Shown here in pieces: positions 1 to 64,000 of a DNA stretch of 64,000 nucleotides (positions are counted from its first letter, which is position 1; each line of letters opens with the position of its first letter). The notes beneath the pieces are model-generated. The model was not told the DNA's origin, ran no database searches, and worked only from the letters and a program-made list of their open reading frames with translations. The stretch is taken from assembly GCA_902593795.1 (NCBI GenBank), contig CACJJR010000001.1, positions 131,230-195,229 of the forward strand. Direction: 5' to 3'. The position numbers were made by a program, and so were the translations under genes. Origin of the DNA: an uncultured Candidatus Actinomarina sp. Lineage in GTDB: Bacteria > Actinomycetota > Acidimicrobiia > Actinomarinales > Actinomarinaceae.

Positions 1-88
1 TTTCCGCACTTAAGTCTTCAATTTCTGAAGGACTAGAACAAAAAGTTAAAAGAAGTACAAATAAAATTAAAAGTATTTTAATCCTCAT
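1..88 (-). CDS. 5' end of a probable lipoprotein gene that runs off the left edge (partial)
   Basis: The minus-strand ATG at 88 gives MRIKILLILFVLLLTFCSSPSEIEDLSAE. This has a basic n-region, a hydrophobic core and a Cys, which is signal-peptide/lipobox-like. It starts 10 nt downstream of the lysA stop. Only 29 codons are visible. Confidence 0.35.
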   Translation of the reverse strand, partial: MRIKILLILFVLLLTFCSSPSEIEDLSAE

Positions 89-98
89 ATTTACTATC

Positions 99-1370
99 TT
101 AAATTAAATCGTTTACGAATGTATCTTGAAAACTCTGTCTATTTACTAACTCAACTACACCACTACTAGTCACTGCAACAACTCCTGATTTAGGCACTCG
201 GTTATAGTTACTTGCCATAGCGAAAGTATACGCACCGGTAGATGTAGACATTAAAATATCTCCAGACACAGTATCGCTTGGCAACATTGCATCTTTTACT
301 AATAAATCTCCACTTTCACAGTGTCTACCAGAGACTGCATGAACTACGTCTTCTCCAGCTTTTTCACCAGAGATATTAAAGAGTTTATGTTCACTTCCAT
401 ACAGTGCTGGCCTTGGATTATCTGACATACCACCATCTACCAAAATATATGGTTTCTCACCTCGATCGTCTTTTATAGCTCCAGCAGTATATAAAATTAC
501 ACCTGGATTGTTGACCAATGCTCTTCCTGGTTCAATCATGACTTTATAGGAGCCACTCCAGTGTTCTTTAATCCCTTCATGAATGGCATCTGCATAGACT
601 TTTAATTCATGATCTACTTCATCACCGGCATATGGTGAAAAGAATCCACCACCCGCATCAAAAACTATCTCTCTCTCGACACTTGCTGGGTGAGCATTAA
701 GAAAATCTGCACACTCACTCATTGCTTTTTTATAACGATCTGGGTCTTTAATCTGGCTTCCAATATGCACATGCACTCCAGAAAAAAGTAAGTGAGGGGA
801 GTTATATATTTGTTGCAGTGCCTCTTCTGCAAACCCAATGGAAATACCAAACTGTTGGTCGTATCCTGAAGTTAACACCATAGGATGAGTCTCAGCTCCA
901 ACATCTAAGTTGATTCTCATTATTACTGGTTGTTTTCTATCTAATTTCTCTGCAACTTCTTCTAGCATTGGAATCTCAAAACGATTGTCTACTGAGATAT
1001 GGCCACCATTATGTTGCATAAAAAACTCAATCTCATCTCTATGTTTAAACGTTCCATTAAATAGTGAGTTTTCTAATGTTCCAGTAACTGCCTGTACTGT
1101 TGCCATTTCTCCACCGGAGACAACATCTACTCCCCAGCCTTTATCATCTAACTCTTTTACTAATGCTTTACAGATAAATGCTTTTGCTGCGTATCTAAAA
1201 TATGTCTCCTGACCAAAGGCGTTCGTAAAATAATCAATGTTATCTTTTAAGTGTTCCCAGTCATAGACATACAGAGGTGTTCCATACTCTTTTGCTACAT
1301 CTAGTAATGAAGTCTTTCCAATATGAGCAACTCCATTTTTAAATTCGAGATTAGATGGTAAATAATTCAT
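99..1370 (-). CDS. lysA: diaminopimelate decarboxylase (PLP-dependent Orn/DAP/Arg decarboxylase fold)
   Basis: 423 aa. Motifs seen: TPLYVYD, YAAKAF (PLP lysine context), GGG loop, EPGR, and CESGD near the C-terminus. Confidence 0.85.
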   Translation of the reverse strand: MNYLPSNLEFKNGVAHIGKTSLLDVAKEYGTPLYVYDWEHLKDNIDYFTNAFGQETYFRYAAKAFICKALVKELDDKGWGVDVVSGGEMATVQAVTGTLENSLFNGTFKHRDEIEFFMQHNGGHISVDNRFEIPMLEEVAEKLDRKQPVIMRINLDVGAETHPMVLTSGYDQQFGISIGFAEEALQQIYNSPHLLFSGVHVHIGSQIKDPDRYKKAMSECADFLNAHPASVEREIVFDAGGGFFSPYAGDEVDHELKVYADAIHEGIKEHWSGSYKVMIEPGRALVNNPGVILYTAGAIKDDRGEKPYILVDGGMSDNPRPALYGSEHKLFNISGEKAGEDVVHAVSGRHCESGDLLVKDAMLPSDTVSGDILMSTSTGAYTFAMASNYNRVPKSGVVAVTSSGVVELVNRQSFQDTFVNDLI

Positions 1371-2134
1371 TTCTTTAAACGACGCTTAATCCAGGCAATA
1401 TCTTTCTTCTGCGCTTCAAGTCCTCCCGGTGTTTCTACAACAATATCAGATTTACAATTCTTAATAACATATTCCAGTTCTGCTTTTGGAATATTGCCTT
1501 TTCCTAGATTTTCATGACGATCTCTTGAACTTTCAAATCCATCTTTAGAATCATTGAAATGAACAAGGTCAATATTTTTTACCAGTTTTTTAAATCCTCT
1601 GACTGCCTTTTCAGTTGGAATACCTCCAGCCCATGTGTGACAAGTATCTAAGCAAAGTCCAACATTTAAATGTCCAATAACTTCCCATAGCCTTTCAATG
1701 GAATCCATATATCTTGCTACAGAGTTTTTTCCACCAGCAGTATTTTCTACTAAAACTCTCATACCTGTGTCTTCAACATGTTCTATAGCTTTTCGCCAGT
1801 TGTCATAACCTGTACCAATGTCTCCACCTTCACCTACAGATCCGCCATGTACAATAACTCCTTTGGCTCCAAAACTAGCTGCTACTTTACAAGTATCTTT
1901 GAGTAGTTTTCTACTTGGGTGACGTACTTTATTATTTGGTGTTGCAACATTTATTAAATAAGGTGCATGAACGTATATAGGACCACTGAAATCTTGTAAT
2001 TCTTCTAAATCTTCTCGTGGTTTTGGGCTTTTCCACATCTGAGGACTTGAAACAAAAATCTGAAAAGTATCACCTTTTCTCATTTTTATCTCTTCTACAG
2101 CATTTTTTGAAGGTATGTGTGCGCCAATATTCAT
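1367..2134 (-). CDS. nfo: deoxyribonuclease IV / AP endonuclease (xylose-isomerase-like TIM barrel)
   Basis: 255 aa. It has HAPYLINVA, VIVHGGS, and His/Asp/Glu metal-ligand positions (CLDTCH, HFND) typical of Nfo. There is a 4-nt overlap with lysA. Confidence 0.75.
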   Translation of the reverse strand: MNIGAHIPSKNAVEEIKMRKGDTFQIFVSSPQMWKSPKPREDLEELQDFSGPIYVHAPYLINVATPNNKVRHPSRKLLKDTCKVAASFGAKGVIVHGGSVGEGGDIGTGYDNWRKAIEHVEDTGMRVLVENTAGGKNSVARYMDSIERLWEVIGHLNVGLCLDTCHTWAGGIPTEKAVRGFKKLVKNIDLVHFNDSKDGFESSRDRHENLGKGNIPKAELEYVIKNCKSDIVVETPGGLEAQKKDIAWIKRRLKK

Positions 2135-2173
2135 GGGTATATTATAAAGGAATAATAAGCTGTAAAGAAAAAA

Positions 2174-3712
2174 TTATCCCATTACTTGCTCTGGCCCAAC
2201 AAGAATATACACACACTGTGGATTAGCAAACTTTTCGTTATTATCTATAACAGTAACTTCCAGTGCATTATTTATGTTTTTGATTTCAACACTTGCTCCC
2301 TGAGCTGTGCTTAGGTCAAGATCAATACATATATTCATTACTTTTATATCTGCTGGATTAGCACCTTCCACTAACCATTTCTTAGTTGGTGCTTGTGTTG
2401 GTCCAGTATTCAATGAGGTTATAGTGTATTTTGTTTCTATACGTTCTGTAAAGATAAGCACACCTCCATTGCGACTGCTAAAATTTCCAAATGCTAATAA
2501 TTGTCGTCCATTGGTTAAATCAAGAAAATCTGGATCACCTCCAGGTGGAAGGTACTCTGGTTCAGACCAGTTAATGCCATCAGGTCCTTTTCTGTATTCC
2601 ATAAAGTCATATGTTGGCCAGATCCATTCCACAATTCCTGCTCTATTTAGTTTGATAGCTGGGTTTGTAGTTACATCTATATCCCCACCATATAAACGAT
2701 CAATTTGTACACTCCAGCTAATTCCATCATTAGATGTTGCTACACACGCTCTTCGGTTAAAAGGGCCTAGAGGACTTACTAACTCTTGTACATGAAAAAT
2801 CCAAGAGCCATCATTTAATTTAGTAATTGTAGGATCTCCTAATGGTCCAAATGGGTTTCCGTCAGTGTCCTTGCAGTCTGATTGTACAAATCTTGGAATA
2901 CTAACTTCTTGAAAATTTTTTCCATCTGAAGATTCATATTTTACTAATGAGTCACCAGATGCGGAAAGTTTCCAGCCCCATGCAGATACTGTTCCGTCGA
3001 TTACTAATGCTTCAATAGGAGACTGAACAGGAACTCTAACGCCTGCCTCTACAATCCATGTTCTTCCCCCATCGCTGGACACCGCTGAATGAATCAAGTT
3101 GTCATATCCACTGATCCCTGCTTGAGGTTCATTACCGTTCTTAAAGTAAACCCTAAGATTCCCATCATTTGTTTGTACTAAAGATGGATCAGCAATATTT
3201 CCTAAATTGTTTTCTAAACTTCTAATTGAACCAAGATAGGAAAGATGCATAGAACTTAATGTAGTGCCTTGCATTACCGGGTTTCCCTGCTCTTGTTTTT
3301 GATTTGCTTCAGATGGAGAATTATCGCCTTCAGCGACTGGTTGTCTGCCACCTATGCCCGGATCCGGTGGTGGTGGTATATTACATGCTTTAAAATATTC
3401 TTGATATTTTTCCTGTGTTGCGTTTCCTTCAATTAAATCCTTTTCCATCTCCCTAATTACTTCAGATCCTGCTTTTTCAACTAAACATACTTGCTCACTT
3501 TTCAATAAATAGTAGAAAATGCCCTGAGGAAACTCTGCCAGCAGTTCTTCAACTATATTTTCAGTTGAAACTTTATCAATAGAAGTAGCATCATTAATTA
3601 TTGTTTCTTCTGTGCTTGACTCAATATTGATGTTGTCTGAAGAATTTTCTTCAGTTGAACAAGCTTGAAATAATAAAAGAAGAATTAAGCCTATATTTAT
3701 TGACTTTTTCAT
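2174..3712 (-). CDS. secreted/lipid-anchored BNR (Asp-box) repeat beta-propeller protein, sialidase/glycosidase-like, function unknown
   Basis: 512 aa. It has the signal peptide MKKSINIGLILLLLFQAC. Asp-box motifs are SSDGGRTW, SSDGKNF and SNDGISW. Confidence 0.7.
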   Translation of the reverse strand: MKKSINIGLILLLLFQACSTEENSSDNINIESSTEETIINDATSIDKVSTENIVEELLAEFPQGIFYYLLKSEQVCLVEKAGSEVIREMEKDLIEGNATQEKYQEYFKACNIPPPPDPGIGGRQPVAEGDNSPSEANQKQEQGNPVMQGTTLSSMHLSYLGSIRSLENNLGNIADPSLVQTNDGNLRVYFKNGNEPQAGISGYDNLIHSAVSSDGGRTWIVEAGVRVPVQSPIEALVIDGTVSAWGWKLSASGDSLVKYESSDGKNFQEVSIPRFVQSDCKDTDGNPFGPLGDPTITKLNDGSWIFHVQELVSPLGPFNRRACVATSNDGISWSVQIDRLYGGDIDVTTNPAIKLNRAGIVEWIWPTYDFMEYRKGPDGINWSEPEYLPPGGDPDFLDLTNGRQLLAFGNFSSRNGGVLIFTERIETKYTITSLNTGPTQAPTKKWLVEGANPADIKVMNICIDLDLSTAQGASVEIKNINNALEVTVIDNNEKFANPQCVYILVGPEQVMG

Positions 3713-3883
3713 ATATTAACTATTATATGAAATATTTCGTTTTACAAATAAATTACGTAATTTTATTAAAATTATAGATAGGACTTCCTTTCGTGCTTTG
3801 AGCCACTTCTAAAGCCGATAAAACAAAAATTTACAGCCACGGGGAGTCTTTTTGCTTTTTTTGGAATAAAAACCCTGTAAAAA

Positions 3884-4035
3884 GTGAAAATCCCGATTGA
3901 TCTTGCGACCTTCCGGGATTTTCTTACTATCTTCAATTAGGTCTTGCGACTTCATTTCTTATAGTTATATAAAAGTACAGTAGTTTTGTGATTTAAGCAA
4001 GATATTTTTGTTTCTTTTTTTCGCGAACTTTTATA
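3884..4035 (-). promoter_or_regulatory. copy A of a duplicated ~150-nt upstream element (promoter-like part plus a 36-nt hairpin with U tract) before the BNR lipoprotein gene 2174..3712
   Basis: It aligns block by block with 5069..5221. The hairpin at 3887..3922 is AAAATCCCG/CGGGATTTT enclosing GGTC-GCAA-GATC (minus-strand sense). It also has a TTCGCGAA palindrome at 4020..4027. Confidence 0.5.
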
Positions 4036-4058
4036 CATGTTTTCTATAGTTTTTATAT

Positions 4059-5036
4059 CTATGGCGTTATTAAAACCATGGAGTAAAGAATGTAATCTCT
4101 GTCTCCTAACTCATTTGGAGCTACAGAAGATATCAATAAATAAGTGCCGTTGTCTAACAAAATACCTGTTGGGTCAAGATAGCTCATATTCGTTGGTGAT
4201 ATTGCATTTCCAGTAAATTCCCAAGTAAGGCCATCTTTTGACGTACCGTAAAAAATACTCTGAGGGATTCTTGGAAGCCCTTCTGGTGAATAGGAAAAGA
4301 CAGCCTCCCAATTATTTTCTTCAGCTCGTAAAACTTCAAAATCAACATAACCATTTTCTAGCCTGTATCCTGGATCTTTCGTAAATTTTATTCCTTTAGG
4401 TGAATCTGAAGTAGCGCTTACTATTTTTTCTCCACGCATTCCTGTTGATTCTGCAACCCAATAAAGTCTTACACGTCCATCCGGTAAAAGAACTGAATCG
4501 GGAACACCCCAAGCCATACTTCCGCCATCGTTAAAACCTAACGATTTTGATTCGGAGTAGGTTAGTCCATCCTCACTGAATATAGCCGTATATATTTCTT
4601 TCGATTTTGTATTAGGGTTGAGTTCAACATAATACCCCCTTCTAACACCATCTACAGTTGTAATTAATGTTAAGTCTTGAACTCTGTTTACTACACCTTG
4701 TCTGATACAGTTCAGTTCATAATCACATAAATCCACAGCTAATCCCATTACATCAAGACTCGAATAAAAAATTCTTAATGTAGAGCTGTCAACAACTTCC
4801 ATATGTGGACTTACGCCCCTTACCATCATGTTTTTAATTTCTGAAAGAACTCCGTCTGGCTGAAGAGTAGTTGTGGTTGTATCTTGAACTGTAGTTGTGG
4901 TTGTATCTTGAACTGTAGTTGTGGTTGTCTCCTGTTCTTCAGTAGAAGCAGGCTGTTCAACTGAGCTTGTAACACCCTCTACGCTTGAACCTCCACAAGA
5001 AATAAGTATGAATCCTAAAAATATTATTTTCTTCAT
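4059..5036 (-). CDS. lipoprotein with a Thr-rich linker and a BNR (Asp-box) beta-propeller-like domain, function unknown
   Basis: 325 aa. It has the lipobox LISC, the linker TTTTTVQDTTTTTVQDTTTTTLQ, and Asp-boxes SEDGLTY and SKDGLTW. Confidence 0.7.
   Translation of the reverse strand: MKKIIFLGFILISCGGSSVEGVTSSVEQPASTEEQETTTTTVQDTTTTTVQDTTTTTLQPDGVLSEIKNMMVRGVSPHMEVVDSSTLRIFYSSLDVMGLAVDLCDYELNCIRQGVVNRVQDLTLITTVDGVRRGYYVELNPNTKSKEIYTAIFSEDGLTYSESKSLGFNDGGSMAWGVPDSVLLPDGRVRLYWVAESTGMRGEKIVSATSDSPKGIKFTKDPGYRLENGYVDFEVLRAEENNWEAVFSYSPEGLPRIPQSIFYGTSKDGLTWEFTGNAISPTNMSYLDPTGILLDNGTYLLISSVAPNELGDRDYILYSMVLITP
4867..4930 (-). repeat. 24-bp tandem repeat (about 2.6 copies) encoding the Thr-rich linker
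   Basis: On the plus strand, gtagttgtggttgtatcttgaact occurs at 4867..4890 and again exactly at 4891..4914. A diverged partial copy follows to 4930. Confidence 0.9.
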
Positions 5037-5068
5037 ATTTTGATACTACACAGTTATTTCATGACAAA

Positions 5069-5221
5069 AGCAAAAATCCCGATTGATCTTGCGACCCTCC
5101 GGGATTTTTTATTCTATCTTCTTTTCCATCTTGCGATTTCTTTTCCGATAGTGTTCTATAAATATACGTTAGTTTTTGTTCTTACGCAAGATATTTACTA
5201 ATGTATTTTTCGCGAGGTTTA
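5069..5221 (-). promoter_or_regulatory. copy B of the duplicated upstream element, before the BNR lipoprotein gene 4059..5036
   Basis: The hairpin at 5072..5110 has the same arms and the same GGTC-GCAA-GATC interior as copy A. A second small GCAA hairpin at 5128..5137 corresponds to 3941..3950 in copy A. TTCGCGAG lies at 5209..5216. Confidence 0.5.
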
Positions 5222-5266
5222 GGAACCATTTTCAACATCAAGAACAATATTCCTAATATAAAAAAC

Positions 5267-5716
5267 CTATTCTTCTTCTTGAAAACTAAATGATGGAAAA
5301 ACATTATGGATTTCATTAATTGGGACATCATCAATTTGAATACTGTATGTCTCTTCATCAAATGAAATCTTTAGAAAATTATCCTCTACTAATTCAACGT
5401 TTGTTATATCAAATGTATTCCTAATTACAGAAAGTGTTTTTTCTTTTGTACGGAGCACTATCTTTGTATCAATAACTTCAATAACCGGTTGGAATATACT
5501 TTGAATTGATATGAATAGTTGTAGTAACCCAAAAAATAGTAAAAGATAGTAAAGGTATTCCTCCCTCGAGTTTGATCCAAATTCTCCTAATTTAAAATAG
5601 GTTATCATTAGTTTTCTAAAAGGGCCTGAAATAATATTATCTATTCCAATGTATGTAAGGAGACTTCCCCTGAGAAGTGGGAGAAGAAGACTATTCCTAT
5701 CTCTATAAATTTTCAT
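5267..5716 (-). CDS. hypothetical membrane protein
   Basis: 149 aa. It has one or two hydrophobic segments (YLYYLLLFFGLLQLFISIQSIF) followed by a soluble acidic C-terminal domain. No motif was recognised. Confidence 0.55.
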   Translation of the reverse strand: MKIYRDRNSLLLPLLRGSLLTYIGIDNIISGPFRKLMITYFKLGEFGSNSREEYLYYLLLFFGLLQLFISIQSIFQPVIEVIDTKIVLRTKEKTLSVIRNTFDITNVELVEDNFLKISFDEETYSIQIDDVPINEIHNVFPSFSFQEEE

Positions 5717-5766
5717 ATATTTTATCTTTAGCTATCAGAATAACCTAGTTTAGCTATTGTTTTTGT

Positions 5767-6462
5767 ATGGAAATCGTATTGATTCGACATGGTCAACCAG
5801 AATGGATGCCTAATAATATTTATACTAAAAATCCAGGACTTACTGATTTAGGAAAAATACAATCTCAAAAATCCTCTTCAGTTTTTCAAAAAAACGATAT
5901 TGATGAGTTGTGGGTTTCACCTCTAAAGCGTGCCCAAGAGACTTTTACTCCTTTCAAAGAAAAAGGTGTCGCAAAATCTACCTACATATATGAATGGCTT
6001 CAAGAAATGCAAGACGATGAGGAAGAAGCTTTATATGGGAAAAGCAGTGAAGAAATAATGGCATTTTTTGAAAAACGTAATTCACAGTCATTTGAAGAGT
6101 GGACTGTTGGTAATCATGGAAAATACATGGAAAAATTTAGTAAAAATATTGTATCGAATTTAGAAATAGAGCTGGAGAAAAGAGGGATAGTTTCATTAGA
6201 TACAAAATTCGATAGGCGATTTGATTTAAGCAAATCTAACATTGAGAAGCTTATGATTATTTCTCATGCTGGAACTATGTCTGTACTGCTCTCGTATTTT
6301 TTAAATATGCCTCTTTATGCATGGACATGGAGAAAATTTCTTCCAAGACATACTGGACACACTACATTTAAATCTACTGAGATTTCTAATGGTCACTTTT
6401 TTAGACTTAAAGAGTTTAACAATGTCTCATTTATGGACAGTGACGAAGAACAAACCTACTAA
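5767..6462 (+). CDS. histidine phosphatase family protein (phosphoglycerate-mutase-like)
   Basis: 231 aa. It has an N-terminal LIRHGQPEW (RHG catalytic motif) and a later SHAGT. Confidence 0.7.
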   Translation: MEIVLIRHGQPEWMPNNIYTKNPGLTDLGKIQSQKSSSVFQKNDIDELWVSPLKRAQETFTPFKEKGVAKSTYIYEWLQEMQDDEEEALYGKSSEEIMAFFEKRNSQSFEEWTVGNHGKYMEKFSKNIVSNLEIELEKRGIVSLDTKFDRRFDLSKSNIEKLMIISHAGTMSVLLSYFLNMPLYAWTWRKFLPRHTGHTTFKSTEISNGHFFRLKEFNNVSFMDSDEEQTY

Positions 6463-6484
6463 AATAATTTTAAATTAATAAATT

Positions 6485-7153
6485 ATGCCTTATACAAAAG
6501 CTTTACCTGAGGTAACTATTAGTGCCTATACGCCAAGAAAGAAGCGTTTCTTTTTGAAGTATCTTGCTCATTTTCTGCTTTTTTTTGAAAATGTCAAAGC
6601 TAAAGGATCATTTTTAGATAATAAAAGAGTAATAGTTGCTGCTGCGCCTCATCAATCGGGAAAAGACGAATATTTAATGGTTTTAATGATTTTAGCTTTA
6701 GATATTGATGTCTGTTATCTTTCAGCAAAATGGACTATGCGAAGAATTCCTAATCCTTTCATTAATCCTGCAGATATCGACAAACAAGGTATCCCTTGGC
6801 CACTTGGTTGGCTCCAAGAAATTGCATTTAAAAAATTTGGTGCCATCCCAGTAGACAGAAAAATGAATAGTGGCCAGTATGATTCTGTTGTTAAGGAGCT
6901 TACTCAACGAGACAATTTCCTACTTATTATTACACCGGAAGGCAGATTTGATGCAACTAGATTTAGAAGTAGTTTTTTGTATTTAGCTAAGGAGCTGGAA
7001 GCCGAAGTAATGCCTGTACAGATCGATTATGAAAATCATAAATTACAGTTTTTAAATAGTTTAGACCTTGAAGGATCAGAAGAAGAAGTTATACAAAGAC
7101 TTCGTTTATGCTTTGATGGAATAAAGGGTAAAAAAAATAGGTTTAAAGCTTAA
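6485..7153 (+). CDS. PlsC-type (lysophospholipid/glycerolipid) acyltransferase
   Basis: 222 aa. It has the HX4D motif HQSGKD and a downstream ITPEGR block. Confidence 0.6.
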   Translation: MPYTKALPEVTISAYTPRKKRFFLKYLAHFLLFFENVKAKGSFLDNKRVIVAAAPHQSGKDEYLMVLMILALDIDVCYLSAKWTMRRIPNPFINPADIDKQGIPWPLGWLQEIAFKKFGAIPVDRKMNSGQYDSVVKELTQRDNFLLIITPEGRFDATRFRSSFLYLAKELEAEVMPVQIDYENHKLQFLNSLDLEGSEEEVIQRLRLCFDGIKGKKNRFKA

Positions 7154-8004
7154 TGGAAGAGAAAATTCATAATTTAATCAATGAAAGAAACCCTTGGTTA
7201 CTCAAAAGTAATTTTTTATCAAAAACACTTTATAAGATACTTAAAAAGTATCTCAAATTTAATGAAACTGTTTTTGTTGGTGAACATATTCAAAGCATGT
7301 CTGGACAAGAGGCCTTTAGCTGGTTAGGTAATGAGTATACAAGTAACTGCACTGTTGAAGGTCTTGAAAATATTCCTAGTGATGGAAAATTCTTAATTGT
7401 GTCAAACCACCCTATGGGAGCTGCAGATGCTATTGCACTCTATCACCAGATTTATCCAGTGCGTGATGACCTTTTCTTTTTTGCAAATGAATTATTTGTT
7501 TATCTTTTAGGTGCTTTTCACGATCTCTTAGCGCCAGTTGTCTGGAACAAGGAAAAAGAAACCCATTCAGCTAACAAAGAAACTCTTGAACGTCTTAGTG
7601 TTTTTTTTGGCGATGATAGAGGCGGTATAATCTTCCCTTCAGGACGGCTTTCAAAGCTTACACTATTTGGTTTATGGGATCGACCATGGGAGAGCACTCC
7701 TATTGCTCTTGCTAAAAAATACAATTTCCCCCTAGTGCCTGTATATGTAGAAGGTAAAAACTCCTGGTTCTTTTATTTTGCATCATATCTAAATAAGCAA
7801 TTAAGAGATGTTTCTCAATTAAATGAGTTGTTTAACAAAAGAAATGTAAAAATATCTATAAAAATCGGTAAACCTGTAAATGTAAGTACCCTAAATGACA
7901 ATAACGACGTAGCAATTAATCAGCTGCGCTATAAGTCGGAAAGTCTTAGAAAAAAAGGTTTGTTGAAGTTAAATCGAAAAATTAATCTAAGAAATCTTAG
8001 TTAA
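7153..8004 (+). CDS. second acyltransferase of the PlsC/LPLAT superfamily
   Basis: 283 aa. It has SNHPMGAADA (a variant NHx5D) and IIFPSGR blocks. Its start overlaps the stop of the previous gene. Confidence 0.55.
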   Translation: MEEKIHNLINERNPWLLKSNFLSKTLYKILKKYLKFNETVFVGEHIQSMSGQEAFSWLGNEYTSNCTVEGLENIPSDGKFLIVSNHPMGAADAIALYHQIYPVRDDLFFFANELFVYLLGAFHDLLAPVVWNKEKETHSANKETLERLSVFFGDDRGGIIFPSGRLSKLTLFGLWDRPWESTPIALAKKYNFPLVPVYVEGKNSWFFYFASYLNKQLRDVSQLNELFNKRNVKISIKIGKPVNVSTLNDNNDVAINQLRYKSESLRKKGLLKLNRKINLRNLS

Positions 8005-8006
8005 AT

Positions 8007-8984
8007 TTATTCTACAACTTCCCCTGTTCGTGGATTTACACCTAGATTACCAACCATATATCCAAATAAAAGTGGTGTAGTTACCAAACCTCCGAGGCCG
8101 TAGAATCTCCAAGTAATATCATAAGAGTTTTGTGCTTGCAAAATTAATAAATATACAACAAAAAACAAACCGTAAAGAGAAGCTACCATTGCTGAACTTA
8201 CTTGAATTTTACGATCATGATCTGTTTTGTAATACCAATTTGTTACTGAATAAACTCCAAAACTATAGGCTGCACCAATACCAATAATTAACAACATTAA
8301 TCCAGTGTCTCCTAAAGAAGAATGGACCGAAACATAAACAAAAGAGAGAAAATAGAGTAGGAACATTTGACTTGATGTCATTTTGAATCTTACTGCATAA
8401 ACAAAAACAATACTCGCAAGCATAGCTTGAAAAAATAATGTTCCTGCAGCAAATGCATCGTCATATGAAAAAAATACACCATATTGCAAATATGGATGAA
8501 GGAACTGTGTAATAAACATTATCAAACCATAAATTGTTGATACTGCTACTACTGAAGCTGTATCTAGTTTGTCAGTACTTGGCCTTGCAGTAAAAACATA
8601 ATCCAACATAAGAAAGGCACCTAAAAAAAGCATTAAGTGTGAAGGTGAAACTAGAGGTTCTACTCCAGTCTCGATCCCAAGCAGGGTATGCCAAACTGCA
8701 TCAGAAGCTCCTCCTATACCGAAAATTACTGCCCCTAAAACACCAACATCAAATTTGTAATCTTTTATTTTATTTTTAACATAGATGGCAACAAGAACTG
8801 AGAAAGCATACCCTGAATACAATACTGCATGCCAGGGAGTAAAAAATGTTTCAATATCATCAATTAAGTATGTATGAGCACTTGAATCTATCCAGGCACC
8901 AATAAAGAACCAAAGCATAGCAACAATAAATAAGTTTCTATCTTTCTGATTGGTTATTGCAACAGGTGACAATTTATTAAACAT
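8007..8984 (-). CDS. polytopic integral membrane protein, function unknown
   Basis: 325 aa. It is hydrophobic throughout, with roughly 9-10 predicted TM segments. Confidence 0.6.
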   Translation of the reverse strand: MFNKLSPVAITNQKDRNLFIVAMLWFFIGAWIDSSAHTYLIDDIETFFTPWHAVLYSGYAFSVLVAIYVKNKIKDYKFDVGVLGAVIFGIGGASDAVWHTLLGIETGVEPLVSPSHLMLFLGAFLMLDYVFTARPSTDKLDTASVVAVSTIYGLIMFITQFLHPYLQYGVFFSYDDAFAAGTLFFQAMLASIVFVYAVRFKMTSSQMFLLYFLSFVYVSVHSSLGDTGLMLLIIGIGAAYSFGVYSVTNWYYKTDHDRKIQVSSAMVASLYGLFFVVYLLILQAQNSYDITWRFYGLGGLVTTPLLFGYMVGNLGVNPRTGEVVE

Positions 8985-9052
8985 ATAAATATTATAAACA
9001 GAAAGCTTTTCTGGTCTTTACGAAAATAAGCTAGAAAAGATAAAATAAGCCT

Positions 9053-10219
9053 ATGGAAAATCAAGAATTTAATCGAACGCTTACTTTGAAAAGTTCTATC
9101 TATCTTGGTTTAAGTTCAATGATTGGTGCTGGATTATTTAATAATATTGCTCCTACTTCAAAAATTAGTTCCTATGGATCACTTATTGGTCTGTTAATAG
9201 CTTCTTCTTTGGCTTTTGCAAATGCCTCATCATCTGCTCAACTGTCCTCATTATTTCCAAGAACAGGTGGAACATATTTGTACGCAAAAGAGGTTTTAGG
9301 TAGACCTTATCACATTATCGCTGGTGCGGTTTTTATAATAGGTAAAACAATCAGCTGTATAGCAATAGCTTTAACAGTTGGGAACTATCTTTCGCCAGTG
9401 TATGGACGAGAACTTGGTGTAGTTTTATGTTTACTAATTTTTTTGCTAAGTTTCTCTGGGATAAACAAAACAGCGGAGATAGCAAAGTGGTTTGTTTGGA
9501 TTTTGTTTGGATTACTTATGTTTTACAGTTTTTCTATTATCTCAACATCAGGTGTTAATTATGCTATTCCAGTCTTTAACGATATCTCTTTCGACAGTAT
9601 TTTACTCTCTGCAAGTATTTGGTTTTTTGCTTTCACTGGATATTCAAGACTAGCTACGTTTGGTGAAGAAATTAAAAATCCTAAAGAAATAATTCCTACG
9701 GCAATTTTTACTGGACTTGGAATTACTGTTTTTTTATATCTAATTATTACTTGGTTAACCCTTTCTATTGTAAGTCCAGAAATTATTATGAATTCAAGCA
9801 CTCCGTTGCTCGTTGCAATGGATGTAAGTAGATTTTCAGAATTTACATTTCTGGTCATTTTTGCTTCTTCTATTGCTATGGTTTCTGTATTCCTAGCTCT
9901 AATGCCCGGCATAAGCAGAATATATGTTGCACTTTCTAGAGATAAAATACTCCCTCAGGGTTTCTCCAAAATTCACAAAAAATTTAACTCTGCTTACTTC
10001 TCAGAAGCTTTTGTTCTTATCTCAGTGATAATTGGAATTTACAGCTTTGATGTGGTGGGATCAATAAAGTTAAGCTCTTTTTTTATTTTGATATATTACA
10101 CAATTACAAATCTCTGTGTTATCAAATTAGATAAAGAAAACAGGCTTTACTCAGTGGGCATAGCTTATTATGGCTTTACGCTTTGTCTTGTTTTAGCAGT
10201 AACACTAGTAATTTTTTGA
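9053..10219 (+). CDS. APC-superfamily amino acid/polyamine permease
   Basis: 388 aa. It has an N-terminal LSSMIGAGLF block and about 11-12 hydrophobic segments typical of APC permeases. Confidence 0.65.
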   Translation: MENQEFNRTLTLKSSIYLGLSSMIGAGLFNNIAPTSKISSYGSLIGLLIASSLAFANASSSAQLSSLFPRTGGTYLYAKEVLGRPYHIIAGAVFIIGKTISCIAIALTVGNYLSPVYGRELGVVLCLLIFLLSFSGINKTAEIAKWFVWILFGLLMFYSFSIISTSGVNYAIPVFNDISFDSILLSASIWFFAFTGYSRLATFGEEIKNPKEIIPTAIFTGLGITVFLYLIITWLTLSIVSPEIIMNSSTPLLVAMDVSRFSEFTFLVIFASSIAMVSVFLALMPGISRIYVALSRDKILPQGFSKIHKKFNSAYFSEAFVLISVIIGIYSFDVVGSIKLSSFFILIYYTITNLCVIKLDKENRLYSVGIAYYGFTLCLVLAVTLVIF

Positions 10220-10280
10220 TAAAGAAACTGGGATTACTCCCGATTTGGTTTCTGTGATCTATAAAAATTTATGCTAAATG

Positions 10281-10335
10281 TTTCACAAATTATATTATTT
10301 TGTGAAATAAATATCACAATCTTGCACGGTTGTGA
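10281..10335 (+). promoter_or_regulatory. two tandem everted TCACA..TGTGA repeats (candidate transcription-factor operator) upstream of the SRPBCC gene
   Basis: TTTCACAAA (10281..10289) and TTTGTGAAA (10299..10307) form a perfect 9-bp inverted repeat with a 9-nt spacer. A second TCACA (10314..10318) and TGTGA (10331..10335) pair follows. Confidence 0.4.
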
Positions 10336-10458
10336 AAATAAAATTATAATTAATAGTGGTCAACCGCGTGTATGCGTTAAAAATCACTCAAATACACTTC
10401 CATAGTGGTTGACCTATGCTCAATTGAATATATAACCCAACGCATTTATTCTTAAGTA

Positions 10459-10950
10459 ATGCAGAGATTTAAATCCTCAAATAGTAAATTGTATAAATGC
10501 TCTAAGGAAGTTCTTTGGGAAACTATTTCATCACCAAATTACTTAAACAATACACATCCATATTGTGAAAATAATTCTGTAATTAACTGGGAAAAAGATA
10601 TCCATGAAGACAAACTAGTCTATCTAAATGGATTAACCTATAAAAGAAAATTTTCTTCTTGGAAACCGGGTGAAGGTTACGATCTCTGGATAGGAAGTAA
10701 TAATAGAAATCAGTCCTTTGTTGAATGGAGAATAAAAGAGGAAGATAGCGGGGTAAGACTTTCAATAACCGTGTACCCCTTTTTATTAAGCACCTGGCCG
10801 AAGATTCTTTCTTTTTTGCCCTATTTTTTATATATAAATATCAAATTAAAGTCGTATTTGAACTCAGTATTAAGTGGAATTGAATGGTTTATTGAGGAAA
10901 ATACTCCTGTACCCAGAAATAAATTTGGTAAACATAGTTGGTTTTCTTAA
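10459..10950 (+). CDS. SRPBCC (START/polyketide-cyclase-like) family protein
   Basis: 163 aa. The N-terminus (KCSKEVLWETISSPNYL) and the overall length and pattern resemble SRPBCC ligand-binding proteins. A hydrophobic C-terminal segment is present. Confidence 0.5.
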   Translation: MQRFKSSNSKLYKCSKEVLWETISSPNYLNNTHPYCENNSVINWEKDIHEDKLVYLNGLTYKRKFSSWKPGEGYDLWIGSNNRNQSFVEWRIKEEDSGVRLSITVYPFLLSTWPKILSFLPYFLYINIKLKSYLNSVLSGIEWFIEENTPVPRNKFGKHSWFS

Positions 10951-10951
10951 C

Positions 10952-11464
10952 TTAATGTTCTCTTGATCTAGAGGATTTTGACATTGTTTTTTCTAAGGAT
11001 CCATTTGCAAATATAAAAGACTCGACACTATCTACTAAGTGTTTTCCATTTTGTGATTTTTGCATAATTACATCAACAGTCATACCTTCATAGGGTGAGA
11101 TTAATGTTATTGAGTGCTGTCTAAATCTCTTCGAAGACTGGTCTCGACGTATTACATCACTAATCATGTTGCTAGACTCCCATGACCAATCTTCACCGAC
11201 GGAAACAAATTTACATATATGTTTTGTCTGTGACTTGTCTATTCTTGCTCCAGGGCAAACTAGCATAGAACCTTCAACCCAGGGGTTTAAACCTAATCCA
11301 TCTATCTTTGGGAAAGCAACATTAAAAGAGTCTTCAACTATTGCCTCTATATCACCTTTTTTAAAATTTCTTTCTTTAATGATCTCAGAAATTGTATTTT
11401 GAATTTTAAATAATGATTCTTCGTCTAAATTTTCAAGATTTTCCCTGTCCATAGTTATATACAA
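10952..11464 (-). CDS. hypothetical protein
   Basis: 170-aa ORF. It is convergent with the SRPBCC gene at a 1-nt gap. No motif was recognised. Confidence 0.5.
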   Translation of the reverse strand: MYITMDRENLENLDEESLFKIQNTISEIIKERNFKKGDIEAIVEDSFNVAFPKIDGLGLNPWVEGSMLVCPGARIDKSQTKHICKFVSVGEDWSWESSNMISDVIRRDQSSKRFRQHSITLISPYEGMTVDVIMQKSQNGKHLVDSVESFIFANGSLEKTMSKSSRSREH

Positions 11465-11485
11465 ACAGTGAGGTAAGACAAATTA

Positions 11486-11641
11486 CTATTCTTCTTCTAG
11501 AAGAAGTTTTTGACCTGCTGTTTGTTTTCCTCTTAAATCACGAATATCTACACGAATTACACCGATTACAAATATTGTGAGTGTACCGACCGGAAATAAC
11601 AGGATTAAGAATAACGGTGATGAAGTTAATGTATCTAGCAT
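11486..11641 (-). CDS. possible 51-aa single-TM micro-protein
   Basis: It is not in the ORF track because it is under 60 aa. The sequence is MLDTLTSSPLFLILLFPVGTLTIFVIGVIRVDIRDLRGKQTAGQKLLLEEE. No clear SD is present. Confidence 0.3.
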   Translation of the reverse strand: MLDTLTSSPLFLILLFPVGTLTIFVIGVIRVDIRDLRGKQTAGQKLLLEEE

Positions 11642-11691
11642 ATTTTTATCATAACAAATTTACATAGTATAATTAAATTGAGAGAGGAAAT

Positions 11692-11847
11692 ATGCAAAAA
11701 TTAGGATTGTACGCAAGCATGGTATCTGTAATAGCATCTGTGCTTATTTATATTGTTTTGGATGATTCTCAACTTGCGATCTATGTAGGTTTATGGGCTC
11801 CAACACTTATTCTTTATAGCCAGGCTTACGAACAAGCAAACAACTAG
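11692..11847 (+). CDS. probable 51-aa two-TM micro-protein
   Basis: The sequence is MQKLGLYASMVSVIASVLIYIVLDDSQLAIYVGLWAPTLILYSQAYEQANN. A purine-rich SD (gagagaggaaat) lies directly before the ATG. Confidence 0.5.
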   Translation: MQKLGLYASMVSVIASVLIYIVLDDSQLAIYVGLWAPTLILYSQAYEQANN

Positions 11848-11973
11848 TTCAGTTTACGTATAAATTAAACTGTTGTTAGTATTTGATTGTGAATAAAGTT
11901 GAAAAGAAATCATTTTTTGGATTCTTAGCTATTGCATTTGTTTTGCACATGTATCTTGTTTTAACAACACTCA

Positions 11974-12435
11974 TTGGTGGTTAAAAAAACTTTAATTCTT
12001 CTAATACTTCTAGTTTCTTGTTCTGGAAGCCAAACAGTTGTTGATGAACCTCCAAAAAGTCTTGATTCAGAAGAAGTTCTTAATTTAATATTTGATAGTT
12101 ATAAAAATTTTACAAGCAACCCGAAAAAAGCTGTTGATACAATCTGGGGATTTGCTCATGAAGATAATAAAGAGATTACGGGACCGAAAGAACGCTTTTA
12201 TCAAATGTTAATATCGGAGCCATACGACTCGATAATCGATTTAAAAGAATACTCTTATGAAGTTACATATGAAAATGAAACTAATATCCACTACGAAGTT
12301 AAAGTACTTGCAAAAACAAATAACTATTTTGTTATTACTTGGGTTTTTGAGAAAACAGAATGTCCTGATTCTGAAGAGCAGTGTTGGCTTACCATCGCTG
12401 TAACCGCTCCTGCATATTTTGAATCTGGTATTTAA
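11974..12435 (+). CDS. lipoprotein, function unknown
   Basis: 153 aa. It has the signal peptide KKTLILLILLVSC (lipobox LVSC). The start may be TTG at 11974 or GTG at 11977. Confidence 0.6.
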   Translation: MVVKKTLILLILLVSCSGSQTVVDEPPKSLDSEEVLNLIFDSYKNFTSNPKKAVDTIWGFAHEDNKEITGPKERFYQMLISEPYDSIIDLKEYSYEVTYENETNIHYEVKVLAKTNNYFVITWVFEKTECPDSEEQCWLTIAVTAPAYFESGI

Positions 12436-13065
12436 TTACTCATCAAGGCTATCAAGAGGATTTTCAGGCTGGCAAATTTCAAAAGCTTCCTGTACTTCCT
12501 CAGAGCTAAAATCAATATCAGCATCTCTGAAAGCAAAGAAGCCAAATTCTCCAGGTTTTGGATCCGGAAAATCTATACCTTGATCTCGCATGCATTGAGA
12601 AAACTCTAGAGAAGCATCTACCAAAGCTGCCTCGACTTCAGGATCTAGGTCAAACTGCTCTGGAAGTGCGTTTCTTAAAATATCTTCACAACTTTCAAAA
12701 GCATTCTCAAATTCTTCTTCATTTTCTATTTCTAGATTATCAAACTCAGGATTGCCATCAATATCAAATGTTGGGTCTGGAAAGTTAATTCCCTCTTCTC
12801 TCATACATTGTGCAAAATTAAGAACACCTTCTTCAAAAGTAGTTTCCTCATCAACGATGGTTGTTTGTGTTGTGGAGTCAATAGTCGCTACACCCTGTGA
12901 TTCTTCCCCTCCAATTGTGCATGCAGTAAAAACCGCAACGAAAAAAAGTAGTTTTACTTTCTTACTGCTTCTGCTGGTTGAATTTTTGATGCTTTTATAG
13001 CTGGATAAACACCAGAAATAGCTCCGATTAATAAAGCTAAAAGCACTGCTCCAAATATTTGCCAT
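12436..13065 (-). CDS. acidic Cys-pair-repeat lipoprotein, paralog 1 of 4 (start codon uncertain)
   Basis: It has the lipobox VFTAC, then two repeats: FAQCMREEGINFPDP...FESC and FSQCMRDQGIDFPDP...FEIC. The only in-frame ATG (13065) lies 112 nt inside the upstream permease gene. Confidence 0.6.
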   Translation of the reverse strand: MANIWSSAFSFINRSYFWCLSSYKSIKNSTSRSSKKVKLLFFVAVFTACTIGGEESQGVATIDSTTQTTIVDEETTFEEGVLNFAQCMREEGINFPDPTFDIDGNPEFDNLEIENEEEFENAFESCEDILRNALPEQFDLDPEVEAALVDASLEFSQCMRDQGIDFPDPKPGEFGFFAFRDADIDFSSEEVQEAFEICQPENPLDSLDE

Positions 13066-14138
13066 ACTGGTATTGAGAATACAATATTTGTGTAATTAGT
13101 ATAACCCAGAGTTATAGCCGCTCCGAGAAGCACCCCTACAAGACCTCCAATGCCTGACAAAACAATACTTTCTAATAAAAACTGGTAGCGGATTTCTCTT
13201 CTAGTTGCACCAATAGATCTTCTAACTCCAATTTCCATTCTTCGTTCAAGAACTGACATAACCATAACATTAGCAATAGCTACTCCTCCAACGAGTAGAG
13301 CAACTGAACCTAAGCCTAAAAGTAAATTTGTGAAAGCCTCTTCTGCTGCTTGTTGTGCTTCTAATGCATCTGAAGGACGTGTCACTTCAACTTGGTCTGG
13401 GTTTTCAGGATTCATAGACGGAGCAAGAACCTCTACAACATCTTCTATGAATGTTGGATTTGCCCTTAAATAAATAGTTGTTGGTTCCTCATCAATATCA
13501 AAAAGTGTTTTTGCTACGCCGTATCCAATAAACACAGACCTATCTAGGTCTGGATGGATCTTTAATTCTTCTAATATTCCAACAACACCAAACCATTCGT
13601 TTTCAATCATGATTCTTGTTGGTGTAGATAGATTGTTAATTCCTAATCTTTGAGCCGTTACACTGCCCAAAACTGTTACTGGAACATCAGATAATCCATC
13701 TTGTATAAAACGACCATCAGTAAGATTTCCACCTATTACATCCAAAAGTTCAGAACTTGTGACAATAGTTGAAATACCTCCACCTTCAAATTCTGAAATA
13801 AAGTTACTTCGCCTTACCAATAGGTCTGTTTGGGTTGTTGATGTAACTTCTTGAACAGGACCTATTCTTTCTACCATGCCTAAAACACCTGTAGGAAGTT
13901 TTTCTTGTGTTCCAAAAAAACCTGCCTGTGGTGAAGCTTTGACTAAATTAGTACCTAACGACTCTAAGGTGGAAAGAAGGTCAGCCCTACCTGAAGCAGA
14001 GATTCCGGATACTGCAACTATTGCTGCGATACCGATGCCTATACCTATCGATGTAAGAGTTGCCCGTCCTTTTCTTGCTCGTACTCCATATAAAGCAACA
14101 AAAAACAAGTCTCTGATCTTAAGCCTTTTTTTACTCAT
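12954..14138 (-). CDS. ABC transporter permease, FtsX/MacB type (4 TM plus a large extracytoplasmic domain)
   Basis: 394 aa. An N-terminal TM is followed by a ~230-aa soluble domain, then three C-terminal TMs with the FtsX-like block ERRMEIGVRRSIGATRREI. Confidence 0.8.
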   Translation of the reverse strand: MSKKRLKIRDLFFVALYGVRARKGRATLTSIGIGIGIAAIVAVSGISASGRADLLSTLESLGTNLVKASPQAGFFGTQEKLPTGVLGMVERIGPVQEVTSTTQTDLLVRRSNFISEFEGGGISTIVTSSELLDVIGGNLTDGRFIQDGLSDVPVTVLGSVTAQRLGINNLSTPTRIMIENEWFGVVGILEELKIHPDLDRSVFIGYGVAKTLFDIDEEPTTIYLRANPTFIEDVVEVLAPSMNPENPDQVEVTRPSDALEAQQAAEEAFTNLLLGLGSVALLVGGVAIANVMVMSVLERRMEIGVRRSIGATRREIRYQFLLESIVLSGIGGLVGVLLGAAITLGYTNYTNIVFSIPVWQIFGAVLLALLIGAISGVYPAIKASKIQPAEAVRK

Positions 14139-14818
14139 TGGCTTACTATTTTTCCATCAACTAATTCAATAACTTTTTTGAACATGCTTGCATGTTCTTG
14201 ATTGTGGGTAATCATTATTACAGTTTTTCCCTGATTATTTAGATCTTTTAATATATTCAAAATATTTAGGCCGGACTCCATATCTAAATTACCTGTTGGC
14301 TCATCAGCTAATACAAATGCAGGATCTTGAACAAGGGCCCGAGCAATTGCAACTCTTTGCTGTTGACCACCAGACAATTCTGTAGGCAGATGTGTCAACC
14401 TGTCTCCAAGGCCTACTTGCTCTAAAACTTCTTTTGCTTTTTCTAATCTGTTTTTTCTAGAAATTCCTTGATATAAAAGGCCTTCGGCAACATTTTCCTG
14501 TGCGGTTAAGCCAGGTAAAAGAAAGAAGCTTTGAAATATAAATCCAATTTTCTCACCTCTGAATTTTGAAAGCTCGTTGTCTGAGAGTTTTGATATGTCA
14601 TTACCTTCAATTTCTATAGAACCGTCGGTTATGCTGTCTAGTAGCCCGATCATATTTAAGAAAGTTGATTTTCCACTACCTGATTGACCGACTATTGAAA
14701 CAAAATCTCCTTCTTTAATTTCTAGTGAAACACCGTCTAATGCTCTTACAGGTGGTGGGCCTTCATATACTTTTGATATGTTGTTTATAGAGATTACAGT
14801 TTTTGTACTGGTTTTCAT
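14135..14818 (-). CDS. ABC transporter ATP-binding protein (MacB/LolD-like)
   Basis: 227 aa. It has Walker A GQSGSGKST, the signature LSGGQQQRVAIARAL, and Walker B FVLADEPTGNLD. Confidence 0.9.
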   Translation of the reverse strand: MKTSTKTVISINNISKVYEGPPPVRALDGVSLEIKEGDFVSIVGQSGSGKSTFLNMIGLLDSITDGSIEIEGNDISKLSDNELSKFRGEKIGFIFQSFFLLPGLTAQENVAEGLLYQGISRKNRLEKAKEVLEQVGLGDRLTHLPTELSGGQQQRVAIARALVQDPAFVLADEPTGNLDMESGLNILNILKDLNNQGKTVIMITHNQEHASMFKKVIELVDGKIVSQ

Positions 14819-16404
14819 CTTGGTACAACTACTATTTGACCCTCTGAGATATTTCCTTTTACTTCGACAAATCCATCAGTAAAAACCCCTATTTCAACTG
14901 CAACATAGCTAGTGTCTACACCAGATTCACCTTCAAATGTTCCACTGTCGAGCTCTCCACTATAAATTTCTAAAGCATAGCCACCCTCTGCTAGGGCAAG
15001 TAAAGCGTTTACTGGAACATATAGTACGTTTTCAGAAATCTCTGTTGTGACAAATACTTTTACGGGTGCTTGATCGTAGGCCTCAATCTCTTCTGGATTA
15101 AGGACTTCTAAGGTTACTTCTATAAACTCTCCTGCTTGAGTTTGTGTTACAACCTGATCTATAAAAGTAATAACCGTTGGTACTCTCTCGTCTGTTGGGA
15201 GTTCTATCTCAACACTATCGCCAAGAGAAACTGTTTCTTGATCTGTAGCATCCACTTGAAAGACAACTTCAATTCCAATAGAGGAAATGTTATAAAGAGG
15301 TGAATTTAACACAACAGCTGAACCTACGTCACTAATATAAGAACCTACAATTATTGGTGTTTTTGATGCATAAGCATTTGTAGGGCTAAAAGTTTCTGAT
15401 TTTGAAGCAAGCTCAAGTTCTTCAAGCTCTTCTTTTGCTTTTGCTAATTCGGCAGCTTGATCAACGCCTTCATTATAATTTTTGACTATATCATCATATG
15501 CTTTTTGTGCTGTCTCAATAGCTAAGGCTTCTGTTGCATCAATTCCCGACTCTTTTCCTTTTTCTAAATTTTGAATTCTTTTTTGTTCTTCTATTTTTTG
15601 TTCATAATCTTTAATTTCAAGTTCTACGACACCCGTCCCTTTCATTTTTTCAGCAGTAATAGGGTTCGTTGGGTCTTTTAATATTGCAATTTGAATTTCA
15701 TAATCTTCAATAAGCTCTTTTGCTTGTTGCCAAGCTGCATTTTCTTCAATAGCAGTTTCTTTGGCATCATCTAACTTCTTTTTCTTGTCATTAACTTGAG
15801 CTAGTGATGTTCCTCCATCAGCAATAGTGTCTTCAATATTTTCGACTTCCGTCTTTTTTAAATTAATAGCTACCTGTTCTGCTGGTGTAATTTCAGATTT
15901 TGTATCAATCTTGTAGTCAACATAAAGAGCATTGAGCATATTTGAAGTAGTTTCATCAAAAGTTTCATCGGGTATGAAGTCTTCTGCAGCATAACCCAAG
16001 AATACAAGAGCTTTTTCAAGTTGTAGCACATCAGGACCAGTGTCTGAGTTCAGATCTAAAGTTCTATAAAATGGTGTTGCTCCCTCAACTAAAATTACAG
16101 GTTTATTATCAACAGCAAAAAGTATTTCTCCAAAATTAATAATTGTTCCTTCTTTAGGGACTAATGTAACAACTCCTGACATTGGTGAGTTAAGAACCTT
16201 GCTGTCCGTCTGTCTTAATGTTCCGTTGTACTCTTCTTTTTTTGCTAAATCACCTTTTTGTATTGCAACAGTAGTTAGTTCTAAGGTTTTATTACTAGAA
16301 GATGTTTCTGCATTTTGGGTACCAAAGTAATAACCCCCATAAGCCAGGGCTGCTATAAAAATTAGCGTGTACAAGTTTTTTAATTTAAGTAAGTTTTTCA
16401 TCAT
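14815..16404 (-). CDS. membrane-anchored periplasmic-adaptor-like protein (HlyD/MacA-like) with a putative peptidoglycan-binding domain
   Basis: 529 aa. It has an N-terminal TM, the block GPDVLQLEKALVFLGY (PG_binding_1-like), a long charged coiled-coil region, and a beta-rich C-terminus. Confidence 0.6.
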   Translation of the reverse strand: MMKNLLKLKNLYTLIFIAALAYGGYYFGTQNAETSSSNKTLELTTVAIQKGDLAKKEEYNGTLRQTDSKVLNSPMSGVVTLVPKEGTIINFGEILFAVDNKPVILVEGATPFYRTLDLNSDTGPDVLQLEKALVFLGYAAEDFIPDETFDETTSNMLNALYVDYKIDTKSEITPAEQVAINLKKTEVENIEDTIADGGTSLAQVNDKKKKLDDAKETAIEENAAWQQAKELIEDYEIQIAILKDPTNPITAEKMKGTGVVELEIKDYEQKIEEQKRIQNLEKGKESGIDATEALAIETAQKAYDDIVKNYNEGVDQAAELAKAKEELEELELASKSETFSPTNAYASKTPIIVGSYISDVGSAVVLNSPLYNISSIGIEVVFQVDATDQETVSLGDSVEIELPTDERVPTVITFIDQVVTQTQAGEFIEVTLEVLNPEEIEAYDQAPVKVFVTTEISENVLYVPVNALLALAEGGYALEIYSGELDSGTFEGESGVDTSYVAVEIGVFTDGFVEVKGNISEGQIVVVPR

Positions 16405-16467
16405 TATTCCAATCAGATTAGTTTATTAAACCTGTAAGTTTTCTGAGAAATTATTTTATTAAATTTC

Positions 16468-17067
16468 TTAATCGTCCCATTCCTCGTCTTTTAATTCTTC
16501 TGGCATTGTTTCCTCGCAGGCCTGCCATGTCTGAACGATTGGATCATCTTCGCTAAAATCCCATTCTTCAGTTGTGTATGCATCAAGGTTCACATTTCTA
16601 TTAAAGTAATCGGGATCAGGAACCCTTGGATATCCATTCTCTCTAAAACACTTTGCAATAAAAAGAGAAGAGTCTAATTCTTTTGCCACTTGTGCAGGGT
16701 CTTCAAATTGATTTTCATCAGCAACACCCCATAAATTATATTTCAATGCACATTCCTCGATAATATCCCAAAGTTCTTCCGCTTCCTGTTCTGTTATTGT
16801 TTCAAAATAAGAAGCAATGGTTGTATAAAGGTCTAAGAAGTTTTTAGGTTCTTTAAATTTATAACCAGATTCATTTACACATTGAACAAGGACTAGTGGG
16901 GCATCTTCATCTGAGATTTCTTCTCTTTCATCTGACAACTCAACACCCAATGAAATTGCTTCTTTTCCTTTGTCAGTGTCAGCAACTGAAACAACAGATT
17001 TTTCTTCTTGTTGGAATAAAGAACAAGCTGTTAATAATACGAGTATTATTGAGGTTTTTTTATACAT
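16468..17067 (-). CDS. acidic Cys-pair-repeat lipoprotein, paralog 2 of 4
   Basis: 199 aa. It has the lipobox LLTAC. The repeats are LVQCVNESGYKFKEP...IEEC and IAKCFRENGYPRVPDP...WQAC. Confidence 0.7.
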   Translation of the reverse strand: MYKKTSIILVLLTACSLFQQEEKSVVSVADTDKGKEAISLGVELSDEREEISDEDAPLVLVQCVNESGYKFKEPKNFLDLYTTIASYFETITEQEAEELWDIIEECALKYNLWGVADENQFEDPAQVAKELDSSLFIAKCFRENGYPRVPDPDYFNRNVNLDAYTTEEWDFSEDDPIVQTWQACEETMPEELKDEEWDD

Positions 17068-17092
17068 ATAAAATTATAAATAATATGTAGTT

Positions 17093-17683
17093 TTATCCTC
17101 CACCTTGCTGTGGTGGTTCAAGTCCGAGATCGTCAAAGCATTCTCCAGCAGCTTCTCTAACTTGGTCTTCTAAATATTGCCCAGACTGCACTAATCCAAC
17201 AAGTATTGGTCTAAGGGGTCTGTCTGCACTAGGGTCTTCAACCTCTATGCCTTTTCCTCTTAAGCATTGAGCAAATTCAAGCTCTGTATCAAGCCTTTCT
17301 GCAACATCTTCTGGATTCTCAAAGTCTGCGTTGTCTCCCAAAGGAATATTGTTTTCTTCTGCACACATTTGTATAGTCTGAAAAAGCTCTGTTCTTCCTC
17401 TTTCATCAGCTGCAATAAAGATCGGAGTTAAAACACTTCTTAAACCTTCATCGTTCTTTGGATCTTGAACGTCGTATCCGTTATCCCTTAAGCACCTAGC
17501 TAACAAAAGCTCAGCATCTTCAGGTGATAAAGTTTCTTCGACAACATCTTCTACGATAGTTGTTACCGTTGCGACAGTCGATAAGTCTTCTGTGGAAACT
17601 ACACCTTGTGAGTCATCTGACGAGGAGCACGCAGAGATAAGAACAAATATAAGTAATAAGAAAATGTTTAAGTATTTTTTCAT
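17093..17683 (-). CDS. acidic Cys-pair-repeat lipoprotein, paralog 3 of 4
   Basis: 196 aa. It has the lipobox LISAC. The repeats are LARCLRDNGYDVQDP...IQMC and FAQCLRGKGIEVEDP...AGEC. Confidence 0.7.
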   Translation of the reverse strand: MKKYLNIFLLLIFVLISACSSSDDSQGVVSTEDLSTVATVTTIVEDVVEETLSPEDAELLLARCLRDNGYDVQDPKNDEGLRSVLTPIFIAADERGRTELFQTIQMCAEENNIPLGDNADFENPEDVAERLDTELEFAQCLRGKGIEVEDPSADRPLRPILVGLVQSGQYLEDQVREAAGECFDDLGLEPPQQGGG

Positions 17684-17687
17684 AATT

Positions 17688-18128
17688 TTAATTGTTTTCC
17701 CTTATTGAAATTAAAAAGAAAATTAAAGTCACTAAACCTATCAAGGGAGAGAGCGCTCCCGGAGGATCTGCACTAATGATTAAAGACTTATAAAAACCAA
17801 TTCCTGCTCTGAATATGTTTTCTAAAGCAATAATTAACAACATAAGCGGAATAAGCTCTCTAATTTTTAAAACAACCAGAAGCAAAATGCAAGTTAAAAC
17901 TAGCTGTGAAAAACCCCACTGTGCAAATATTGAAACAATGTTGTTTGCAGCTTCTGGTGAATAACTACTTAGTGGAATGCCCGCAATAGATTCAGCTCCA
18001 CCATCTTCAGCAAATATGTGTTCAAGGCTTCTAAATAAGTTGAACCCAACTAGTAACCAACAAAAGTAGTAGATAAATTTGTTACTTGGAATTTTATTTT
18101 CGATTGTTTCGGGTATTAATTTTTTCAT
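17688..18128 (-). CDS. small 4-TM membrane protein, function unknown
   Basis: 146 aa with four hydrophobic segments. It sits between lipoprotein paralogs 3 and 4. Confidence 0.55.
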   Translation of the reverse strand: MKKLIPETIENKIPSNKFIYYFCWLLVGFNLFRSLEHIFAEDGGAESIAGIPLSSYSPEAANNIVSIFAQWGFSQLVLTCILLLVVLKIRELIPLMLLIIALENIFRAGIGFYKSLIISADPPGALSPLIGLVTLIFFLISIRENN

Positions 18129-18183
18129 AAAGTGTTTCTATGTTTTTAGTTTCTTTATTTTTTTTATTATACAAATCTAATAC

Positions 18184-18675
18184 TTATTTTTGCCAACCAC
18201 ATTCTTGTAACAGTGGTGTTATATCATCTTCTGATTTTTTTAATCCACTTAAGTCAAGTTTAGGCTCTTGTTGGCTAGGGTCTTCAATCTCTATGCCTTT
18301 TCCTCTTAGACATTTGGCTAACTCAAGATTTTCGTCGTATAATTTAGCAAGCTCCTCTGGATTTGAAGCAGATGAATCTGTCCAAAGATTGTATTTATTA
18401 ATACAATAATTAACATCGTCCCCCAACTGTAACTCTTCCTCCTTGCTATTGCTTAGTTGACTAATTGTTGTTTTTAAATCTTGTATGTCAAACGGTGTTG
18501 CTATGTTGTATCCCTTTTCTTCATTCAAACACTGAGATAAAACAATTGGATAATCCTCTTCTTCTATTATTGAGGTTGTTGTGGTGTTTCCCGAAAGAGA
18601 AGCTACTCCTTCATTGCTAGGGGCTGAACATAAACTTAAAAAAAGAATAAAAAGTAATAAATTTGTTTTTTTCAA
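18184..18675 (-). CDS. acidic Cys-pair-repeat lipoprotein, paralog 4 of 4
   Basis: 163 aa. It has the lipobox LSLC. The repeats are LSQCLNEEKGYNIATP...VNYC and LAKCLRGKGIEIEDP...LQEC. Confidence 0.7.
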   Translation of the reverse strand: MKKTNLLLFILFLSLCSAPSNEGVASLSGNTTTTSIIEEEDYPIVLSQCLNEEKGYNIATPFDIQDLKTTISQLSNSKEEELQLGDDVNYCINKYNLWTDSSASNPEELAKLYDENLELAKCLRGKGIEIEDPSQQEPKLDLSGLKKSEDDITPLLQECGWQK

Positions 18676-18677
18676 CT

Positions 18678-19781
18678 TTACTTATTCCTTAGACCAAACA
18701 ATGGCCTTAGTGGTTTGATGTTTTTTATAGCGTGATAAATAGTTAAAGAGAGAAAGCAAATCAAGAACAAGGCAATTGGAAATTTAATTATTGGATGAAT
18801 ATTTATACCTGCAAAAAAATACATTACTGCCATTTGTACAGGTAAGTGAACAATGTAAACAGGATAAACAGCTGTTTTATAATAGGTAAGTTGTGGTGAA
18901 TCATTGTTAAGATAAACAGCTCCTAGGCCCAGAAGTAAGAATATAAAATTAAAAGATTCGAAAGCTATGAGTCTATTGTCTAGTGCATAACCATCTTCGA
19001 AATTATTAAAAAATCTATACATATAAGAAACACTTGCAAAAGCTAGATGTATTCGCCAATTTCGCTTATTTGATTCCCAGAAAGCCTCGCCCTGTGAAGT
19101 TAAGACTATGCCGATCAAGAACCATAAAAAACCAAGTAGTAGCCCGTGCTCGGTGTTTGCATATTCGTTATAAAAATTTCCATAGTACGAATCGGGATTA
19201 AATCTAAGAAGGTTTAGAACGTGACCTTCAAGAATAATCGGTATTAAAAATATAAATATACCTCCGGGTTGTTGAAGCAAAGAAGAAATAATGCCTTCTT
19301 TTTGATTTTTATTAGAAATAAAATTTAAAACAGGAACTAACAGTATGCAGTAAATCAAGATATTTAAGAGAAACCATAAATGAACACCATTAAATTCAAA
19401 AGCAGCAAATATTAACCATAATGAGTCGGGTGACCAACCCTCATAATATGTAACTGCAATTACGAGAGAAGCTGTAGCAAATGTGATGGTTCCAAACAGC
19501 CAGGGGACTACAAGAATCTTAACTCTTTCTTTTAATATTTCTGGGCGTGTTCTTTTTTGAAACGATAACCTTAGAGCAATTCCAGCAATCAAAAAAACTA
19601 ACGGTATTCTCCATGTGTTTAGTAAGTTCAGTAATGGCCAAATTCCATCAGCAATTCTTTTATTTTGAACAAAAAGAATATATGGAGAGAGTGAGGTAAA
19701 TGAAATTCCAAGATGATAAAAAATGAGCAGAAACATTGCTATGGACCTCAAAGCGTCAATATCGTATCTTCTCTCGTTCAT
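18678..19781 (-). CDS. acyltransferase family 3 (membrane-bound O-acyltransferase-like)
   Basis: 367 aa. The N-terminus RYDIDALRSIAMFLLIFYHLGISF is characteristic of acyltransferase_3 proteins. It is about 10 TM. Confidence 0.65.
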   Translation of the reverse strand: MNERRYDIDALRSIAMFLLIFYHLGISFTSLSPYILFVQNKRIADGIWPLLNLLNTWRIPLVFLIAGIALRLSFQKRTRPEILKERVKILVVPWLFGTITFATASLVIAVTYYEGWSPDSLWLIFAAFEFNGVHLWFLLNILIYCILLVPVLNFISNKNQKEGIISSLLQQPGGIFIFLIPIILEGHVLNLLRFNPDSYYGNFYNEYANTEHGLLLGFLWFLIGIVLTSQGEAFWESNKRNWRIHLAFASVSYMYRFFNNFEDGYALDNRLIAFESFNFIFLLLGLGAVYLNNDSPQLTYYKTAVYPVYIVHLPVQMAVMYFFAGINIHPIIKFPIALFLICFLSLTIYHAIKNIKPLRPLFGLRNK

Positions 19782-19809
19782 ATGAACAATATTAATGCCT
19801 GGGTTTGAA

Positions 19810-20244
19810 TTAATTAAATTGTAGTTTCTCTTTAAGGTCTTCAGTTATTGGTGTGGCTTTCATGGTTGTTTGATCTGTATAAACATGAACCGCTTCACAA
19901 GAACTTACTAGTTCCCCTGTTTCTTTTAAAAACATTCCCATAATCCAGGTCATACTTGAGTTGCCTATTTCCTTAACTCTGACCCCAATCTCTATATCCT
20001 GATCAAAGTAGAGAGGTTTGTTGTACTGAACTAATACCTGTACAGTATGAAAATCTTTTTTCGTCTCTTCGATGTCTTTCAAGTAATCATAATTTATATG
20101 CTTAAAATAAGCAGTAATTGCCTGATCAAAAAATGCTACGTGATTAGCATTGTGCATTACTCCTTGTGGATCAAGTTCATAATATCTAACAGTTGTTTCC
20201 CAAAAAGCTTGAAATTCTTCTCTAGATAGGTTTATTTTTGACAT
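19810..20244 (-). CDS. acyl-CoA thioesterase, hotdog fold (YbgC/4HBT-like)
   Basis: 144 aa. The block VRYYELDPQGVMHNANHVAFFDQA matches the catalytic-Asp N-terminal pattern of 4HBT thioesterases. Confidence 0.65.
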   Translation of the reverse strand: MSKINLSREEFQAFWETTVRYYELDPQGVMHNANHVAFFDQAITAYFKHINYDYLKDIEETKKDFHTVQVLVQYNKPLYFDQDIEIGVRVKEIGNSSMTWIMGMFLKETGELVSSCEAVHVYTDQTTMKATPITEDLKEKLQFN

Positions 20245-21447
20245 CTAAACAAAAATTTGTGTTTTAGGTTCTATCCCACCAGTTAAAGGCATGGCATATT
20301 CAAAAAAATCGTTTGTAACATATGGTTTAGTCTCATCCAAAAAATCTTGAGGCATGTCTTTTGTATGTTTCGCAACTTTATTCAGCTCTACAACATCGAC
20401 ATCACAGTGGTATGTTTCTGACAATTGTCGTTTAAGAATTACAGATCCACTTTGTAGATCTTGAGAAGCGATAACAGCATGTTGTCCAACCCTCTCTGCT
20501 TCTTCAGCGTCTACATCAGAAACATCGGCTAAAAAAGATCTTTGTAAATATCCAAAGGTATCCGCCCTAACTCTTGCACTATCAATGTGTTCCGAAACTA
20601 TGTTTGTCAACGTATCGCCTAATGCCCCTGAGCCTGAGAGCTGGATATTTCCATGGCTGTCTTTTTTTCCAGCAAGGCCAGAACCTGTTTCACTTGCATA
20701 TGTCTGTAAGAAATATTCACCCTCTTCGTTATGTATACCTTCAGAGACTGCAATCACACATCTTCCAAGTGAATCATATACTTCTTTCACTTCTTTTAAA
20801 AATTCTTCAATTTTGAATACTTTTTCAGGAACATAAACTAAGTGGGGACCGTCTTCTTCGGTAGACTTACCTAAAGTGCTTGCAGCAGTAAGCCAGCCTG
20901 CGTGTCTACCCATCAAAACATTAATTTTAATTCCTTTGAGACTTCTATTGTCTGCATCATCCCCTTGAAAAGCATGTGCGACAAACCGGGCCGCTGAGCC
21001 ATAACCTGGACAGTGGTCTGTTTCAAGTAAATCATTATCAATAGTTTTTGGAATATGAAATGCTTTCATTTCATACCCAATAGAACTTGCTCCCTTTGCA
21101 ACAAGATTTGCTGTTTCTGCAGAATCATTACCGCCTATGTAGTAAAAGTTTCTAATGTTTTGTTTTTCAAATATTGAAACAAGTTTTTCTATATCAGATT
21201 CTGTAGGCTTTTTTCTTACCGAACCTAAGGCTGCAGCTGGTGTTTTACCAATTCCATAAAGTTGAGCTTCTGATAGGCTGGCAAGGTCAACAAAATCTTC
21301 ATTGAGCATTCCTTCTAATCCGTGTTTTGCGCCAAGGATTTCTTCAAAATCAGATTTAGTAGCTTCTTTAATAAAACCAACTAGTGACCTATTTATAACA
21401 GCTGTTGGACCTCCAGATTGTCCAATAACTGCTTTGCCTTGTGGCAT
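20245..21447 (-). CDS. 6-phosphofructokinase family, possibly PPi-dependent (PFP type)
   Basis: 400 aa. It has IGQSGGPTAVIN, IGGNDS (Asp at the position that is Gly in ATP-dependent enzymes), PKTIDND and MGRHAG. The cofactor choice is inference. Confidence 0.7.
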   Translation of the reverse strand: MPQGKAVIGQSGGPTAVINRSLVGFIKEATKSDFEEILGAKHGLEGMLNEDFVDLASLSEAQLYGIGKTPAAALGSVRKKPTESDIEKLVSIFEKQNIRNFYYIGGNDSAETANLVAKGASSIGYEMKAFHIPKTIDNDLLETDHCPGYGSAARFVAHAFQGDDADNRSLKGIKINVLMGRHAGWLTAASTLGKSTEEDGPHLVYVPEKVFKIEEFLKEVKEVYDSLGRCVIAVSEGIHNEEGEYFLQTYASETGSGLAGKKDSHGNIQLSGSGALGDTLTNIVSEHIDSARVRADTFGYLQRSFLADVSDVDAEEAERVGQHAVIASQDLQSGSVILKRQLSETYHCDVDVVELNKVAKHTKDMPQDFLDETKPYVTNDFFEYAMPLTGGIEPKTQIFV

Positions 21448-21449
21448 TT

Positions 21450-22361
21450 TTAGCTCCCGTTTTGATATACAGAAATAAAACTTAGATAAGAATCTGCAAT
21501 CTCTGTAACCGCTTCTTCTCGTGACTTTTCTTCTTCATGCCACCCTTTAAGAGAATTCCAGAAAATTGATCTTCCAATTGCAAAACCTTTATAACCGTCA
21601 ACAGAGGAACCCGCTCTAAGCCATTCATTGACTTTTTCATCATTTGCTCCTCTACCAAGAACAACTGCTATAACGTCTTCTCTTCCACCGTCTTTAATAA
21701 CTTTTGAAACATTTTCGTTATCTTCAACTGTGTCTAAACCTTCAATTTTCCAAATATCAGGATCTGCTCCTCTTTCTCTCATTTCCTCAACAACTTGTAC
21801 GGCTAGCTTAGGTCTAATTTCAGAATCATATCTTGCTTGATCACCATCAACGCTTGCTAATTGTTCTTCTGATGCAGGAACAAGAAACTCTAAAAGAAAC
21901 TTTCTCTCGTTTTCATCAAGCCATTCTGAAAGTGTTTTTATTCTTTCCCCTTGTATTTGCCTTGTTTCAGGGTCGTCATCAGGATTCCATCGGACGAGTA
22001 TCTTTACAAAATCAGCATTCACTTCTTTGATTTTTTCTCCAAAATCGTCACCATATTCAAAATCAAAAACTTTTTGTCCTGACTTTTCTACAGGTGCTGC
22101 AAGCTTAATACCCATTTCTTTTGCCCTGTTTTGAACTTGAAGTCCAAATGTTTCGTCTACAAGAATTGCGGGGTCTCCGCCATTTATTCCTTTACTGCTT
22201 GCTTCAAGAAACCCATCAAAAATTATATCTTTCATAGATGAGACTCTTGCTACCTCTTCATTAGAGGGCTGCCTTCCTTCAACACCCAAAAGTCCCTTTG
22301 TTAAAGTACCTCTGTGGTCAAATGCAAGTATGTATAAATCGTTTGGATACCCCTTCATCAA
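21450..22361 (-). CDS. class I aldolase-like (beta/alpha)8 protein (LacD / DUF2090 / Cgl0159-like family)
   Basis: 303 aa. The N-terminal ILAFDHRGTL block resembles tagatose-/sulfofructose-bisphosphate aldolase relatives. It lies 2 nt upstream of the PFK gene. Confidence 0.5.
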   Translation of the reverse strand: MMKGYPNDLYILAFDHRGTLTKGLLGVEGRQPSNEEVARVSSMKDIIFDGFLEASSKGINGGDPAILVDETFGLQVQNRAKEMGIKLAAPVEKSGQKVFDFEYGDDFGEKIKEVNADFVKILVRWNPDDDPETRQIQGERIKTLSEWLDENERKFLLEFLVPASEEQLASVDGDQARYDSEIRPKLAVQVVEEMRERGADPDIWKIEGLDTVEDNENVSKVIKDGGREDVIAVVLGRGANDEKVNEWLRAGSSVDGYKGFAIGRSIFWNSLKGWHEEEKSREEAVTEIADSYLSFISVYQNGS

Positions 22362-22368
22362 TTCTCCT

Positions 22369-23289
22369 TTAAACTTTTTGTTTAGTGTTTCTTCTAGTTA
22401 AAACATAAATCATTATTACTAAAAACAATAATGATATTAATAGTAACTGGTCAGAATACACGTTGGTTTGTGCACTTTCTTCGAAAGTAGTAGACAACTC
22501 TTCGACAAGCTGGACAGTAGTTGTTCCCCAGTTGCTTGCAAGAGTGTCATCAAGAAAATATACATTAGAGTTTTCTACTGCTGATATATTCCCCCAACCT
22601 TCTCTTATTGAAAGATCTTTATTTAAATAATCAGAGTGTCCTACAACAATATAGTCTGGATTAGACCCTATAACCATTTCCTCACTCAGAGCTGGATACC
22701 CACTTCCAAAAGGGTCTTCTTCTGAATTAGCAATGTTTACAATACCAAGTTCATTGTAAATTTCTCCAATTAGTGAATCAGAATTTACACTATAAATTCC
22801 ATAGGAATATCCAATTTCATGATAGACAGAGACATTTTCGTAATTAGCATCATCTAATATCCGGTTAATTTCTAGTTTCATGTCTCTAACCTTCGAAGAG
22901 GCCGCACCTTTTTTATTTACAATCTCTCCAATTGTTGAAATTTGAGAATAAACATCTTCAAAATTTTTCGCTGGTGGAAGTAAGACATAGTTGATTTCCT
23001 GGCTTTCAAGCCCGTCGACTATTCCATTAAAATCAAAGGCAACGATAACCATATCTGGATTTAATGGCGCAAGCTCTTCCGCTGTTACTGTGTATGCGTC
23101 TATTCTTTCCACTGGAAAATCAACCTCAGAAAAAGCATCCACTGCAATTAGTGTGTCTTGTGCTTCTAATGACTGAATAATTTCAGTGTGTGTTGTTGAT
23201 AAAGATATAATTTTTATATCTTCGCTTTCTTGTGCTGGACTCGAACACATCGATACCAACAAGGCAAGAAAAATTAACTTAGTTTTCAT
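22369..23289 (-). CDS. BtuF/FhuD-type (cluster A-II) periplasmic binding protein, probable cobalamin binder, with an N-terminal lipobox and a C-terminal TM anchor
   Basis: 306 aa. It has the lipobox VSMC and IISLSTTHTEIIQSLEAQDTLIAVD (Peripla_BP_2-like). The C-terminus is LLLISLLFLVIMIYVLTRRNTKQKV. A cobalamin riboswitch lies immediately upstream. Confidence 0.65.
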   Translation of the reverse strand: MKTKLIFLALLVSMCSSPAQESEDIKIISLSTTHTEIIQSLEAQDTLIAVDAFSEVDFPVERIDAYTVTAEELAPLNPDMVIVAFDFNGIVDGLESQEINYVLLPPAKNFEDVYSQISTIGEIVNKKGAASSKVRDMKLEINRILDDANYENVSVYHEIGYSYGIYSVNSDSLIGEIYNELGIVNIANSEEDPFGSGYPALSEEMVIGSNPDYIVVGHSDYLNKDLSIREGWGNISAVENSNVYFLDDTLASNWGTTTVQLVEELSTTFEESAQTNVYSDQLLLISLLFLVIMIYVLTRRNTKQKV

Positions 23290-23295
23290 AATTTC

Positions 23296-23465
23296 CTTTC
23301 TTACCTTGAGAAAATTTAGGAAACTTCAAGAATTTCTAGAAACTTCATCCCTTCTCTCGAGGACTGTCGTTATACAAATAATGAAGTCGACCTGACTTAT
23401 CTTTCGAATTACAGTTGCGGGACAGTGCTAGATTTTCACTAACTTCGCTCCATTATTCTTGTTGA
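23296..23465 (-). promoter_or_regulatory. cobalamin (B12) riboswitch
   Basis: The minus strand reads ...AAUGGAGCGAAGUUAGUGAAAAUCUAGCACUGUCCCGCAACUGUAA...GAUAAGUCAGGUCGACUUC... This matches the GGUGAAAAUCC / CCCGCAACUGUAA core and the AGUCAGG..AC B12-box. Downstream, UUUCCU can pair with the AGGAAA SD. Confidence 0.8.
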
Positions 23466-23476
23466 ATAGTAGCAGG

Positions 23477-24076
23477 TTAGTAAGAGTCGTCTTCTTCGTT
23501 TTCGGTGTTTTTAAGAGCATCCATCAAAGTAGGTTCTTCAATGTTTCTTGGAACGTCTGGCCTTGGTAGGTCTGACTCTGATGGCTGTTTTTCTGAGGCA
23601 GCTTCTGTTCTAACTTTTTTTATAGTCTTTATCATTGACATCAATACTGTTTCTTTTTGGTCTTGTTTTGTGTCTTGTTTTGCTTTTTTAGGTTTTGCTG
23701 GAGCATCAAGGTGTGTTTCCTCAAGTACTACAACTTCAATACCTCCAACTAAGTCAGATACAAGATTGTAGAAAAAAGCACCAACAGTAGCGATAGCTGT
23801 TTGTGTAAGCATATAAACAGCTGCAAGAGATACCAGTCCAGTAAAGAGTGGTTCAATATTTCCAACTAATGACGCGTCTTGGTCAAGCAAGGCAAGCCTT
23901 CTCGCAATGTCTTCTAGCCCTTGAGGTACTCCAGCGTTAACTAGTAATACCCACATAATAGAAAAACCTAAGACAACGGTTAGTGCAACAACAAAGTTTA
24001 AAACCAACGTGACTTTTAGAACTGTCCATGGATCAATTTTTCTAATTATTCTTCTTACTCTGTTAACTCGGACCAT
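23477..24076 (-). CDS. DUF3566-like transmembrane protein (conserved partner downstream of actinobacterial gyrA)
   Basis: 199 aa. It has VRRIIRKIDPWTVLKVTLVLNFVV followed by TM segments and a charged tail. It occupies the syntenic position right after gyrA. Confidence 0.6.
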   Translation of the reverse strand: MVRVNRVRRIIRKIDPWTVLKVTLVLNFVVALTVVLGFSIMWVLLVNAGVPQGLEDIARRLALLDQDASLVGNIEPLFTGLVSLAAVYMLTQTAIATVGAFFYNLVSDLVGGIEVVVLEETHLDAPAKPKKAKQDTKQDQKETVLMSMIKTIKKVRTEAASEKQPSESDLPRPDVPRNIEEPTLMDALKNTENEEDDSY

Positions 24077-24079
24077 AAC

Positions 24080-26623
24080 CTAGCTTTTTATGGGTATAAA
24101 TGCTGAAACTTCCTCTTCTGAGGCTAGTTTCATAACCCTAACTCCTTGTGCTGCTCTACTCATTTGTTTTATCTGCTTTACAGCACATCTTATTGCTGTT
24201 CCGCCTGTACTCATAAGCATAACCTCAGTATCTTCATCTACTGATCTGGCTCCTACTAAATTTCCTTTCGCCTCTGTAACTTTTAAGGCCTTTACACCCA
24301 TGCCGCCCCTGCCAGCTCTTCTAAATTCATCTAGCTTTGTTCTTTTTCCATACCCCTTAGCTGTTATAAAAAGCAGTGTTTCGTCTCTAGATGTAGCGGC
24401 TCCTACTACCTTGTCACCTTCTCTTAATTTAATACCTCTTACCCCCATTGCTGTCCTGCCTTGTGGTTTTAAATTTGTTTCATCAAAGCGTATTGCTTGA
24501 CCTTTTTGAGAAACAAGTATGACGTCTTCTTTTCCTGACGTAGTTTTAACAGAAACTACTCTGTCGTCATCTTTTAGTTTTATAGCCTGAAGAGACTTGT
24601 AATTTGAATCAAAGTCTTTAAACTTTGATTTTTTCACAGTTCCCTTTTCTGTCATTATTAATAAAAATTTCTCAGTTTCATAATCTCTGGTATCAATGAT
24701 TGCCTGTACTTTTTCATCTTGACCCATAGATAACACGTTTTGAATTAAGGAACCTCTAGCAGTTCTGTTAGTTTTTGGAATTTCATGTGCTTTCGCCCTG
24801 TAGACCTTCCCTTTGTCTGTAAAAAATAATAAATATGAGTGAACAGATGTTGAAAGGAGGTGTTCTATAACATCTTCGTCAGATGAGGCAGCCTTTACAC
24901 CCTTGCCTCCTCGACCTTGTTTTTTATAAGATGTAGATGGTACAGATTTAACATATCCGTTTGAAGAAACTGAAACAATTATTTCTTCGTCTTCAATCAA
25001 ATCTTCAATAGATACCTCTCCAACGTCGGGAACGATTCTTGATCTTCTTTCATCTCCAAATTTTTCAGTAATTGCTTCTAGTTCTTCAATTAAAATTGTA
25101 TTTTGCTTTGTTCGGCTTTTAAGAATTGCTGCTAGCTCTTTTATAGTGTTTTTGAGTTCTTTTTTTTCTTCTTCTAGTTTTTCCATTTCTAAAGCGGTAA
25201 GTCTTCTTAAGGGCATGTCTAATATGTGTGATGCCTGAACTTCAGATAGTTTAAATTTAGTCATAAGAGATTTTCTTGCGGTATCTACGTCTTTTGAAGC
25301 TTTGATAACTTTGATTATCTGATCAATTTTATTTAAAGCAAGCAGTAAACCCTCTACAATATGTAATCTGTTTTCAGCTTTTTCCAACCTGTATTTGGTA
25401 CGTCTTTGAATTACATCTATTTGGTGGCTTATGTAATAGTTGATTAACTCGGGAACAGATAAAACTTTTGGAACGCCGTCAACCAGCGCTACTGAGTTGA
25501 CTGAAAAAGTGTCTTGTAGTTGAGTTTGTTTAAATAGTTGATTTAATACCACTTGAGGAACTGCATCTCTTTTTAATTCAACAACTAGTCTTGTACCGTT
25601 TCTGTCACTACTCTCGTTTCTAAGGTCAGATATTCCTTGAAGTTTCTTGTCTTGAACAAGTGTTGCAATTTTTTCCATTATTCTATCCGTTGAAGCTTGG
25701 TATGGAAGCTCTTTCACCACAATTGCTGATCTTCCTCTTCCAAGCTCCTCAACATCAGCAACAGCTCTTATTTTTATTGAACCTCTTCCTTTTAATATTG
25801 CTTCTTTAATAGTTGGGGTTTCAACAACAAGTCCACCTGTTGGGAAATCTGGTCCTTTAATAATTTTTAAATAATCCTTTGGTTTTACGTCCTTGTTAGC
25901 AATTGTAAACTTTACAGCTTCTGTGATTTCACGTAAGTTGTACGGAGGCATGTTTGTAGCCATAGCAACCGCTATTCCCTCTGCTCCATTAACTAAAAGG
26001 TTGGGGAACCTAGCGGGCAAAACTTTTGGTTCTGATGTCTCGCCAGAATAATTTGGTTCAAAATTAACTGTGTCTTCATCAATTCCGTCTAAAAGCTGTG
26101 ATGAAAGGGAGGACATTCTTGACTCTGTGTACCTCATGGCTGCAGGAGGGTCGTCCGGCGTGCCAAAGTTTCCTTGTGGTTCAATCAGTGGATATCGAGT
26201 ACTAAAGTGTTGACCTAACCTAACAAGGGTTCCATAAATGGCATCATTTCCATGTGGGTGATAGTTACCCATAACATCACCTACAACCTTTGAACATTTC
26301 CTAAAAGGACCTGTTGGTCTAATGCCTGTTTCATACATGGAGTATAAAATTCTTCTTTGAACTGGTTTCAGCCCATCTTTAACGTCCGGAAGTGCCCTAG
26401 AAACAATGACAGACATTGCGTAATCTAGAAAAGATTTTGATATTTCGTCTTCTACAGCAATAGTTCCGTTGTTTGTATTTTCTAGCTCTTTTGTAGCCAC
26501 TGCAGATGGTTTCTTTTTTGGAGCTGGTTTTTTAGCTGCTGGTTTCTTTTTTGGAGCTGGTTTTTTAACTGGGGGTTTTTTAGCTGCTGGTTTCTTTTTT
26601 GGAGCTGGTTTTTTTGGAGCCAT
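24080..26623 (-). CDS. gyrA: DNA gyrase subunit A, with a ~42-aa Lys/Pro/Ala-rich N-terminal extension
   Basis: 847 aa. It has [35 protein letters not shown] (catalytic Tyr), and a C-terminal beta-pinwheel. The ATG overlaps the gyrB stop (TAATG). Confidence 0.95.
26495..26620 (-). repeat. imperfect tandem nucleotide repeats encoding the PAKK-type tail of GyrA
   Basis: On the plus strand, gctgctggtttcttttttggagctggtttttta-type units recur. The peptide is [38 protein letters not shown]. Confidence 0.85.
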
Positions 26624-28545
26624 TATACGTCCAAAAATCTTACGTCTTTAGCGTTCTTTTCTATAAAAAGTTTTCTTTTAGATACATCGTTGCCCATTAA
26701 GACTTCAAACATATCAGAAGCCTTGGCCATTGCTCCTTTGGCGTCTGCAAGTGTTACTTTAATAAGGGTCCTTGTTTCTGGATTCATCGCTGTGTCCCAC
26801 AGCTCACCAGCATTCATTTCACCAAGACCTTTGAACCTGCTGATATCAAATTTTTTATTTTTGTTTTCTTTTTTAAACTTGTTAAGTGCTTCGTCGTCCT
26901 TTAAATAGGTTATTCCAGAAGAAGCTTTAAGCCTGTAAAGTGGTGGTTCTGAGATCCAAACCTTTCCGCTAGTAATTAGGCCTGGCATAAATTTAAAGAA
27001 AAACGTTAAGAGCAGGGTTCTTATGTGTGCACCATCTACATCAGCATCTGTAAGAAAAATAATTTTGTCATATCTTGACTCTTCTCCGTTGTACTGTGTT
27101 TTAATTCCCGTTCCAATTGCTTTTATTAAAGCGCTAATTTCTTCATTTTGAAGTGCTCTGTTTTCTGTAACTTTCTGAACATTTATTATTTTGCCCCTTA
27201 TTGGCAAAATTGCTTGAACTCTTGAATCTCTTGCTTGTTTCGCTGGGCCTGCTGCTGAGTCTCCTTCAACAATAAACAGTTCGCTTTCTGTTGGATCAGT
27301 AGAGGAACAGTCTGCTAGTTTCCCGGGCAGTCCTGATGTTTCAAGAATACTCTTTCTTTTCGTAAGCTCTCTTGCTTTTTTTGCGCTCATTCTTGCTTTT
27401 GCCGCAACAGCGCACCTTTCAACAATAGCTCTTCCCTCTTTCGTGTTCTTTGTTAGCCATTTTGGAAATTCATCATTTATTAATACTTGAACTCTTGATT
27501 TCATTTCTGTGTTCCCAAGCTTTGTCTTTGTTTGTCCTTCAAACTGTGGTTCTTTGACCCTCACAGAAACAACTCCTGTCATTCCTTCTCTTATGTCATC
27601 TCCAGTAAGTGAAATGTCTGAGTGTAGGTTTCTTTTTTTTGCAAAGTCGTTAATAGCTTTTGTCACCGCTGTTCGAAGGCCCTCTTCGTGGGTGCCTCCT
27701 TCTAGTGTGTGGATGTTGTTTGCAAAGCTTTTTACCGTTACATCATCTTCGTTTTTCCACTGTAAAGCTACTTCAATTTCTGAGTCTTTAGTTTGGTCTG
27801 CAAAAGAAATTATTTTTTCATGAAGTGGTTCAAACCCTTCGTTCAAATATTCAACAAAATCGATAAGGCCTCCTTTGAAGTGAAACTCTTCCTTTGTTGC
27901 TGGCTTGACCCTGTTGTCAACGAGAGTAATTTTTAGACCTTTGTTCAAAAAAGCGGTTTGACGGAGCCTTTCAGAAACAATGTTGTATTCATATGTCTGG
28001 GTTTCGTCAAAAATTTCTGGATCTGCAAGAAAGTTAACTTTGGTTCCTGTTTTTTTAGATACCTTGCCTCTTTTGATTTTTGTTTTAGGTTTTCCTAAAT
28101 CAAAGTCTTGATTCCAAACGTGGCCATCTCTTTGAACCTCTACTTTAACAAACTTGGAAAGAGCGTTAACTACCGAAATACCAACCCCGTGGAGTCCTCC
28201 ACTAACTGTATAGGCTCCTGACTCGAACTTCCCACCTGCGTGAAGAGTTGTTAAGACCGTAGTGAGGGCAGAAATTTTAGTTTTTGGATGTGGTTTAACC
28301 GGAATACCGCTTCCATCATCTTCAACCGTTACTGATCCGTTTTTCTCCAAAGCAACAGTAATTTTTGAACACCTGCCAGCCATTGCTTCATCAACTGAGT
28401 TGTCTAAAACTTCCCAAATAAGGTGGTGTAGTCCGTTTGGTCCTGTTGAACCAATATACATAGCTGGTCTTTTTCTAACTGCTTCAAGACCCTCAAGAAT
28501 TTTTATATCTTTTGAATCATAACTATTTGAATCTTTTTTAGACAC
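26623..28545 (-). CDS. gyrB: DNA gyrase subunit B
   Basis: 640 aa. It has the GHKL ATPase blocks (LEGLEAVRKRPAMYIG, LHAGGKF) and Toprim EGDSAAG and DADVDGAHI. Confidence 0.95.
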   Translation of the reverse strand: MSKKDSNSYDSKDIKILEGLEAVRKRPAMYIGSTGPNGLHHLIWEVLDNSVDEAMAGRCSKITVALEKNGSVTVEDDGSGIPVKPHPKTKISALTTVLTTLHAGGKFESGAYTVSGGLHGVGISVVNALSKFVKVEVQRDGHVWNQDFDLGKPKTKIKRGKVSKKTGTKVNFLADPEIFDETQTYEYNIVSERLRQTAFLNKGLKITLVDNRVKPATKEEFHFKGGLIDFVEYLNEGFEPLHEKIISFADQTKDSEIEVALQWKNEDDVTVKSFANNIHTLEGGTHEEGLRTAVTKAINDFAKKRNLHSDISLTGDDIREGMTGVVSVRVKEPQFEGQTKTKLGNTEMKSRVQVLINDEFPKWLTKNTKEGRAIVERCAVAAKARMSAKKARELTKRKSILETSGLPGKLADCSSTDPTESELFIVEGDSAAGPAKQARDSRVQAILPIRGKIINVQKVTENRALQNEEISALIKAIGTGIKTQYNGEESRYDKIIFLTDADVDGAHIRTLLLTFFFKFMPGLITSGKVWISEPPLYRLKASSGITYLKDDEALNKFKKENKNKKFDISRFKGLGEMNAGELWDTAMNPETRTLIKVTLADAKGAMAKASDMFEVLMGNDVSKRKLFIEKNAKDVRFLDV

Positions 28546-28619
28546 GAATTATCTCCAAGATACGCTTCTATTTATTTGTTACAGCCCCTGCTGAAATCTT
28601 ATTTTACTAGATTTACAGA

Positions 28620-28907
28620 TTATTGCTTAATATTGGATATTTGAACATCAACGTTTTTAAGCTTAATTTTCGTATTTTTTTCAATATTTATAATTAAATT
28701 TTGTGAATCAAGCTCTAAGATTTTTTTAACTCTTGAATTATCAACATAAACAATAAGCGTGTCGTTTAAAACTGGTCCTGTTACAACATCTCCTACCCAC
28801 TTATAGTGGCTTTTAGTTATATAGTCTTCAATTTTTTTAGAGTTGTTGAAGTTTATACCCAGTGTGTTGGTGTTTGGATTTATTCTTTCGGGGTCTTTTT
28901 TAAACAC
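28620..28907 (-). CDS. dciA: DUF721/DciA-like protein
   Basis: 95 aa. HYKWVGDVVTGPVLNDTLIVYVDNSRVKKILE fits the DUF721 pattern. It holds the syntenic slot immediately upstream of gyrB (the Rv0004 position in mycobacteria). Confidence 0.55.
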   Translation of the reverse strand: MFKKDPERINPNTNTLGINFNNSKKIEDYITKSHYKWVGDVVTGPVLNDTLIVYVDNSRVKKILELDSQNLIINIEKNTKIKLKNVDVQISNIKQ

Positions 28908-30025
28908 TATTCATTAGTTCTAACAGGCATTAATAAGTATTGGTATGTTTCCTCTTCACCTTGAATTACCGCTGGTTTGTCGTTTCCTGAAAATCTCAAA
29001 AACGCTTTTCCGCCGTCTAAAACTTCAATGCCTTGAATTAAGTAATTGGGGTTAAATGAAATCTTAAAGTCTGATACGTCCCCGACCTCTAGTCCGAGAA
29101 TATTAATATCAATCTCCTCAACACCCCCACCAATATCTTTGTTTGTTGATGAGATGTTTAATGTGTTCTCGTTAACAACCTTTAAAGTTACTGGAATAAA
29201 GCCCTCAGCAACAACAGTGGATCTGTCTAATGATTCCAAAATATCTTTTTTGTCTACCTCTATAGAAAAAACGTTTTCTTTTGGAAAAAGTGCTTGGTAT
29301 TCTGGATAACTTCCTTCGAGTTTCCTTACTGATGTATAGTATTTGTCGTTATAAAAATGAAGCTCTCTGTCTGTTGAGTTTATGAAAATTCTTTCTTCAC
29401 TGTCTTCAAAAAGTTTTATTGTTTCGTTTAAGGATCTGTATGAAACTATTCCAGCATCGTTTATTGGAAGGTTTGAAATCGTGTTTGTTGCGAGTCTGTA
29501 GCTATCTGTTGAAACAAGTGTCGTTTTTTCTTCTTCGTTGTCAAAATATACCCCCGTAAGTATTGGTTTTCCTCCTTCTGGAGAAGCTGCTATCCCAACT
29601 TTTCTTAAGGCTTGGAAAAGCTCTGATGGTGCTAGTTCTTGGCTTTCTTCTTCTTTATAAGACTTTTCAAGTAATGCTTTTGGGTATGTTAGGTGGTCTA
29701 GTTTTCTTAGTTTATATTCAGACTTTTCAGTTTCGATCATGACTTCGTTTCCTAGGTCTGAAAAAACAACCTCTCCTGGTGCCATTTTCCTTACCACCTC
29801 GGACAAAACCCTTGAACTTATTAAACACTCTCCGTCTACCATTGAATCTACCTGAAGCTTGGCCTTTATTACCAGATCTAAGTCTGAACCAATTACCTCA
29901 CAAAAGCCTTCTTCAACTTTAATGTAGATGCCTTGAAGAGAAGGTGTTGAGGGTTTAACATCCACAGCTCTTGAAACAGACAGTATGACTTCTTTTAGCT
30001 CTTTTGTTTTTGACTTAAACTTCAA
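28907..30025 (-). CDS. dnaN: DNA polymerase III beta sliding clamp
   Basis: 372 aa. It has three-domain clamp length, the C-terminal LLMPVR motif, and a position directly after dnaA. Confidence 0.9.
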   Translation of the reverse strand: MKFKSKTKELKEVILSVSRAVDVKPSTPSLQGIYIKVEEGFCEVIGSDLDLVIKAKLQVDSMVDGECLISSRVLSEVVRKMAPGEVVFSDLGNEVMIETEKSEYKLRKLDHLTYPKALLEKSYKEEESQELAPSELFQALRKVGIAASPEGGKPILTGVYFDNEEEKTTLVSTDSYRLATNTISNLPINDAGIVSYRSLNETIKLFEDSEERIFINSTDRELHFYNDKYYTSVRKLEGSYPEYQALFPKENVFSIEVDKKDILESLDRSTVVAEGFIPVTLKVVNENTLNISSTNKDIGGGVEEIDINILGLEVGDVSDFKISFNPNYLIQGIEVLDGGKAFLRFSGNDKPAVIQGEEETYQYLLMPVRTNE

Positions 30026-30128
30026 TTTATTCCTTTATATATATAACAACAATAAAGCTGTTAAAAATGTTTAATAAACCAAACAACTTTTTAAACACGC
30101 TTTTTCTTTGTAGTAAGTTTTAAACATT

Positions 30129-31451
30129 TTAAACACTCTCAAGAGAATTGTTCTTAAAAGTTATTTTATTGTTGAAAATGTTTATTTCTTTCTTCAAACC
30201 AGGAGAACCCTCAACTTTTTTAATTGAGGACAGAATGGTCGAGTGAGATCTGTTTCCAACATACAGACCAATCTGATTTAAAGAATATTCGGTGTGTTTT
30301 CTCATTAAATATATAAAGAGGTGCCTAGCGTTGCTAACCTGCTCGCTTCTGTTTTTAGACAAAACCAGCCTTTTATCAACTTGATATAAATCTGAGCAGT
30401 AATCAAGAATAAACTCTGGCGTAAGCTCTAAAACTTTGTTTTCACTATACATTGAAACAAGCTCTGCAACGTATTTAGCATTACCCTCACCTGTTTGTTT
30501 ATTGATTATAAGGTTGTTCACAACACCATTTATTTCCCTAAAGCTTTGAAAGTCTAAAGAGGAAAGTAGTTTAAACTCTTTATTTGTTACCAGGTTTCCA
30601 CCATATTCTTTGTTGCTTTGATTCAGCACCTCTGAGAATATTTTTTTATCAGGCTTTTCAATATCAGTAACGAGCCCGTTTAATATTCTTGACACCAATC
30701 TCTCAGGAAAACCAAGAAGATCTTGTGGTTTTTGATCAGACGCCAAAACAACGGCTTTAGAATTATTTAAAAAATAGTTTATGGTGTGAAAAAGCTCTTC
30801 AGAAACACCCTTTTTGCCTAAGAAAAACTGAATATCGTCAATTAACAATATATCAACAGATCTTATTTTGTTTTTAAAAATGTCTATATCTTTGTTTTTT
30901 ATTCCGCTTATATAAGATTCAAGAAAGGACTCTGAATCGATATAAAAAGAGGAGTAAGAAGCCTTTTCTATGGTTTTAAGTAAGTGGGTTTTTCCGACAC
31001 CTGGCTTTCCATAAACAAAAAGAGGATTAAAACGACTACCGGGATTCATGACAACGTTTTTAGCGGCTGTTACGGCAAGGTTGTTACAACTACCTATAAA
31101 CAAATCGTCAAAAAAATCAAGATCAAACACTGGCTGGTCCTCAATGATCTCCTCTTCGACTTTTTCTTCTATAACTTCAACTGATTGAGGGGGTTTAATA
31201 AAAGATTTATCAAGAACAAAGACACAGTTATGACCAGGCTTTATTGATTTATATACCTTTTCAATGCTATTAAAAACTTTTTTCTCAATAGAGGTCTTAA
31301 TAAAATCAGAACCAACATAAATATTTAAATTACCATCGGGACTTATTTCAAAACCAACCTGGTCAAGCCAGTACTTATCAGTTTTATTTTCTACTTCACT
31401 ATTTAATTTATTTTTAAAGTCTTGTAGTTGACTATTCATATCTCCACCCAA
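30129..31451 (-). CDS. dnaA: chromosomal replication initiator DnaA
   Basis: 440 aa. It has Walker A GKPGVGKTHLL, DDIQF, and the C-terminal DNA-binding block LNQIGLYVGNRSHSTILSSIKK. The true start may be the ATG at 31439 rather than the TTG at 31451. Confidence 0.95.
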   Translation of the reverse strand: MGGDMNSQLQDFKNKLNSEVENKTDKYWLDQVGFEISPDGNLNIYVGSDFIKTSIEKKVFNSIEKVYKSIKPGHNCVFVLDKSFIKPPQSVEVIEEKVEEEIIEDQPVFDLDFFDDLFIGSCNNLAVTAAKNVVMNPGSRFNPLFVYGKPGVGKTHLLKTIEKASYSSFYIDSESFLESYISGIKNKDIDIFKNKIRSVDILLIDDIQFFLGKKGVSEELFHTINYFLNNSKAVVLASDQKPQDLLGFPERLVSRILNGLVTDIEKPDKKIFSEVLNQSNKEYGGNLVTNKEFKLLSSLDFQSFREINGVVNNLIINKQTGEGNAKYVAELVSMYSENKVLELTPEFILDYCSDLYQVDKRLVLSKNRSEQVSNARHLFIYLMRKHTEYSLNQIGLYVGNRSHSTILSSIKKVEGSPGLKKEINIFNNKITFKNNSLESV

Positions 31452-31722
31452 CTTTATTAAACTTAAACGACACCATTAATATTTCATAGAGTGTGAAAAA
31501 CATATTAAATTTTTACAATTCGTTGCACCTTACCGACAAACCTTGTTTTTATTGGCTTTTGTGTGTATAAATCAACAAACAACAAACCAAAAGTTGTTGT
31601 TATAAGATGTTAGTTAGTTTGTTTTTCGCGATGTATAAATACTTTTCGCGAAGTGTAAAAATTAAAAATAAATTTGGTTTGTTTAAATACTTTATTGATT
31701 TAATGTTAGTTAAAGGTAAAAA
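31452..31722. other. candidate replication origin (oriC) / divergent rpmH-dnaA promoter region
   Basis: Gene orientation switches here. The spacer is 272 bp and AT-rich. TGTGTATAA (31562..31570) matches the reverse DnaA box TGTGGATAA at 8 of 9 positions. The repeat TGTATAAAT occurs twice and TTCGCGA(A/T) occurs twice. Confidence 0.5.
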
Positions 31723-31857
31723 ATGAAAAGAACTTATCAACCTAGTAATAGAAAAAGAAGCAGAAAACACGGTTTTAGATCAAGAATGCGAACCCGAGCT
31801 GGTCGCGAAATTCTTAAAAGAAGAAGAAAAAAAGGTCGAAAGATTATCTCTGCCTAG
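31723..31857 (+). CDS. rpmH: 50S ribosomal protein L34
   Basis: It is not in the ORF track (44 aa). The sequence is [44 protein letters not shown]. Confidence 0.95.
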
Positions 31858-31860
31858 GTT

Positions 31861-32178
31861 TTGTTGGTGAAGTTCGCTGCATTAAATAAAAAAAATCATT
31901 TTGAAAGCCTAAGAAAAGAAGAATTCTGCTTTGCAGAAAAAGGCGTAAGAGTTTTTGTAAAAGAAAATTATGTTGACACAAACAGACTAGCAGTCAGCAT
32001 TTCAAGCAAATACGCAAACGCTGTAAACAGAAATAGATTTAAAAGAAGGATTAAAGAAGTAGTCAGGGGTTTAGAAACAGATTTAAGTATTGATATTTTA
32101 GTTGAAGGAAACTCGAAATCTCCATTACTAAAATTGAATGAAGTTGAAACAATCTTAAAAAAACACCCTCTGCTTTAA
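31861..32178 (+). CDS. rnpA: ribonuclease P protein component
   Basis: 105 aa. It has the NRNRFKRRIKE motif and a position after rpmH. The start is a non-ATG (TTG/GTG). Confidence 0.85.
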   Translation: MLVKFAALNKKNHFESLRKEEFCFAEKGVRVFVKENYVDTNRLAVSISSKYANAVNRNRFKRRIKEVVRGLETDLSIDILVEGNSKSPLLKLNEVETILKKHPLL

Positions 32179-32187
32179 TATAAAAAA

Positions 32188-32403
32188 ATGAAAATTGTTA
32201 CGGTTTTATACCAAATGGCACGATCACTGCTTTCTTATTTCGGACTAGGTAGTGGAAACTGCATGTATTACCCAACATGTTCAGAGGTAATTGCTGAAAG
32301 CCTAGAAAACAAAGGGTTTGTTGGGACTATTCCTACAATTTTTAAGAGAGTTGTTATTTGTAATCCGATATATCAGAAATTTGGTAAAAATTGGCAATAT
32401 TAG
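32188..32403 (+). CDS. yidD: membrane protein insertion efficiency factor YidD
   Basis: 71 aa. It has the CMYYPTCSEV motif and lies between rnpA and yidC. Confidence 0.85.
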   Translation: MKIVTVLYQMARSLLSYFGLGSGNCMYYPTCSEVIAESLENKGFVGTIPTIFKRVVICNPIYQKFGKNWQY

Positions 32404-33203
32404 AACCATTTGCTCTTGCTATAGGATTTCTTCTTTCATATGTTTATGATTTCACCCTTTCTTATGGTTTTGCAATTGCAATACTTACAGTAATCATAAA
32501 TGTAATTATTTTCCCACTTACATTGAGACAGACCAGGTCAACAAAAAGAATGCAAGATGCTCAGTCTGATATTAAAAAACTACAGAAACAACACAAAGAC
32601 AATAAAGAAGATTTAAACAAAGCTATGGCGGCTATGTATAAAGAAAAAGGAATAAACCCGCTCGGTTGTATTTTGCCTCTTATTATTCAAATGCCAATCT
32701 GGTTTGCTCTCTTTAGGGTTTTAAGAGAACCACTAGAGTTTATCCCAGCGTCTTCAATTCTTTTTAAAGATCTTGAAGTTAGCACCAGCCTAACGTTTTT
32801 TAATATGGATCTACAGATTCCACCATCTGAAGTAGCAGAATGGATTGACAGGGTTCCTTATTTAATTTTGATTTTATTTGTTATTTTGACTGCCTTGTTT
32901 CAACAGCAACAAATAACAAAGAAATCAGGCAAGAGTGACAACCCCCAGGCCCAACAAATGCAAATGGTGGGTAAGGTAATGCCAATATTTTTTGGATTTA
33001 TTTCTTGGACATTACCAACAGGACTTGTTGTTTACTTTTTAACAGGAAATATATTTCGAATTGGCCAGCAAGCACTGATTGTAAAGCTTGACGACCGTGA
33101 AGAAGTTAAAGATGAAAAAAAAGAGGAAAAGGATGAAGACACACAAACAAATCCAATTCAAGAAAATCCTCGTAAAAACCGCAAAAAAAGAAGGAGAAAA
33201 TAG
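32391..33203 (+). CDS. yidC: membrane protein insertase YidC (short Gram-positive type) with a basic C-terminal tail
   Basis: 270 aa. It has FPLTLRQTRSTKRMQ, NPLGCILPLIIQMPIWFALF and the C-terminus RKNRKKRRRK. Confidence 0.9.
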   Translation: MAILEPFALAIGFLLSYVYDFTLSYGFAIAILTVIINVIIFPLTLRQTRSTKRMQDAQSDIKKLQKQHKDNKEDLNKAMAAMYKEKGINPLGCILPLIIQMPIWFALFRVLREPLEFIPASSILFKDLEVSTSLTFFNMDLQIPPSEVAEWIDRVPYLILILFVILTALFQQQQITKKSGKSDNPQAQQMQMVGKVMPIFFGFISWTLPTGLVVYFLTGNIFRIGQQALIVKLDDREEVKDEKKEEKDEDTQTNPIQENPRKNRKKRRRK

Positions 33204-33967
33204 TGGCAAATAATAAATGGGTTGAAGTAGAAGCAAAATCAATTGATGATGCTATTAAAGCAGGCTTAAGTGAGTTGAATCTTCAAGACGCAACACAGGC
33301 AAACATAAACATACTACGTGAACCAGAAGGTGGAGTATTTGGCGTGGGCGGAACAAAAGCCCTTGTAAGAATTTCTGTAAGAAACGTTGGTTCAAGAAAC
33401 TACTCTAATAAAAGACGTAATAATAATCGAAATAACAACAGTAAAAACACCAATAAAAACGGCTATAAAAAGCAATATGATTCAAAAAAACCAAGGGTTG
33501 AAGCTGATAAAGATGAGCAGTTAAAAGTATCAATTGACTTTCTAAAAGGCCTTGTTAAGTCTTTTGGGCTTAAAGGGGACGTAAAAGGTACACTTGAAGA
33601 CGAAAATTTAGTAGTACAGGTAACCGGTGAACAAACAGAAGCATTAGTGGGCGATAAGGGATTCATTATCCGATCACTCCACGAACTTACAAGAACAGTT
33701 GTCCAAAGAAAAACTGGTGCTGGAACCAGACTCAGGTTAGATGTTGCAGACTATGCATTAAAAAGAAAAGAAGCTCTAACTATTTATGCTGAGAGGTTAA
33801 GTAAGCAAATTATTGAAGACAAACAAGAAGTAATGCTTGAGCCAATGAATTCTGTAGATAGAAAAACCCTCCATGATGCTGCTTCAAACTTTGAAGGTAT
33901 AAAATCATATTCTGAAGGAAGAGAACCATACAGATCAGTTGTTTTTGCACCTGAAGAAGAAGAATGA
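33203..33967 (+). CDS. jag: Jag/KhpB RNA-binding protein (Jag_N, KH, R3H)
   Basis: 254 aa. It has a C-terminal R3H-like LEPMNSVDRKTLHDAA and an Asn/Arg/Lys-rich linker. It holds the syntenic position after yidC. Confidence 0.8.
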   Translation: MANNKWVEVEAKSIDDAIKAGLSELNLQDATQANINILREPEGGVFGVGGTKALVRISVRNVGSRNYSNKRRNNNRNNNSKNTNKNGYKKQYDSKKPRVEADKDEQLKVSIDFLKGLVKSFGLKGDVKGTLEDENLVVQVTGEQTEALVGDKGFIIRSLHELTRTVVQRKTGAGTRLRLDVADYALKRKEALTIYAERLSKQIIEDKQEVMLEPMNSVDRKTLHDAASNFEGIKSYSEGREPYRSVVFAPEEEE

Positions 33968-34560
33968 TTTTTGAGCCCCAGGTTCCTGACTGGGGTGAAA
34001 AATTAACTTTTAATAAATTAAACGAACTAATTAAATACCACACATGGCTAAGTACAACTGGCATAAAAACAGGCTTAATTAGTCCTAAAAATGAACAATT
34101 TATTTGGGATGAATTTATTATTCACTCTCTTTATTTTGCAAAAATAATTACAGAAATGCCAAATATTGTTGAAGAAGTTTCAGATCTTGGTACCGGTGGG
34201 GGGATTCCAGGTATACCTATAGGTATTACTACAGATATAAAGGTTAATTTGGTAGATATTAAGGAAAAAAGAGTTTTTGAACTATCAAGGCTTTTAAAGA
34301 TACTGGACCAAAAAAACATGTTTTCACTACAAGAGGACGCAGAAGATCATATTAAAAATGGAGGGTTTTTTGTTTCAAGATGTTATATATCTAGTGAAAA
34401 TGTAATAAATTCGATTAAAAAAGACAAGAAAACAACATATTTAGTTTCTTCAACTGGTGAAAACATAGAATATGACAATAACCTGTTTCACGTGAAACAC
34501 GAAAAATTTAAGATCAATAAAAACGATATAAGACATATAGATGTTATAAATGTTAAGTGA
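33964..34560 (+). CDS. rsmG: 16S rRNA (guanine527-N7)-methyltransferase
   Basis: 198 aa. It has the SAM motif DLGTGGGIPGIPIGI and sits in the gidB position before parA. Confidence 0.85.
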   Translation: MIFEPQVPDWGEKLTFNKLNELIKYHTWLSTTGIKTGLISPKNEQFIWDEFIIHSLYFAKIITEMPNIVEEVSDLGTGGGIPGIPIGITTDIKVNLVDIKEKRVFELSRLLKILDQKNMFSLQEDAEDHIKNGGFFVSRCYISSENVINSIKKDKKTTYLVSSTGENIEYDNNLFHVKHEKFKINKNDIRHIDVINVK

Positions 34561-35312
34561 AAACAATTTCTGTAGTTTGTCAAAAGGGTGGAGTTGGAAA
34601 GACAACCACAGTTATTAATATTGCAAGCGTACTTGCAAACAAAGGTCTAAAAACACTCATAATTGATACAGACCCTCAAGGAAATGTGTCTACATATCTT
34701 AATCAAGAAAAATCTAACACAGACAACACCACTACTACAGACATTTTGGATGGTGAAAAAAATATAAATCCGTTAAAAGTTATTGATAATTTATATTTAA
34801 TTCCTTCAGATATTGATATTAAAAAACATAATTCGGAGAAAATAATAGGTGGATCAAAACTGAAAAAAATCCATGAAAATGAAAATATAAATACTTTTGA
34901 CATAGTACTTATAGATACTCCTCCAACAATGAGTTCTCTTGTGCAGGAAGCTCTTGCAACAGCAGATTACTATTTTATTCCAAGTAAACCTGAGTTCTTA
35001 GCAGTTGAAGGAGTAGGACAAGCTATGTCTTTTGCTAAACAAACAATAGCAGAGGTTCCTCACACCAATCCAGTTTTTCTCGGTGTTATATTAAACCAAG
35101 TTGATACCCGAAGAGGTAGTTATCAAGATTTTGAATCTGAGTTAAAGCACATCTTGGCAGACAAACTTTTTAAAACACATATATCACAACTAACTGAAAT
35201 TGCAGACAGTCCGTTCTATGCTAAAACTGTATTAGATTTTAATGAAAATAGTAAAGCTAGAATTGAATTTGAAGAGTTGACCGAGGAACTATTAAAAAAG
35301 GTAGGATTATGA
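34557..35312 (+). CDS. parA: chromosome partitioning ATPase ParA/Soj
   Basis: 251 aa. It has the deviant Walker A KGGVGKTTT and IDTDPQGN. The start is GTG. Confidence 0.9.
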   Translation: MKTISVVCQKGGVGKTTTVINIASVLANKGLKTLIIDTDPQGNVSTYLNQEKSNTDNTTTTDILDGEKNINPLKVIDNLYLIPSDIDIKKHNSEKIIGGSKLKKIHENENINTFDIVLIDTPPTMSSLVQEALATADYYFIPSKPEFLAVEGVGQAMSFAKQTIAEVPHTNPVFLGVILNQVDTRRGSYQDFESELKHILADKLFKTHISQLTEIADSPFYAKTVLDFNENSKARIEFEELTEELLKKVGL

Positions 35313-36106
35313 AAAGGTCTCTGAACACACTTATTGAAAGCACGGATGTTAGAGAGTTTAAAGTTGTTGAAATTCAAATTCAAAAAATTAGTGAAAGTAA
35401 ATCACAAGCAAGAACCTACTTTGATCCAAAAAAACTAGAAGAACTTTCGGAGTCTATAAAAAAAAGTGGTGTGTTACAACCAATTATTGTCCAAGACGTA
35501 GGGAATGACAGTTACCAACTTATTGCTGGAGAAAGAAGGCTCAGAGCTAGTAAATTATCTGGTTTAAAAACAATTCCATGTCTTGTAAAAGATGTAAGTG
35601 ATAAAGATGCTGCTGTTCTTGGTTTAGTTGAAAATGTTCAGAGGTCTCAGCTTAATACAATAGAAGAAGCCCTTGGTTACAAAAGTATTAAAGAAACATA
35701 TGGGCTTAATGCTAAAGAAATAGGTTTGTTAGTTGGAAAAAGTAGGCCTTTTATCGCTAATTTGTTAAGAATTTCAAACTTAAGCAGTACAGTACAGGAA
35801 GCTTTAAAAAATGAAAAAATATCTTTTGGCCAAGCCAGACCATTAATAGTTTTAGATCACAATCTTCAAGACAAGCTTCTTGTAGAAATTATTCAAAGAT
35901 CAATGAACAGTCGTCAGGTGGAAGAAAAAGTTAGCGAACTAAATGGGAAATCTATGATGAGTGAAGAGGTTCTACATGCAAAAAACGAATTGGAAAATTT
36001 GGTTGGTTCAAAAGTACAGGTTAAAAAAACTGGAAAATCATTTAAAGTAAATTTAAATTTTCAAGACTTTGAGAAACTCAAACAGTTTATAAATAACCTC
36101 AGCTAA
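35309..36106 (+). CDS. parB: chromosome partitioning protein ParB/Spo0J
   Basis: 265 aa. It has LIAGERRLRASKL and a ParB-box/HTH region. Confidence 0.9.
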   Translation: MKRSLNTLIESTDVREFKVVEIQIQKISESKSQARTYFDPKKLEELSESIKKSGVLQPIIVQDVGNDSYQLIAGERRLRASKLSGLKTIPCLVKDVSDKDAAVLGLVENVQRSQLNTIEEALGYKSIKETYGLNAKEIGLLVGKSRPFIANLLRISNLSSTVQEALKNEKISFGQARPLIVLDHNLQDKLLVEIIQRSMNSRQVEEKVSELNGKSMMSEEVLHAKNELENLVGSKVQVKKTGKSFKVNLNFQDFEKLKQFINNLS

Positions 36107-36109
36107 TTA

Positions 36110-36985
36110 TTAATAAATATCTGAATATACGTTTGAAATAACATCAAAAATAGAAACCAAATTAATTTGGTAAAAATTACCATTTATAATTATTGAAACA
36201 GCTCGGGTGTTTTTTAGAAGCATATTGTTCTTTCCGTTGGGACTTTTGTCTATCTTTGAAGATATTATTTCTGCTAGCTTTTTTCCGATATTACTTACGG
36301 AATGTTTTCCTTGAAAATAGTCAACAGTGGGCTGTTGGCTGTTTTCAAAAGTTAAAAAGACCGAGGGGTTTATTTTGTTAACAAAAGAAATAATGTTTTC
36401 TTTGGTTAATGTTTCTCCAGCTTCTGAAGCAAAAGAGACTTTTATTCCACTTTTATTCGCCAACTCTTTAAGCGACTCATAAAAAACAACCTGATCTTTA
36501 TATTCACCAATATTTTCCACATATATACACACATTGAGCATTGACCCGGGACGTTTAAAAGCTTTAATAGCTTCGTTAAGCGAATTATCCAGGTTAGGTC
36601 TGATTAATTTTTTAATTTCAGTTACTGTATTTAAGCCAACAACTCCATCAATAGTTAAACCCCTGTTTTCTTGAAAAGCCTCTACAGATTTCATTAATTC
36701 TTTTGTGTATTCGGAATTTATAGGTTCTGAATAAAAACCAAGTCTAGAGAGTAATTCTTGGAGCTCTTCAATATCAGATCCCTTTAGAACTGGGTTTGAA
36801 AAGTTTAGAATTCGATCTCCGAGACTGTATCCGTGGTTTAAAAGTTCTAGCCATAAATTATCTTTAGAGATAGATTGTTCTAAATTGTAATCGTTTAAAA
36901 AAAGTTCAATGAGAGATCTACACTCAATTGAGTTTTCTGGAAAACGATAACCAGCTGCTTGAATTTTATTACTTAAATCTAACAA
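36110..36985 (-). CDS. CwlM-like protein: peptidoglycan-binding domain(s) plus a degenerate amidase_3-like domain
   Basis: 291 aa. It has GSDIEELQELLSRLGFY...VEAFQENRGLTIDGVVG (PG_binding_1). The C-terminal half has amidase_3-like length, but I do not see the usual DPGHGG-type metal motif. It sits in the syntenic cwlM slot between parB and trxB. Confidence 0.5.
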   Translation of the reverse strand: MLDLSNKIQAAGYRFPENSIECRSLIELFLNDYNLEQSISKDNLWLELLNHGYSLGDRILNFSNPVLKGSDIEELQELLSRLGFYSEPINSEYTKELMKSVEAFQENRGLTIDGVVGLNTVTEIKKLIRPNLDNSLNEAIKAFKRPGSMLNVCIYVENIGEYKDQVVFYESLKELANKSGIKVSFASEAGETLTKENIISFVNKINPSVFLTFENSQQPTVDYFQGKHSVSNIGKKLAEIISSKIDKSPNGKNNMLLKNTRAVSIIINGNFYQINLVSIFDVISNVYSDIY

Positions 36986-37028
36986 TTCTTCTTGTGACAG
37001 ATTGTCAATGTAGCTTAAGTTGTCTTGA

Positions 37029-37958
37029 TTAATGATCTAACCATCTTTCAGAATCTATAGCGGCTTGGCACCCTGTTCCTGCAGCTGTTACAGCTTGTCG
37101 ATATATTGAGTCAGCTACATCTCCTGCTGCAAAAACCCCAGGCACAGAAGTACTTGTGTCCGTTGTAAACCCAGTTTTGATATAGCCTTTTTCATCTAAT
37201 TCAACAAAATTATTTAAAAAACCAACATTAGGATCATGACCAATGGCAACAAAAACCCCATCAATATCCATTTCCTTTTCAGAACTATTGACTGTGTCTT
37301 TAAGAACAATAGAAGACACAGCACCCTCTCCATTTATTTTTTCTACGGTACTATTCCAAATAACTTCTATTTTTTCATGGTTCAAAACCCTGTCTTGCAT
37401 AATTTGGCTTGCTCTAAACTCATCTCTTCGATGGACAACATAAACTTTGCTGGCAAATTTAGTTAAAAATAAAGCCTCCTCCATTGCTGAATCTCCGCCA
37501 CCAACTACAGCAACTTCTTTTTCTTTAAAAAAGAATCCATCACACGTTGCACAAGCAGAAACACCGTATCCCTGTAGCTCTTTCTCGCCTTCTACACCCA
37601 ACCATCTTGCAGAAGCACCAGATGAAATAATAACTGACTTAAATTCATATTCTCCTTTTGAGCTTTTAAGCTTAAATCCTCCATCGATGCTTTCAATTGA
37701 ATCTATAATTTCAGTTTTGATTTCTGTTCCGAATCTTTCAGCTTGTCCTTTAAAAACTTGCATTAGCTCTGGCCCCATTATTCCATCGACAAACCCAGGA
37801 TAGTTTTCAACATCGGTGGTAAGCATTAATTGTCCACCAGATTCAAGTCCCTCAAAAAGAACTGGCTCGAGGTTTGCTCTACTAGCGTAAATTCCGGCTG
37901 TGTATCCAGCTGGCCCAGAACCAATTATTGCAACATTTTTCATATTTTTTTTCTCCAA
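37029..37958 (-). CDS. trxB: thioredoxin-disulfide reductase
   Basis: 309 aa. It has GSGPAGYTAG (FAD), the redox motif CATCDG, and GGGDSAMEEA (NADPH). Confidence 0.95.
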   Translation of the reverse strand: MEKKNMKNVAIIGSGPAGYTAGIYASRANLEPVLFEGLESGGQLMLTTDVENYPGFVDGIMGPELMQVFKGQAERFGTEIKTEIIDSIESIDGGFKLKSSKGEYEFKSVIISSGASARWLGVEGEKELQGYGVSACATCDGFFFKEKEVAVVGGGDSAMEEALFLTKFASKVYVVHRRDEFRASQIMQDRVLNHEKIEVIWNSTVEKINGEGAVSSIVLKDTVNSSEKEMDIDGVFVAIGHDPNVGFLNNFVELDEKGYIKTGFTTDTSTSVPGVFAAGDVADSIYRQAVTAAGTGCQAAIDSERWLDH

Positions 37959-38224
37959 TAACTTTTAACTGATAAAAATAAAAACAAAAGCCCTAGTGAA
38001 GCAAAAGCAAAACCAGTAGGATTTACACCTATTAATAAACCCAGACCCTGCATGATTTTTATAATTCCTATAAATATAAATATTAAAGACAGGAACAACA
38101 AAACTATAAGCAGAAAACCTAAAGAAGCAAATCCAGTTACCCTCTTAACAGGCTTAACTATAAGTCTTCTTAAGGTGTCTAGTAAACTTTCAAAAGATTC
38201 TATAAAGCTATCTTCTTGTTCCAT
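37940..38224 (-). CDS. small membrane protein, function unknown
   Basis: 94 aa with two hydrophobic segments. It overlaps the trxB start by 19 nt. Confidence 0.45.
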   Translation of the reverse strand: MEQEDSFIESFESLLDTLRRLIVKPVKRVTGFASLGFLLIVLLFLSLIFIFIGIIKIMQGLGLLIGVNPTGFAFASLGLLFLFLSVKSYWRKKI

Positions 38225-38263
38225 AGACTTTATATTAAGCTAACGAGGATTATTAATGAAGTT

Positions 38264-38971
38264 CTATTTGGGGTTGCTTGTACTTAAAATTAAAAAATTA
38301 GTCTTAGTAGGCGTGAATCCATTATTTAAGTAGAGATTTTTTGCATGTGTATTTTGTTCTTGAGTATTAAGCCTTATGTTTATTAACTTTTTCTGCTTAG
38401 AAAATTTTACTATTTCACTTAAAAGTATTTTCCCAAAACCTCTTTGTTGAAATTCTTTATCTATTCCAAACCTCTGAAGGAAACCATAGTTTCTTGTGAC
38501 ACCTAAAATACCATATCCTACAGTGTTGTTATCTTTCTTTTGTATGAACAAATAGTTATGTGTGCAGCTGGAAATTGTTTCATTAAAAGCAGCAACAGAG
38601 TTTTGCCAGTAGGAGTCAAAAATTTTATGATCAAGATTTATAATTTCTGGAATTTTTTTATTTGTAAAAATTTCTACATTCTCAACTTCTTTATCTGAGT
38701 ACTTGATGTGCTTTAAATTAAGAGATAAAACATTAAGTTTTTGAACCTCTTCCCACCCAGAGACCTTCCATGTTTCTGAATTACTCTCGTCAACCATGGA
38801 ACTATTAAAAATTAAATTATTTTGGTCAGCTATTTGATTTATTTTTTTAAGTAATGGTTTTCCACCATAAGCTTTTTCAAAATAAACTATTGAGGTATCG
38901 TCATTCCACTTGCGTGTATAAAAAGTTCCTTGCCAAGAATTGTGCTTCTTTTTTTCATCGGTTAAAAACAT
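38264..38971 (-). CDS. GNAT family N-acetyltransferase
   Basis: 235 aa. The acetyl-CoA motif A is QQRGFGKILL in the C-terminal half. Confidence 0.7.
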   Translation of the reverse strand: MFLTDEKKKHNSWQGTFYTRKWNDDTSIVYFEKAYGGKPLLKKINQIADQNNLIFNSSMVDESNSETWKVSGWEEVQKLNVLSLNLKHIKYSDKEVENVEIFTNKKIPEIINLDHKIFDSYWQNSVAAFNETISSCTHNYLFIQKKDNNTVGYGILGVTRNYGFLQRFGIDKEFQQRGFGKILLSEIVKFSKQKKLINIRLNTQEQNTHAKNLYLNNGFTPTKTNFLILSTSNPK

Positions 38972-39380
38972 ATTTTAATATTTTCCTGTCTTCATCATGA
39001 GTAAGTAAGCTAAGTGCGTTTTCAAAATTTTCTAATGCAATTTCTTCTACCTCATCATCAGGTTCATTTTTGAAAGCTTCTATGACTTCCATCTCATAAA
39101 ACCATACTGTTTTTTGTACCGTTTCTCCATTACGCTCAACCTCATACCTTGACTCAGCAATTGGCTTAGTGTTCACAATTTTTACTTCAAATCCTGTTTC
39201 TTCAAACACTTCTCTTACAGCTGCTTCTGAAGGCTTTTCACCTTCTTCTAAGTGACCCTTTGGATAGCCCCACCAAGGTTCGCTATCTTTAGAAGAATCA
39301 CCCTTTTTATTTTTTACTAATAAAATTTTTTCTTCTGAAAGAACTATTCCACCAGCGGCAAAGTCTACTCCTGCATTCAT
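38955..39380 (-). CDS. NUDIX hydrolase
   Basis: 141 aa. It has the NUDIX box GHLEEGEKPSEAAVREVFEETG. Confidence 0.85.
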   Translation of the reverse strand: MNAGVDFAAGGIVLSEEKILLVKNKKGDSSKDSEPWWGYPKGHLEEGEKPSEAAVREVFEETGFEVKIVNTKPIAESRYEVERNGETVQKTVWFYEMEVIEAFKNEPDDEVEEIALENFENALSLLTHDEDRKILKYVFNR

Positions 39381-39417
39381 GCTTCTATTGTTTCCATTCT
39401 TCTTCTAAGATATCAAT

Positions 39418-40791
39418 ATGGTACCAAAAACCCTATTAAGTCTAATTGAGAATAGTGAATATTTGAAAACTGTGTCTGATCTATACAGTTCAAATGGTTA
39501 TGAATTCTATCTAGTTGGTGGTGCTGTTAGAGATGGGATTTTAGATATTGAAACAACTGATTTTGACTTTACTACCAACGCTTCCCCTGAGGAATCAATC
39601 GATTTATTAAATAACAACGGTTATAAAACTACTGAAATCGGTAGAGCTTTTGGAACCATTGAGCTACAGATCGATAATAATTCTCTACACATTACAACAT
39701 ACAGAAAAGATACTTATGAAAACTCATCACGAAATCCATCTATAGAATCTGCAACTGATTTAGACACAGATTTATCTAGAAGAGATTTTACGATTAACTC
39801 AATAGCTTATTCTATTGATGCCAATGAACTTATAGACCCTTTTAATGGTTTAAAAGATCTAGCCGCGGGAGTTATTAGAACTCCAGATGATCCCATTATA
39901 TCTTTTTCAGATGACCCCCTAAGAATGTTGAGGGTCTGCAGATTTATTAGTACACACGGATTTTCTCCAGATAATGAGACTTATGTGGCAATTAGGGATA
40001 ACACTGAGAGAATAAAAATTGTTTCGACAGAAAGAATCAGGGATGAGATTTCAAAGCTTTTGATAGGAAAAAACCCTTCCCTTGGTTTAAGAACTTTTGT
40101 AGAGAGTGGCTTAAGCTCATATATAGTTCCTGAGTTAAATGCGCTTAAAATTGAGGTAGATCCAAATCACCACCATAAAGATGTATATGAACATACATTA
40201 ACTGTTGTTGACAATGTTTCTGCAACTTTAGTTAGAAGACTAGGAGCTCTTTTTCACGATATTGCAAAGCCAAACACAAAAGGTATTGAAAATGGAAAAG
40301 TTCACTTTAGACACCATGAAGTAGTCGGGGCAAAAATGACTAAAAGGATTCTTCAAGAATTAAAGTATGATAAAAAAACCATCAAGGATGTAGCACTATT
40401 GGTTGAGCTTCACCTTAGGCCACATACTTTTAAAATGGGGTGGACAGACTCTGCTGTTAGAAGGTATATAGTTGATGCTGGTACAGTTTTAGACGATTTA
40501 AATAATTTAGTTAGGGCAGATGTAACAACTAAAAACAAACAAAAAGCCCAGGAAATATATGACAAATTAGATGAAATGGAAAATAGAATTAAAGAGGTTC
40601 TTGAAAAAGAGGAAATGTCAAAACTAAGACCTCCAATTACTGGAGATGAAATAATGGAAATCTTTAATCTTGAACCAGGTCCCAAAGTTGGATTAATAAT
40701 GAAAGCTTTGTATGAGCAAAGAATTAATGAGGGTGAAGTCTCAAAAGAAGATGCGATAAAGTTAGCAGGAGACATCTTTAAAGAATTATAA
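39418..40791 (+). CDS. cca: CCA tRNA nucleotidyltransferase / poly(A) polymerase family with an HD domain
   Basis: 457 aa. It has LVGGAVRD, DFTINS, RxxRF and the HD region HHKDVYEHT...FHDIAKP. It is divergent from the NUDIX gene, as in actinobacteria. Confidence 0.85.
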   Translation: MVPKTLLSLIENSEYLKTVSDLYSSNGYEFYLVGGAVRDGILDIETTDFDFTTNASPEESIDLLNNNGYKTTEIGRAFGTIELQIDNNSLHITTYRKDTYENSSRNPSIESATDLDTDLSRRDFTINSIAYSIDANELIDPFNGLKDLAAGVIRTPDDPIISFSDDPLRMLRVCRFISTHGFSPDNETYVAIRDNTERIKIVSTERIRDEISKLLIGKNPSLGLRTFVESGLSSYIVPELNALKIEVDPNHHHKDVYEHTLTVVDNVSATLVRRLGALFHDIAKPNTKGIENGKVHFRHHEVVGAKMTKRILQELKYDKKTIKDVALLVELHLRPHTFKMGWTDSAVRRYIVDAGTVLDDLNNLVRADVTTKNKQKAQEIYDKLDEMENRIKEVLEKEEMSKLRPPITGDEIMEIFNLEPGPKVGLIMKALYEQRINEGEVSKEDAIKLAGDIFKEL

Positions 40792-40828
40792 TTGTATAAA
40801 TATGCAACCTTATGTATATTTATACAAT
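40791..40828 (+). promoter_or_regulatory. pair of 18-bp ARG boxes overlapping a promoter-like TTGTAT-17-TATATT for argR
   Basis: Box 1 is ATTGTATAAATATGCAAC (40791..40808). Box 2 is TATGTATATTTATACAAT (40811..40828), after a 2-bp gap. Both fit WNTGAATWWWWATTCANW with 2-3 mismatches. Confidence 0.6.
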
Positions 40829-41288
40829 GAAGAAATCTACTATTCAAAGACAAAGACTTATAGCTGACTTTATAGATTCTGGAAATGTTTCTTCTCAAAA
40901 TCAACTCAAGGGACTTTTAAAAAAGAATCAAATTTTAATTACACAAGCGACACTATCAAGAGATCTAAATGAACTAGGTGCAATTAAGAAAAGGTTAAAA
41001 AATGGAAGGCTTGTTTACGTTTTGCCTAAAAACCAAGATAATAATGCACAATTCAAAATTGCAAAAAAAGCATTAGAAGATTTTGTTTTAGATGTTGAAC
41101 CTGTTTCAAATCAGGTTGTAGTAAAAACTACTACAGCTGCTGCCCAAGTAATAGCTGAATCAATAGACAATCTCTATATTGACAATATTGTTGCATCAAT
41201 TGCTGGTGATAACGTTGTCTTAATAATTTCTAATGATGAAACTAAAGCAAAAGAAGTAGCAAAGACAATCGAAAATAATATAAAATAA
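40827..41288 (+). CDS. argR: arginine repressor ArgR
   Basis: The N-terminal winged helix is RQRLIADFI...ITQATLSRDLNELG. The C-terminal oligomerisation block is SIAGDNVVLII. The ORF track starts at 40812, but that ATG lies inside the ARG boxes and the -10. The ATG at 40827 (MKKSTIQRQ) is favoured. Confidence 0.85.
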   Translation: MKKSTIQRQRLIADFIDSGNVSSQNQLKGLLKKNQILITQATLSRDLNELGAIKKRLKNGRLVYVLPKNQDNNAQFKIAKKALEDFVLDVEPVSNQVVVKTTTAAAQVIAESIDNLYIDNIVASIAGDNVVLIISNDETKAKEVAKTIENNIK

Positions 41289-41292
41289 TTTA

Positions 41293-42099
41293 ATGCTCCT
41301 ATTTTCAGAATATGATAAATCTTTAGATAATGTCTATTCAAGCCAACCAGTAGTTGATATTAATCTGAGTGATACTAACAATTATCTAGTAAGGTTTCCA
41401 AAATTTAAACAAGTTACCCACATCATCCTTGCGTTTGATGCTGAAAATTTATTTCTTAAGGAAAAAAGCTCTTATGGATATTTTTTTAATTTAGAGTCAC
41501 TTTTGTCTGAGCTTGAAGAGAGTGAAAATAGAGGATATTTTGTTGTTGCGACAACATCTAATTCAAGCAGGCAACAACAGTACAATCCATATCCAAGAAA
41601 TAAACGTGAAAATTTTGCTACCAAGCATATTAAATCTACTTTTGAAACACACCTTCCACAGATATGCAGTGATTATGACATCGAAATATCTAATTTAAAA
41701 AAAATTGTAATGGGAGCATCTATGGGTGGTTTAATGTCAATTAAGACGTCTATTTTATACCCCGCCTTTGATAATATAATCTCCCTTTCTCCAGCATTTT
41801 GGTTTGGTTATCCAGGAATTGTTAATGATTTAGATAGCTTGAATAAAAAATCTACATGCAATATATCTGTTGGCACAGAAGAGGGAGACATTTTTGGCGA
41901 CGATGTAAGAAATATATTTCCAAATGATTGGGACTTAGATTTTTCAAATAACAATAATTTTTATGTTTCAGGAGTAAAGAGAATCAAAGAAGAATTAGAG
42001 TTAAGAAACATTAATACAAATTTCATATTTAAAGAACAGGGAAAACATAACGAAACATATTGGAATCCTATCCTTAAACAATTTCTACTTTCTATATAA
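41293..42099 (+). CDS. alpha/beta-hydrolase, putative esterase family
   Basis: 268 aa. It has the nucleophile elbow GASMGG and a late HNE(T)YW His region. Confidence 0.55.
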   Translation: MLLFSEYDKSLDNVYSSQPVVDINLSDTNNYLVRFPKFKQVTHIILAFDAENLFLKEKSSYGYFFNLESLLSELEESENRGYFVVATTSNSSRQQQYNPYPRNKRENFATKHIKSTFETHLPQICSDYDIEISNLKKIVMGASMGGLMSIKTSILYPAFDNIISLSPAFWFGYPGIVNDLDSLNKKSTCNISVGTEEGDIFGDDVRNIFPNDWDLDFSNNNNFYVSGVKRIKEELELRNINTNFIFKEQGKHNETYWNPILKQFLLSI

Positions 42100-42142
42100 A
42101 AAGAACTAGCCTATTAAGCACTTATTAGATTATTCTTATTCA

Positions 42143-43567
42143 GTGATGGGTAATTCAAAAATAGCTAGAGAAAATCTGGCTAAAGAAATTAAAAATGGTG
42201 CTGTGATAATTCATAGCGGTGACATTGTTTATAGAAACAATGACACTTGGTATCCGTTTAGACAGGATTCGAATTTTTATTATCTAACTGAATGGCCAGA
42301 ACCAGAAGCCCATGCAGTAATTTTAATTAAAGACTCAAAGTATGAATTACATATGTTTGTTCAAGATAGAAATGAAGAGATGGAGACCTGGGAAGGAAAA
42401 CGCCTAGGCCAGTCTGGAGCAGTAGAACAGTTTGAAGCTGAGAAAGCTTATTCGTACCAAGATTATAGAAAAATATTACCAAACCTATTGAGCGGGTATC
42501 AAAATGTCTATTGCGATTACTCTTCTCCAAACTTTGAAAAATATGACAAAAGTCTGCTTACGAATGCAGTTCCGTATGATCAAAGAGGTGCTGATTTCAG
42601 TAATGCCACTTTATATTCAATACAACCATTGATTTCAGAGCTCAGGTTAATAAAGAGTGATGGAGAAATTCAACTACTTAAGGAAGCGTGCGACATAACT
42701 GTAGCTGGACATATACATGCAATGAAAATTACAAATCCTGGCAGTTATGAGTACCAAGTAGCTGCAGAGATGGAGAAAGTATTTTATGAAATGGGAGCAG
42801 AGAGACTAGGTTATCCTTCAATAGTTGCGGGTGGTCACAATGCATGTATTCTTCACTATTCAACTAACAGAGACTTACTTGATAAGGGCAGTCTTTTATT
42901 AATTGATGCTGCTGCAGAATTTGGCATGTACTCATCAGATGTAACAAGAACGTTTCCCGTTTCTGGCAAATTTACATCACCCCAGAAAGCTGTATACGAA
43001 GAGGTTTTAAAAGTACAAAAAGAAGGCATTGAAGGTGTGGAAATAGGCAATTCCATGAAAAATATTCATGAACAGACAATTAAATCATTATCAGAATCAT
43101 TAGTAAATTTGGGCTTAGTTCCATTAGGTGTCGATGAAACCATTTCAATGATGCATTTCTTTGAGTTCTTTATGCACGGCACTGGACACTGGCTTGGTCT
43201 TGACGTTCACGATGCAGGTAGCAATGAAAAAAATGGTAAACCAAGAGCATTTGAACATGGGATGGTAACCACTATAGAGCCAGGTATTTATGTAAGACCA
43301 ACAAAATCTACTATAGAGTTTCCTCTTTTAGAAAGAGATCCGGTTCAAATAAGAGAGCGAAGAAAACTTATGGGAATGGAAAAAGCAACAAAACTAGAAA
43401 AAGAAGAAATCATGAATGCTAAAACTGTAAAACATGAAATTCCAACTGAGTTACTCGGTATTGGAGTAAGAATTGAAGATGATATTGTTTGTACAGACAA
43501 AGGACCAGTTAACCTTACCGAAAAAGCTCCAAAAACAATAGAAGAAATAGAAGCAGCTATAGCTTAA
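42143..43567 (+). CDS. pepP: Xaa-Pro aminopeptidase (M24B)
   Basis: 474 aa. It has the metal-ligand blocks LIDAAAEFGMYSSDVTRT, HGTGHWLGLDVHD, TIEPG and GIGVRIEDD. Confidence 0.85.
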   Translation: MMGNSKIARENLAKEIKNGAVIIHSGDIVYRNNDTWYPFRQDSNFYYLTEWPEPEAHAVILIKDSKYELHMFVQDRNEEMETWEGKRLGQSGAVEQFEAEKAYSYQDYRKILPNLLSGYQNVYCDYSSPNFEKYDKSLLTNAVPYDQRGADFSNATLYSIQPLISELRLIKSDGEIQLLKEACDITVAGHIHAMKITNPGSYEYQVAAEMEKVFYEMGAERLGYPSIVAGGHNACILHYSTNRDLLDKGSLLLIDAAAEFGMYSSDVTRTFPVSGKFTSPQKAVYEEVLKVQKEGIEGVEIGNSMKNIHEQTIKSLSESLVNLGLVPLGVDETISMMHFFEFFMHGTGHWLGLDVHDAGSNEKNGKPRAFEHGMVTTIEPGIYVRPTKSTIEFPLLERDPVQIRERRKLMGMEKATKLEKEEIMNAKTVKHEIPTELLGIGVRIEDDIVCTDKGPVNLTEKAPKTIEEIEAAIA

Positions 43568-43571
43568 AGTC

Positions 43572-44342
43572 ATGTCTTCACCTAGATTAATTTACTCAAT
43601 TTATGAAAATCGTTTGCTGAATAAGTTGGAAAAAGAAAATCTGCCAAAACACATTGGACTAATACATGATGGCCACAGAAGGTACGCCAGAAAGGAAGGA
43701 CTGCTGAGTTTTGAAGTTTCATACAAAATTGGTATGACAAGACTTAAAGAATGTATTGCATGGTGTGATGAAGTAGGGATTGATTTCATCACAAGCTGGC
43801 TTCTATCAAGAGAAAACCTATCAAGACCACCAGAAGAATTACAACCATACTTCCAAGTCTTGAATGAACTTTTTGAAGAGCTATTAATTGACGATGTAGT
43901 TGATAACTTTAAAATTGAATTTATTGGATCCACAGATCTTTTACCTGATTTTCTACAAGAAACTATTAAACAGCTCAAAGAAGTTAGAGGTGGTGGACAA
44001 AAAACCTTAACAATCGCACTTGGTTACGGAGGTCGACAAGAAATTTTAGATGCCATTAAGGGACTGATTGATCAAAATAGAAAAGATCACAATGATTTTG
44101 ATGAGTTAATTGAGAACGTAACAGATGAGCAATTACGAAAACATTTATACTCACCTGAAACTCCAGATATTGATTTAATTATCAGAACAAGTGGAGAGTC
44201 AAGGTTGTCAGGGTTTTTATTATGGCAAAGTGCTTACTCTGAGGTGATTTTTCAAGATGTTTACTGGCCTGAATTTAGAAAAATCGATTTCCTTCGCTGT
44301 CTAAGAGAGTACTCTCAAAGAGAACGTCGTTTCGGTCAATAA
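43572..44342 (+). CDS. uppS: cis-prenyltransferase (undecaprenyl/decaprenyl diphosphate synthase family)
   Basis: 256 aa. It has HIGLIHDGHRRYA, DLIIRTSGESRLSGFLLWQSAYSE and a C-terminal RERRFG. Confidence 0.9.
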   Translation: MSSPRLIYSIYENRLLNKLEKENLPKHIGLIHDGHRRYARKEGLLSFEVSYKIGMTRLKECIAWCDEVGIDFITSWLLSRENLSRPPEELQPYFQVLNELFEELLIDDVVDNFKIEFIGSTDLLPDFLQETIKQLKEVRGGGQKTLTIALGYGGRQEILDAIKGLIDQNRKDHNDFDELIENVTDEQLRKHLYSPETPDIDLIIRTSGESRLSGFLLWQSAYSEVIFQDVYWPEFRKIDFLRCLREYSQRERRFGQ

Positions 44343-44369
44343 AAATATTTATGTTAAACTAATTCAACT

Positions 44370-45653
44370 ATGCAAGAATTTTTAGCTTCTACAAACTTCA
44401 CAGTTATTTTTATATCTCTAATAGCTATTAAATTTTTACTTGAGACATATTTAAAAATTAGAAACCTTAAATCTATCGAACTTAACAAAGATACTATTCC
44501 TGAGAGGTTTACAAGTGTTGTCACCGAGGAAGAGTACAAGAAATCAATAGATTACAATGTTGACCGAATCAGATTCCAAATTTTTACAGCCTTATTCGGT
44601 GCTGTGGTACTAATAATCTTTACTTTAGGAGGATTATTTAACTTTCTTAGTGAAGTAGTAGTTTCTACAACCTCATCAGATGTTCTCGGAGCAGTTTTAT
44701 TAGGGCTTTTACTGCTGATAGTTGAGCAAGTAATTTCAATTCCAATATCTATCTACTCAACCTTTGTTATAGAGGAAAGACACGGTTTCAATAAAACAAC
44801 AACAAAAACATTTGTGACCGACATTTCTAAAAGTTTGTTAATTTCTGCGACTATCTCATCAGTTATTTACGCAACTGTAATTTATATAGTTGTAAATTTA
44901 GGAGACAATTGGTGGATATATGCATTTGGAGCCGTTTTTACTCTTCAAGCAATAATTTTCTTTCTATATCCGGTCTTAATAATGCCCCTTTTCAATAAGT
45001 TTGAACCACTAGATGATGATGAATTTAAAAAACCAATTGAGAAATTACTAGAAAAAATTGACTTTAAGTCAAAAGGCTTATTTGTGATGAATGCAAGCTT
45101 AAGAAGCACACATGGAAATGCTTTTTTCACCGGGTTTGGAAAGAATAAAAGAATTGTATTCTTTGATACTCTTTTAAAAACAATCACTCCGGACGAAATG
45201 GAAGCAATCCTCGGGCATGAATTAGGTCATTATAAACTTGGGCATATCAAAAAAGGATTATTGAGCTCATTAGTTTTTGGATTTATCGGGTTTTATTTAT
45301 TAAGCGAAATATTACAGAGTGATAATTTCTTTTTGGATCATGGCCTTGAAAGCCTAACTATTTATTCTAAGTTTTTACTTTTTTACCTTGTAATAGGTTC
45401 TTATACTTTTTTTACAAAGCCGTTTACTTCAGCTTTGTCTCGTAAAAGAGAATTCGAAGCAGACGATTTTTCTTTTCAATACACTAGCGGTGAATATATG
45501 ATTTCAGGACTACTTAAACTTAGTAAAGACAATGCTTCTAACCTTACCCCAGACCCACTCTATAGCTCTTATTACTATTCACACCCACCAATTGCTGAAC
45601 GTGTTCAAAGCATAGAAAAAAAATTAAGCCAAATAGGAAAAAAGAGGGACTAG
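44370..45653 (+). CDS. M48 family zinc metalloprotease, Ste24/HtpX-like (polytopic)
   Basis: 427 aa. It has multiple TMs, HELGHYKLGH and a downstream EFEAD third ligand. Confidence 0.8.
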   Translation: MQEFLASTNFTVIFISLIAIKFLLETYLKIRNLKSIELNKDTIPERFTSVVTEEEYKKSIDYNVDRIRFQIFTALFGAVVLIIFTLGGLFNFLSEVVVSTTSSDVLGAVLLGLLLLIVEQVISIPISIYSTFVIEERHGFNKTTTKTFVTDISKSLLISATISSVIYATVIYIVVNLGDNWWIYAFGAVFTLQAIIFFLYPVLIMPLFNKFEPLDDDEFKKPIEKLLEKIDFKSKGLFVMNASLRSTHGNAFFTGFGKNKRIVFFDTLLKTITPDEMEAILGHELGHYKLGHIKKGLLSSLVFGFIGFYLLSEILQSDNFFLDHGLESLTIYSKFLLFYLVIGSYTFFTKPFTSALSRKREFEADDFSFQYTSGEYMISGLLKLSKDNASNLTPDPLYSSYYYSHPPIAERVQSIEKKLSQIGKKRD

Positions 45654-45656
45654 CCC

Positions 45657-46901
45657 TTACGCAACGCTTAAGACAAATAATGCTTGGAGTGTTAAAGCTA
45701 CAGTTATAAACAAAAAGATATACTGAGTCTTATCACTTTTTTGATGTCCAAATAATTTTACTGATAAATCATGAGCAAGAATAACACTTAACATATGACC
45801 AGCAAGTGTAACTATTACCATAACTATCCAGAGAACAATAGGTTCTATGAAGTAATCAACTACAGGTTCTTGAATATTAAATAAATTCCATCCAAAACCA
45901 AAGGGATCATTTAGTCGATAGAGGACAGTCTGAAATTCAAACAATAGCAAACTTAAATAATGTGTCACATGATATGCAAATGCAATAGGAAGCATGGTGT
46001 GTCCAAATTTTAGAGATATCTCATTTAAATCAAATTTTTCACCACTAACGCGAATAGCAAAATAGCATGCAAATCTGTAAAAGACGATTATTAAAAGATT
46101 CATTAATAAGAAAGCCCCAGTAGAAAAAAATGTTTCATAAGTTTGTGAACCAAATAATTCAAACCAAAAAGTAGTTTCCCGCAAACCGTCATAAGTAACT
46201 GTTCCAATCATCAATAAAATGAAGTACTCCATACCTTTTAGTTGTGCAAGATTAGAGATGTTATTAAGTAAATTTTTAAAAACAGGAGTTTTATTTGTTA
46301 TTCTCAACTTGCTGTATAAATGATGCAGTAGCAAGAGAGGATCAACTTCAATTATTGTTTTTTTATAAAATTTTTGAAGAAGTGAAACTACTGTTATCAA
46401 TATTAAGAAAACTATTCCTATATGCCTAGGGTTTCCAGGCTTATTCCAAACTAATTCGAACCAGGTTAAACATAAAAATAAAATAGAAGCAAAATATACA
46501 TTTTGTGAAACACCTTCACGATTGACAATAAGTGCTAAAGGGTTAAATTTTGCATATAAATCTCCAAAGATGAGACCAAGTACAGGTACAGCAATCCATA
46601 AAAATATCCATAAAACTAGGGGTGTAATAGAAGTTGTAGCAGCCTCGTTGTTGATTAATCCAGGAACAGTTAATAAGAGTAAAATCAAAAATCCAAAAGA
46701 TTTTCCAGCAAAGCTCTGCTTTGTTGAAAACAAGGATTCTTGAGAAGTTAATATTGATTCTTTCCAAGAAGTCTTTAAAAACACGAAAGTTAGAACAATT
46801 ACTAAAACTGCAGCGTTCAAAACTATATCAAATGGTATAGGCAGGTCCCCAACATTTATAATGCCATGTTTGACTTGTGGTAAAAATTTATAATTATTCA
46901 A
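45657..46901 (-). CDS. polytopic membrane protein, function unknown
   Basis: 414 aa with about 11-12 hydrophobic segments. No motif was recognised. Confidence 0.6.
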   Translation of the reverse strand: MNNYKFLPQVKHGIINVGDLPIPFDIVLNAAVLVIVLTFVFLKTSWKESILTSQESLFSTKQSFAGKSFGFLILLLLTVPGLINNEAATTSITPLVLWIFLWIAVPVLGLIFGDLYAKFNPLALIVNREGVSQNVYFASILFLCLTWFELVWNKPGNPRHIGIVFLILITVVSLLQKFYKKTIIEVDPLLLLHHLYSKLRITNKTPVFKNLLNNISNLAQLKGMEYFILLMIGTVTYDGLRETTFWFELFGSQTYETFFSTGAFLLMNLLIIVFYRFACYFAIRVSGEKFDLNEISLKFGHTMLPIAFAYHVTHYLSLLLFEFQTVLYRLNDPFGFGWNLFNIQEPVVDYFIEPIVLWIVMVIVTLAGHMLSVILAHDLSVKLFGHQKSDKTQYIFLFITVALTLQALFVLSVA

Positions 46902-46955
46902 CTAAATAATGACCTTTTCTATCTTTCATTATCAATATATAATAAGTGATATATT

Positions 46956-47135
46956 ATGTGCGTACTTTGTAATGTTATTGAAAAAGATTTTATAGAGTCG
47001 GCATTGGCAGTGCAGGATACTATTACCGGTGAGTCAATGACGATTCCTCTAAGGGCACCTTTAGAAACTTTTCATTCATTTGAAGGGATTCAGTCTCTGT
47101 TATTAAATGCAAATTTGCTTGCAATTATATTTTAA
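46956..47135 (+). CDS. possible 59-aa protein with an N-terminal CxxC
   Basis: It is just below the ORF-track cutoff. The sequence is MCVLCNVIEKDFIESALAVQDTITGESMTIPLRAPLETFHSFEGIQSLLLNANLLAIIF. It fills the spacer exactly up to the zur stop. No SD is present. Confidence 0.3.
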   Translation: MCVLCNVIEKDFIESALAVQDTITGESMTIPLRAPLETFHSFEGIQSLLLNANLLAIIF

Positions 47136-47137
47136 TC

Positions 47138-47575
47138 CTATTTACAGTTTGAACATTCCTCAGTACAAAGCCCAAACATTTCAACTCTGTGATCTGTGAT
47201 TTTGAAGTTAAAGTTTTTTTGTACTTTTTCTATTTCTTTATTGAGCATTAGTTCAAACTCTTCACTTAATTCAACATCAATAACTTCGCCACAATCACTA
47301 CAAAAAAGATGATGATGATGAGAGTGGTCCTCTAATATTAGTTCTACAACAGTTGAATTATCAGGTGAAGTAAACTCATTAAGAATCTTTATTTTCTTAA
47401 GGTCATTTAAAACTCTATATAATGTGGATTTTGCTACGGCTCCTTGAAGTTTAGATTGAAGCTCATCTATCGTTACAGGGTTACCAAATTCTAAAAGCGC
47501 TTCAAGTACTAAAATTCTAGGATTAGTAATAGAGACACTGTGTTTGGATAGTATTTCTTTAGAGTCCTCAATCAT
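47138..47575 (-). CDS. zur: Fur-family metalloregulator, probably Zur
   Basis: It has the HTH TNPRILVLEAL...STLYRVLNDL and metal sites HSHHHHLFCSDCG and CTEECSNC. The ORF track extends to 47662, but the extra 29 aa are hydrophobic and overlap the operator/promoter. The ATG at 47575 (MIEDSKEIL) is favoured. Confidence 0.8.
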   Translation of the reverse strand: MIEDSKEILSKHSVSITNPRILVLEALLEFGNPVTIDELQSKLQGAVAKSTLYRVLNDLKKIKILNEFTSPDNSTVVELILEDHSHHHHLFCSDCGEVIDVELSEEFELMLNKEIEKVQKNFNFKITDHRVEMFGLCTEECSNCK

Positions 47576-47640
47576 GTTTTTTATTATACTTATCAATTCC
47601 AAAACAGACGAAATTAAAACATATATAAACTTGACAATAA

Positions 47641-47667
47641 AATAAATGAGACTTATTCTCATTTATT
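47641..47667. promoter_or_regulatory. Zur/Fur-type operator palindrome overlapping the znuA promoter
   Basis: AATAAATGAGA-CTTAT-TCTCATTTATT has perfect 11-bp arms. The core TGAGA-N5-TCTCA mirrors the TGAAA-N5-TTTCA architecture of actinobacterial Zur boxes. TTGACA lies at 47631..47636 and TATTCT at 47654..47659 (17-nt spacer). Confidence 0.6.
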
Positions 47668-47691
47668 GTTATTAATTAGAAGGAGAATTTT

Positions 47692-48711
47692 TTGAAGAAT
47701 AAACCTATTTTTAAATTTGGTGTTCTTGCACTCTCAATAGTATTGATTGCTTGTTCTGGCGGAAGCACAGATGCAGGTTGTCCAGAAATTGATGGCAGAG
47801 AGATCAATGTTGTAGCAACAACACCAATGATTGGTGAGTTTGTTGGTCAAGTAGGTGGAGAAAACATCAATCTTACGATATTAATGCCGCTTGAAGCTGA
47901 TCCTCATACCTATGAACCAGCACCACAAGATGCTGGAAAAATCGCGGATGCTGATCTAGTTTTTTATACAGGGTTAATGTATGAACCAGCAGCTCTAATT
48001 GAGTTACTTGAGAATTCAGCATGCGGTGCCGAGGCTTTGGCAGAAGTGGGTGAAAGTGTTTTTCCAATAGAGTTTAAAGAAGGTGGTCACGATGATCATG
48101 ATGACCATGACGAAGAAGGACATGATGACCATGACGAAGAAGGACATGATGACCATGACGGGCATGAAGGTCACGGCCACGGCGCCTACGACCCTCACTT
48201 TTGGTTTGATCCCAATAGAGTTGTTTATGCAGCAGAATTTATAGAGTCAAAATTAGTTGAGTTTGATTCAAGCAACGCTGCTAATTATGAAGCAGCTGGA
48301 GATGCTTATACAAAAGAGTTAAGTGGCTTAACAGGCCAGGTCTCACAATTAATTGGATCAATACCTTCTCAAAATAGAAAACTCATAACTACACATGAGT
48401 CTTTAGGTTACTTAGAAGCCAAATTCGGATTGGAAGTGCTTTCAACAATCATTCCTGATTTAGACTCTTCGAACGAGATAACACCATCACAGCTTGTTGG
48501 TGTGATTGACGTAATAGAAGATAATAATGTAAAGGTAATTTTTATTGAAGCTGAAGCTCCATCTGTTTATGCAGAAACAATTGTTGCAGAAACAGGAATA
48601 AAAGCTGTTGAAGGCTTGTGGGTAGAAACTCTTAAACCAGGTCAAACCTATCCAGAGTTTTTAATCGCTGCTGTTGAATTAATTGTGGAGAATCTTTCAA
48701 ATACAGATTAA
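47692..48711 (+). CDS. znuA: metal ABC transporter substrate-binding lipoprotein (ZnuA/TroA cluster A-I) with a His/Asp/Glu-rich loop
   Basis: 339 aa. It has a TTG start with an AGGAGA SD, the lipobox LIAC, and the loop GGHDDHDDHDEEGHDDHDEEGHDDHDGHEGHGHG. Confidence 0.8.
   Translation: MKNKPIFKFGVLALSIVLIACSGGSTDAGCPEIDGREINVVATTPMIGEFVGQVGGENINLTILMPLEADPHTYEPAPQDAGKIADADLVFYTGLMYEPAALIELLENSACGAEALAEVGESVFPIEFKEGGHDDHDDHDEEGHDDHDEEGHDDHDGHEGHGHGAYDPHFWFDPNRVVYAAEFIESKLVEFDSSNAANYEAAGDAYTKELSGLTGQVSQLIGSIPSQNRKLITTHESLGYLEAKFGLEVLSTIIPDLDSSNEITPSQLVGVIDVIEDNNVKVIFIEAEAPSVYAETIVAETGIKAVEGLWVETLKPGQTYPEFLIAAVELIVENLSNTD
48097..48160 (+). repeat. 24-bp tandem repeat (about 2.7 copies) encoding the His-rich loop of ZnuA
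   Basis: catgatgaccatgacgaagaagga occurs at 48097..48120 and 48121..48144, with a partial copy to 48160. Confidence 0.9.
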
Positions 48712-48755
48712 GTTGATTGTAGATAACTTTCAGCAATCTAAAGAAAGGTATCACA

Positions 48756-49547
48756 ATGAAAACAGCTGAAGAAAGTGTACTTGGTGACACAGCAATCATC
48801 GTTTCTGACGGTTGCTGTGTTCAGCTTGGCAACACGCCTGCATTAGATGATGTAACTTTTGAAATCAATAAAGGGAAAAAGGTTGCAGTTGTAGGACCAA
48901 ATGGTGGTGGTAAATCCACTTTATTCAATGCTATTGCAGGATTAGTTCCCATTGTGGCAGGTTCATTGCAAATTAATGGTATGAGTCCAAAAGACGCTAA
49001 GGGCACAATCAGCTACGTTCCTCAAAGAGATTTAATTAACCGAAACTTTCCTCTTTCTGTAAAACAGGTAGTTGAAATGGGTCTAATTAATAAAAGTTCT
49101 TTAAATTTGTTTTCAAGAAAAAAAATAAATTCAAAAATTAAAGAAGCATTAGAAAATGTTGGACTTACTGAAAAAATAAATGAAAATATAAACAATCTAT
49201 CAGGTGGACAATTTCAAAGAGTCTTAATAGCAAGGGGCCTAGCTCAAGATGCAGACATTTTACTTTTAGACGAGGCTTTTAGCGCTGTTGATGTCGGAGC
49301 TCAAGAGGATATCATGAGTTTAATTAGTGATATAAATCTAGATGGTAAAACAATTTTAGTTGCAACTCACGACATAAATAATCTCGAGGAAAAATTTGAT
49401 GAAGTCTTATGTCTGAATAGGCACTGTTGTGCTTATGGAGACCCATCTGAAGTATTAACTAAAGATGTAATTCAAGAAATGTATGGTTCACATTTTGAGA
49501 TGTTTAAAACACACACTCCAGAAAGTCATATGAAAAATAATGATTGA
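48756..49547 (+). CDS. znuC: metal ABC transporter ATP-binding protein
   Basis: 263 aa. It has Walker A GPNGGGKST, the signature LSGGQFQRVLIARGL, and LLLDEAFSAVD. Confidence 0.85.
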   Translation: MKTAEESVLGDTAIIVSDGCCVQLGNTPALDDVTFEINKGKKVAVVGPNGGGKSTLFNAIAGLVPIVAGSLQINGMSPKDAKGTISYVPQRDLINRNFPLSVKQVVEMGLINKSSLNLFSRKKINSKIKEALENVGLTEKINENINNLSGGQFQRVLIARGLAQDADILLLDEAFSAVDVGAQEDIMSLISDINLDGKTILVATHDINNLEEKFDEVLCLNRHCCAYGDPSEVLTKDVIQEMYGSHFEMFKTHTPESHMKNND

Positions 49548-50364
49548 AATAATAATTGAACCTTTCAAGTATGATTTTATGGTTCGTTCTTTAGTCACTG
49601 CTATAGCTTCAGGGATTATGTTATCAATATTGGGACCTTTTGCTATCAATAGAAATATGGGTTTTATGGCTGATGCAATGGCTCATGCGACACTTCCGAT
49701 TATTGCAGTCGGTGTTTTTCTTGGTTTTAGTATTTCTGAATTAGGGGTTCCAGCATCTATATTGATTGCACTTTTCTTGGGATATATAATCAAAAATTCA
49801 AATGTTGGTGAGGACACTGCAATAGGCATTATTTTTTCTTCTTTTTTTGCGCTTGGATTTATTTTGATTTCGGTACTTAATGTAACAATTAATTTAGAGG
49901 ATCTATTATTTGGCCAAATATTAGCAGTGAGTCAATTTGATGTATTAATAGTTATTGCAATGTGTTTTGCTGTAGTTAGTTTGGTCATAATATTTTTCAA
50001 GCAACTACTGTTTTATTCCTATGATCCAATTGGTGCAGAGGTAAAAGGTCTAAATACTAATTTCTTAAATTATTTATTTCTCATAATTTTATCTGTAGCT
50101 ATTGTGGCGTCTCTTCAAACAGTTGGAATTATTTTAGTTTTAAGCATGCTTTTAATTCCGGCTGCTGCATCAAAGCAAATAACAGATACATTTGTTCCGT
50201 CCATATATGTAAGTATTATTTTTGGAGTCTTTTCATCAGTTTCAGGTCTTTTTCTATCTTACTTTTTTAACTTACCCTCTGGTCCAACCATGTCTTTAGT
50301 AGCAACTTCAATTTTTGTAATCTGCTTTTTTGTAAGTAAATTAAAGAAAGTTCGAATTCAATAA
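49540..50364 (+). CDS. znuB: metal ABC transporter permease (ABC-3 family)
   Basis: 274 aa. It is polytopic and overlaps znuC by 8 nt. Confidence 0.8.
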   Translation: MIEIIIEPFKYDFMVRSLVTAIASGIMLSILGPFAINRNMGFMADAMAHATLPIIAVGVFLGFSISELGVPASILIALFLGYIIKNSNVGEDTAIGIIFSSFFALGFILISVLNVTINLEDLLFGQILAVSQFDVLIVIAMCFAVVSLVIIFFKQLLFYSYDPIGAEVKGLNTNFLNYLFLIILSVAIVASLQTVGIILVLSMLLIPAAASKQITDTFVPSIYVSIIFGVFSSVSGLFLSYFFNLPSGPTMSLVATSIFVICFFVSKLKKVRIQ

Positions 50365-50417
50365 ACCATTGCATTTAATTCGCTGTTGAGTCACAATTCT
50401 TTAATATAATTAAACCT

Positions 50418-50896
50418 ATGAATATTGAAACATACTCAATCTGGCTTCAAAATTCCCAACATAATAAAGAGATAACAAACCTAATCAATAGATATGCTTC
50501 TGATGGATCAAAAGATAGTTTTTTTCCACATGTAACACTTGTTACACATATTGTTACTGAAGAAAGAGGGGTTGAGACCTTAACACAGCTATCTAATGAT
50601 AAATGCGATATTGTTTTTGATAAATTTTCAATTGGAGACACATATTTTCAGAGGTTGTATCTAGAATCATCTGATAATTCTTACTTTTTTAATTCTGTTT
50701 CAAAAATCCAAGGATGGCCAAGCCTTTGGGTACCACATCTTTCATTAAGTTATGGGGATGAGTTACCTAAATCTTTCGACCCAGGGAGCTTAATGAACTC
50801 ATCCCTATAACTATTTCATTTGATACTCTGTCTTTATACAAAACAGGACCAAAGGTTTCAGAGTGGAAGGAGATAACCACTCTAAGACTTAATTGA
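50418..50896 (+). pseudogene. 2H phosphoesterase (cyclic phosphodiesterase/LigT-like) interrupted by a 1-nt frameshift
   Basis: The two HxT/S motifs are present (FPHVTLV, PHLSLSY). The frame ends at 50810. The shifted frame continues from ~50785 as RELNELIPITISFDTLSLYKTGPKVSEWKEITTLRLN* to 50896, a plausible C-terminal strand region. The switch is at the ccaggg run. Confidence 0.55.
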
Positions 50897-52237
50897 CTCC
50901 TTTGCTATCTTTACTTTTTCAGCAGGAAATTCGTAATCTACCATTTCTCCTGATAAGAAATTACTATAAGCCTGCATATCAAAGTGTCCATGACCACACA
51001 TGGCGGTTAAAACTGCAATGGACTTAGAGTTTTCATCTGCATTTTTTGCTGCTCGTATTGCTGACGCAATTGCATGAGTAGCCTCAGGAGCTGGAACTAT
51101 ACCTTCAGTTTTTGCAAATAACTGACCTGCTTCAAAACACTCTTTCTGACCTATAGCCTCTGCCTCAATTAATTTTTCTTCATACATAGCACTAACTAGT
51201 GGTGCCATTCCGTGGTATCTTAAACCACCAGCATGAATTGGATCAGGCACAAAAGAATGACCAAGGGTATGCATTTTGACTACGGGAGCCATTCCTACTG
51301 AGTCCCCAAAATCATATGCATACGTTCCCTTAGTCAAAGATGGACAAGCCTGTGGCTCAACAGCTCGTATAACTGTAGATTTGTTATTTTGCATATTCTC
51401 TCTAGCAAAAGGTGTAAAAAGACCAGCAAAGTTTGAACCACCTCCAGTACAACCAACAATTACATCTGGATAGTCGTCTGTAAGTTCTAATTGTTTTAAT
51501 GCCTCTTCACCAATAATTGTCTGATGCATTAGGACATGATTCAACACACTTCCTAATGCGTATCTTGTTTTCTCATCTTTTGCTGCAACTTCAATAGCTT
51601 CTGAAATAGCAATACCCAGACTTCCAGGAGTTTCAGGGTCTTCAGAAAGGAATTTTTTTCCAATATCTGTTCTTTCAGAGGGGCTTGAATACACTTTTGC
51701 ACCATATATCTCCATCATTGTTTTCCTATATGGTTTTGCCAAATATGATGCAGCTACTTGAAACACCTCTAGTTCAATTCCAAAAGCTTGGCATGCAAAA
51801 GCCAGAGCAGAACCCCACTGCCCAGCACCTGTTTCTGTAACCATTTTTTTAACACCTTCTTCAGCGTTATAAAACGCTTGGGGGATTGCAGTGTTAGGTT
51901 TATGCGAGCCAGACGGGGATCCACCTTCATATTTATAATAAATTCTTGATTTTGTACCCAGAGCTTTCTCAAGACGAATTGCTCTAAATAACGGAGAAGG
52001 CCTATAAAGCTTATATAAGTCTAAGACAGGTTTTGGTATGTCTATAAACGAATCTTGAGATACTTCTTGTAAAATCAATCCCATTGGAAATAGAGGAGCT
52101 AAATCCTCCGGACCAATTGGTTCCATTGTCTGTGGATTCAACGGTGGTGGTAATGGATTTGGCAAATCTGGGATTATGTTATACCACCTTGTTGGCATCT
52201 CAGATTCTGACAATAAAAATTTATATTGTTCGCTCAT
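50882..52237 (-). CDS. trpB: TrpB2-type tryptophan synthase beta-like enzyme (stand-alone)
   Basis: 451 aa. It has the TrpB2-specific N-terminus MPTRWYNIIPDLP...PPLNP, the PLP lysine GSHKPNTA, and GGGSNFAG. Confidence 0.85.
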   Translation of the reverse strand: MSEQYKFLLSESEMPTRWYNIIPDLPNPLPPPLNPQTMEPIGPEDLAPLFPMGLILQEVSQDSFIDIPKPVLDLYKLYRPSPLFRAIRLEKALGTKSRIYYKYEGGSPSGSHKPNTAIPQAFYNAEEGVKKMVTETGAGQWGSALAFACQAFGIELEVFQVAASYLAKPYRKTMMEIYGAKVYSSPSERTDIGKKFLSEDPETPGSLGIAISEAIEVAAKDEKTRYALGSVLNHVLMHQTIIGEEALKQLELTDDYPDVIVGCTGGGSNFAGLFTPFARENMQNNKSTVIRAVEPQACPSLTKGTYAYDFGDSVGMAPVVKMHTLGHSFVPDPIHAGGLRYHGMAPLVSAMYEEKLIEAEAIGQKECFEAGQLFAKTEGIVPAPEATHAIASAIRAAKNADENSKSIAVLTAMCGHGHFDMQAYSNFLSGEMVDYEFPAEKVKIAKESIKS

Positions 52238-52252
52238 TGTTCCTCCTAAAAT

Positions 52253-52278
52253 AAAAAAACCGGGCTGTGCCCGGCTTT
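52253..52278 (-). terminator. intrinsic terminator located inside the trpB2 5' leader (attenuator)
   Basis: The minus strand reads AAAG-CCGGGC-ACA-GCCCGG-UUUUUUU. It is a GC stem in an AT-rich genome with a 7-U tract, and it ends 14 nt before the AGGAGG SD of trpB2. No minus-strand gene lies upstream that it could serve. Confidence 0.75.
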
Positions 52279-52302
52279 AGAAAACAACATAGAACTAGGC
52301 AC

Positions 52303-52347
52303 CTACATATGTAGAATCCACCAGTTCCAGTTTGTTACTTTATACAT
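52303..52347 (-). CDS. 14-codon Trp-rich leader peptide (trpL-like)
   Basis: ATG TAT AAA GTA ACA AAC TGG AAC TGG TGG ATT CTA CAT ATG TAG encodes MYKVTNWNWWILHM. Three of the 14 codons are Trp. The stop is followed directly by GUGCC, which can pair with GGCAC in the terminator. Confidence 0.6.
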   Translation of the reverse strand: MYKVTNWNWWILHM

Positions 52348-52460
52348 TGTTATAAATGTAGATGTTTTTTATAAAATTTCAAAATTATAATTGTAAATTT
52401 TTTGTTAACAATACATTAACAAAATATCAATAAACCAACTTATTACCTAGTATTGAACTC

Positions 52461-53189
52461 ATGAATAAAATAATCCACTCACTAAATTTAACAAAAATTT
52501 ATGGTGAAAAAGAAACTAGCGTTACAGCGCTAGACGATATTAATGTTGAATTTAAAGAAAATGATTTTACGGCAATTATGGGACCTTCTGGTTCCGGAAA
52601 GTCCACTTTACTTCATTGCCTAGCGGGACTAGATAGACCTACATCAGGTCAAATTTATTTGAGAGAAGAAGATATATCAACACTTAATGACAAACAATTA
52701 ACAAAAATTAGAAGAGATAGTTTTGGTTTTGTTTTTCAAGCATTTAATTTAATCCCAACTCTAACTGCTGAAGAAAACATTACCCTTCCCGCATCAATAG
52801 CTGGTAGAAAGCCAGATATGGACTGGGTAAAACAAGTTGTTGATGCAGTAGATATTGGTGACAGGTTAACTCACAGGCCGAACGAATTATCTGGTGGCCA
52901 ACAGCAACGTGTTGCAGCCGCACGAGCAATGGCGACGAAACCAGAAGTTATATTTGCTGATGAACCTTCAGGAAACTTAGATTCCAAATCAAGTAAAGAA
53001 TTACTAGTTTTTATGAAATCAGTAGTTGATGAATTGAACCAGACAATAATTATGGTGACACATGATCCCTATGCAGCTTCTTTTGCAAATAGAGTAGTCA
53101 TGTTAAAAGACGGAAGTATTGCAAGTGATTTAGAAAAACCAACCCAGGAAGAAATTGTTGCAGAGGTTACAGCCTTAACTAACATCTAA
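52461..53189 (+). CDS. ABC transporter ATP-binding protein (MacB/LolD-like)
   Basis: 242 aa. It has GPSGSGKST, LSGGQQQRVAAARAM and IFADEPSGNLD. Confidence 0.9.
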   Translation: MNKIIHSLNLTKIYGEKETSVTALDDINVEFKENDFTAIMGPSGSGKSTLLHCLAGLDRPTSGQIYLREEDISTLNDKQLTKIRRDSFGFVFQAFNLIPTLTAEENITLPASIAGRKPDMDWVKQVVDAVDIGDRLTHRPNELSGGQQQRVAAARAMATKPEVIFADEPSGNLDSKSSKELLVFMKSVVDELNQTIIMVTHDPYAASFANRVVMLKDGSIASDLEKPTQEEIVAEVTALTNI

Positions 53190-55840
53190 TGTTTGGATTT
53201 ACAAAGCGCCCGCTTTTTCTTATAGCTTGGAAAAACTTAAAAACTTACCCAGTTAGAATTTTTCTCACTACATCGTCAATTATTCTCGGCGTAGCAGTAA
53301 TTATTGCCTCGAATATTTTTTCTGAAAGCAATAAGTCAGCATTTGACAATTTGTTTACGGGTATATATGAAGGGGTTGACTTAGTAGTACAACCTATTCA
53401 AGAAGATTTTGCTCAAGGATTTAGCGGAGATGGTGGACAGGGACCTATTTCTTTTGAAGTTAAAAAGATTCCTGATGAAAAGATACAAGATATACAAAAT
53501 CTACCTAGTGTGAAAGCTGCTTGGGGAGAGGTTTTAGGATATGCTCAGTATATAAAATTTGGGCCAAGAAAAGACTGCCATTCTTTTATCAAAGAGTGCC
53601 CAAGAGAAACAATTCTTATTCAAAATGGTTTTGCACCTACATTTGGTGCAGCCTGGGATAGCAACTCTTATGCTCAGCAATGGTCTCTTGTTGATGGAGA
53701 ACCTCCTGCAAGTATTAAAGAAGTAGTTATGGATGTGTTAACAGCTGAAAATAATGGATTTGTTGTAGGAGATAAAGTTACCGTTCTTGCTGGAGCAACT
53801 CCTGCAACATTTACTATTTCAGGAATTGCAGAATTTGCAAGTGTTGGGTCGCCTGGTGGTGCAACATTTGCTTTATTTGAATTTAAAACAGCACAGAGGC
53901 TTTTAGATTCAAGAGGTAAAGTCGATTTGATTAATGTTGTAATTGAAGACAATTTTGATATCAATGATGTTAAAGATCAAATTACAAACTTAGATTCAGA
54001 AAACTTAAATGTAATTAACGCACAAGAAGCAGCTGCAGAGCAAGCAGACTCTATCAAACAGGGTCTAGATTTTTTCAATACTATTCTTAATGTTTTTGCT
54101 GGAATAGCAATATTTGTTGGTGCTTTTATTATTCAAAATACCTTCAGAATCCTCTTGCTCCAAAGAACAAAAGAACTTTCATTGTTGCGAGCTTTAGGTA
54201 CGTCCAAGCGACAGATTTATAGACTAGTTATCTCAGAATCTCTCTTTATGTCGATTATTGGATCAGGCCTAGGTATTGGTTTAGGCATTGGATTGGCTGT
54301 AGCGGTTAAAGCTGGATTGCAGTATTTTGAATTCGGACTTCCAGATGGTCCATTAGTTTTAACTACAGAAGCTGCATTGGTTGGTTTAGCAATTGGAATA
54401 ACTGTCACTATTATGTCTTCGATACTTCCAGCCAGAAAGGCCTCACAAGTAAGCCCCATGGAAGCTATAAGAGATAGTATTTCAACTCCAAAAGGAAAAT
54501 CATTATTTATACGCCTATTACTTGGCTCTTTAATTTCAACGATAGGTTTTGGAATGCTATTTGGTGTATTGTTTGAATTTTTAGATCTACCCACACTGTC
54601 TGCTTTACAACAAGTTGGTTTTGGAGCAGGAATAATATTTATCGGTATATCAGTAATAACTCCATCAATAACAAAACCTTTTGTATTTTTATTTGAAAAA
54701 GTATACAACCTTGTGTTTGGTATTTTAGGCAAGTTAGCAACAGAAAACTCAAAACGTACACCAAGAAGAACAGCTTCTACTGCATCTGCTTTAATGATTG
54801 GTTTAACGTTAATTTCTTTGGCTAATGTAATTACGACTTCATTTAAAGCACAGGCTGAGACTTTAATTAGTGAAGTAATATTAGCTGACTATCAAGTAAG
54901 TGCAGCTAATGTATTTGCATCTCCAGGAATTCCAACAGGATTGTCTGAAGAGCTCTTAGAGCTTGATGAAGTAACTAAACTTTCAAGAACAAGAGCTACA
55001 GTGGTTGGATATAATCAAAGACCCCTGATACTAGGTGCAGTTGATGAAACAGTTTTTGATCTTGTAAAGACAGATGATATTGAGGGAAGCAGAGAAGGGT
55101 TTTTGGAAAAAAATACTATCGGAATTCTAAGGCCTACTGCTGAGAGAGAAGAGCTATCTGTTGGCGATAAAGTTACATTAACGATTCCTGAAGAAGGGGA
55201 AAAAGTTTTTACTGTTTCTTATATATTTGATTGGACGACCCAACCTCCTGCTGAATTTTTTGTTTTATTAGAGAATAATTCATTTTTTAATGAAGAGTCT
55301 TTAGATACTGAGTTATATTTTAACGTATCCGAAAAAACTCCTGAGCTAGAAGAGAAAATTAATGGGATTGTTGATGGTTACCCTGGTGTTGAAATACGAG
55401 ATGAAGACGGATTAGTTGAAGAAGCAAACAATCAAATACAGTTATTACTTAATGTAATTTACGGGTTCTTATCAATCTCCATTTTTGTTGCACTGTTTGG
55501 AATAACCAATACTTTATCTCTCTCAGTTTATGAAAGAACAAGAGAGATTGGACTAATGAGAGCAATTGGAACATATAGAAAGCAAATAAGAAGAATGATT
55601 TTTATTGAATCTTCTATTATTTCTATATTCGGTGCTGCTTTAGGTACAGGACTTGGAATTTTCTTTGCATGGAGCTTGATACAAACATTAGCTGATGAAG
55701 GGTTCACAGTTTTCGCTGTTTCTATTCCACAGACATTCTTATGGATTGGTATAGCAATTATTGCAGGTGTCATTGCAGCTATACTTCCAGCTATTAGGGC
55801 AGCAAGACAAAACATACTCGACGCTATCTCTTACGAGTAA
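53189..55840 (+). CDS. ABC transporter permease with two FtsX-type modules (YbbP-like)
   Basis: 883 aa. It has two repeats of a TM, a large extracytoplasmic domain and 3 TMs. The FtsX blocks are QRTKELSLLRALGTSKRQI and ERTREIGLMRAIGTYRKQI. Confidence 0.8.
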   Translation: MFGFTKRPLFLIAWKNLKTYPVRIFLTTSSIILGVAVIIASNIFSESNKSAFDNLFTGIYEGVDLVVQPIQEDFAQGFSGDGGQGPISFEVKKIPDEKIQDIQNLPSVKAAWGEVLGYAQYIKFGPRKDCHSFIKECPRETILIQNGFAPTFGAAWDSNSYAQQWSLVDGEPPASIKEVVMDVLTAENNGFVVGDKVTVLAGATPATFTISGIAEFASVGSPGGATFALFEFKTAQRLLDSRGKVDLINVVIEDNFDINDVKDQITNLDSENLNVINAQEAAAEQADSIKQGLDFFNTILNVFAGIAIFVGAFIIQNTFRILLLQRTKELSLLRALGTSKRQIYRLVISESLFMSIIGSGLGIGLGIGLAVAVKAGLQYFEFGLPDGPLVLTTEAALVGLAIGITVTIMSSILPARKASQVSPMEAIRDSISTPKGKSLFIRLLLGSLISTIGFGMLFGVLFEFLDLPTLSALQQVGFGAGIIFIGISVITPSITKPFVFLFEKVYNLVFGILGKLATENSKRTPRRTASTASALMIGLTLISLANVITTSFKAQAETLISEVILADYQVSAANVFASPGIPTGLSEELLELDEVTKLSRTRATVVGYNQRPLILGAVDETVFDLVKTDDIEGSREGFLEKNTIGILRPTAEREELSVGDKVTLTIPEEGEKVFTVSYIFDWTTQPPAEFFVLLENNSFFNEESLDTELYFNVSEKTPELEEKINGIVDGYPGVEIRDEDGLVEEANNQIQLLLNVIYGFLSISIFVALFGITNTLSLSVYERTREIGLMRAIGTYRKQIRRMIFIESSIISIFGAALGTGLGIFFAWSLIQTLADEGFTVFAVSIPQTFLWIGIAIIAGVIAAILPAIRAARQNILDAISYE

Positions 55841-55867
55841 ATATATTTTGACCTTAAAATGTAAATT

Positions 55868-57166
55868 ATGGCTCAAGAAGAAATAGTTAAACTATTATCA
55901 GAAATGGTAGAAATAAGATCTATCAGTTCAGACAAGAACCACAGAGATGATGTTGATGCATCAGCACAATTTGTTCAAGACTTGTTTGCAAATTTAGGAC
56001 TCAATACTCAAGTTATAAAAGTTGCAGGAGGCATGCCAGCTGTAGTAGCGCATACAGAAATTGATCCATCTAAAAAAACAGTCTTGCTATACGCGCACCA
56101 TGACGTACAACCAGTTGGTGATTTAGATTTATGGAATACTGAACCTTTTGATCCAGTAGTGAAAGATGGAAGACTGTATGGAAGAGGTTCTGGTGATAAC
56201 AAATCTGGAGTAGTTGTTCATTACAATGTAGTAAAAGAACTACTTGACGACTTGCCAGTAAATATTCGTATTTTTATTGAAGGTGAAGAAGAAATTGGCT
56301 CTCCAACCATGTCAGATTTCATCGAACAGAACAGAGACGCTTTAGAAGCTGATGTAATAGTTATCGCAGATTCAGGAAATGTAAAAATTGGAGTTCCAAC
56401 TGTGACTACAACTTTAAGAGGACTTGTAGATGCAATTATTGAAGTTGATCAACCAATGAGACCAATACACTCTGGTGTTGGTGGAGGAGTTGTTCCAGAC
56501 GCTTTTATGGTGTTGAGTAGAATCATTGCTTCTTTTCATAATGAAAAGGGAGAGCTCATGGTTGAAGGTTTAACCCCAACTGATATGCAAGTTACAGAAC
56601 TTGAAGAATCTTTTATGAAAAAAATGCTTGGATCAGATGAAATTAATCTATTTGATACCGAAAGTATTTCAAAAAGACTTTGGCTAGAACCAGCACTAGA
56701 TGTATTAGCTATTGATGCTCCACCAGTTAAAGATGCAGTAAATTTAGTTATCCCTAAAGCTAGTGCAAAAATTAGCCTCAGACTTCCGCCAACAGAAGAT
56801 CCGGAGCATGCAATGAAAATGCTTGAGGAACATGTGATGAAGAATATTCCTTGGAATGCATCAGTTAAATTTATTCCAAACTCAAAAGGTTCCGGCGTAG
56901 TTGCAAATCCTAATAAACCATTTACAACAGAGTTGGTTAACAGCTTTAATTCAATTTGGGATAATGAAACAGCGTATATTGGTGTTGGAGGCTCTATACC
57001 TTTTGCTAATGATTTTGTGAGAGAATTTCCTAATGCAGAACTTGTATTAGTTGGTGCTGCTGACGAAGAACTTGGAAATGCTCATGCACCGAACGAGAGT
57101 GTTCAACTTGACCACATTGAAATGCTCATTGAAAGTCTTGTTAAAACTCTCAAAAATATTTCTTAA
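55868..57166 (+). CDS. M20 family metallopeptidase (dipeptidase/ArgE-DapE-like)
   Basis: 432 aa. It has YAHHDVQP, GRGSGDNKSG, EGEEEIGS and a C-terminal NAHAPNE. Confidence 0.8.
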   Translation: MAQEEIVKLLSEMVEIRSISSDKNHRDDVDASAQFVQDLFANLGLNTQVIKVAGGMPAVVAHTEIDPSKKTVLLYAHHDVQPVGDLDLWNTEPFDPVVKDGRLYGRGSGDNKSGVVVHYNVVKELLDDLPVNIRIFIEGEEEIGSPTMSDFIEQNRDALEADVIVIADSGNVKIGVPTVTTTLRGLVDAIIEVDQPMRPIHSGVGGGVVPDAFMVLSRIIASFHNEKGELMVEGLTPTDMQVTELEESFMKKMLGSDEINLFDTESISKRLWLEPALDVLAIDAPPVKDAVNLVIPKASAKISLRLPPTEDPEHAMKMLEEHVMKNIPWNASVKFIPNSKGSGVVANPNKPFTTELVNSFNSIWDNETAYIGVGGSIPFANDFVREFPNAELVLVGAADEELGNAHAPNESVQLDHIEMLIESLVKTLKNIS

Positions 57167-57332
57167 AAAGTAAAGCTCCAGGTCCTTGTAAAGCCTTATT
57201 TTACTTAAATTTTACATAAATTTAATAAAATCTAATACAAGCCTCATAATATTTTTGTAGAATAGCCATGTAATTTAAGGAAGTTAAATTACGTCAAATA
57301 TTAGGGGGAGCTTATGGAAGGTAGGTTAACCT

Positions 57333-57878
57333 ATGAAAAAATTTTTCATCCAAGATGATGTTTCTACAGCGAAAACATCATCAATTCTATTCTTTATCTC
57401 TGGAGTAATAGCTTTTATACAGCCAGACATACTAGTTGTCAGAACATTAGCTAGTTTCTTTGGAGCTGTAGCAATAGCACAGATTGTACTCCTTGGACCA
57501 CAAATAATGGAAGACAGCATTCCTGAATCCTGGAGGACTGCAAACGCTATGATTGCTGCTGTTATTTTGCTGGATAACTTGATCGACACTGGTTATGTCG
57601 CAAGAGAACTAGAAAACCCAATTGCACGAGAACCAATATTTATATTTCTTAATTTTGCTTTTCTTGGGTATGCTTTCACAACTGAAGGTAATATGTCTAA
57701 CGTATTTAGATATATGATTATGTTTGGAGCTTCTGCATTTATTCTTGTTTTAGGCGCAGAGTTCTTTTTTGGAGTAGAGATACCTGAATCTCTTGACATA
57801 ATATTTTTGCCAGTGTTCTTTACCTGGCTTATAGGAATTACAGCGGGAACTTACACAGCTTTTAGCAATAAACAATAA
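57333..57878 (+). CDS. polytopic membrane protein, paralog M1 of an uncharacterised family
   Basis: 181 aa. It has MKKFFIQ..., IPESWR after TM2, and IPES before the last TM. It is similar to M2 and M3. Confidence 0.7.
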   Translation: MKKFFIQDDVSTAKTSSILFFISGVIAFIQPDILVVRTLASFFGAVAIAQIVLLGPQIMEDSIPESWRTANAMIAAVILLDNLIDTGYVARELENPIAREPIFIFLNFAFLGYAFTTEGNMSNVFRYMIMFGASAFILVLGAEFFFGVEIPESLDIIFLPVFFTWLIGITAGTYTAFSNKQ

Positions 57879-57896
57879 CAAAAGAAAGGAAATAAA

Positions 57897-58469
57897 ATGA
57901 AAGCATTTTTTACCCAACCGATAGGCAGTCTTGTAAGACAAAACGCAATCGGTTTTATTGGTTGTAATATTTATTTAATTGCTACTGGATTTGAACTTTT
58001 TGAGTCCGTTGATGGAGTAAATAGAATATTCAACTTTGCTTGGGGTTTTACATTATTAGCGATAATTATAGGTAGTTATCAATTAGTTGAAGATCAGGTA
58101 CCTGAGTACTGGAAAATGGCTACCGGTATTTTAGGAACAGTGATAATACTTGGAACACTTATTGAAATATCAGTACCTGAATTTAGAGAAAATGGTTTTT
58201 CAGGAATGTACTTCCTGTGGGCATTCAACTCATTGACTTATCTTCTTACTATAAGAGGTACTGGAGTCTTTAGACCAGTTTATGAGTATTTAAGTATTTT
58301 TGCTTTTACTTTTATCCTCATTGCCTCAGGTGGAAATTTATTTTTTGATTATACACCACCAGAGTCAATCCAACTAGTTTTTGGAATCGCATGGATCTCT
58401 ATGATTATAGGTTTTGGATACGGAAGTTATGTTGCTTGGGGTGACAAAATGTCATCAAGCACAGAATAA
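57897..58469 (+). CDS. polytopic membrane protein, paralog M2
   Basis: 190 aa. It has MKAFFTQ..., VPEYWK and TPPES. The RBS region aaagaaaggaaataaa is shared with M3. Confidence 0.7.
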   Translation: MKAFFTQPIGSLVRQNAIGFIGCNIYLIATGFELFESVDGVNRIFNFAWGFTLLAIIIGSYQLVEDQVPEYWKMATGILGTVIILGTLIEISVPEFRENGFSGMYFLWAFNSLTYLLTIRGTGVFRPVYEYLSIFAFTFILIASGGNLFFDYTPPESIQLVFGIAWISMIIGFGYGSYVAWGDKMSSSTE

Positions 58470-58486
58470 AAGAAAGGAAATAAATT

Positions 58487-59026
58487 ATGAAATCATTTTT
58501 TGCATCAACAGATAAAGAAAATGCACAACAGGCTGGTTACTTATTCCTAATTACAAACCTTTTAGGATTTGTAACTACAGGAATAATGGGAATGGAAGCT
58601 CCTCCGGGAGAGCTATTGGTAAACTTTTTATGGGGTTTAAGCCTTGCTGGTATTTTTCTGACCATTAAACCATTATTAGGAGATAATGTGCCTGAAAATT
58701 GGAGAGAAGGCACAACTTTTCTAGCAGCAGCAATTTTTGCAGGAAACTGTTTAACACTAGGAAGTGATGGAAATGAATTTGGTCCTTTTTTCTTTTTTAT
58801 TTGTTTAAACATGGTGGCTTTATATGCAGTTTCAGAGGGTGTTATTGGTAATATATGGAGATACAACCTTTTAGTCGGAGGGCTTATGGGAGTTATTTTT
58901 GCTGGGGCTGGGACATTTTTTGGATATGAACCGCCAGAAGCTTTAATGCCCCTTCAATTAGTCCTTTGGGTAACATTTATCTTAGGTCTAGGAGTAGGCC
59001 CATTGTTAGCATGGAGAGATAGATAA
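58487..59026 (+). CDS. polytopic membrane protein, paralog M3
   Basis: 179 aa. It has MKSFFAS..., VPENWR and EPPEA. Confidence 0.7.
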   Translation: MKSFFASTDKENAQQAGYLFLITNLLGFVTTGIMGMEAPPGELLVNFLWGLSLAGIFLTIKPLLGDNVPENWREGTTFLAAAIFAGNCLTLGSDGNEFGPFFFFICLNMVALYAVSEGVIGNIWRYNLLVGGLMGVIFAGAGTFFGYEPPEALMPLQLVLWVTFILGLGVGPLLAWRDR

Positions 59027-59667
59027 TGTATGTAAGACTAGGATTAGCAACTCCAAAAGAAGGAATGACAGAGGAAGCTCTTCATTATTTTAGAGACGTA
59101 GCAATTTCTGTTTATGATCAAGTAAGTGGTCTTCTTGGTGCTGCAGCATGTATTAACAATGCTGGTCAGCTCATGGCATGGACTACTTGGGTGAACAATG
59201 AAGCAAAAGAAGCTGCAATGTCAGAGTTTCAACAAAACCTTTCAGGATTAGCTGATTTCATTACAGAACCCCCAACAATACTTGAAGGGCCAATGGTTGC
59301 AGGACAACAATACATTATGGTTCCAAAAGATGGTGAAGACCCATTTTTTGCAAGATTTGTATTAGGCGGTGGAACTCAAGAAGGTAAAACTTATGATGAT
59401 GTTACAGAGTTTATGACAAACACTGTTTATCCGGCATATGAAAATGTTGATGGCATATTTGCTACTGCTGCATGCAAAGTTGATGACAATAGTGGTTTTA
59501 GTTTCAATTTTTGGACGAGTCACGATGCTGCACATGCAGCATCTGATGTAATCGCAGATGTTGTACAAGATGCAGTTACAAATTTAATTAAAGAAGCACC
59601 TCAAGAATTAACAGGAGAATGTAATGTTTGGAAAAACTATGTCGATTTTCCTGTAGGAAAAATATAG
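59026..59667 (+). CDS. soluble protein with two tandem ferredoxin-like (ABM/Dabb-like) halves, paralog S1
   Basis: 213 aa. The two halves start MYVRLGLATPKEG... and FFARFVLGGGTQEG... and resemble each other. The ABM-like assignment rests on the pattern (beta-strand start, W/F..S.eda..) only. The start overlaps the M3 stop (TAATG). Confidence 0.6.
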   Translation: MYVRLGLATPKEGMTEEALHYFRDVAISVYDQVSGLLGAAACINNAGQLMAWTTWVNNEAKEAAMSEFQQNLSGLADFITEPPTILEGPMVAGQQYIMVPKDGEDPFFARFVLGGGTQEGKTYDDVTEFMTNTVYPAYENVDGIFATAACKVDDNSGFSFNFWTSHDAAHAASDVIADVVQDAVTNLIKEAPQELTGECNVWKNYVDFPVGKI

Positions 59668-59677
59668 AAAGGAAATT

Positions 59678-60295
59678 ATGTTAACTAGTAAAGAAGCTCA
59701 GCTCGGTAGTTTAATGGCAAGAATTGCAGCATTGGGAACCATTGTTGTATTCGCAGTTCAAGCTTTGCTTATTGGGCCAGATCAGATTGGTTATAGCACT
59801 GAATACGGAGCTATTGTAGATATAGCTTCATTTGTTCAAACTTTTGGAATTTTGTTTACAATTTCGTTAACTCAAAAATTGTTTGGAGACAACAATCCAT
59901 ACTTTAGGATTGTCAGTGCAATACTATTTGTTGCTGCAGTAATTCAACTAACAGGATCATTGTCATCAACAGGTAATGCAAACAGCGTCTTTGATTCTGT
60001 ACTATCAGCAGATCAAGCAAATGCAGTTGCAAATAACGGCCAGCTCGTTACATTCGTCCTATATGGAATATGGGCCTTATGCTTAATAAGTGCTGATGAA
60101 AATAATCGTGTTCCATCGTGGGGAAGAATGTCTGGACAAGGTGCTGCTTACCTTGTTATAGCTGTTCAAATTGGAGCATTATTTGGTTTGATACCACTAG
60201 CTGCTTTTGTGCCGGTATTCATTCTTGGAGGAGTAATTCTCTTCCCAGTTTTTGTATACGGAATAAGCATTGCATTTAGTAAGTCGGGAGAATAG
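59678..60295 (+). CDS. polytopic membrane protein, divergent paralog M4
   Basis: 205 aa with 5-6 hydrophobic segments. It has the same size class and operon context as M1-M3, but its similarity to them is weak. Confidence 0.65.
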   Translation: MLTSKEAQLGSLMARIAALGTIVVFAVQALLIGPDQIGYSTEYGAIVDIASFVQTFGILFTISLTQKLFGDNNPYFRIVSAILFVAAVIQLTGSLSSTGNANSVFDSVLSADQANAVANNGQLVTFVLYGIWALCLISADENNRVPSWGRMSGQGAAYLVIAVQIGALFGLIPLAAFVPVFILGGVILFPVFVYGISIAFSKSGE

Positions 60296-60298
60296 ATT

Positions 60299-60934
60299 AT
60301 GTATTTTAGAGTAACGTTACCAGCCTTACAAGATGGAAAAAAAGATGAGGCAGTGTCTTTTGTTAAAGAGAGAGTAATGACGGAGTTTGACAATACGCCC
60401 GGATTGCTTTCTATGACAGCTGCAATTACTGGAGACACAACAGGCATAAATATTGCATGTTACGAAAGTAAAGAATCAATGGAAGCTGTTATAGATCAAA
60501 TTCAAGGTATTTTATCCGAGGCCGCCGACTTAATGGCAGCACCTCCAGTTATATACCAAGGTGATGCTGTGTATGGCAAGGTATACCAAACTATGGATAA
60601 AGAAAGTCAAAGACCAAGTTATTTGAGACTAGTTGTAGGTGTTGCAAAAGACACAGAAGCTGTCTTAAATTTCTTAAAAGAAAAAGTAGATCCAATATAT
60701 GAAGAGTCAGAAGGCCTTCAGGTAACAGGTGCGATTTTTGATGGAGATAGCGCCATTAGTTGGAACTTTTGGGATTCACAAGAAGATATGGATGCTGCTG
60801 TTGCGAAACTACAAGACGCACTTGATAGTGAATCAGAGACTGACTTGTTCGACGGGAGCACTATAGCTTATATGGGACCTGTGTACGCAGGTAAGCTGTT
60901 TATTGATTTTAATGAAGGAGATACTCCAACATAG
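60299..60934 (+). CDS. soluble tandem ferredoxin-like (ABM/Dabb-like) protein, paralog S2
   Basis: 211 aa. The halves start MYFRVTLPALQDGKKDE... and SYLRLVVGVAKDTE... It is collinear with S1. Confidence 0.6.
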   Translation: MYFRVTLPALQDGKKDEAVSFVKERVMTEFDNTPGLLSMTAAITGDTTGINIACYESKESMEAVIDQIQGILSEAADLMAAPPVIYQGDAVYGKVYQTMDKESQRPSYLRLVVGVAKDTEAVLNFLKEKVDPIYEESEGLQVTGAIFDGDSAISWNFWDSQEDMDAAVAKLQDALDSESETDLFDGSTIAYMGPVYAGKLFIDFNEGDTPT

Positions 60935-60971
60935 TTCTCTCTAACAGATAACGCATACAAAAAATGCACAG

Positions 60972-61004
60972 AAAAAAGGGATTTTATAAAAATCCCTTTT
61001 TTTT
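60972..61004 (+). terminator. intrinsic terminator closing the 57.3-60.9 kb operon
   Basis: AAAAAAGGGATTTT-ATA-AAAATCCC is followed by an 8-T run at 60997..61004. Confidence 0.75.
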
Positions 61005-61165
61005 ATCATAGAAATATTTAGCATATTTCTATGTCTAGAAAGATAACACCAGCCAGAGTATTTTTGATTCTTTTCGTTATTTATGTACTTTTTTCTGAGG
61101 ATAACACTGCAAGAAGATTTAAACAACTACCTGAACTATTGCTAAATTATTTTTAAACTTAATTT

Positions 61166-61543
61166 ATGAATTTAAACAATTTCACAGAAGCTGAATACAT
61201 AAACCTCATTACTTATAAGAGAGATAAATCCTCTGTCACAACTCCAGTATGGGTTGCTGCTTTTTCTAATTCATTAGTTGTTACAACGAGCCTTAATGCT
61301 GGAAAAGTCAAAAGAGTAAGAAATAATGGTAAAGCAACAATTTACATTACTAACCAAAATGGTTCTAAAAAACTTTCAGAGAGCCTTGATTTAAAAGCAA
61401 CACTTATAGAAGACTTAGATCTTAAAAAACAAGCTACAGATTTAATTAGAAAAAAATACGGCATGATGGCAAAGATGATCATGAAAGGTCCTGATGAAAA
61501 AAGGGCAATTATAAAACTAGAGGAAATAGGAGGTGAAAAATGA
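61166..61543 (+). CDS. PPOX-class (pyridoxamine-5'-phosphate-oxidase-like, possibly F420-dependent) split-barrel protein
   Basis: 125 aa. The pattern YINLITYKRDKSSVTTPVWVA...GKVKRVRNNGKATI resembles the small actinobacterial PPOX-class family. Confidence 0.55.
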   Translation: MNLNNFTEAEYINLITYKRDKSSVTTPVWVAAFSNSLVVTTSLNAGKVKRVRNNGKATIYITNQNGSKKLSESLDLKATLIEDLDLKKQATDLIRKKYGMMAKMIMKGPDEKRAIIKLEEIGGEK

Positions 61544-61574
61544 TGTGTCCAGAATGTGGATGTGAAGACGAAAG

Positions 61575-63443
61575 TTAATTCAAATTATCTTTGTGCCAAT
61601 TAATGATATGGTCAAATCTTTGTTTTCTGTGATTTGGCGTTCCAGATCTAGAAAGCTCATGACTTTCACCAGGAAATCTAAGCATTGCTGTTTTCACACT
61701 TCTTCTTTTAAGGTTGGAAAATAACTGTTCTGCTTGCTCTACTGGGCATCTGTAGTCTTCTTGTGAGTGAATAATTAGTGTCGGAGTTTTTATATTTGAT
61801 GCGTATGTAATAGGACTTTTTTTTCTGTATAAATTAATATTTTTTTCCATATCATCAAGTAAATACATTTCAGGAAAACCTATTCCTATGTCTGACGTAC
61901 CAACCATAGTCTCCCAATTTAAAAGCGCTCTTTCAACTATCGCAGATTTGAACATATTCGGATTATGACTAATGACCCAAGAGGTCATAAAACCTCCATA
62001 CGAGCCACCCATAATTCCATCATTTCTATTTGTAATGCCCATTAATTTTTTCATACTTTTAAATGAAGTAAGAACATCATGTAAGTCTGTCATCCCCCAT
62101 TTGTTACCACAGACATCTCTTAAGAAATCATGACCTCTACCACTAGAACCTCTGGGGTTACAAGCAATAACATTAAAACCTGCAGAAGCATATGTTTGAA
62201 ACTCATCAAAAAATGTAAAACCGTATTGGCTTGCGGGCCCACCATGAATATTCAAGATTGTTGGTTTATCTTTACCCACAAAAATTCCCCACGTATCTAT
62301 TTTTGATTTTCCTGTATCAATTCTTCTATACTCACAATCCCATGTCTTAACCTTTTTGTTAAAAAATTCATTAGCTTTGGACGTTTTTTCAAGTTGACCA
62401 TTATTTAGTTCATAGACTTCGTCAGGCTTTGAGAATGAGTTGGCTATCACATAGATTTTATCATTGTTAAAGGCAAAATCTTTAACCGTAACTTCTGCAT
62501 CAATTAAATCAATGTTATTTGTTCCATCACGGAGCAAAGTTTTTCCAGAGTCTTCATATAAAAAATAGAGTATAGAATCACTAACCTCTGCTTTTACAAC
62601 ATTTCTATCAAACGTACGATGTCTAAATGTAACTTTTCCATTGCTTGAAAGTTTTAAAACAGCCGTGTTTGTCGGCCAGTCAAACCTATTTCTTAAACCT
62701 ACTGCGTGAAGCTCACCTTCATAATAGAAAAGATTACCCATGCTTCCTTTTGAATGAACTTCATTAATCTTTTTGGCTTCTAATGAGCCAACTTTCTCTT
62801 CTAACATGGTCCCCTTAGAGTTGTACTTTTCATAAGAGAAAACAACACCCTTATCACTTTCAACCAAGGACCCGATTGAAATAATATGGTTTTTATCTCC
62901 GTCTACTATTTTATTAAATTTACTTGTTCCAAGATTAACCTTATAGACGTGACCTCTTTTGTTATAGATTATTCCTCTAGTATCAAAACGAAATGGAAGA
63001 TTTTCATAATACATTGGCTCAGAATCTTTATTTTCTATATTTTTAAATTCTTCACTAAATTCACTTGAAGTTACGTATATAAATTTTCCATCAGCACTTA
63101 ATAAGTAATTACTTATACTCCCATCAATCTCAAAAACTTTATTTACAGATCTTCCTGCTTGCATATATATAGAAGATAAAGTTTTTTTTGATTTACTTTT
63201 GTCTTGTACAGTTCTATTTGTTTTAATATAAAAAATAGTATTTTCTTTATCTCCAAATTTTGGATTACTAAAGTTACTGTCCCCTGATTTAAACTTCTTC
63301 CATTCACCGTTGCTTCTTTTCCACAACTCACTGATGTATGTATTTGTATCAAAGTCCATGCGAGTACTTTGTACAACTAAATTTTTACCTTTACCAACTA
63401 AATTAGATAATGTATTAAAGGAATTTAAGTTTTCAGATTTCAT
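61575..63443 (-). CDS. S9 family serine peptidase (prolyl oligopeptidase/acylaminoacyl-peptidase-like)
   Basis: 622 aa. It has an N-terminal beta-propeller-like region and a C-terminal alpha/beta hydrolase with GGSYGGFMT and late D and H (GESHEL). Confidence 0.85.
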   Translation of the reverse strand: MKSENLNSFNTLSNLVGKGKNLVVQSTRMDFDTNTYISELWKRSNGEWKKFKSGDSNFSNPKFGDKENTIFYIKTNRTVQDKSKSKKTLSSIYMQAGRSVNKVFEIDGSISNYLLSADGKFIYVTSSEFSEEFKNIENKDSEPMYYENLPFRFDTRGIIYNKRGHVYKVNLGTSKFNKIVDGDKNHIISIGSLVESDKGVVFSYEKYNSKGTMLEEKVGSLEAKKINEVHSKGSMGNLFYYEGELHAVGLRNRFDWPTNTAVLKLSSNGKVTFRHRTFDRNVVKAEVSDSILYFLYEDSGKTLLRDGTNNIDLIDAEVTVKDFAFNNDKIYVIANSFSKPDEVYELNNGQLEKTSKANEFFNKKVKTWDCEYRRIDTGKSKIDTWGIFVGKDKPTILNIHGGPASQYGFTFFDEFQTYASAGFNVIACNPRGSSGRGHDFLRDVCGNKWGMTDLHDVLTSFKSMKKLMGITNRNDGIMGGSYGGFMTSWVISHNPNMFKSAIVERALLNWETMVGTSDIGIGFPEMYLLDDMEKNINLYRKKSPITYASNIKTPTLIIHSQEDYRCPVEQAEQLFSNLKRRSVKTAMLRFPGESHELSRSGTPNHRKQRFDHIINWHKDNLN

Positions 63444-63458
63444 ATATTAAAACATATT

Positions 63459-64000
63459 CTATTTACTTAAACTATCAGCGACAAGTGTAATTAGTGCTGA
63501 TGAAAATAAAGCTATAGCAAAAGTATTTAGATCAGCTAAACCATAAAGGTCTGTCGGTATAAAAATACCTCCAGGGTTTTCACTTAGATTTATAAATAGA
63601 TATCTATAGATATAAACGGAAATAAGTGATCCGACGAATGGAATAATAAGTAAAGCATCCTTACTAGATTTTTTCAGCCTATAGAAAGCTGGAAAAACAA
63701 GACAAGTAGCAAACAGATCAGCCACTAAAAATACATTAAAAATACTTGTTACTTCAAGTGAAATTATTAAAGCAGTACAAACAACTAGTAACGTTATTAA
63801 TTTAGCTTCTTCTGATTTTTTCTTAATGATGTCAACGGAAATAGTTGAAGCTATTGCATTTTCAAGAGTATCAATGCTCGATGTTACAAGTAGGGTGGCT
63901 AAAGAAACTAGTAAAATAATCGTAAAATTATTTAATTCAAGCTGGTCAATAAAGCTTAATGAAGGCGTTTCAAGACCTTTTCCTGCTCCAACTGCACCGC
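63459..64000 (-). CDS. 3' part of a polytopic transporter gene (possibly sodium:solute symporter family), running off the right edge
   Basis: The reading frame stays open upstream of the Met given in the ORF track, all the way to 64000 (GAVGAGKGLETPSLSFIDQ...TLENAIASTISVDII...). It is hydrophobic. The family call is tentative. Confidence 0.5.
   Translation of the reverse strand, partial: GAVGAGKGLETPSLSFIDQLELNNFTIILLVSLATLLVTSSIDTLENAIASTISVDIIKKKSEEAKLITLLVVCTALIISLEVTSIFNVFLVADLFATCLVFPAFYRLKKSSKDALLIIPFVGSLISVYIYRYLFINLSENPGGIFIPTDLYGLADLNTFAIALFSSALITLVADSLSK

What the first reader, a model, noticed from the sequence alone, without database searches (positions are those of the whole stretch)
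52238..52411. Ribosome-mediated Trp attenuator (leader peptide MYKVTNWNWWILHM plus terminator) in front of a stand-alone trpB2
On the minus strand the elements run in this order:
- a promoter-like TTGTTA-16-TATAAT (52411..52384);
- a 14-codon ORF with three Trp codons in four positions (52347..52303);
- a 12-nt palindrome CUACAUAUGUAG spanning its stop;
- GUGCC, which can pair with GGCAC inside the terminator;
- a strong GC hairpin with a U7 tract (52278..52253);
- 14 nt further on, the AGGAGG SD of trpB2.
No upstream minus-strand gene needs this terminator, because the neighbouring ABC gene is divergent. The geometry fits the classical trp attenuation model. A ribosome reaching the stop codon would mask GUGCC and allow termination. 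A ribosome stalled at the UGG codons would leave GUGCC free. Trp-codon leaders are known for trp operons (E. coli trpL, corynebacterial and streptomycete leaders). I am not aware of one described for an isolated TrpB2-type gene, whose physiological role (indole salvage, or use of O-phosphoserine) is itself debated. The antiterminator pairing is short (5 bp), and the leader ORF has no visible SD.
Basis: partly seen in the sequence, partly recalled or inferred. Interest (0 to 1): 0.75.

Follow-up and report, generated by a model that had tools for sequence, protein, structure and literature searches.

The report
Tryptophan-sensing attenuator before orphan trpB2
A tiny tryptophan-rich leader gene followed by competing RNA hairpins and a terminator sits in front of a lone tryptophan-synthase-like gene (trpB2) in the marine bacterium Candidatus Actinomarina; it looks like a textbook starvation switch, and it implies that this reported tryptophan auxotroph makes tryptophan from scavenged indole when tryptophan runs short.

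Summary
On the minus strand, 52347..52303 encodes MYKVTNWNWWILHM. A strong intrinsic terminator follows at 52278..52253, then the SD and start of a TrpB2-type gene. The window comes from Candidatus Actinomarina (low-GC Actinomarinales).

All 19 related genomes and about 45 metagenomic contigs carry the same unit:
- a W-x-W-W leader ORF;
- a long hairpin pairing the Trp codons with the post-stop segment;
- an antiterminator, GUGCC(U/C):(G)GGCAC;
- the terminator.

One antiterminator pair shows a compensatory G-C to C-G swap involving a terminator-loop base. Ribosome-masked folds behave as classical attenuation predicts.

- The antiterminator is 6+3 bp (-9.7 kcal/mol), not 5 bp.
- The positionally conserved promoter is TTGAAA-16-TACATT. 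It ends 7 nt before the AUG, which implies a leaderless leader mRNA and explains the missing SD.

Two papers report that Actinomarina lacks the canonical trp pathway, so this is a Trp-starvation switch on a salvage enzyme.

Unexpected: in many related contigs trpB2 is deleted or replaced, yet the leader unit stays conserved. That hints at a second, gene-independent role. I class it as a new member of a known kind.

The parts
52355..52382 (-). Probable promoter of the leader transcript: TTGAAA (52382-52377), 16-nt spacer, TACATT (52360-52355). The -10 element ends 7 nt before the leader AUG, so the mRNA is predicted to be leaderless or nearly so.
   Evidence: One search lists the site (9/12 matches); in 35 distinct upstream regions, TAnnnT at -13..-8 (T at -13 in 33/35, T at -8 in 31/35) and TTG at -35..-33 (35/35, 32/35, 25/35) hold a fixed distance from the ATG. 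The transcription start site is inferred, not measured.
52384..52411 (-). It contains the palindrome TGTTAACA. It may be an alternative promoter, or an element of the divergent ABC gene.
   Evidence: 10/12 matches. It is conserved only among the window's close relatives (group A). It would give a 30-nt 5' UTR without an SD.
52303..52347 (-). Leader ORF, 14 codons plus stop: MYKVTNWNWWILHM*. Regulatory UGG codons are at 52329-52327, 52323-52321 and 52320-52318.
   Evidence: The ORF is conserved in all 19 genome loci and in about 45 metagenome contigs.
52318..52336 (-). Segment 1: codons 4-10 including all three UGG. It forms the 5' strand of the anti-antiterminator hairpin.
   Evidence: MFE structures. 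All 37 distinct leaders form the equivalent hairpin from lineage-specific complementary sequences (mean z = -2.9). Group B consensus has 21 bp.
52303..52314 (-). Invariant small hairpin CUAC-AUAU-GUAG spanning the last codons and the stop codon. It forms the apex of the 1:2 hairpin and may act as a pause element.
   Evidence: Invariant in the genome set, although the reading frame across it differs by 1 nt between group A and group B. That points to RNA-level rather than peptide-level constraint. A pausing role is inference.
52283..52302 (-). Segment 2: GUGCCUAGUUCUAUGUUGUU. It pairs either with segment 1, or with segment 3 through GUGCCU (52302-52297) and GUU (52295-52293).
52267..52278 (-). 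Segment 3: terminator 5' arm plus loop bases, AAAGCCGGGCAC. GGGCAC (52272-52267) and AGC (52276-52274) pair with segment 2 to form the antiterminator.
   Evidence: antiterminator of -9.7 kcal/mol when the ribosome is at a UGG codon; 89.7% of cells paired against 36-54% in slid controls, and a G-C to C-G compensatory change at the loop position.
52253..52265 (-). Segment 4: terminator 3' arm GCCCGG plus the U7 tract. Together with segment 3 it forms the intrinsic terminator (52278..52253, -15.2 kcal/mol).
52242..52247 (-). Shine-Dalgarno sequence AGGAGG of trpB2.
   Evidence: Conserved as GGAG(G) in trpB2-bearing loci.
50882..52237 (-). trpB2, a 451-aa TrpB-like PLP enzyme of the TrpB2 type. 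This is the regulated gene.
   Evidence: NCBIfam NF009057 at 706.9 bits (cut-off 366) and TIGR01415 at 614.5 bits (cut-off 518.85); canonical TrpB TIGR00263 at only 145 bits, below its 392 cut-off. Best solved structures are TrpB2-type chains 6HUL_B, 4QYS_B and 6HTE_B (E 1e-110 to 5e-127) against about 1e-34 for TrpB1. The PLP lysine motif GSHKPN is present.

Best explanation
This is a classical ribosome-mediated (leader-peptide) transcription attenuator that couples trpB2 expression to the supply of charged tRNA-Trp.

Transcription probably starts at or next to the leader AUG, giving a leaderless mRNA. A ribosome translates the 14-codon ORF while RNA polymerase transcribes segments 2 to 4.

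When Trp is plentiful, the ribosome runs to the UAG stop. Its footprint covers GUGCCUAGUU, which lies immediately downstream. After release, segment 1 re-pairs with segment 2. Either way segment 3 stays free, the GC-rich terminator 3:4 forms, and transcription stops at the U7 tract (about 52253).

When Trp-tRNA is scarce, the ribosome stalls on one of the three UGG codons. Segment 1 is then masked and segment 2 is exposed. GUGCCU/GUU pairs with GGGCAC/AGC of the terminator 5' arm and loop before the 3' arm is made. The polymerase reads through into trpB2.

Actinomarina is reported to lack the canonical trp genes. TrpB2 would therefore make Trp from scavenged indole plus serine or O-phosphoserine. 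The switch turns this salvage enzyme on only under Trp starvation.

Shown here: all sequence elements, their conservation, the alternative pairings, and one compensatory change.

Inferred: the transcription start site, ribosome-polymerase coupling, actual Trp-dependent read-through, and the enzyme's substrate.
For: Gene and organism.
- The downstream gene is TrpB2-type.
- The organism is Candidatus Actinomarina: 19 loci with 83-98% TrpB2 identity.

Conservation of the leader.
- All 19 loci, found by protein and so unbiased for the leader, have a 13-14 codon ORF with W-x-W-W plus the terminator.
- None of the 61 high-GC actinobacterial trpB2 loci has one.
- The frame across the invariant CUACAUANGUAG differs between groups while the UGG codons stay. 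The constraint is therefore on Trp codons plus RNA, not on a peptide.

Alternative structures.
- Free RNA folds into the 1:2 hairpin plus the terminator (z = -4.1).
- In RNA truncated before the 3' arm, masking to P+15 at any UGG gives the antiterminator: -9.7 kcal/mol in the window, -5.1 to -11.8 in six other lineages.
- Masking at the stop codon abolishes it.

Covariation.
- Antiterminator helix on 31 distinct leaders: 89.7% of cells paired against 36-54% when slid.
- Pair 52:88 is G-C in 25 sequences and C-G in 3, with the 3' base lying in the terminator loop.
- 0 of 500 shuffles reach the observed covariation score.
- The 1:2 hairpin is kept by different complementary sequences in every lineage.

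Other support.
- Promoter at a fixed distance from the AUG.
- No Rfam family accounts for the region.
- Canonical trp KOs are 0/84 in complete Actinomarina genomes. An earlier study reached the same conclusion.
- Classical trp attenuators are known in other Actinobacteria.
Against: - There are no expression data: premature termination at about 52253 and its relief by Trp starvation are untested.
- At equilibrium the terminator (-15.2 kcal/mol) beats the antiterminator (-9.7) even with segment 1 masked. The switch therefore has to be kinetic, as in E. coli.
- Only one antiterminator pair shows a true double change, in one clade. The other variation is one-sided. The control notes that related sequences can exceed shuffles without any structure.
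- The metagenome set was selected by a pattern that fixes TGGTGG and the palindrome, and my filter fixed CCGGG/CCCGG.
- In many related contigs trpB2 is missing or replaced yet the leader persists under purifying selection. Cis control of trpB2 therefore cannot be the unit's only function across the clade.
- The SD-to-ATG spacing of 4 nt is short.
Confidence: 0.8

Rival explanations
1. The unit is also, or primarily, a stand-alone Trp-sensing small RNA or dual-function gene. The terminated attenuator RNA, or the read-through RNA, would act in trans on other mRNAs, as rnTrpL does in Sinorhizobium. Control of trpB2 would be only one of its outputs. This does not exclude cis attenuation in the window.
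For: - In at least 19 metagenomic contigs the complete unit sits in the same synteny slot with trpB2 deleted. In 3 contigs trpB2 is replaced by a 744-746 aa PEP-utilising-domain protein.
- Orphan lineages are at saturation at 4-fold sites of the adjacent ABC gene (identity 0.35-0.45). Their leaders are nevertheless 82-93% identical, and the next 50 nt are 73-85% identical.
- The promoter positions are also kept in orphans.
- Precedent: the trp attenuator RNA rnTrpL acts in trans, and its trpL is leaderless.
Against: - No target is known, and none could be searched for genome-wide.
- The window itself has trpB2 directly behind the terminator and lacks the extra conserved post-terminator element.
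- trpB2 appears to be a flexible gene. All three states occur within the closely related group B, where an orphan (L105) and a trpB2-bearing leader (L009) are 96% identical. Recombination with trpB2-bearing strains could therefore help retain some orphan leaders.
- The orphan set was ascertained by a leader pattern, so lineages that lost the leader are invisible.
Confidence: 0.3
2. The hairpin is only a constitutive or bidirectional terminator and insulator between convergent and divergent genes, and the Trp-rich ORF is a chance feature of an AT-rich spacer.
For: - The hairpin has an A-tract upstream and a U-tract downstream, so it could terminate in both directions.
- The intergenic context is crowded, with a divergent ABC gene upstream and a convergent operon beyond trpB2.
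Against: - The ORF, its Trp codons, the 1:2 complementarity and the antiterminator are conserved across lineages that are saturated at synonymous sites.
- It is unique among 1070 small ORFs in the window.
- A constitutive strong terminator between a promoter and the only downstream gene would silence trpB2.
Confidence: 0.03
3. The leader works like TnaC. The nascent W-rich peptide would sense free tryptophan in the ribosome exit tunnel and stall at the stop codon, inducing the downstream gene when Trp is high.
For: It is a short Trp-containing leader peptide with a conserved core next to a stop codon.
Against: - The peptide's C-terminal half is not conserved: ILHM/TLHM against STT/TTT, with a frame shift relative to the RNA palindrome.
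- It has none of the spaced Trp, Asp and Pro residues that characterise TnaC (recalled from memory).
- An intrinsic terminator with a mutually exclusive antiterminator is present, rather than a Rho-dependent spacer.
- Induction of a Trp-forming enzyme by excess Trp makes no physiological sense.
Confidence: 0.03
4. Read-through is controlled by a trans factor that binds the leader RNA, either a T-box-like uncharged tRNA interaction or a TRAP-like protein, rather than by the translating ribosome.
For: Both mechanisms control trp genes in Gram-positive bacteria (established knowledge).
Against: - No T-box or other Rfam family is found at E <= 10 in the 501-nt region or at gathering thresholds in the window and 11 related loci.
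- The leader spans only about 95 nt from AUG to U-tract, too short for a T-box.
- There is no array of (G/U)AG repeats.
- The conserved in-frame UGG codons would be unexplained.
Confidence: 0.02

Closest known systems
E. coli / enterobacterial trpL attenuator (Rfam RF00513, Trp_leader)
   Same: It has a 14-codon leader ORF with adjacent UGG codons. It has four segments forming 1:2, 2:3 (antiterminator) and 3:4 (terminator plus U-tract). A ribosome at the stop codon masks segment 2. The logic is that Trp-tRNA shortage gives read-through.
   Different: There is no sequence or structure match to RF00513. Here there are three UGG codons in four positions instead of two adjacent ones. The transcript is probably leaderless. 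The regulated gene is a lone TrpB2-type gene, not trpEDCBA. The host is a low-GC actinobacterium reported to lack the pathway.
Predicted trp attenuators of Corynebacterium and Streptomyces (Seliverstov et al. 2005, PMC1262725)
   Same: They are in the same phylum. They have leader peptides with double or triple UGG codons, GC-rich terminators with poly-U, and conserved complementary triples shared by antiterminator and terminator.
   Different: Those attenuators precede trp operons or trpS2 in prototrophs. Their conserved motif is gGCC-rGCy-GGCC, whereas here it is GUGCC / GGGCAC / GCCCGG. The 'trpB2A' in that paper is a second operon copy, not shown to be a TrpB2-type orphan. None of the 61 high-GC actinobacterial TrpB2 loci examined here has such a leader.
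Sinorhizobium meliloti trpL / rnTrpL (PMC6614838)
   Same: It has a leaderless 14-codon trpL, and cis attenuation of a single downstream gene. The liberated attenuator RNA has a life of its own. That is the best analogy for the orphan leaders seen in relatives.
   Different: A trans function is demonstrated there and only inferred here from conservation without a downstream gene. There is no sequence similarity. The downstream gene there is trpE(G).
Leaderless short-ORF attenuators of mycobacteria (polycysteine uORFs; recalled from memory, not checked here)
   Same: They are actinobacterial leaderless mini-ORFs enriched in one amino acid that tune downstream biosynthetic genes.
   Different: As I recall, those act without a canonical intrinsic terminator. 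Here a canonical terminator/antiterminator pair is present.

Membership tests
Leader-peptide (ribosome-mediated) transcription attenuator, Trp class | Short ORF with clustered codons for the regulating amino acid | tested here: met
   MYKVTNWNWWILHM has 3 UGG codons in 4 positions. W-x-W-W is present in 18 of 19 unbiased genome loci and L-x-W-W in one.
Leader-peptide (ribosome-mediated) transcription attenuator, Trp class | Intrinsic terminator between the leader ORF and the structural gene | tested here: met
   10-pair stem with 6 G-C pairs and U7 at 52278..52253. Present in all related loci.
Leader-peptide (ribosome-mediated) transcription attenuator, Trp class | Antiterminator mutually exclusive with the terminator | tested here: met
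   GUGCCU/GUU pairs with GGGCAC/AGC at -9.7 kcal/mol. 89.7% of cells are paired across 31 leaders, with one compensatory pair involving a terminator-loop base.
Leader-peptide (ribosome-mediated) transcription attenuator, Trp class | Anti-antiterminator (1:2) overlapping the regulatory codons | tested here: met
   The Trp-codon region pairs with the post-stop segment in all 37 distinct leaders, using lineage-specific complementary sequences.
Leader-peptide (ribosome-mediated) transcription attenuator, Trp class | Geometry: a ribosome at the stop codon masks segment 2, and a ribosome at the regulatory codons frees it | tested here: met
   Constrained folds with the footprint extended to P+15: the antiterminator forms for each UGG position and is abolished at the stop codon, in 7 lineages. 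The footprint size is taken from general knowledge.
Leader-peptide (ribosome-mediated) transcription attenuator, Trp class | Read-through increases on Trp-tRNA limitation | not testable with these tools
   This needs Term-seq, reporter assays or in vitro coupled transcription-translation.
Rfam RF00513 Trp_leader | Match to the covariance model | tested here: not met
   There is no RF00513 hit even at E <= 10 in 52100..52600 or at gathering score in the window.
T-box leader | Match to T-box models, with Stem I, a specifier loop and the T-box sequence | tested here: not met
   No hit. The leader is only about 95 nt.
TrpB2 (TrpB-like PLP enzyme, TIGR01415 / NF009057) | Score above the curated cut-off of the TrpB2 models and below that of canonical TrpB | tested here: met
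   NF009057 scores 706.9 bits (cut-off 366) and TIGR01415 scores 614.5 (cut-off 518.85). TIGR00263 scores 145.3, below its 392.45 cut-off. The closest structures are TrpB2-type.
Attenuator-derived trans-acting sRNA (rnTrpL-like) | Attenuator RNA maintained independently of, or acting beyond, its cis gene | tested here: inconclusive
   Orphan leaders are conserved at 82-93% where neighbouring 4-fold sites are saturated. No targets or transcripts could be examined, and the window copy has its cis gene.

The most novel reading that the evidence does not exclude
The leader unit is a free-standing tryptophan sensor of Actinomarinales. It would be a leaderless mini-gene whose terminated or read-through RNA regulates other genes in trans, for example Trp uptake or use in an organism that cannot make Trp. 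trpB2 would be only an optional, frequently lost cargo plugged in behind it. That would explain why the complete unit, plus a conserved post-terminator element GUCACUGAAAWUAA..CCGGGC..ACCC, is kept under purifying selection in lineages where trpB2 is deleted or swapped for an unrelated PEP-utilising enzyme.
Probability: 0.25. Interest if true: 0.8.

Novelty: new member of a known kind. Interest (0 to 1): 0.6.

Why it matters
1. It gives regulatory evidence on the debated role of TrpB2. A switch that reads Trp-tRNA charging and turns the gene on under Trp starvation argues that the enzyme's in vivo job is to make tryptophan.

2. It qualifies the published picture of Actinomarina, one of the most abundant and smallest free-living marine bacteria, as a strict Trp auxotroph. 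Both studies scored only the canonical trp KOs (0/84 genomes). Strains carrying this locus should be able to convert indole to Trp, so indole becomes a candidate currency in surface-ocean cross-feeding.

3. It adds a leader-peptide attenuator family that is not in Rfam. The family comes from a phylogenetic group (Acidimicrobiia/Actinomarinales) with no experimental genetics. It shows that even a roughly 1.1-Mb streamlined genome retains this compact, protein-free regulation.

4. The orphan leaders offer a natural test of whether attenuators can outlive their genes as independent regulators.

Tried and rejected
- Rfam at gathering threshold on the whole window found only an AdoCbl riboswitch elsewhere. 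Rfam at E <= 10 on the leader gave only sub-threshold chance hits to unrelated sRNA, miRNA and snoRNA models. Rfam on 11 related loci found nothing.
- Equilibrium folding of the full leader with the ribosome masked never shows the antiterminator, because the terminator always wins. This was not taken as refutation, because the decision is co-transcriptional. Truncated folds were used instead.
- RNAalifold on the mixed alignment recovers only the small hairpin, GG:CC and the terminator, because indels in segment 2 break the alignment. The 1:2 hairpin was therefore tested per sequence and within group B.
- I looked for W-rich leaders upstream of 61 high-GC actinobacterial trpB2 genes and found none. 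The leader is specific to Actinomarina-type genomes among the loci retrieved.
- I searched the window for a second copy of the Trp-codon motif or of the post-terminator element and found none.
- About 75 of the 120 metagenome pattern hits were chance matches inside unrelated genes and were discarded.
- The literature search found no description of an attenuator before a TrpB2-type orphan. The library is incomplete, so absence is not proof.
- I considered and did not run a synteny-based, leader-independent sampling of Actinomarinales loci. It would need the large protein search plus many contig look-ups.
Full report
**What is there**

- TTGTTA-16-TATAAT lies at 52411..52384 (also found by the consensus scan).
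- An ATG at 52347 opens a 14-codon ORF, MYKVTNWNWWILHM, ending at TAG 52305-52303.
- The palindrome CUACAUAUGUAG (52314..52303) spans the last codons and the stop.
- GUGCC follows at 52302..52298.
- The hairpin AAAGCCGGGC-ACA-GCCCGGUUUU with seven U's occupies 52278..52253 (10 pairs, 6 of them G-C).
- AGGAGG is at 52247..52242, and the ATG of a 451-codon ORF is at 52237.

That ORF is a TrpB2-type enzyme.
- NCBIfam NF009057 scores 706.9 bits (cut-off 366) and TIGR01415 scores 614.5 (cut-off 518.85).
- The canonical TrpB model TIGR00263 scores 145, far below its cut-off.
- The nearest solved structures are the TrpB2-type chains 6HUL_B, 4QYS_B and 6HTE_B (E 1e-110 to 5e-127), against about 1e-34 for TrpB1 chains.

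The gene upstream (52461..53189, + strand) is a LolD/MacB-like ABC ATPase and is divergent. No upstream gene therefore needs the terminator.

**Is it more than chance?**

- Of 1070 ATG-initiated ORFs of 5-30 codons in the 64-kb window, this is the only one with three Trp codons followed by a T-run.
- TGGNNNTGGTGG is expected 0.18 times per window. The only other match lies inside a peptidase gene.
- The 134-nt leader folds at -37 kcal/mol, z = -4.1 against dinucleotide shuffles.
- No Rfam family matches. There is no hit at gathering threshold, and no Trp_leader or T-box hit even at E <= 10.

**Organism and pathway context**

A protein-based scan of one genome per species returned 19 loci with 83-98% TrpB2 identity. 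Eighteen are labelled Candidatus Actinomarina or OCS155 cluster; one (L007) is a short contig binned as Polynucleobacter. All are 34-37% G+C. The next hits were high-GC Actinomycetota at 70% identity or less.

Two papers state that Actinomarinales are tryptophan auxotrophs.
- Lopez-Perez et al. 2020 (PMC7771536).
- The 2026 preprint 'Actinomarina, resolved'. It scores K01609, K01657, K01658, K01695, K01696 and K13503 as 0/84 in complete genomes.

The TrpB2 orthologue group K06001 does not appear in the preprint's table. This gene was therefore not considered. It is a true orphan: the last enzyme of a pathway whose other steps are reported absent.

**Comparative test of the leader**

The 19 genome loci were retrieved by the protein, so they are unbiased with respect to the leader.
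- All 19 have a 13-14 codon ORF with W-x-W-W (L014 has L-x-W-W) followed by the terminator.
- None of the 61 high-GC trpB2 loci has anything similar.
- Two leader groups appear. Group A (the window's type) reads M[YI][KH].[TN]NW[NS]WW.LHM. Group B reads MKN[VI][TI][SN][WL][NH]WW[ST][ST]T.
- The nucleotide block CUACAUANGUAG is invariant, but the reading frame across it differs by one base between the groups.

The selection is therefore on the Trp codons and the RNA, not on a peptide sequence.

A metagenome scan with TGGTGG-N(2-6)-CTACATANGTAG added about 45 true leaders among 120 hits; the remainder were chance matches. This gave 37 distinct leader sequences.

**The alternative structures**

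The minimum-energy fold of the free leader has two parts.
- A long imperfect hairpin pairs codons 4-10, including all three UGG (segment 1, 52336..52318), with the segment after the stop codon (segment 2, 52302..52283).
- The terminator (segments 3 and 4) stands next to it.

Every one of the 37 distinct leaders forms the equivalent 1:2 hairpin, but from different complementary sequences. Examples are AACAA/UUGUU in the window, UUCAAA/UUUGAA in L007, and AAAUAAC/GUUAUUU in L117. The mean z is -2.9 against shuffles of segment 2. Group B gives a 21-bp consensus.

With the whole leader present, the terminator (-15.2 kcal/mol) is always the equilibrium winner. The decision must therefore be kinetic, as in the E. 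coli paradigm. Folding the RNA as it exists before the 3' arm is transcribed gives three outcomes.
- Unmasked: 1:2 forms and segment 3 stays single-stranded.
- Footprint extending to P+15 with any UGG in the A site: segment 2 pairs with segment 3. GUGCCU pairs with GGGCAC, and GUU with AGC, at -9.7 kcal/mol in the window and -5.1 to -11.8 in six other lineages.
- Ribosome at the stop codon: the 5' strand of this helix is covered and nothing competes with the terminator.

**Covariation**

On an alignment of 31 distinct leaders, the antiterminator helix (columns 51-57 with 83-89) is paired in 89.7% of cells. That compares with 36-54% when the 3' strand is slid by 1-3 columns.
- Pair 52:88 is G-C in 25 sequences, C-G in 3 (L099, L105, L148), and unpaired in 3. 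Two of the unpaired ones (L011, L017) are the one-step intermediate, C opposite C.
- Column 88 lies in the terminator loop, where the terminator itself imposes no constraint. This double change therefore speaks specifically for the antiterminator.
- Other changes are one-sided and wobble-compatible: U-A to U-G in L016, L018 and L186, and C-G to U-G in the GUGUC and GUGCUC lineages.
- 0 of 500 shuffles reach the observed covariation score.

Caveats:
- The tool warns that related sequences can exceed shuffles without structure.
- This is one compensatory event in one clade.
- The terminator core is invariant, partly by construction, because my filter required CCGGG...CCCGG in the metagenome hits.

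**Promoter and the missing SD**

Anchoring 35 distinct upstream regions on the leader ATG shows two conserved blocks.
- A -10-like TAnnnT at -13..-8: T at -13 in 33/35, A at -12 in 27/35, T at -8 in 31/35.
- A TTG at -35..-33: 35/35, 32/35 and 25/35.

In the window these are TTGAAA (52382-77) and TACATT (52360-55), also listed. A -10 element ending 7 nt before the AUG predicts a transcript that starts at or next to the A of AUG.

Leaderless mRNAs are common in Actinobacteria (general knowledge), and the S. meliloti trpL transcript is leaderless. This explains the absence of an SD.

I regard it as the less likely start, but no 5'-end data exist.

**Mechanism and confidence**

I conclude with about 0.8 confidence that this is a classical leader-peptide transcription attenuator. 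It switches trpB2 on when charged tRNA-Trp is scarce.

Shown here:
- the elements;
- their conservation in an unbiased genome set;
- mutually exclusive pairings with the right geometry;
- one compensatory change.

Inferred:
- the transcription start site;
- coupling of ribosome and polymerase;
- Trp-dependent read-through;
- the claim that TrpB2 condenses scavenged indole with serine or O-phosphoserine.

Rival readings are contradicted by the conservation pattern, the frame shift across the palindrome, the intrinsic terminator and the Rfam results. These rivals are:
- a constitutive or bidirectional terminator with a chance ORF;
- a TnaC-like free-Trp sensor;
- T-box or TRAP-like control.

**An unexpected complication: orphan leaders**

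In the metagenomic contigs the slot behind the leader is variable.
- Many contigs have trpB2.
- At least 19 contigs, representing about six leader sub-families, have the terminator followed within 60-80 nt by the 3' end of the convergent gene. That gene is a CPDase-like protein, a lipoprotein, or the Znu-type ABC operon that also lies beyond trpB2 in the window. There is no trpB2.
- Three contigs (L148, L168, L186) have a 744-746 aa protein with a PEP-utilising mobile domain in its place.

L168 still carries a remnant of the trpB2 start, and L099/L105 carry a decayed SD and ATG. These are therefore losses.

The orphan lineages are far apart. Four-fold-site identity in the adjacent ABC gene is 0.35-0.45, which is saturation for this AT-rich genome. 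Their leaders are nevertheless 82-93% identical, and the next 50 nt are 73-85% identical. Only 17 of about 95 leader positions were fixed by my search pattern, so ascertainment cannot explain this.

The unit therefore appears to be under purifying selection without its cis gene. The best analogy is rnTrpL of Sinorhizobium, a trp attenuator RNA that also acts in trans. I could not look for targets.

Alternatives:
- trpB2 is a flexible gene, and recombination with trpB2-bearing strains could keep some orphan leaders intact. All three states occur within group B.
- The hairpin may be needed as a bidirectional terminator. This would not explain the conserved ORF and 1:2 region.

I give the 'independent Trp-sensing RNA' reading about 0.25-0.3. 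It does not conflict with cis attenuation in the window.

**Comparison with what is known**

Functionally this is the E. coli trpL design. Within the phylum it parallels the predicted attenuators of Corynebacterium and Streptomyces trp operons and trpS2 (PMC1262725).

It is not a member of Rfam RF00513 (tested, no match) and has no sequence relationship to those leaders.

What is new is the context:
- a lone TrpB2-type gene;
- a genome reported to lack the rest of the pathway;
- a lineage with no prior RNA-regulation data.

Searches of the held literature found no description of an attenuator before a TrpB2-type orphan. The 'trpB2A' in the 2005 paper is a second operon copy in C. diphtheriae.

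I therefore class it as a new member of a known kind, with interest 0.6. The mechanism is textbook. It nevertheless gives regulatory evidence that TrpB2 makes tryptophan in vivo, revises the auxotrophy picture of a very abundant marine bacterium, and, through the orphan leaders, opens a question that complete genomes and metatranscriptomes could answer.

Noticed in passing
L088, L099, L103, L104, L105, L107, L117, L121, L130, L137, L138, L143, L149, L159, L167, L170, L181, L185, L191 (leader at the pattern match): These contigs carry orphan leaders. The full promoter, W-rich ORF, hairpins and terminator unit sits in the same synteny slot, but trpB2 is deleted. The leaders stay 82-93% identical between lineages whose neighbouring gene is saturated at 4-fold sites.
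   Followed up: partly
L148:5305-7545 of the reverse-complemented locus; also L168 and L186: A 744-746 aa protein replaces trpB2 directly behind the Trp leader and uses the old SD. Only its C-terminal PEP-utilising mobile domain (PF00391) is recognised. L168 keeps a short remnant of the trpB2 start (TTGAAAGAACAG...TAA).
   Followed up: partly
L009-L019, L135 and all orphan loci, 5-50 nt after the terminator U-tract; absent from the window: There is a conserved post-terminator element, (U)GUCACUGAAAWUAA-N(1-5)-CCGGGC-NNAA-CCC, with no Rfam match. CCGGGC repeats the terminator 5' arm, so it could pair with the freed 3' arm GCCCGG. In trpB2-bearing group B, an overlapping CUCC can pair with the SD GGAG (fold). 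This suggests a second, translational checkpoint. The element's role in orphans is unexplained.
   Followed up: partly
window 23337..23473 (-): An AdoCbl (cobalamin) riboswitch, RF01482, scores 54.6 bits (gathering score 50). It lies upstream of the minus-strand ORF cluster 16468..23289.
   Followed up: no
TTAACAAAA..TTTACA recurs in several other leader sub-families. It may be an operator or the divergent gene's promoter.
   Followed up: no
window 50418..50810 (+); L201:2355-2834, L204, L206: The CPDase-like (PF07823) gene convergent with trpB2 varies between strains that carry the identical TrpB2 protein. It is 130 aa in the window, 159 aa and overlapping the trpB2 3' end in L201/L205, and absent in L204/L206. 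The whole slot behaves like a small flexible region.
   Followed up: no
L130 about 3745-5058 (reverse strand) and L103 916-2463: The convergent membrane protein in some orphan loci contains a long histidine-rich tandem repeat, seen on the opposite frame as HRGHHVPL repeats. This is probably a metal-binding loop of a transporter next to the Znu-type operon.
   Followed up: no

Follow-up and report, generated by a model that had tools for sequence, protein, structure and literature searches.

Bacteriocin or toxin immunity gene arrays, exemplified by the pneumococcal blp immunity region and by orphan immunity islands, consist of small polytopic membrane-protein paralogs that form strain-variable mosaics. 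ECF-transporter S-components are likewise membrane proteins of about 180-200 aa with six helices and several paralogs per genome. Tandem ABM proteins, including FN1347 (PDB 3MCS), L. acidophilus YP_193413 (3F44), the anthrone-oxidase-like protein 5F9P and PenE (9KDP), have about 210-240 residues and carry two ferredoxin-like halves per chain that form a pseudo-dimeric barrel. Finally, flexible genomic islands of marine bacteria with streamlined genomes have been described as fGI1/HVR in Actinomarinales (PMC7771536; bioRxiv 10.64898/2026.04.03.716425) and as flexible paralogs in SAR11 (PMC11796062); they occupy an equivalent chromosomal position, and their gene content differs between strains and species.

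Here we analysed a six-gene operon within a window of 64,000 nucleotides (the whole stretch of DNA under study) and show that the locus represents an allele of a cassette operon that is specific to the lineage of Candidatus Actinomarina (Actinomarinales) and is reshuffled at a fixed slot. The slot is laid out as a conserved promoter and two-hairpin leader, a variable string of single-gene cassettes and a terminator, and the cassettes belong to three orphan families: A-type six-helix membrane proteins (M1-M3), B-type membrane proteins (M4) and S-type cytoplasmic tandem ABM-fold proteins (S1 and S2). The array diversifies as members of old paralog subfamilies are gained, lost or homologously replaced at short conserved junctions.

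Results

Operon, leader and junctions

Six co-directional open reading frames cover 57333-60934 (Table 1), and these frames, their intergenic gaps (18, 17, -1, 10 and 3 nt in the order M1-M2-M3-S1-M4-S2), the leader and the closing hairpin were all found where the initial annotation had placed them, thus confirming a terminator-closed operon. The stop codon of M3 and the start codon of S1 overlap by 1 nt, which together with the short M4-S2 gap suggests translational coupling within both pairs. The terminator hairpin folds at -15.8 kcal/mol (z = -5.84), none of 200 shuffles folding equally well, and 15 of the 34 related loci have the terminator motif AAGGG...CCCTTTTT after their last S gene. 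A simple terminator scanner did not list the hairpin.

Table 1. Features of the cassette operon and its flanks (window coordinates).
Feature	Position	Strand	Description
M20 peptidase gene	55868..57166	+	Left flank, outside operon; Pfam Peptidase_M20, E 4.6e-28
Leader	57167-57332	+	166 nt
Probable -10 promoter element	57258..57263	+	TAGAAT, 6 nt upstream of 5' hairpin
5'-UTR hairpin 1	57270..57292	+	9-bp stem GTAATTTAA/TTAAATTAC, loop GGAAG
5'-UTR hairpin 2	57309..57327	+	Predicted fold; loop presents Shine-Dalgarno GGAAGG (57316-57321)
M1	57333..57878	+	181-aa polytopic membrane protein, A-type, subfamily A5
M2	57897..58469	+	190-aa polytopic membrane protein, A-type, subfamily A1
M3	58487..59026	+	179-aa six-helix membrane protein, A-type, subfamily A3
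S1	59026..59667	+	213-aa acidic cytoplasmic protein, tandem ABM-like ferredoxin fold, subfamily S1
M4	59678..60295	+	205-aa polytopic membrane protein, B-type, subfamily B2
S2	60299..60934	+	211-aa tandem ABM-like protein, subfamily S2
Intrinsic terminator hairpin	60972..61004	+	A6-GGGATTTT-ATA-AAAATCCC-T8
PPOX-class split-barrel gene	61166..61543	+	Right flank; Rv2061-like, F420-type; TIGR03666 + PNPOx_N

Within the leader, TAGAAT is probably the -10 element of the promoter, and none of 27 aligned loci departs from the pattern TAnAnT there. Hairpin 1 was recovered by folding of the leader, and 98.8% of its cells are paired across 27 loci. In five of the nine pairs both sides differ between the two lineage versions, with use of G-U pairs, and the observed covariation score was reached by none of 500 shuffles; the compensatory changes and G-U use point to pairing at the RNA level on the sense strand. 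Hairpin 2 is also predicted in the other lineage but is built there on a different stem, and the block GGAGCTTATGGAAGGTAGG of this region is conserved among loci. This conserved leader stands before whichever A-type gene opens the array.

The initial annotation had reported aaagaaaggaaataaa junctions, which are indeed present in the window, and had taken the conserved ribosome-binding sites as evidence of tandem duplication. The latter reading did not hold up. The Shine-Dalgarno block AGAAAGGAAAT precedes many non-orthologous cassettes in many genomes and is therefore a general junction feature rather than a sign of recent tandem duplication; moreover, M1-M3 are only 26-28% identical to each other, whereas their orthologs in other genera reach 60-98%.

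Membrane proteins and S proteins

M1-M3 are nevertheless paralogs, as proposed, since BLASTP aligns them over their full length with E values of 1e-15 to 3e-24. The motifs MKxFF and (V/I)PExW(R/K) occur in all three, but the 'PPE' motif that had also been ascribed to them reads IPES in M1. M4 had been suggested to be a divergent member, and this is borne out at profile level only: neither BLASTP (E > 0.1) nor an iterative HMM search detected a relation to M1-M3, while the A-type and B-type profiles aligned collinearly over full length (hhalign probability 92%, E 6.8e-7, 192 columns), a score that composition may raise between membrane proteins. The AF2 model of M3 (pLDDT 80) has six TM helices and no fold match in PDB or BFVD, and no structural relative was found among solved transporters, ECF S-components included. 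Conservation between A-type subfamilies is concentrated on the face that charge bias and AF2 helices, the only basis for the orientation, place in the cytoplasm; it comprises the MKxFF N-terminus, the VPExWR turn and an EG..NxWRY loop, and the A-type proteins vary most in the outward loops 1 and 3. Neither His nor Cys is invariant at any position of the M families.

S1 and S2 are collinear paralogs (BLASTP, 28% identity, E 4e-26), as the initial annotation had stated, and its view of each as a duplicated ferredoxin-like, ABM-type pseudo-dimer agrees with the structural evidence. Homology between the two S-family halves is supported by hhalign (probability 99.6%, E 7.5e-24), the AF2 model of S1 (pLDDT 91.3) shows two beta-alpha-beta-beta-alpha-beta halves, and its best Foldseek match is 3mcs (TM 0.79, probability 1.0), tandem ABM "putative monooxygenases" being among the proteins matched. 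Pfam ABM matches are weak and occur in 25 of 30 S-family members (14.5 bits against a gathering threshold of 23.1; best E 0.0022 among the 30). Each half carries an ABM-like 'W-(D/T)-S-x-(E/D)-A' motif after the third strand. Neither a TM segment nor a signal peptide was predicted in S1. Residues invariant across the S subfamilies are nearly all Gly, Pro or Trp (G13, G35, P83, G88, G93, G143, W163 and G197), and no His, Asn or Tyr that might serve catalysis was found to be conserved; S proteins may thus be binders, scaffolds or something else rather than enzymes.

Searches of Pfam, NCBIfam, PADLOC and PHROG assigned neither the M nor the S family to a characterised family, in line with the initial annotation, and the membrane families had no PDB-fold or viral match either. 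When 1.84 billion representatives were searched exhaustively with the A-family profile HMM, only 76 matches were returned, of which about 10 are full-length clusters, and all were A-like. A protein labelled Candidatus Actinomarina shares 98% identity with M3, and each of the 34 genome loci and 80 metagenome loci is of Actinomarina/OCS155 type. The membrane families are lineage-restricted orphans.

Variation at a fixed slot

About 26 kb separate the locus from dnaA/oriC. The M20 gene is found upstream of the array in 31 related loci (65-97% aa identity) and the PPOX-like gene downstream in all loci (57-85% identity), and these two genes mark the limits of the variable slot. The PPOX-like gene matches NCBIfam TIGR03666 with E 2.3e-21, which is below the curated cutoff, and Pfam PNPOx_N with E 3.4e-5. 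Across 34 species genomes, collected by a scan with S1-specific peptide patterns that under-samples loci lacking S1, the slot contains 2-5 membrane genes together with 2-4 S genes, drawn from a pool of at least 8 A-type, 10 B-type and 5 S-type subfamilies, and no related locus examined had one of the M and S families without the other. A luciferase-like monooxygenase, a Pyridox_ox_2 protein, NIPSNAP-like and other small alpha+beta proteins, a cupin and an acyltransferase_3 occupy the same slot in other genomes. In all, 26 different gene orders were counted among 31 complete loci, following the grammar A...(B) S1 (S4) B... (S3) (S2 or S5). The six-gene order of the window is thus a single arrangement out of 26 or more that this recombining array takes, a point that the initial annotation had overlooked.

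Comparison with L030, a locus from another genus, gave nucleotide identities of 68% for M20, 71% for S1, 88.6% for M1 and 96.5% for M3, with flanks about 70% identical and the identity steps falling at gene junctions; single genes such as M3 are exchanged between genera. Slots are swapped within species too: among contigs of the same species as the window, with M20 99.8-100% identical, some have B2 together with S2 at 99.5% and others B3 together with S2 at 85%, and the B3 allele that replaces M4 is only 39% identical to it. The exact protein sequence of M2 was present on 296 public contigs. Each subfamily is under purifying selection, with dN/dS of 0.05-0.20 in 16 subfamilies, compared to 0.054 for M20 and 0.138 for PPOX.

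Discussion

As a whole, we tentatively favour, at somewhat less than an even chance, the explanation that joins a reshuffled cassette operon to a role in small-molecule specificity. Its functional part is possible but rather doubtful: each membrane protein may be a specificity module for a small hydrophobic or aromatic molecule at the membrane, binding or passing, for example, a quinone, a tetrapyrrole or a polyketide-like compound. The variable side would face outward and the conserved cytoplasmic face would contact a common partner, for which the co-translated S proteins would be the obvious candidate; these might, in the manner of other ABM proteins, trap or convert the molecule with no need of a cofactor. 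If this is true, different cassette sets would give strain-specific substrate or toxin repertoires. That M3 has no relative among solved transporters and that its orientation is inferred count against the M proteins being transporters, and the numbers of M and S genes, which are not 1:1 and show no strict pairing of types, count against tight cognate complexes. The adjacent flavin/deazaflavin oxidoreductase genes would mildly favour the small-molecule or redox module hypothesised in the initial annotation. These flavin/F420 genes are neighbours and not operon members, with the PPOX gene beyond the terminator, which counts against a functional link to the array. The ABC system upstream of the array is of MacB/FtsX type and belongs to a separate operon.

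It is unlikely, in our judgement, that the array consists instead of envelope-interaction cassettes, the variable membrane proteins being targets or shields exposed at the surface (phage receptors, superinfection-exclusion factors or immunity proteins against membrane-acting toxins), diversified by frequency-dependent selection with the S proteins as accessory cytoplasmic partners. The hypervariable fixed slot with its exchange across genera and within species does resemble the fGI1 envelope island of Actinomarinales (PMC7771536), the poorly conserved outward loops of the A-type proteins would fit, and the array of small polytopic paralogs recalls bacteriocin-immunity arrays. However, no PADLOC defence model or PHROG family matched, no relatives were found in 2.9 million viral contigs or by BFVD fold search, and no toxin, bacteriocin or secretion gene was present at any locus examined; dN/dS inside subfamilies matches the low values of the housekeeping flanks and thus gives no sequence-level sign of an arms race, and the obligatory ABM-fold members are left unexplained.

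A dedicated redox or degradation module with a known ABM activity, with S as an IsdG/MhuD-like heme degrader or a YgiN-like quinol monooxygenase and M as a substrate channel or quinone site, is improbable. JGI auto-annotated three S homologs as 'quinol monooxygenase YgiN', Foldseek matches include heme-bound HmoB, coproheme decarboxylases and anthrone-oxidase-like proteins, and F420/flavin split-barrel genes adjoin the array, but the sub-threshold Pfam score and the lack of invariant His/Asn in S for heme ligation or catalysis, and of invariant His/Cys in M for heme or quinone chemistry, argue against it, and one housekeeping activity fails to explain 5 S, 8 A and 10 B shuffled subfamilies. 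We consider it very improbable that recent local tandem duplication built a fixed six-gene operon for one constant multi-subunit membrane complex, as the initial annotation implied. Short or overlapping gaps, common ribosome-binding sequences and a six-slot order shared by 10 contigs with an identical M2 allele would agree with it, yet paralog divergence, the 26 orders in 31 loci with variable copy numbers and the swap at the M4 slot within species contradict it.

The cassette array can be set against the systems named at the outset. S proteins share chain length and architecture with tandem ABM proteins, and the S model superimposes on 3MCS and 3F44 with TM-scores of 0.74-0.79 (probability 1.0), but they differ in sequence (7-13% identity, Pfam ABM below threshold) and in lacking conserved catalytic residues, and the structures closest to them are structural-genomics proteins without known function. 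To our knowledge, none of these proteins has been reported in a cassette array where polytopic membrane proteins are its partners. For the M proteins, ECF S-components would offer a mechanistic analogy, with no membership claimed: size, helix number, paralog number and the idea of a variable substrate side with a conserved face for a shared partner are common to both, whereas fold comparison matched M with neither RibU, ThiT nor any other S-component, Pfam gave no match, and EcfT/EcfA genes are absent from the array locus.

Like immunity arrays, the array occupies a fixed locus and forms a mosaic of genes for small polytopic membrane proteins that varies between strains; unlike them, its loci have no bacteriocin, toxin, processing or export genes and no defence-model matches, and cytoplasmic ABM-fold proteins are obligatory. 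The cassette array is not mentioned in PMC7771536 or bioRxiv 10.64898/2026.04.03.716425. It differs from flexible genomic islands in size (3.5-9 kb against 43-79 kb), in position (near oriC against 85-90% of the chromosome), in that no tRNA boundaries or low-GC signature were found, and in content, the array being made up of three orphan families that share a single operon and its conserved leader instead of glycosylation genes. With these islands it shares the equivalent chromosomal position, a gene content that differs between strains and species, and partial replacement by small cassettes, inter-genus transfer included.

Organization of the M/S operon

All six open reading frames that the initial annotation had described were recovered on the forward strand exactly where it had placed them, with the same intergenic gaps from M1 to S2 (18, 17, -1, 10, and 3 nt) and a leader of 166 nt before M1. 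The genes were shown to constitute one operon, in which M3 with S1 and M4 with S2 form a coupled gene arrangement. The hairpin of the proposed intrinsic terminator was missed by a consensus terminator scanner, and its existence was borne out by its folding energy (-15.8 kcal/mol, z = -5.84), which was equaled by none of 200 shuffles. In 15 of the 34 related loci, the same AAGGG...CCCTTTTT motif comes after the final S gene.

No further M or S copies were found elsewhere in the 64-kb window. Public records label all six proteins as 'hypothetical protein', and M3 shares 98% identity with a protein recorded under Candidatus Actinomarina. The exact M2 and M4 proteins are present on 296 and 126 public contigs, respectively, while the exact M3 and S1 sequences of the window occur on one public contig only; such a contrast in allele frequency between neighboring genes is expected for a mosaic locus. 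We found no description of the M/S locus in the literature.

Directly upstream (52461-57166), three genes form a conserved unit with gaps of -1 and 27 nt and code for an ABC ATPase, a MacB_PCD/FtsX permease of 883 aa, and an M20 peptidase; the leader with its putative promoter stands between this unit and the M/S operon. Further to the left, gyrB, dnaN, and dnaA lie on the reverse strand and yidC and jag on the forward strand, on either side of a 940-nt intergenic gap (31452-32390). Since the minimum of the cumulative GC skew and the switch in gene orientation coincide at this gap beside dnaA, oriC can be placed at approximately 31.5-32.4 kb, about 26 kb from the M/S operon.

Features of the M/S operon, its leader and the origin region in the window, and accessory-gene sites in related loci (prefixed L)
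Feature	Position	Strand	Description
dnaA	30129-31451	-	Window; origin region 26623-33967
TAnAnT box	57258-57263	+	TAGAAT in the window; invariant in the leader alignment
Hairpin 1	57270-57292	+	9-bp stem, loop GGAAG; covariation
Hairpin 2 (predicted)	57309-57327	+	Loop shows Shine-Dalgarno GGAAGG; folding
M1	57333-57878	+	ORF, A-type subfamily A5
M2	57897-58469	+	ORF, A-type subfamily A1
M3	58487-59026	+	ORF, A-type subfamily A3
S1	59026-59667	+	ORF, S-type subfamily S1
M4	59678-60295	+	ORF, B-type subfamily B2
S2	60299-60934	+	ORF, S-type subfamily S2
Terminator	60972-61004	+	A6-GGGATTTT-ATA-AAAATCCC-T8
Accessory-gene sites in the slot, outside the M/S string	L003 3084-4727; L001 1448-4762; L009 8530-9624; L020 2358-2714		
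Extra in-array small alpha+beta or polytopic ORFs	L005 5124-5444; L019 6654-7004; L009 4868-5395, 7318-7860		

The S proteins and the ABM fold

S1 and S2, proposed to be paralogs, share 28% identity (E = 4e-26); neither has a transmembrane segment or a signal peptide, and both are strongly acidic. An AlphaFold2 model of S1, for which 30 family sequences served as input, consists of two beta-alpha-beta-beta-alpha-beta halves (pLDDT 91.3, pTM 0.86), and the halves of the S family are homologous to each other at the profile level (probability 99.6%, E = 7.5e-24). Foldseek searches of the PDB matched the model to two single-chain tandem ABM proteins with a probability of 1.0, namely 3MCS (FN1347, 'putative monooxygenase', TM 0.79) and 3F44 (TM 0.74), followed by the anthrone-oxidase-like 5F9P, PenE, sulfur oxygenase reductase, chlorite-dismutase/coproheme-decarboxylase proteins, and HmoB. 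No description of the closest PDB entries was found in the literature. The Pfam ABM family PF03992 was weakly matched by 25 of the 30 S members (best E = 0.0022), none of which reached the gathering score; S1 itself scored 14.5 bits against a cutoff of 23.1. Since the confident model with its homologous halves, the tandem ABM matches in Foldseek and the weak Pfam matches agree, the duplicated ferredoxin-like fold called by the initial annotation was correct. The S family belongs to the ABM/dimeric alpha+beta barrel superfamily as a divergent, tandem member. It shares the ferredoxin-like barrel fold as a pseudo-dimer while its PF03992 score remains sub-threshold, and it represents a new subfamily, below the Pfam threshold, within this known superfamily. 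The invariant columns over the five S subfamilies (G13, G35, P83, G88, G93, G143, W163, and G197) are nearly all Gly, Pro, or Trp, and hence no catalytic residue set can be named for S.

The membrane proteins M1-M4

Paralogy of the A-type proteins M1-M3 is evident from significant full-length similarity (26-28% pairwise identity, E = 1e-15 to 3e-24). Two of the motifs ascribed to them, MKxFF and (V/I)PExW(R/K), are common to all three, whereas the 'PPE' motif reads IPES in M1. The B-type protein M4 had been regarded as either a divergent member or an unrelated protein. It showed no similarity to M1-M3 by BLASTP, and iterated HMM searches did not bring the two families, A and B, together, leaving as the sole link a collinear profile-profile alignment of 192 columns (probability 92%, E = 6.8e-7), a type of score that is inflated by composition between membrane proteins. 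On this alignment, M4 is a probable distant homolog of the A-type proteins.

AlphaFold2 predicts M3 to be a six-helix membrane protein, which is modeled as a bundle with a pLDDT of 80. Foldseek searches of the PDB and BFVD gave no match to this model with E below 0.1, and the ECF S-component, UreI-like, TspO, and rhodopsin-like folds were thereby excluded. Among 20 representatives of all M subfamilies, no Pfam family was matched by more than one member, indicating that single hints of TspO and HlyIII in Pfam are noise. When the six proteins were compared with Pfam, NCBIfam, PADLOC, PHROGs, and PDB sequences, nothing exceeded the thresholds; PADLOC gave one sub-threshold match only (M4, E = 0.007) and PHROGs no match to M or S proteins. 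For the membrane proteins, these empty sequence and fold searches agree with the initial annotation, which could assign them to no characterized function.

Across the A subfamilies, three stretches are the most conserved: the N-terminal MKxFF, VPExWR in the turn between TM2 and TM3, and (S/T)EG..N(I/V)(W/F)RY in the loop between TM4 and TM5. According to the positive-inside rule and the modeled helices, all of them would lie on the cytoplasmic side. The minimum of conservation is found in loops 1 and 3, which would face outward.

Variation of the array at a fixed slot

Related genomes were scanned by S1-specific patterns, and 34 loci were taken from GTDB species representatives, which sample strains unevenly; their ORFs were classified by HMMs made from the window genes. 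All of these genome loci belong to Actinomarina, OCS155, or related Actinomycetota MAGs/SAGs. Every locus carries M and S genes between the same flanks, confirming that the two families co-occur: an FtsX/MacB permease and the M20 peptidase upstream (65-97% amino acid identity) and a PPOX-like gene downstream (57-85%). The 65 A-type genes fall into 8 clusters at 55% identity, and the 47 B-type and 84 S-type genes form 10 and 5 clusters, respectively. The window has the order A5-A1-A3-S1-B2-S2, and the 31 complete loci display 26 different orders, each with 2-5 membrane and 2-4 S genes. These orders follow a common grammar, in which A types, sometimes with B, are followed by S1, an optional S4, B types, an optional S3, and S2 or S5 in the last position.

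Accessory genes were found in some loci upstream of the leader (luciferase-like monooxygenase, E = 1e-53; a Pyridox_ox_2 split-barrel protein on the reverse strand, E = 2.7e-27; or PutA, comprising Pro_dh and Aldedh), after the array (cupin or acyltransferase_3) or inside it (NIPSNAP-like or other small alpha+beta proteins, and extra TM proteins). The small in-array proteins are single-domain alpha+beta proteins of 106-118 aa, one of which is NIPSNAP-like (E = 6e-4) and another carries an ABM-like 'FW...S.E...AW' motif, and the polytopic ones (175-180 aa) fit no profile of the A or B family, so that the cassettes are drawn from more than three families. One contig, BOWN01000001.1 (616,992 bp), is titled 'MAG: Cryomorphaceae bacterium' but has Actinomarina flanks, and its S1 shares 96% identity with that of the window; its content beyond S1 is unlike all other loci, and it is probably a mislabelled or chimeric MAG.

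Origin of the diversity

When the window was compared with a locus from a different genus (L030), nucleotide identity was 68% in the M20 gene and 71% in S1, and 88.6, 78.7, and 96.5% in M1, M2, and M3, respectively. Identity jumps at gene junctions, for example from about 75% at 58286-58435 to 97-99% at 58436-58885, which shows that single genes have been exchanged between genera. Exchange is also visible within the species, as conspecific contigs with identical M2 and 99.8-100% identical M20 genes carry two versions of the array; one has M4 (B2) with S2 at 99.5%, and in the other, M4 is replaced by a B3 allele of only 39% identity to it, and S2 and S1 are at 85% and 94%, respectively. The fixed six-gene order implied by the initial annotation is contradicted by this swap and by the many orders among the complete loci. 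The junction blocks are short and conserved, containing the AGAAAGGAAAT Shine-Dalgarno sequence, conserved first codons (MKxFF, ML(T/S)xKE, and MY(V/F/A)R), and conserved C-termini such as NYVDFPVGK, and we infer from these sequences that they may anchor homologous recombination.

Within subfamilies, dN/dS ranges from 0.05 to 0.20, similar to the flanking M20 (0.054) and PPOX (0.138) genes, and the cassettes are therefore old, functional paralogs that are re-assorted rather than fast-evolving; re-assortment under purifying selection was thus shown. Searched exhaustively with the A-profile HMM, 1.84 billion cluster representatives yielded only 76 matches, of which about 10 are full-length clusters; all are recognizably A-type. 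With the S profile, every one of the matches listed was a strong S-family match, and every locus retained from a metagenome scan was a strong S1-type match. Hence, no relatives outside Actinomarinales were seen in the A representative search, the listed S matches, or the retained metagenome loci. Both membrane families, A and B, are orphans restricted to this lineage.

In the surface ocean, Actinomarina ranks with the smallest and the most abundant of free-living bacteria, and its genome of 1.1 Mb has very few paralogs. A compact operon that retains 4-9 paralogs, recruits them from over 20 old subfamilies, and swaps them singly between genera must repay its cost in so streamlined a genome. This evolutionary picture is solid, and it is new for a very abundant and highly streamlined organism. 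The locus offers a tractable entry point to the ecological differences between co-existing Actinomarina strains, to single-gene cassette recombination without mobile-element machinery, and to the roles of two orphan protein families, of which S has a confident fold prediction and would lend itself to expression for ligand screens.

The leader and putative regulation

The same leader precedes whichever A subtype comes first (A1, A2, A5, or A6). The stem of hairpin 1 exists in two lineage versions that differ on both sides at 5 of the 9 pairs and make use of G-U pairs; 98.8% of the cells in the alignment are paired, and the observed covariation score was reached by none of 500 shuffles, which argues for structured RNA at the transcript's 5' end. 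Hairpin 2 is predicted in the other lineage too, with a different stem. A search of Rfam with the leader revealed no riboswitch or known RNA element, and a leader peptide was ruled out as the upstream ATG at 57314 is missing from the second lineage. Both loops contain GGA, the second at the Shine-Dalgarno sequence, and in this they resemble CsrA-type binding sites, or a stabilizing 5' stem with a standby site; the hairpins might serve as an mRNA stabilizer, a standby site, or a site for protein binding.

Some conspecific contigs (L035, at 4602-5249 on the reverse strand, L039, L040, L043, and L044) carry a 215-aa ORF between the M20 gene and M1, divergent from the operon. It has no Pfam match, and its N-terminus aligns with the HTH region of EthR/SlmA at a sub-significant level (E about 0.3); we therefore do not claim a TetR regulator, and a regulatory role is only hinted at.

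Possible functions of the array

The A-type proteins may act as specificity modules whose outer side varies and whose inner partner is shared, a view that fits their conserved, putatively cytoplasmic stretches and their least conserved outward loops. The co-translated S proteins would be the obvious candidate for this inner partner of M. Characterized ABM proteins (ActVA-Orf6, YgiN, and IsdG) need no cofactor to bind or convert hydrophobic aromatic molecules, and genes for flavin/F420-type oxidoreductases are repeatedly associated with the slot. Considering the conservation pattern of A, the ligand chemistry of ABM proteins and these associated genes, we tentatively favor a battery of small-molecule handling modules (uptake, capture, or detoxification) with a repertoire that differs between strains, as a possible function that is still open to considerable doubt. 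With similar caution, the M/S array could be regarded as an unrecognized, order-specific two-part system of six-helix modules and tandem ABM partners, re-assorted gene by gene among strains and genera and serving as a battery for uptake, detoxification, or protection. If true, it would be the second order-wide hypervariable locus of Actinomarinales and a small-molecule battery without counterpart among described transport or defense systems.

The main rival is a role in envelope interaction or immunity, which would fit the population pattern and the variable outer loops but gains no support from defense models, from dN/dS, from viral relatives (none in two IMG/VR scans), or from toxin genes (no toxin-like gene in the loci), and which we consider unlikely. 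Three S homologs were automatically named by JGI as quinol monooxygenase YgiN, and from this naming and the similarity in fold, a cofactor-independent ABM oxygenase role of the ActVA-Orf6 or YgiN type, with quinol or anthrone as substrates, may be suggested by analogy. A specific heme or quinol enzyme is improbable, as S has no conserved catalytic residues: enzymes of the IsdG/MhuD type degrade heme with a conserved Asn/Trp/His catalytic triad and ligate it by His, whereas no His or Asn is invariant across the S subfamilies. That the locus is simply a fixed, duplicated operon is hardly credible, since the comparative data contradict it.

Comparison with known systems

The M proteins differ from the S-components of ECF transporters both in fold, as the M3 model had no PDB match with E below 0.1, and in sequence family, as the 20 representatives gave no consistent Pfam match. 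Neither the locus nor the 64-kb window contains an EcfT/EcfA module, and the ABC system upstream of the M/S operon is of the MacB_PCD/FtsX type. Integron cassettes are likewise different, as no attC sites were found and no integrase was present among the ORFs of any locus, and the gaps of the array, from -1 to about 60 nt, hold solely the Shine-Dalgarno block.

The sole order-wide flexible island reported is fGI1/HVR, a tRNA-bounded glycotype island (PMC7771536; bioRxiv 10.64898/2026.04.03.716425). Since no tRNA was found in the window and the GC content of the locus (0.354-0.364) is similar to that of the adjoining sequence, the M/S locus is not fGI1/HVR. With flexible genomic islands in general, the slot shares the same position with different content among related genomes, but it has no tRNA, integrase, or GC signature. 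In conclusion, the M/S array behaves as a flexible genomic island at the population level, but an unusual one, being a single operon of 3.5-9 kb that lies next to oriC behind one conserved leader and is exchanged gene by gene.
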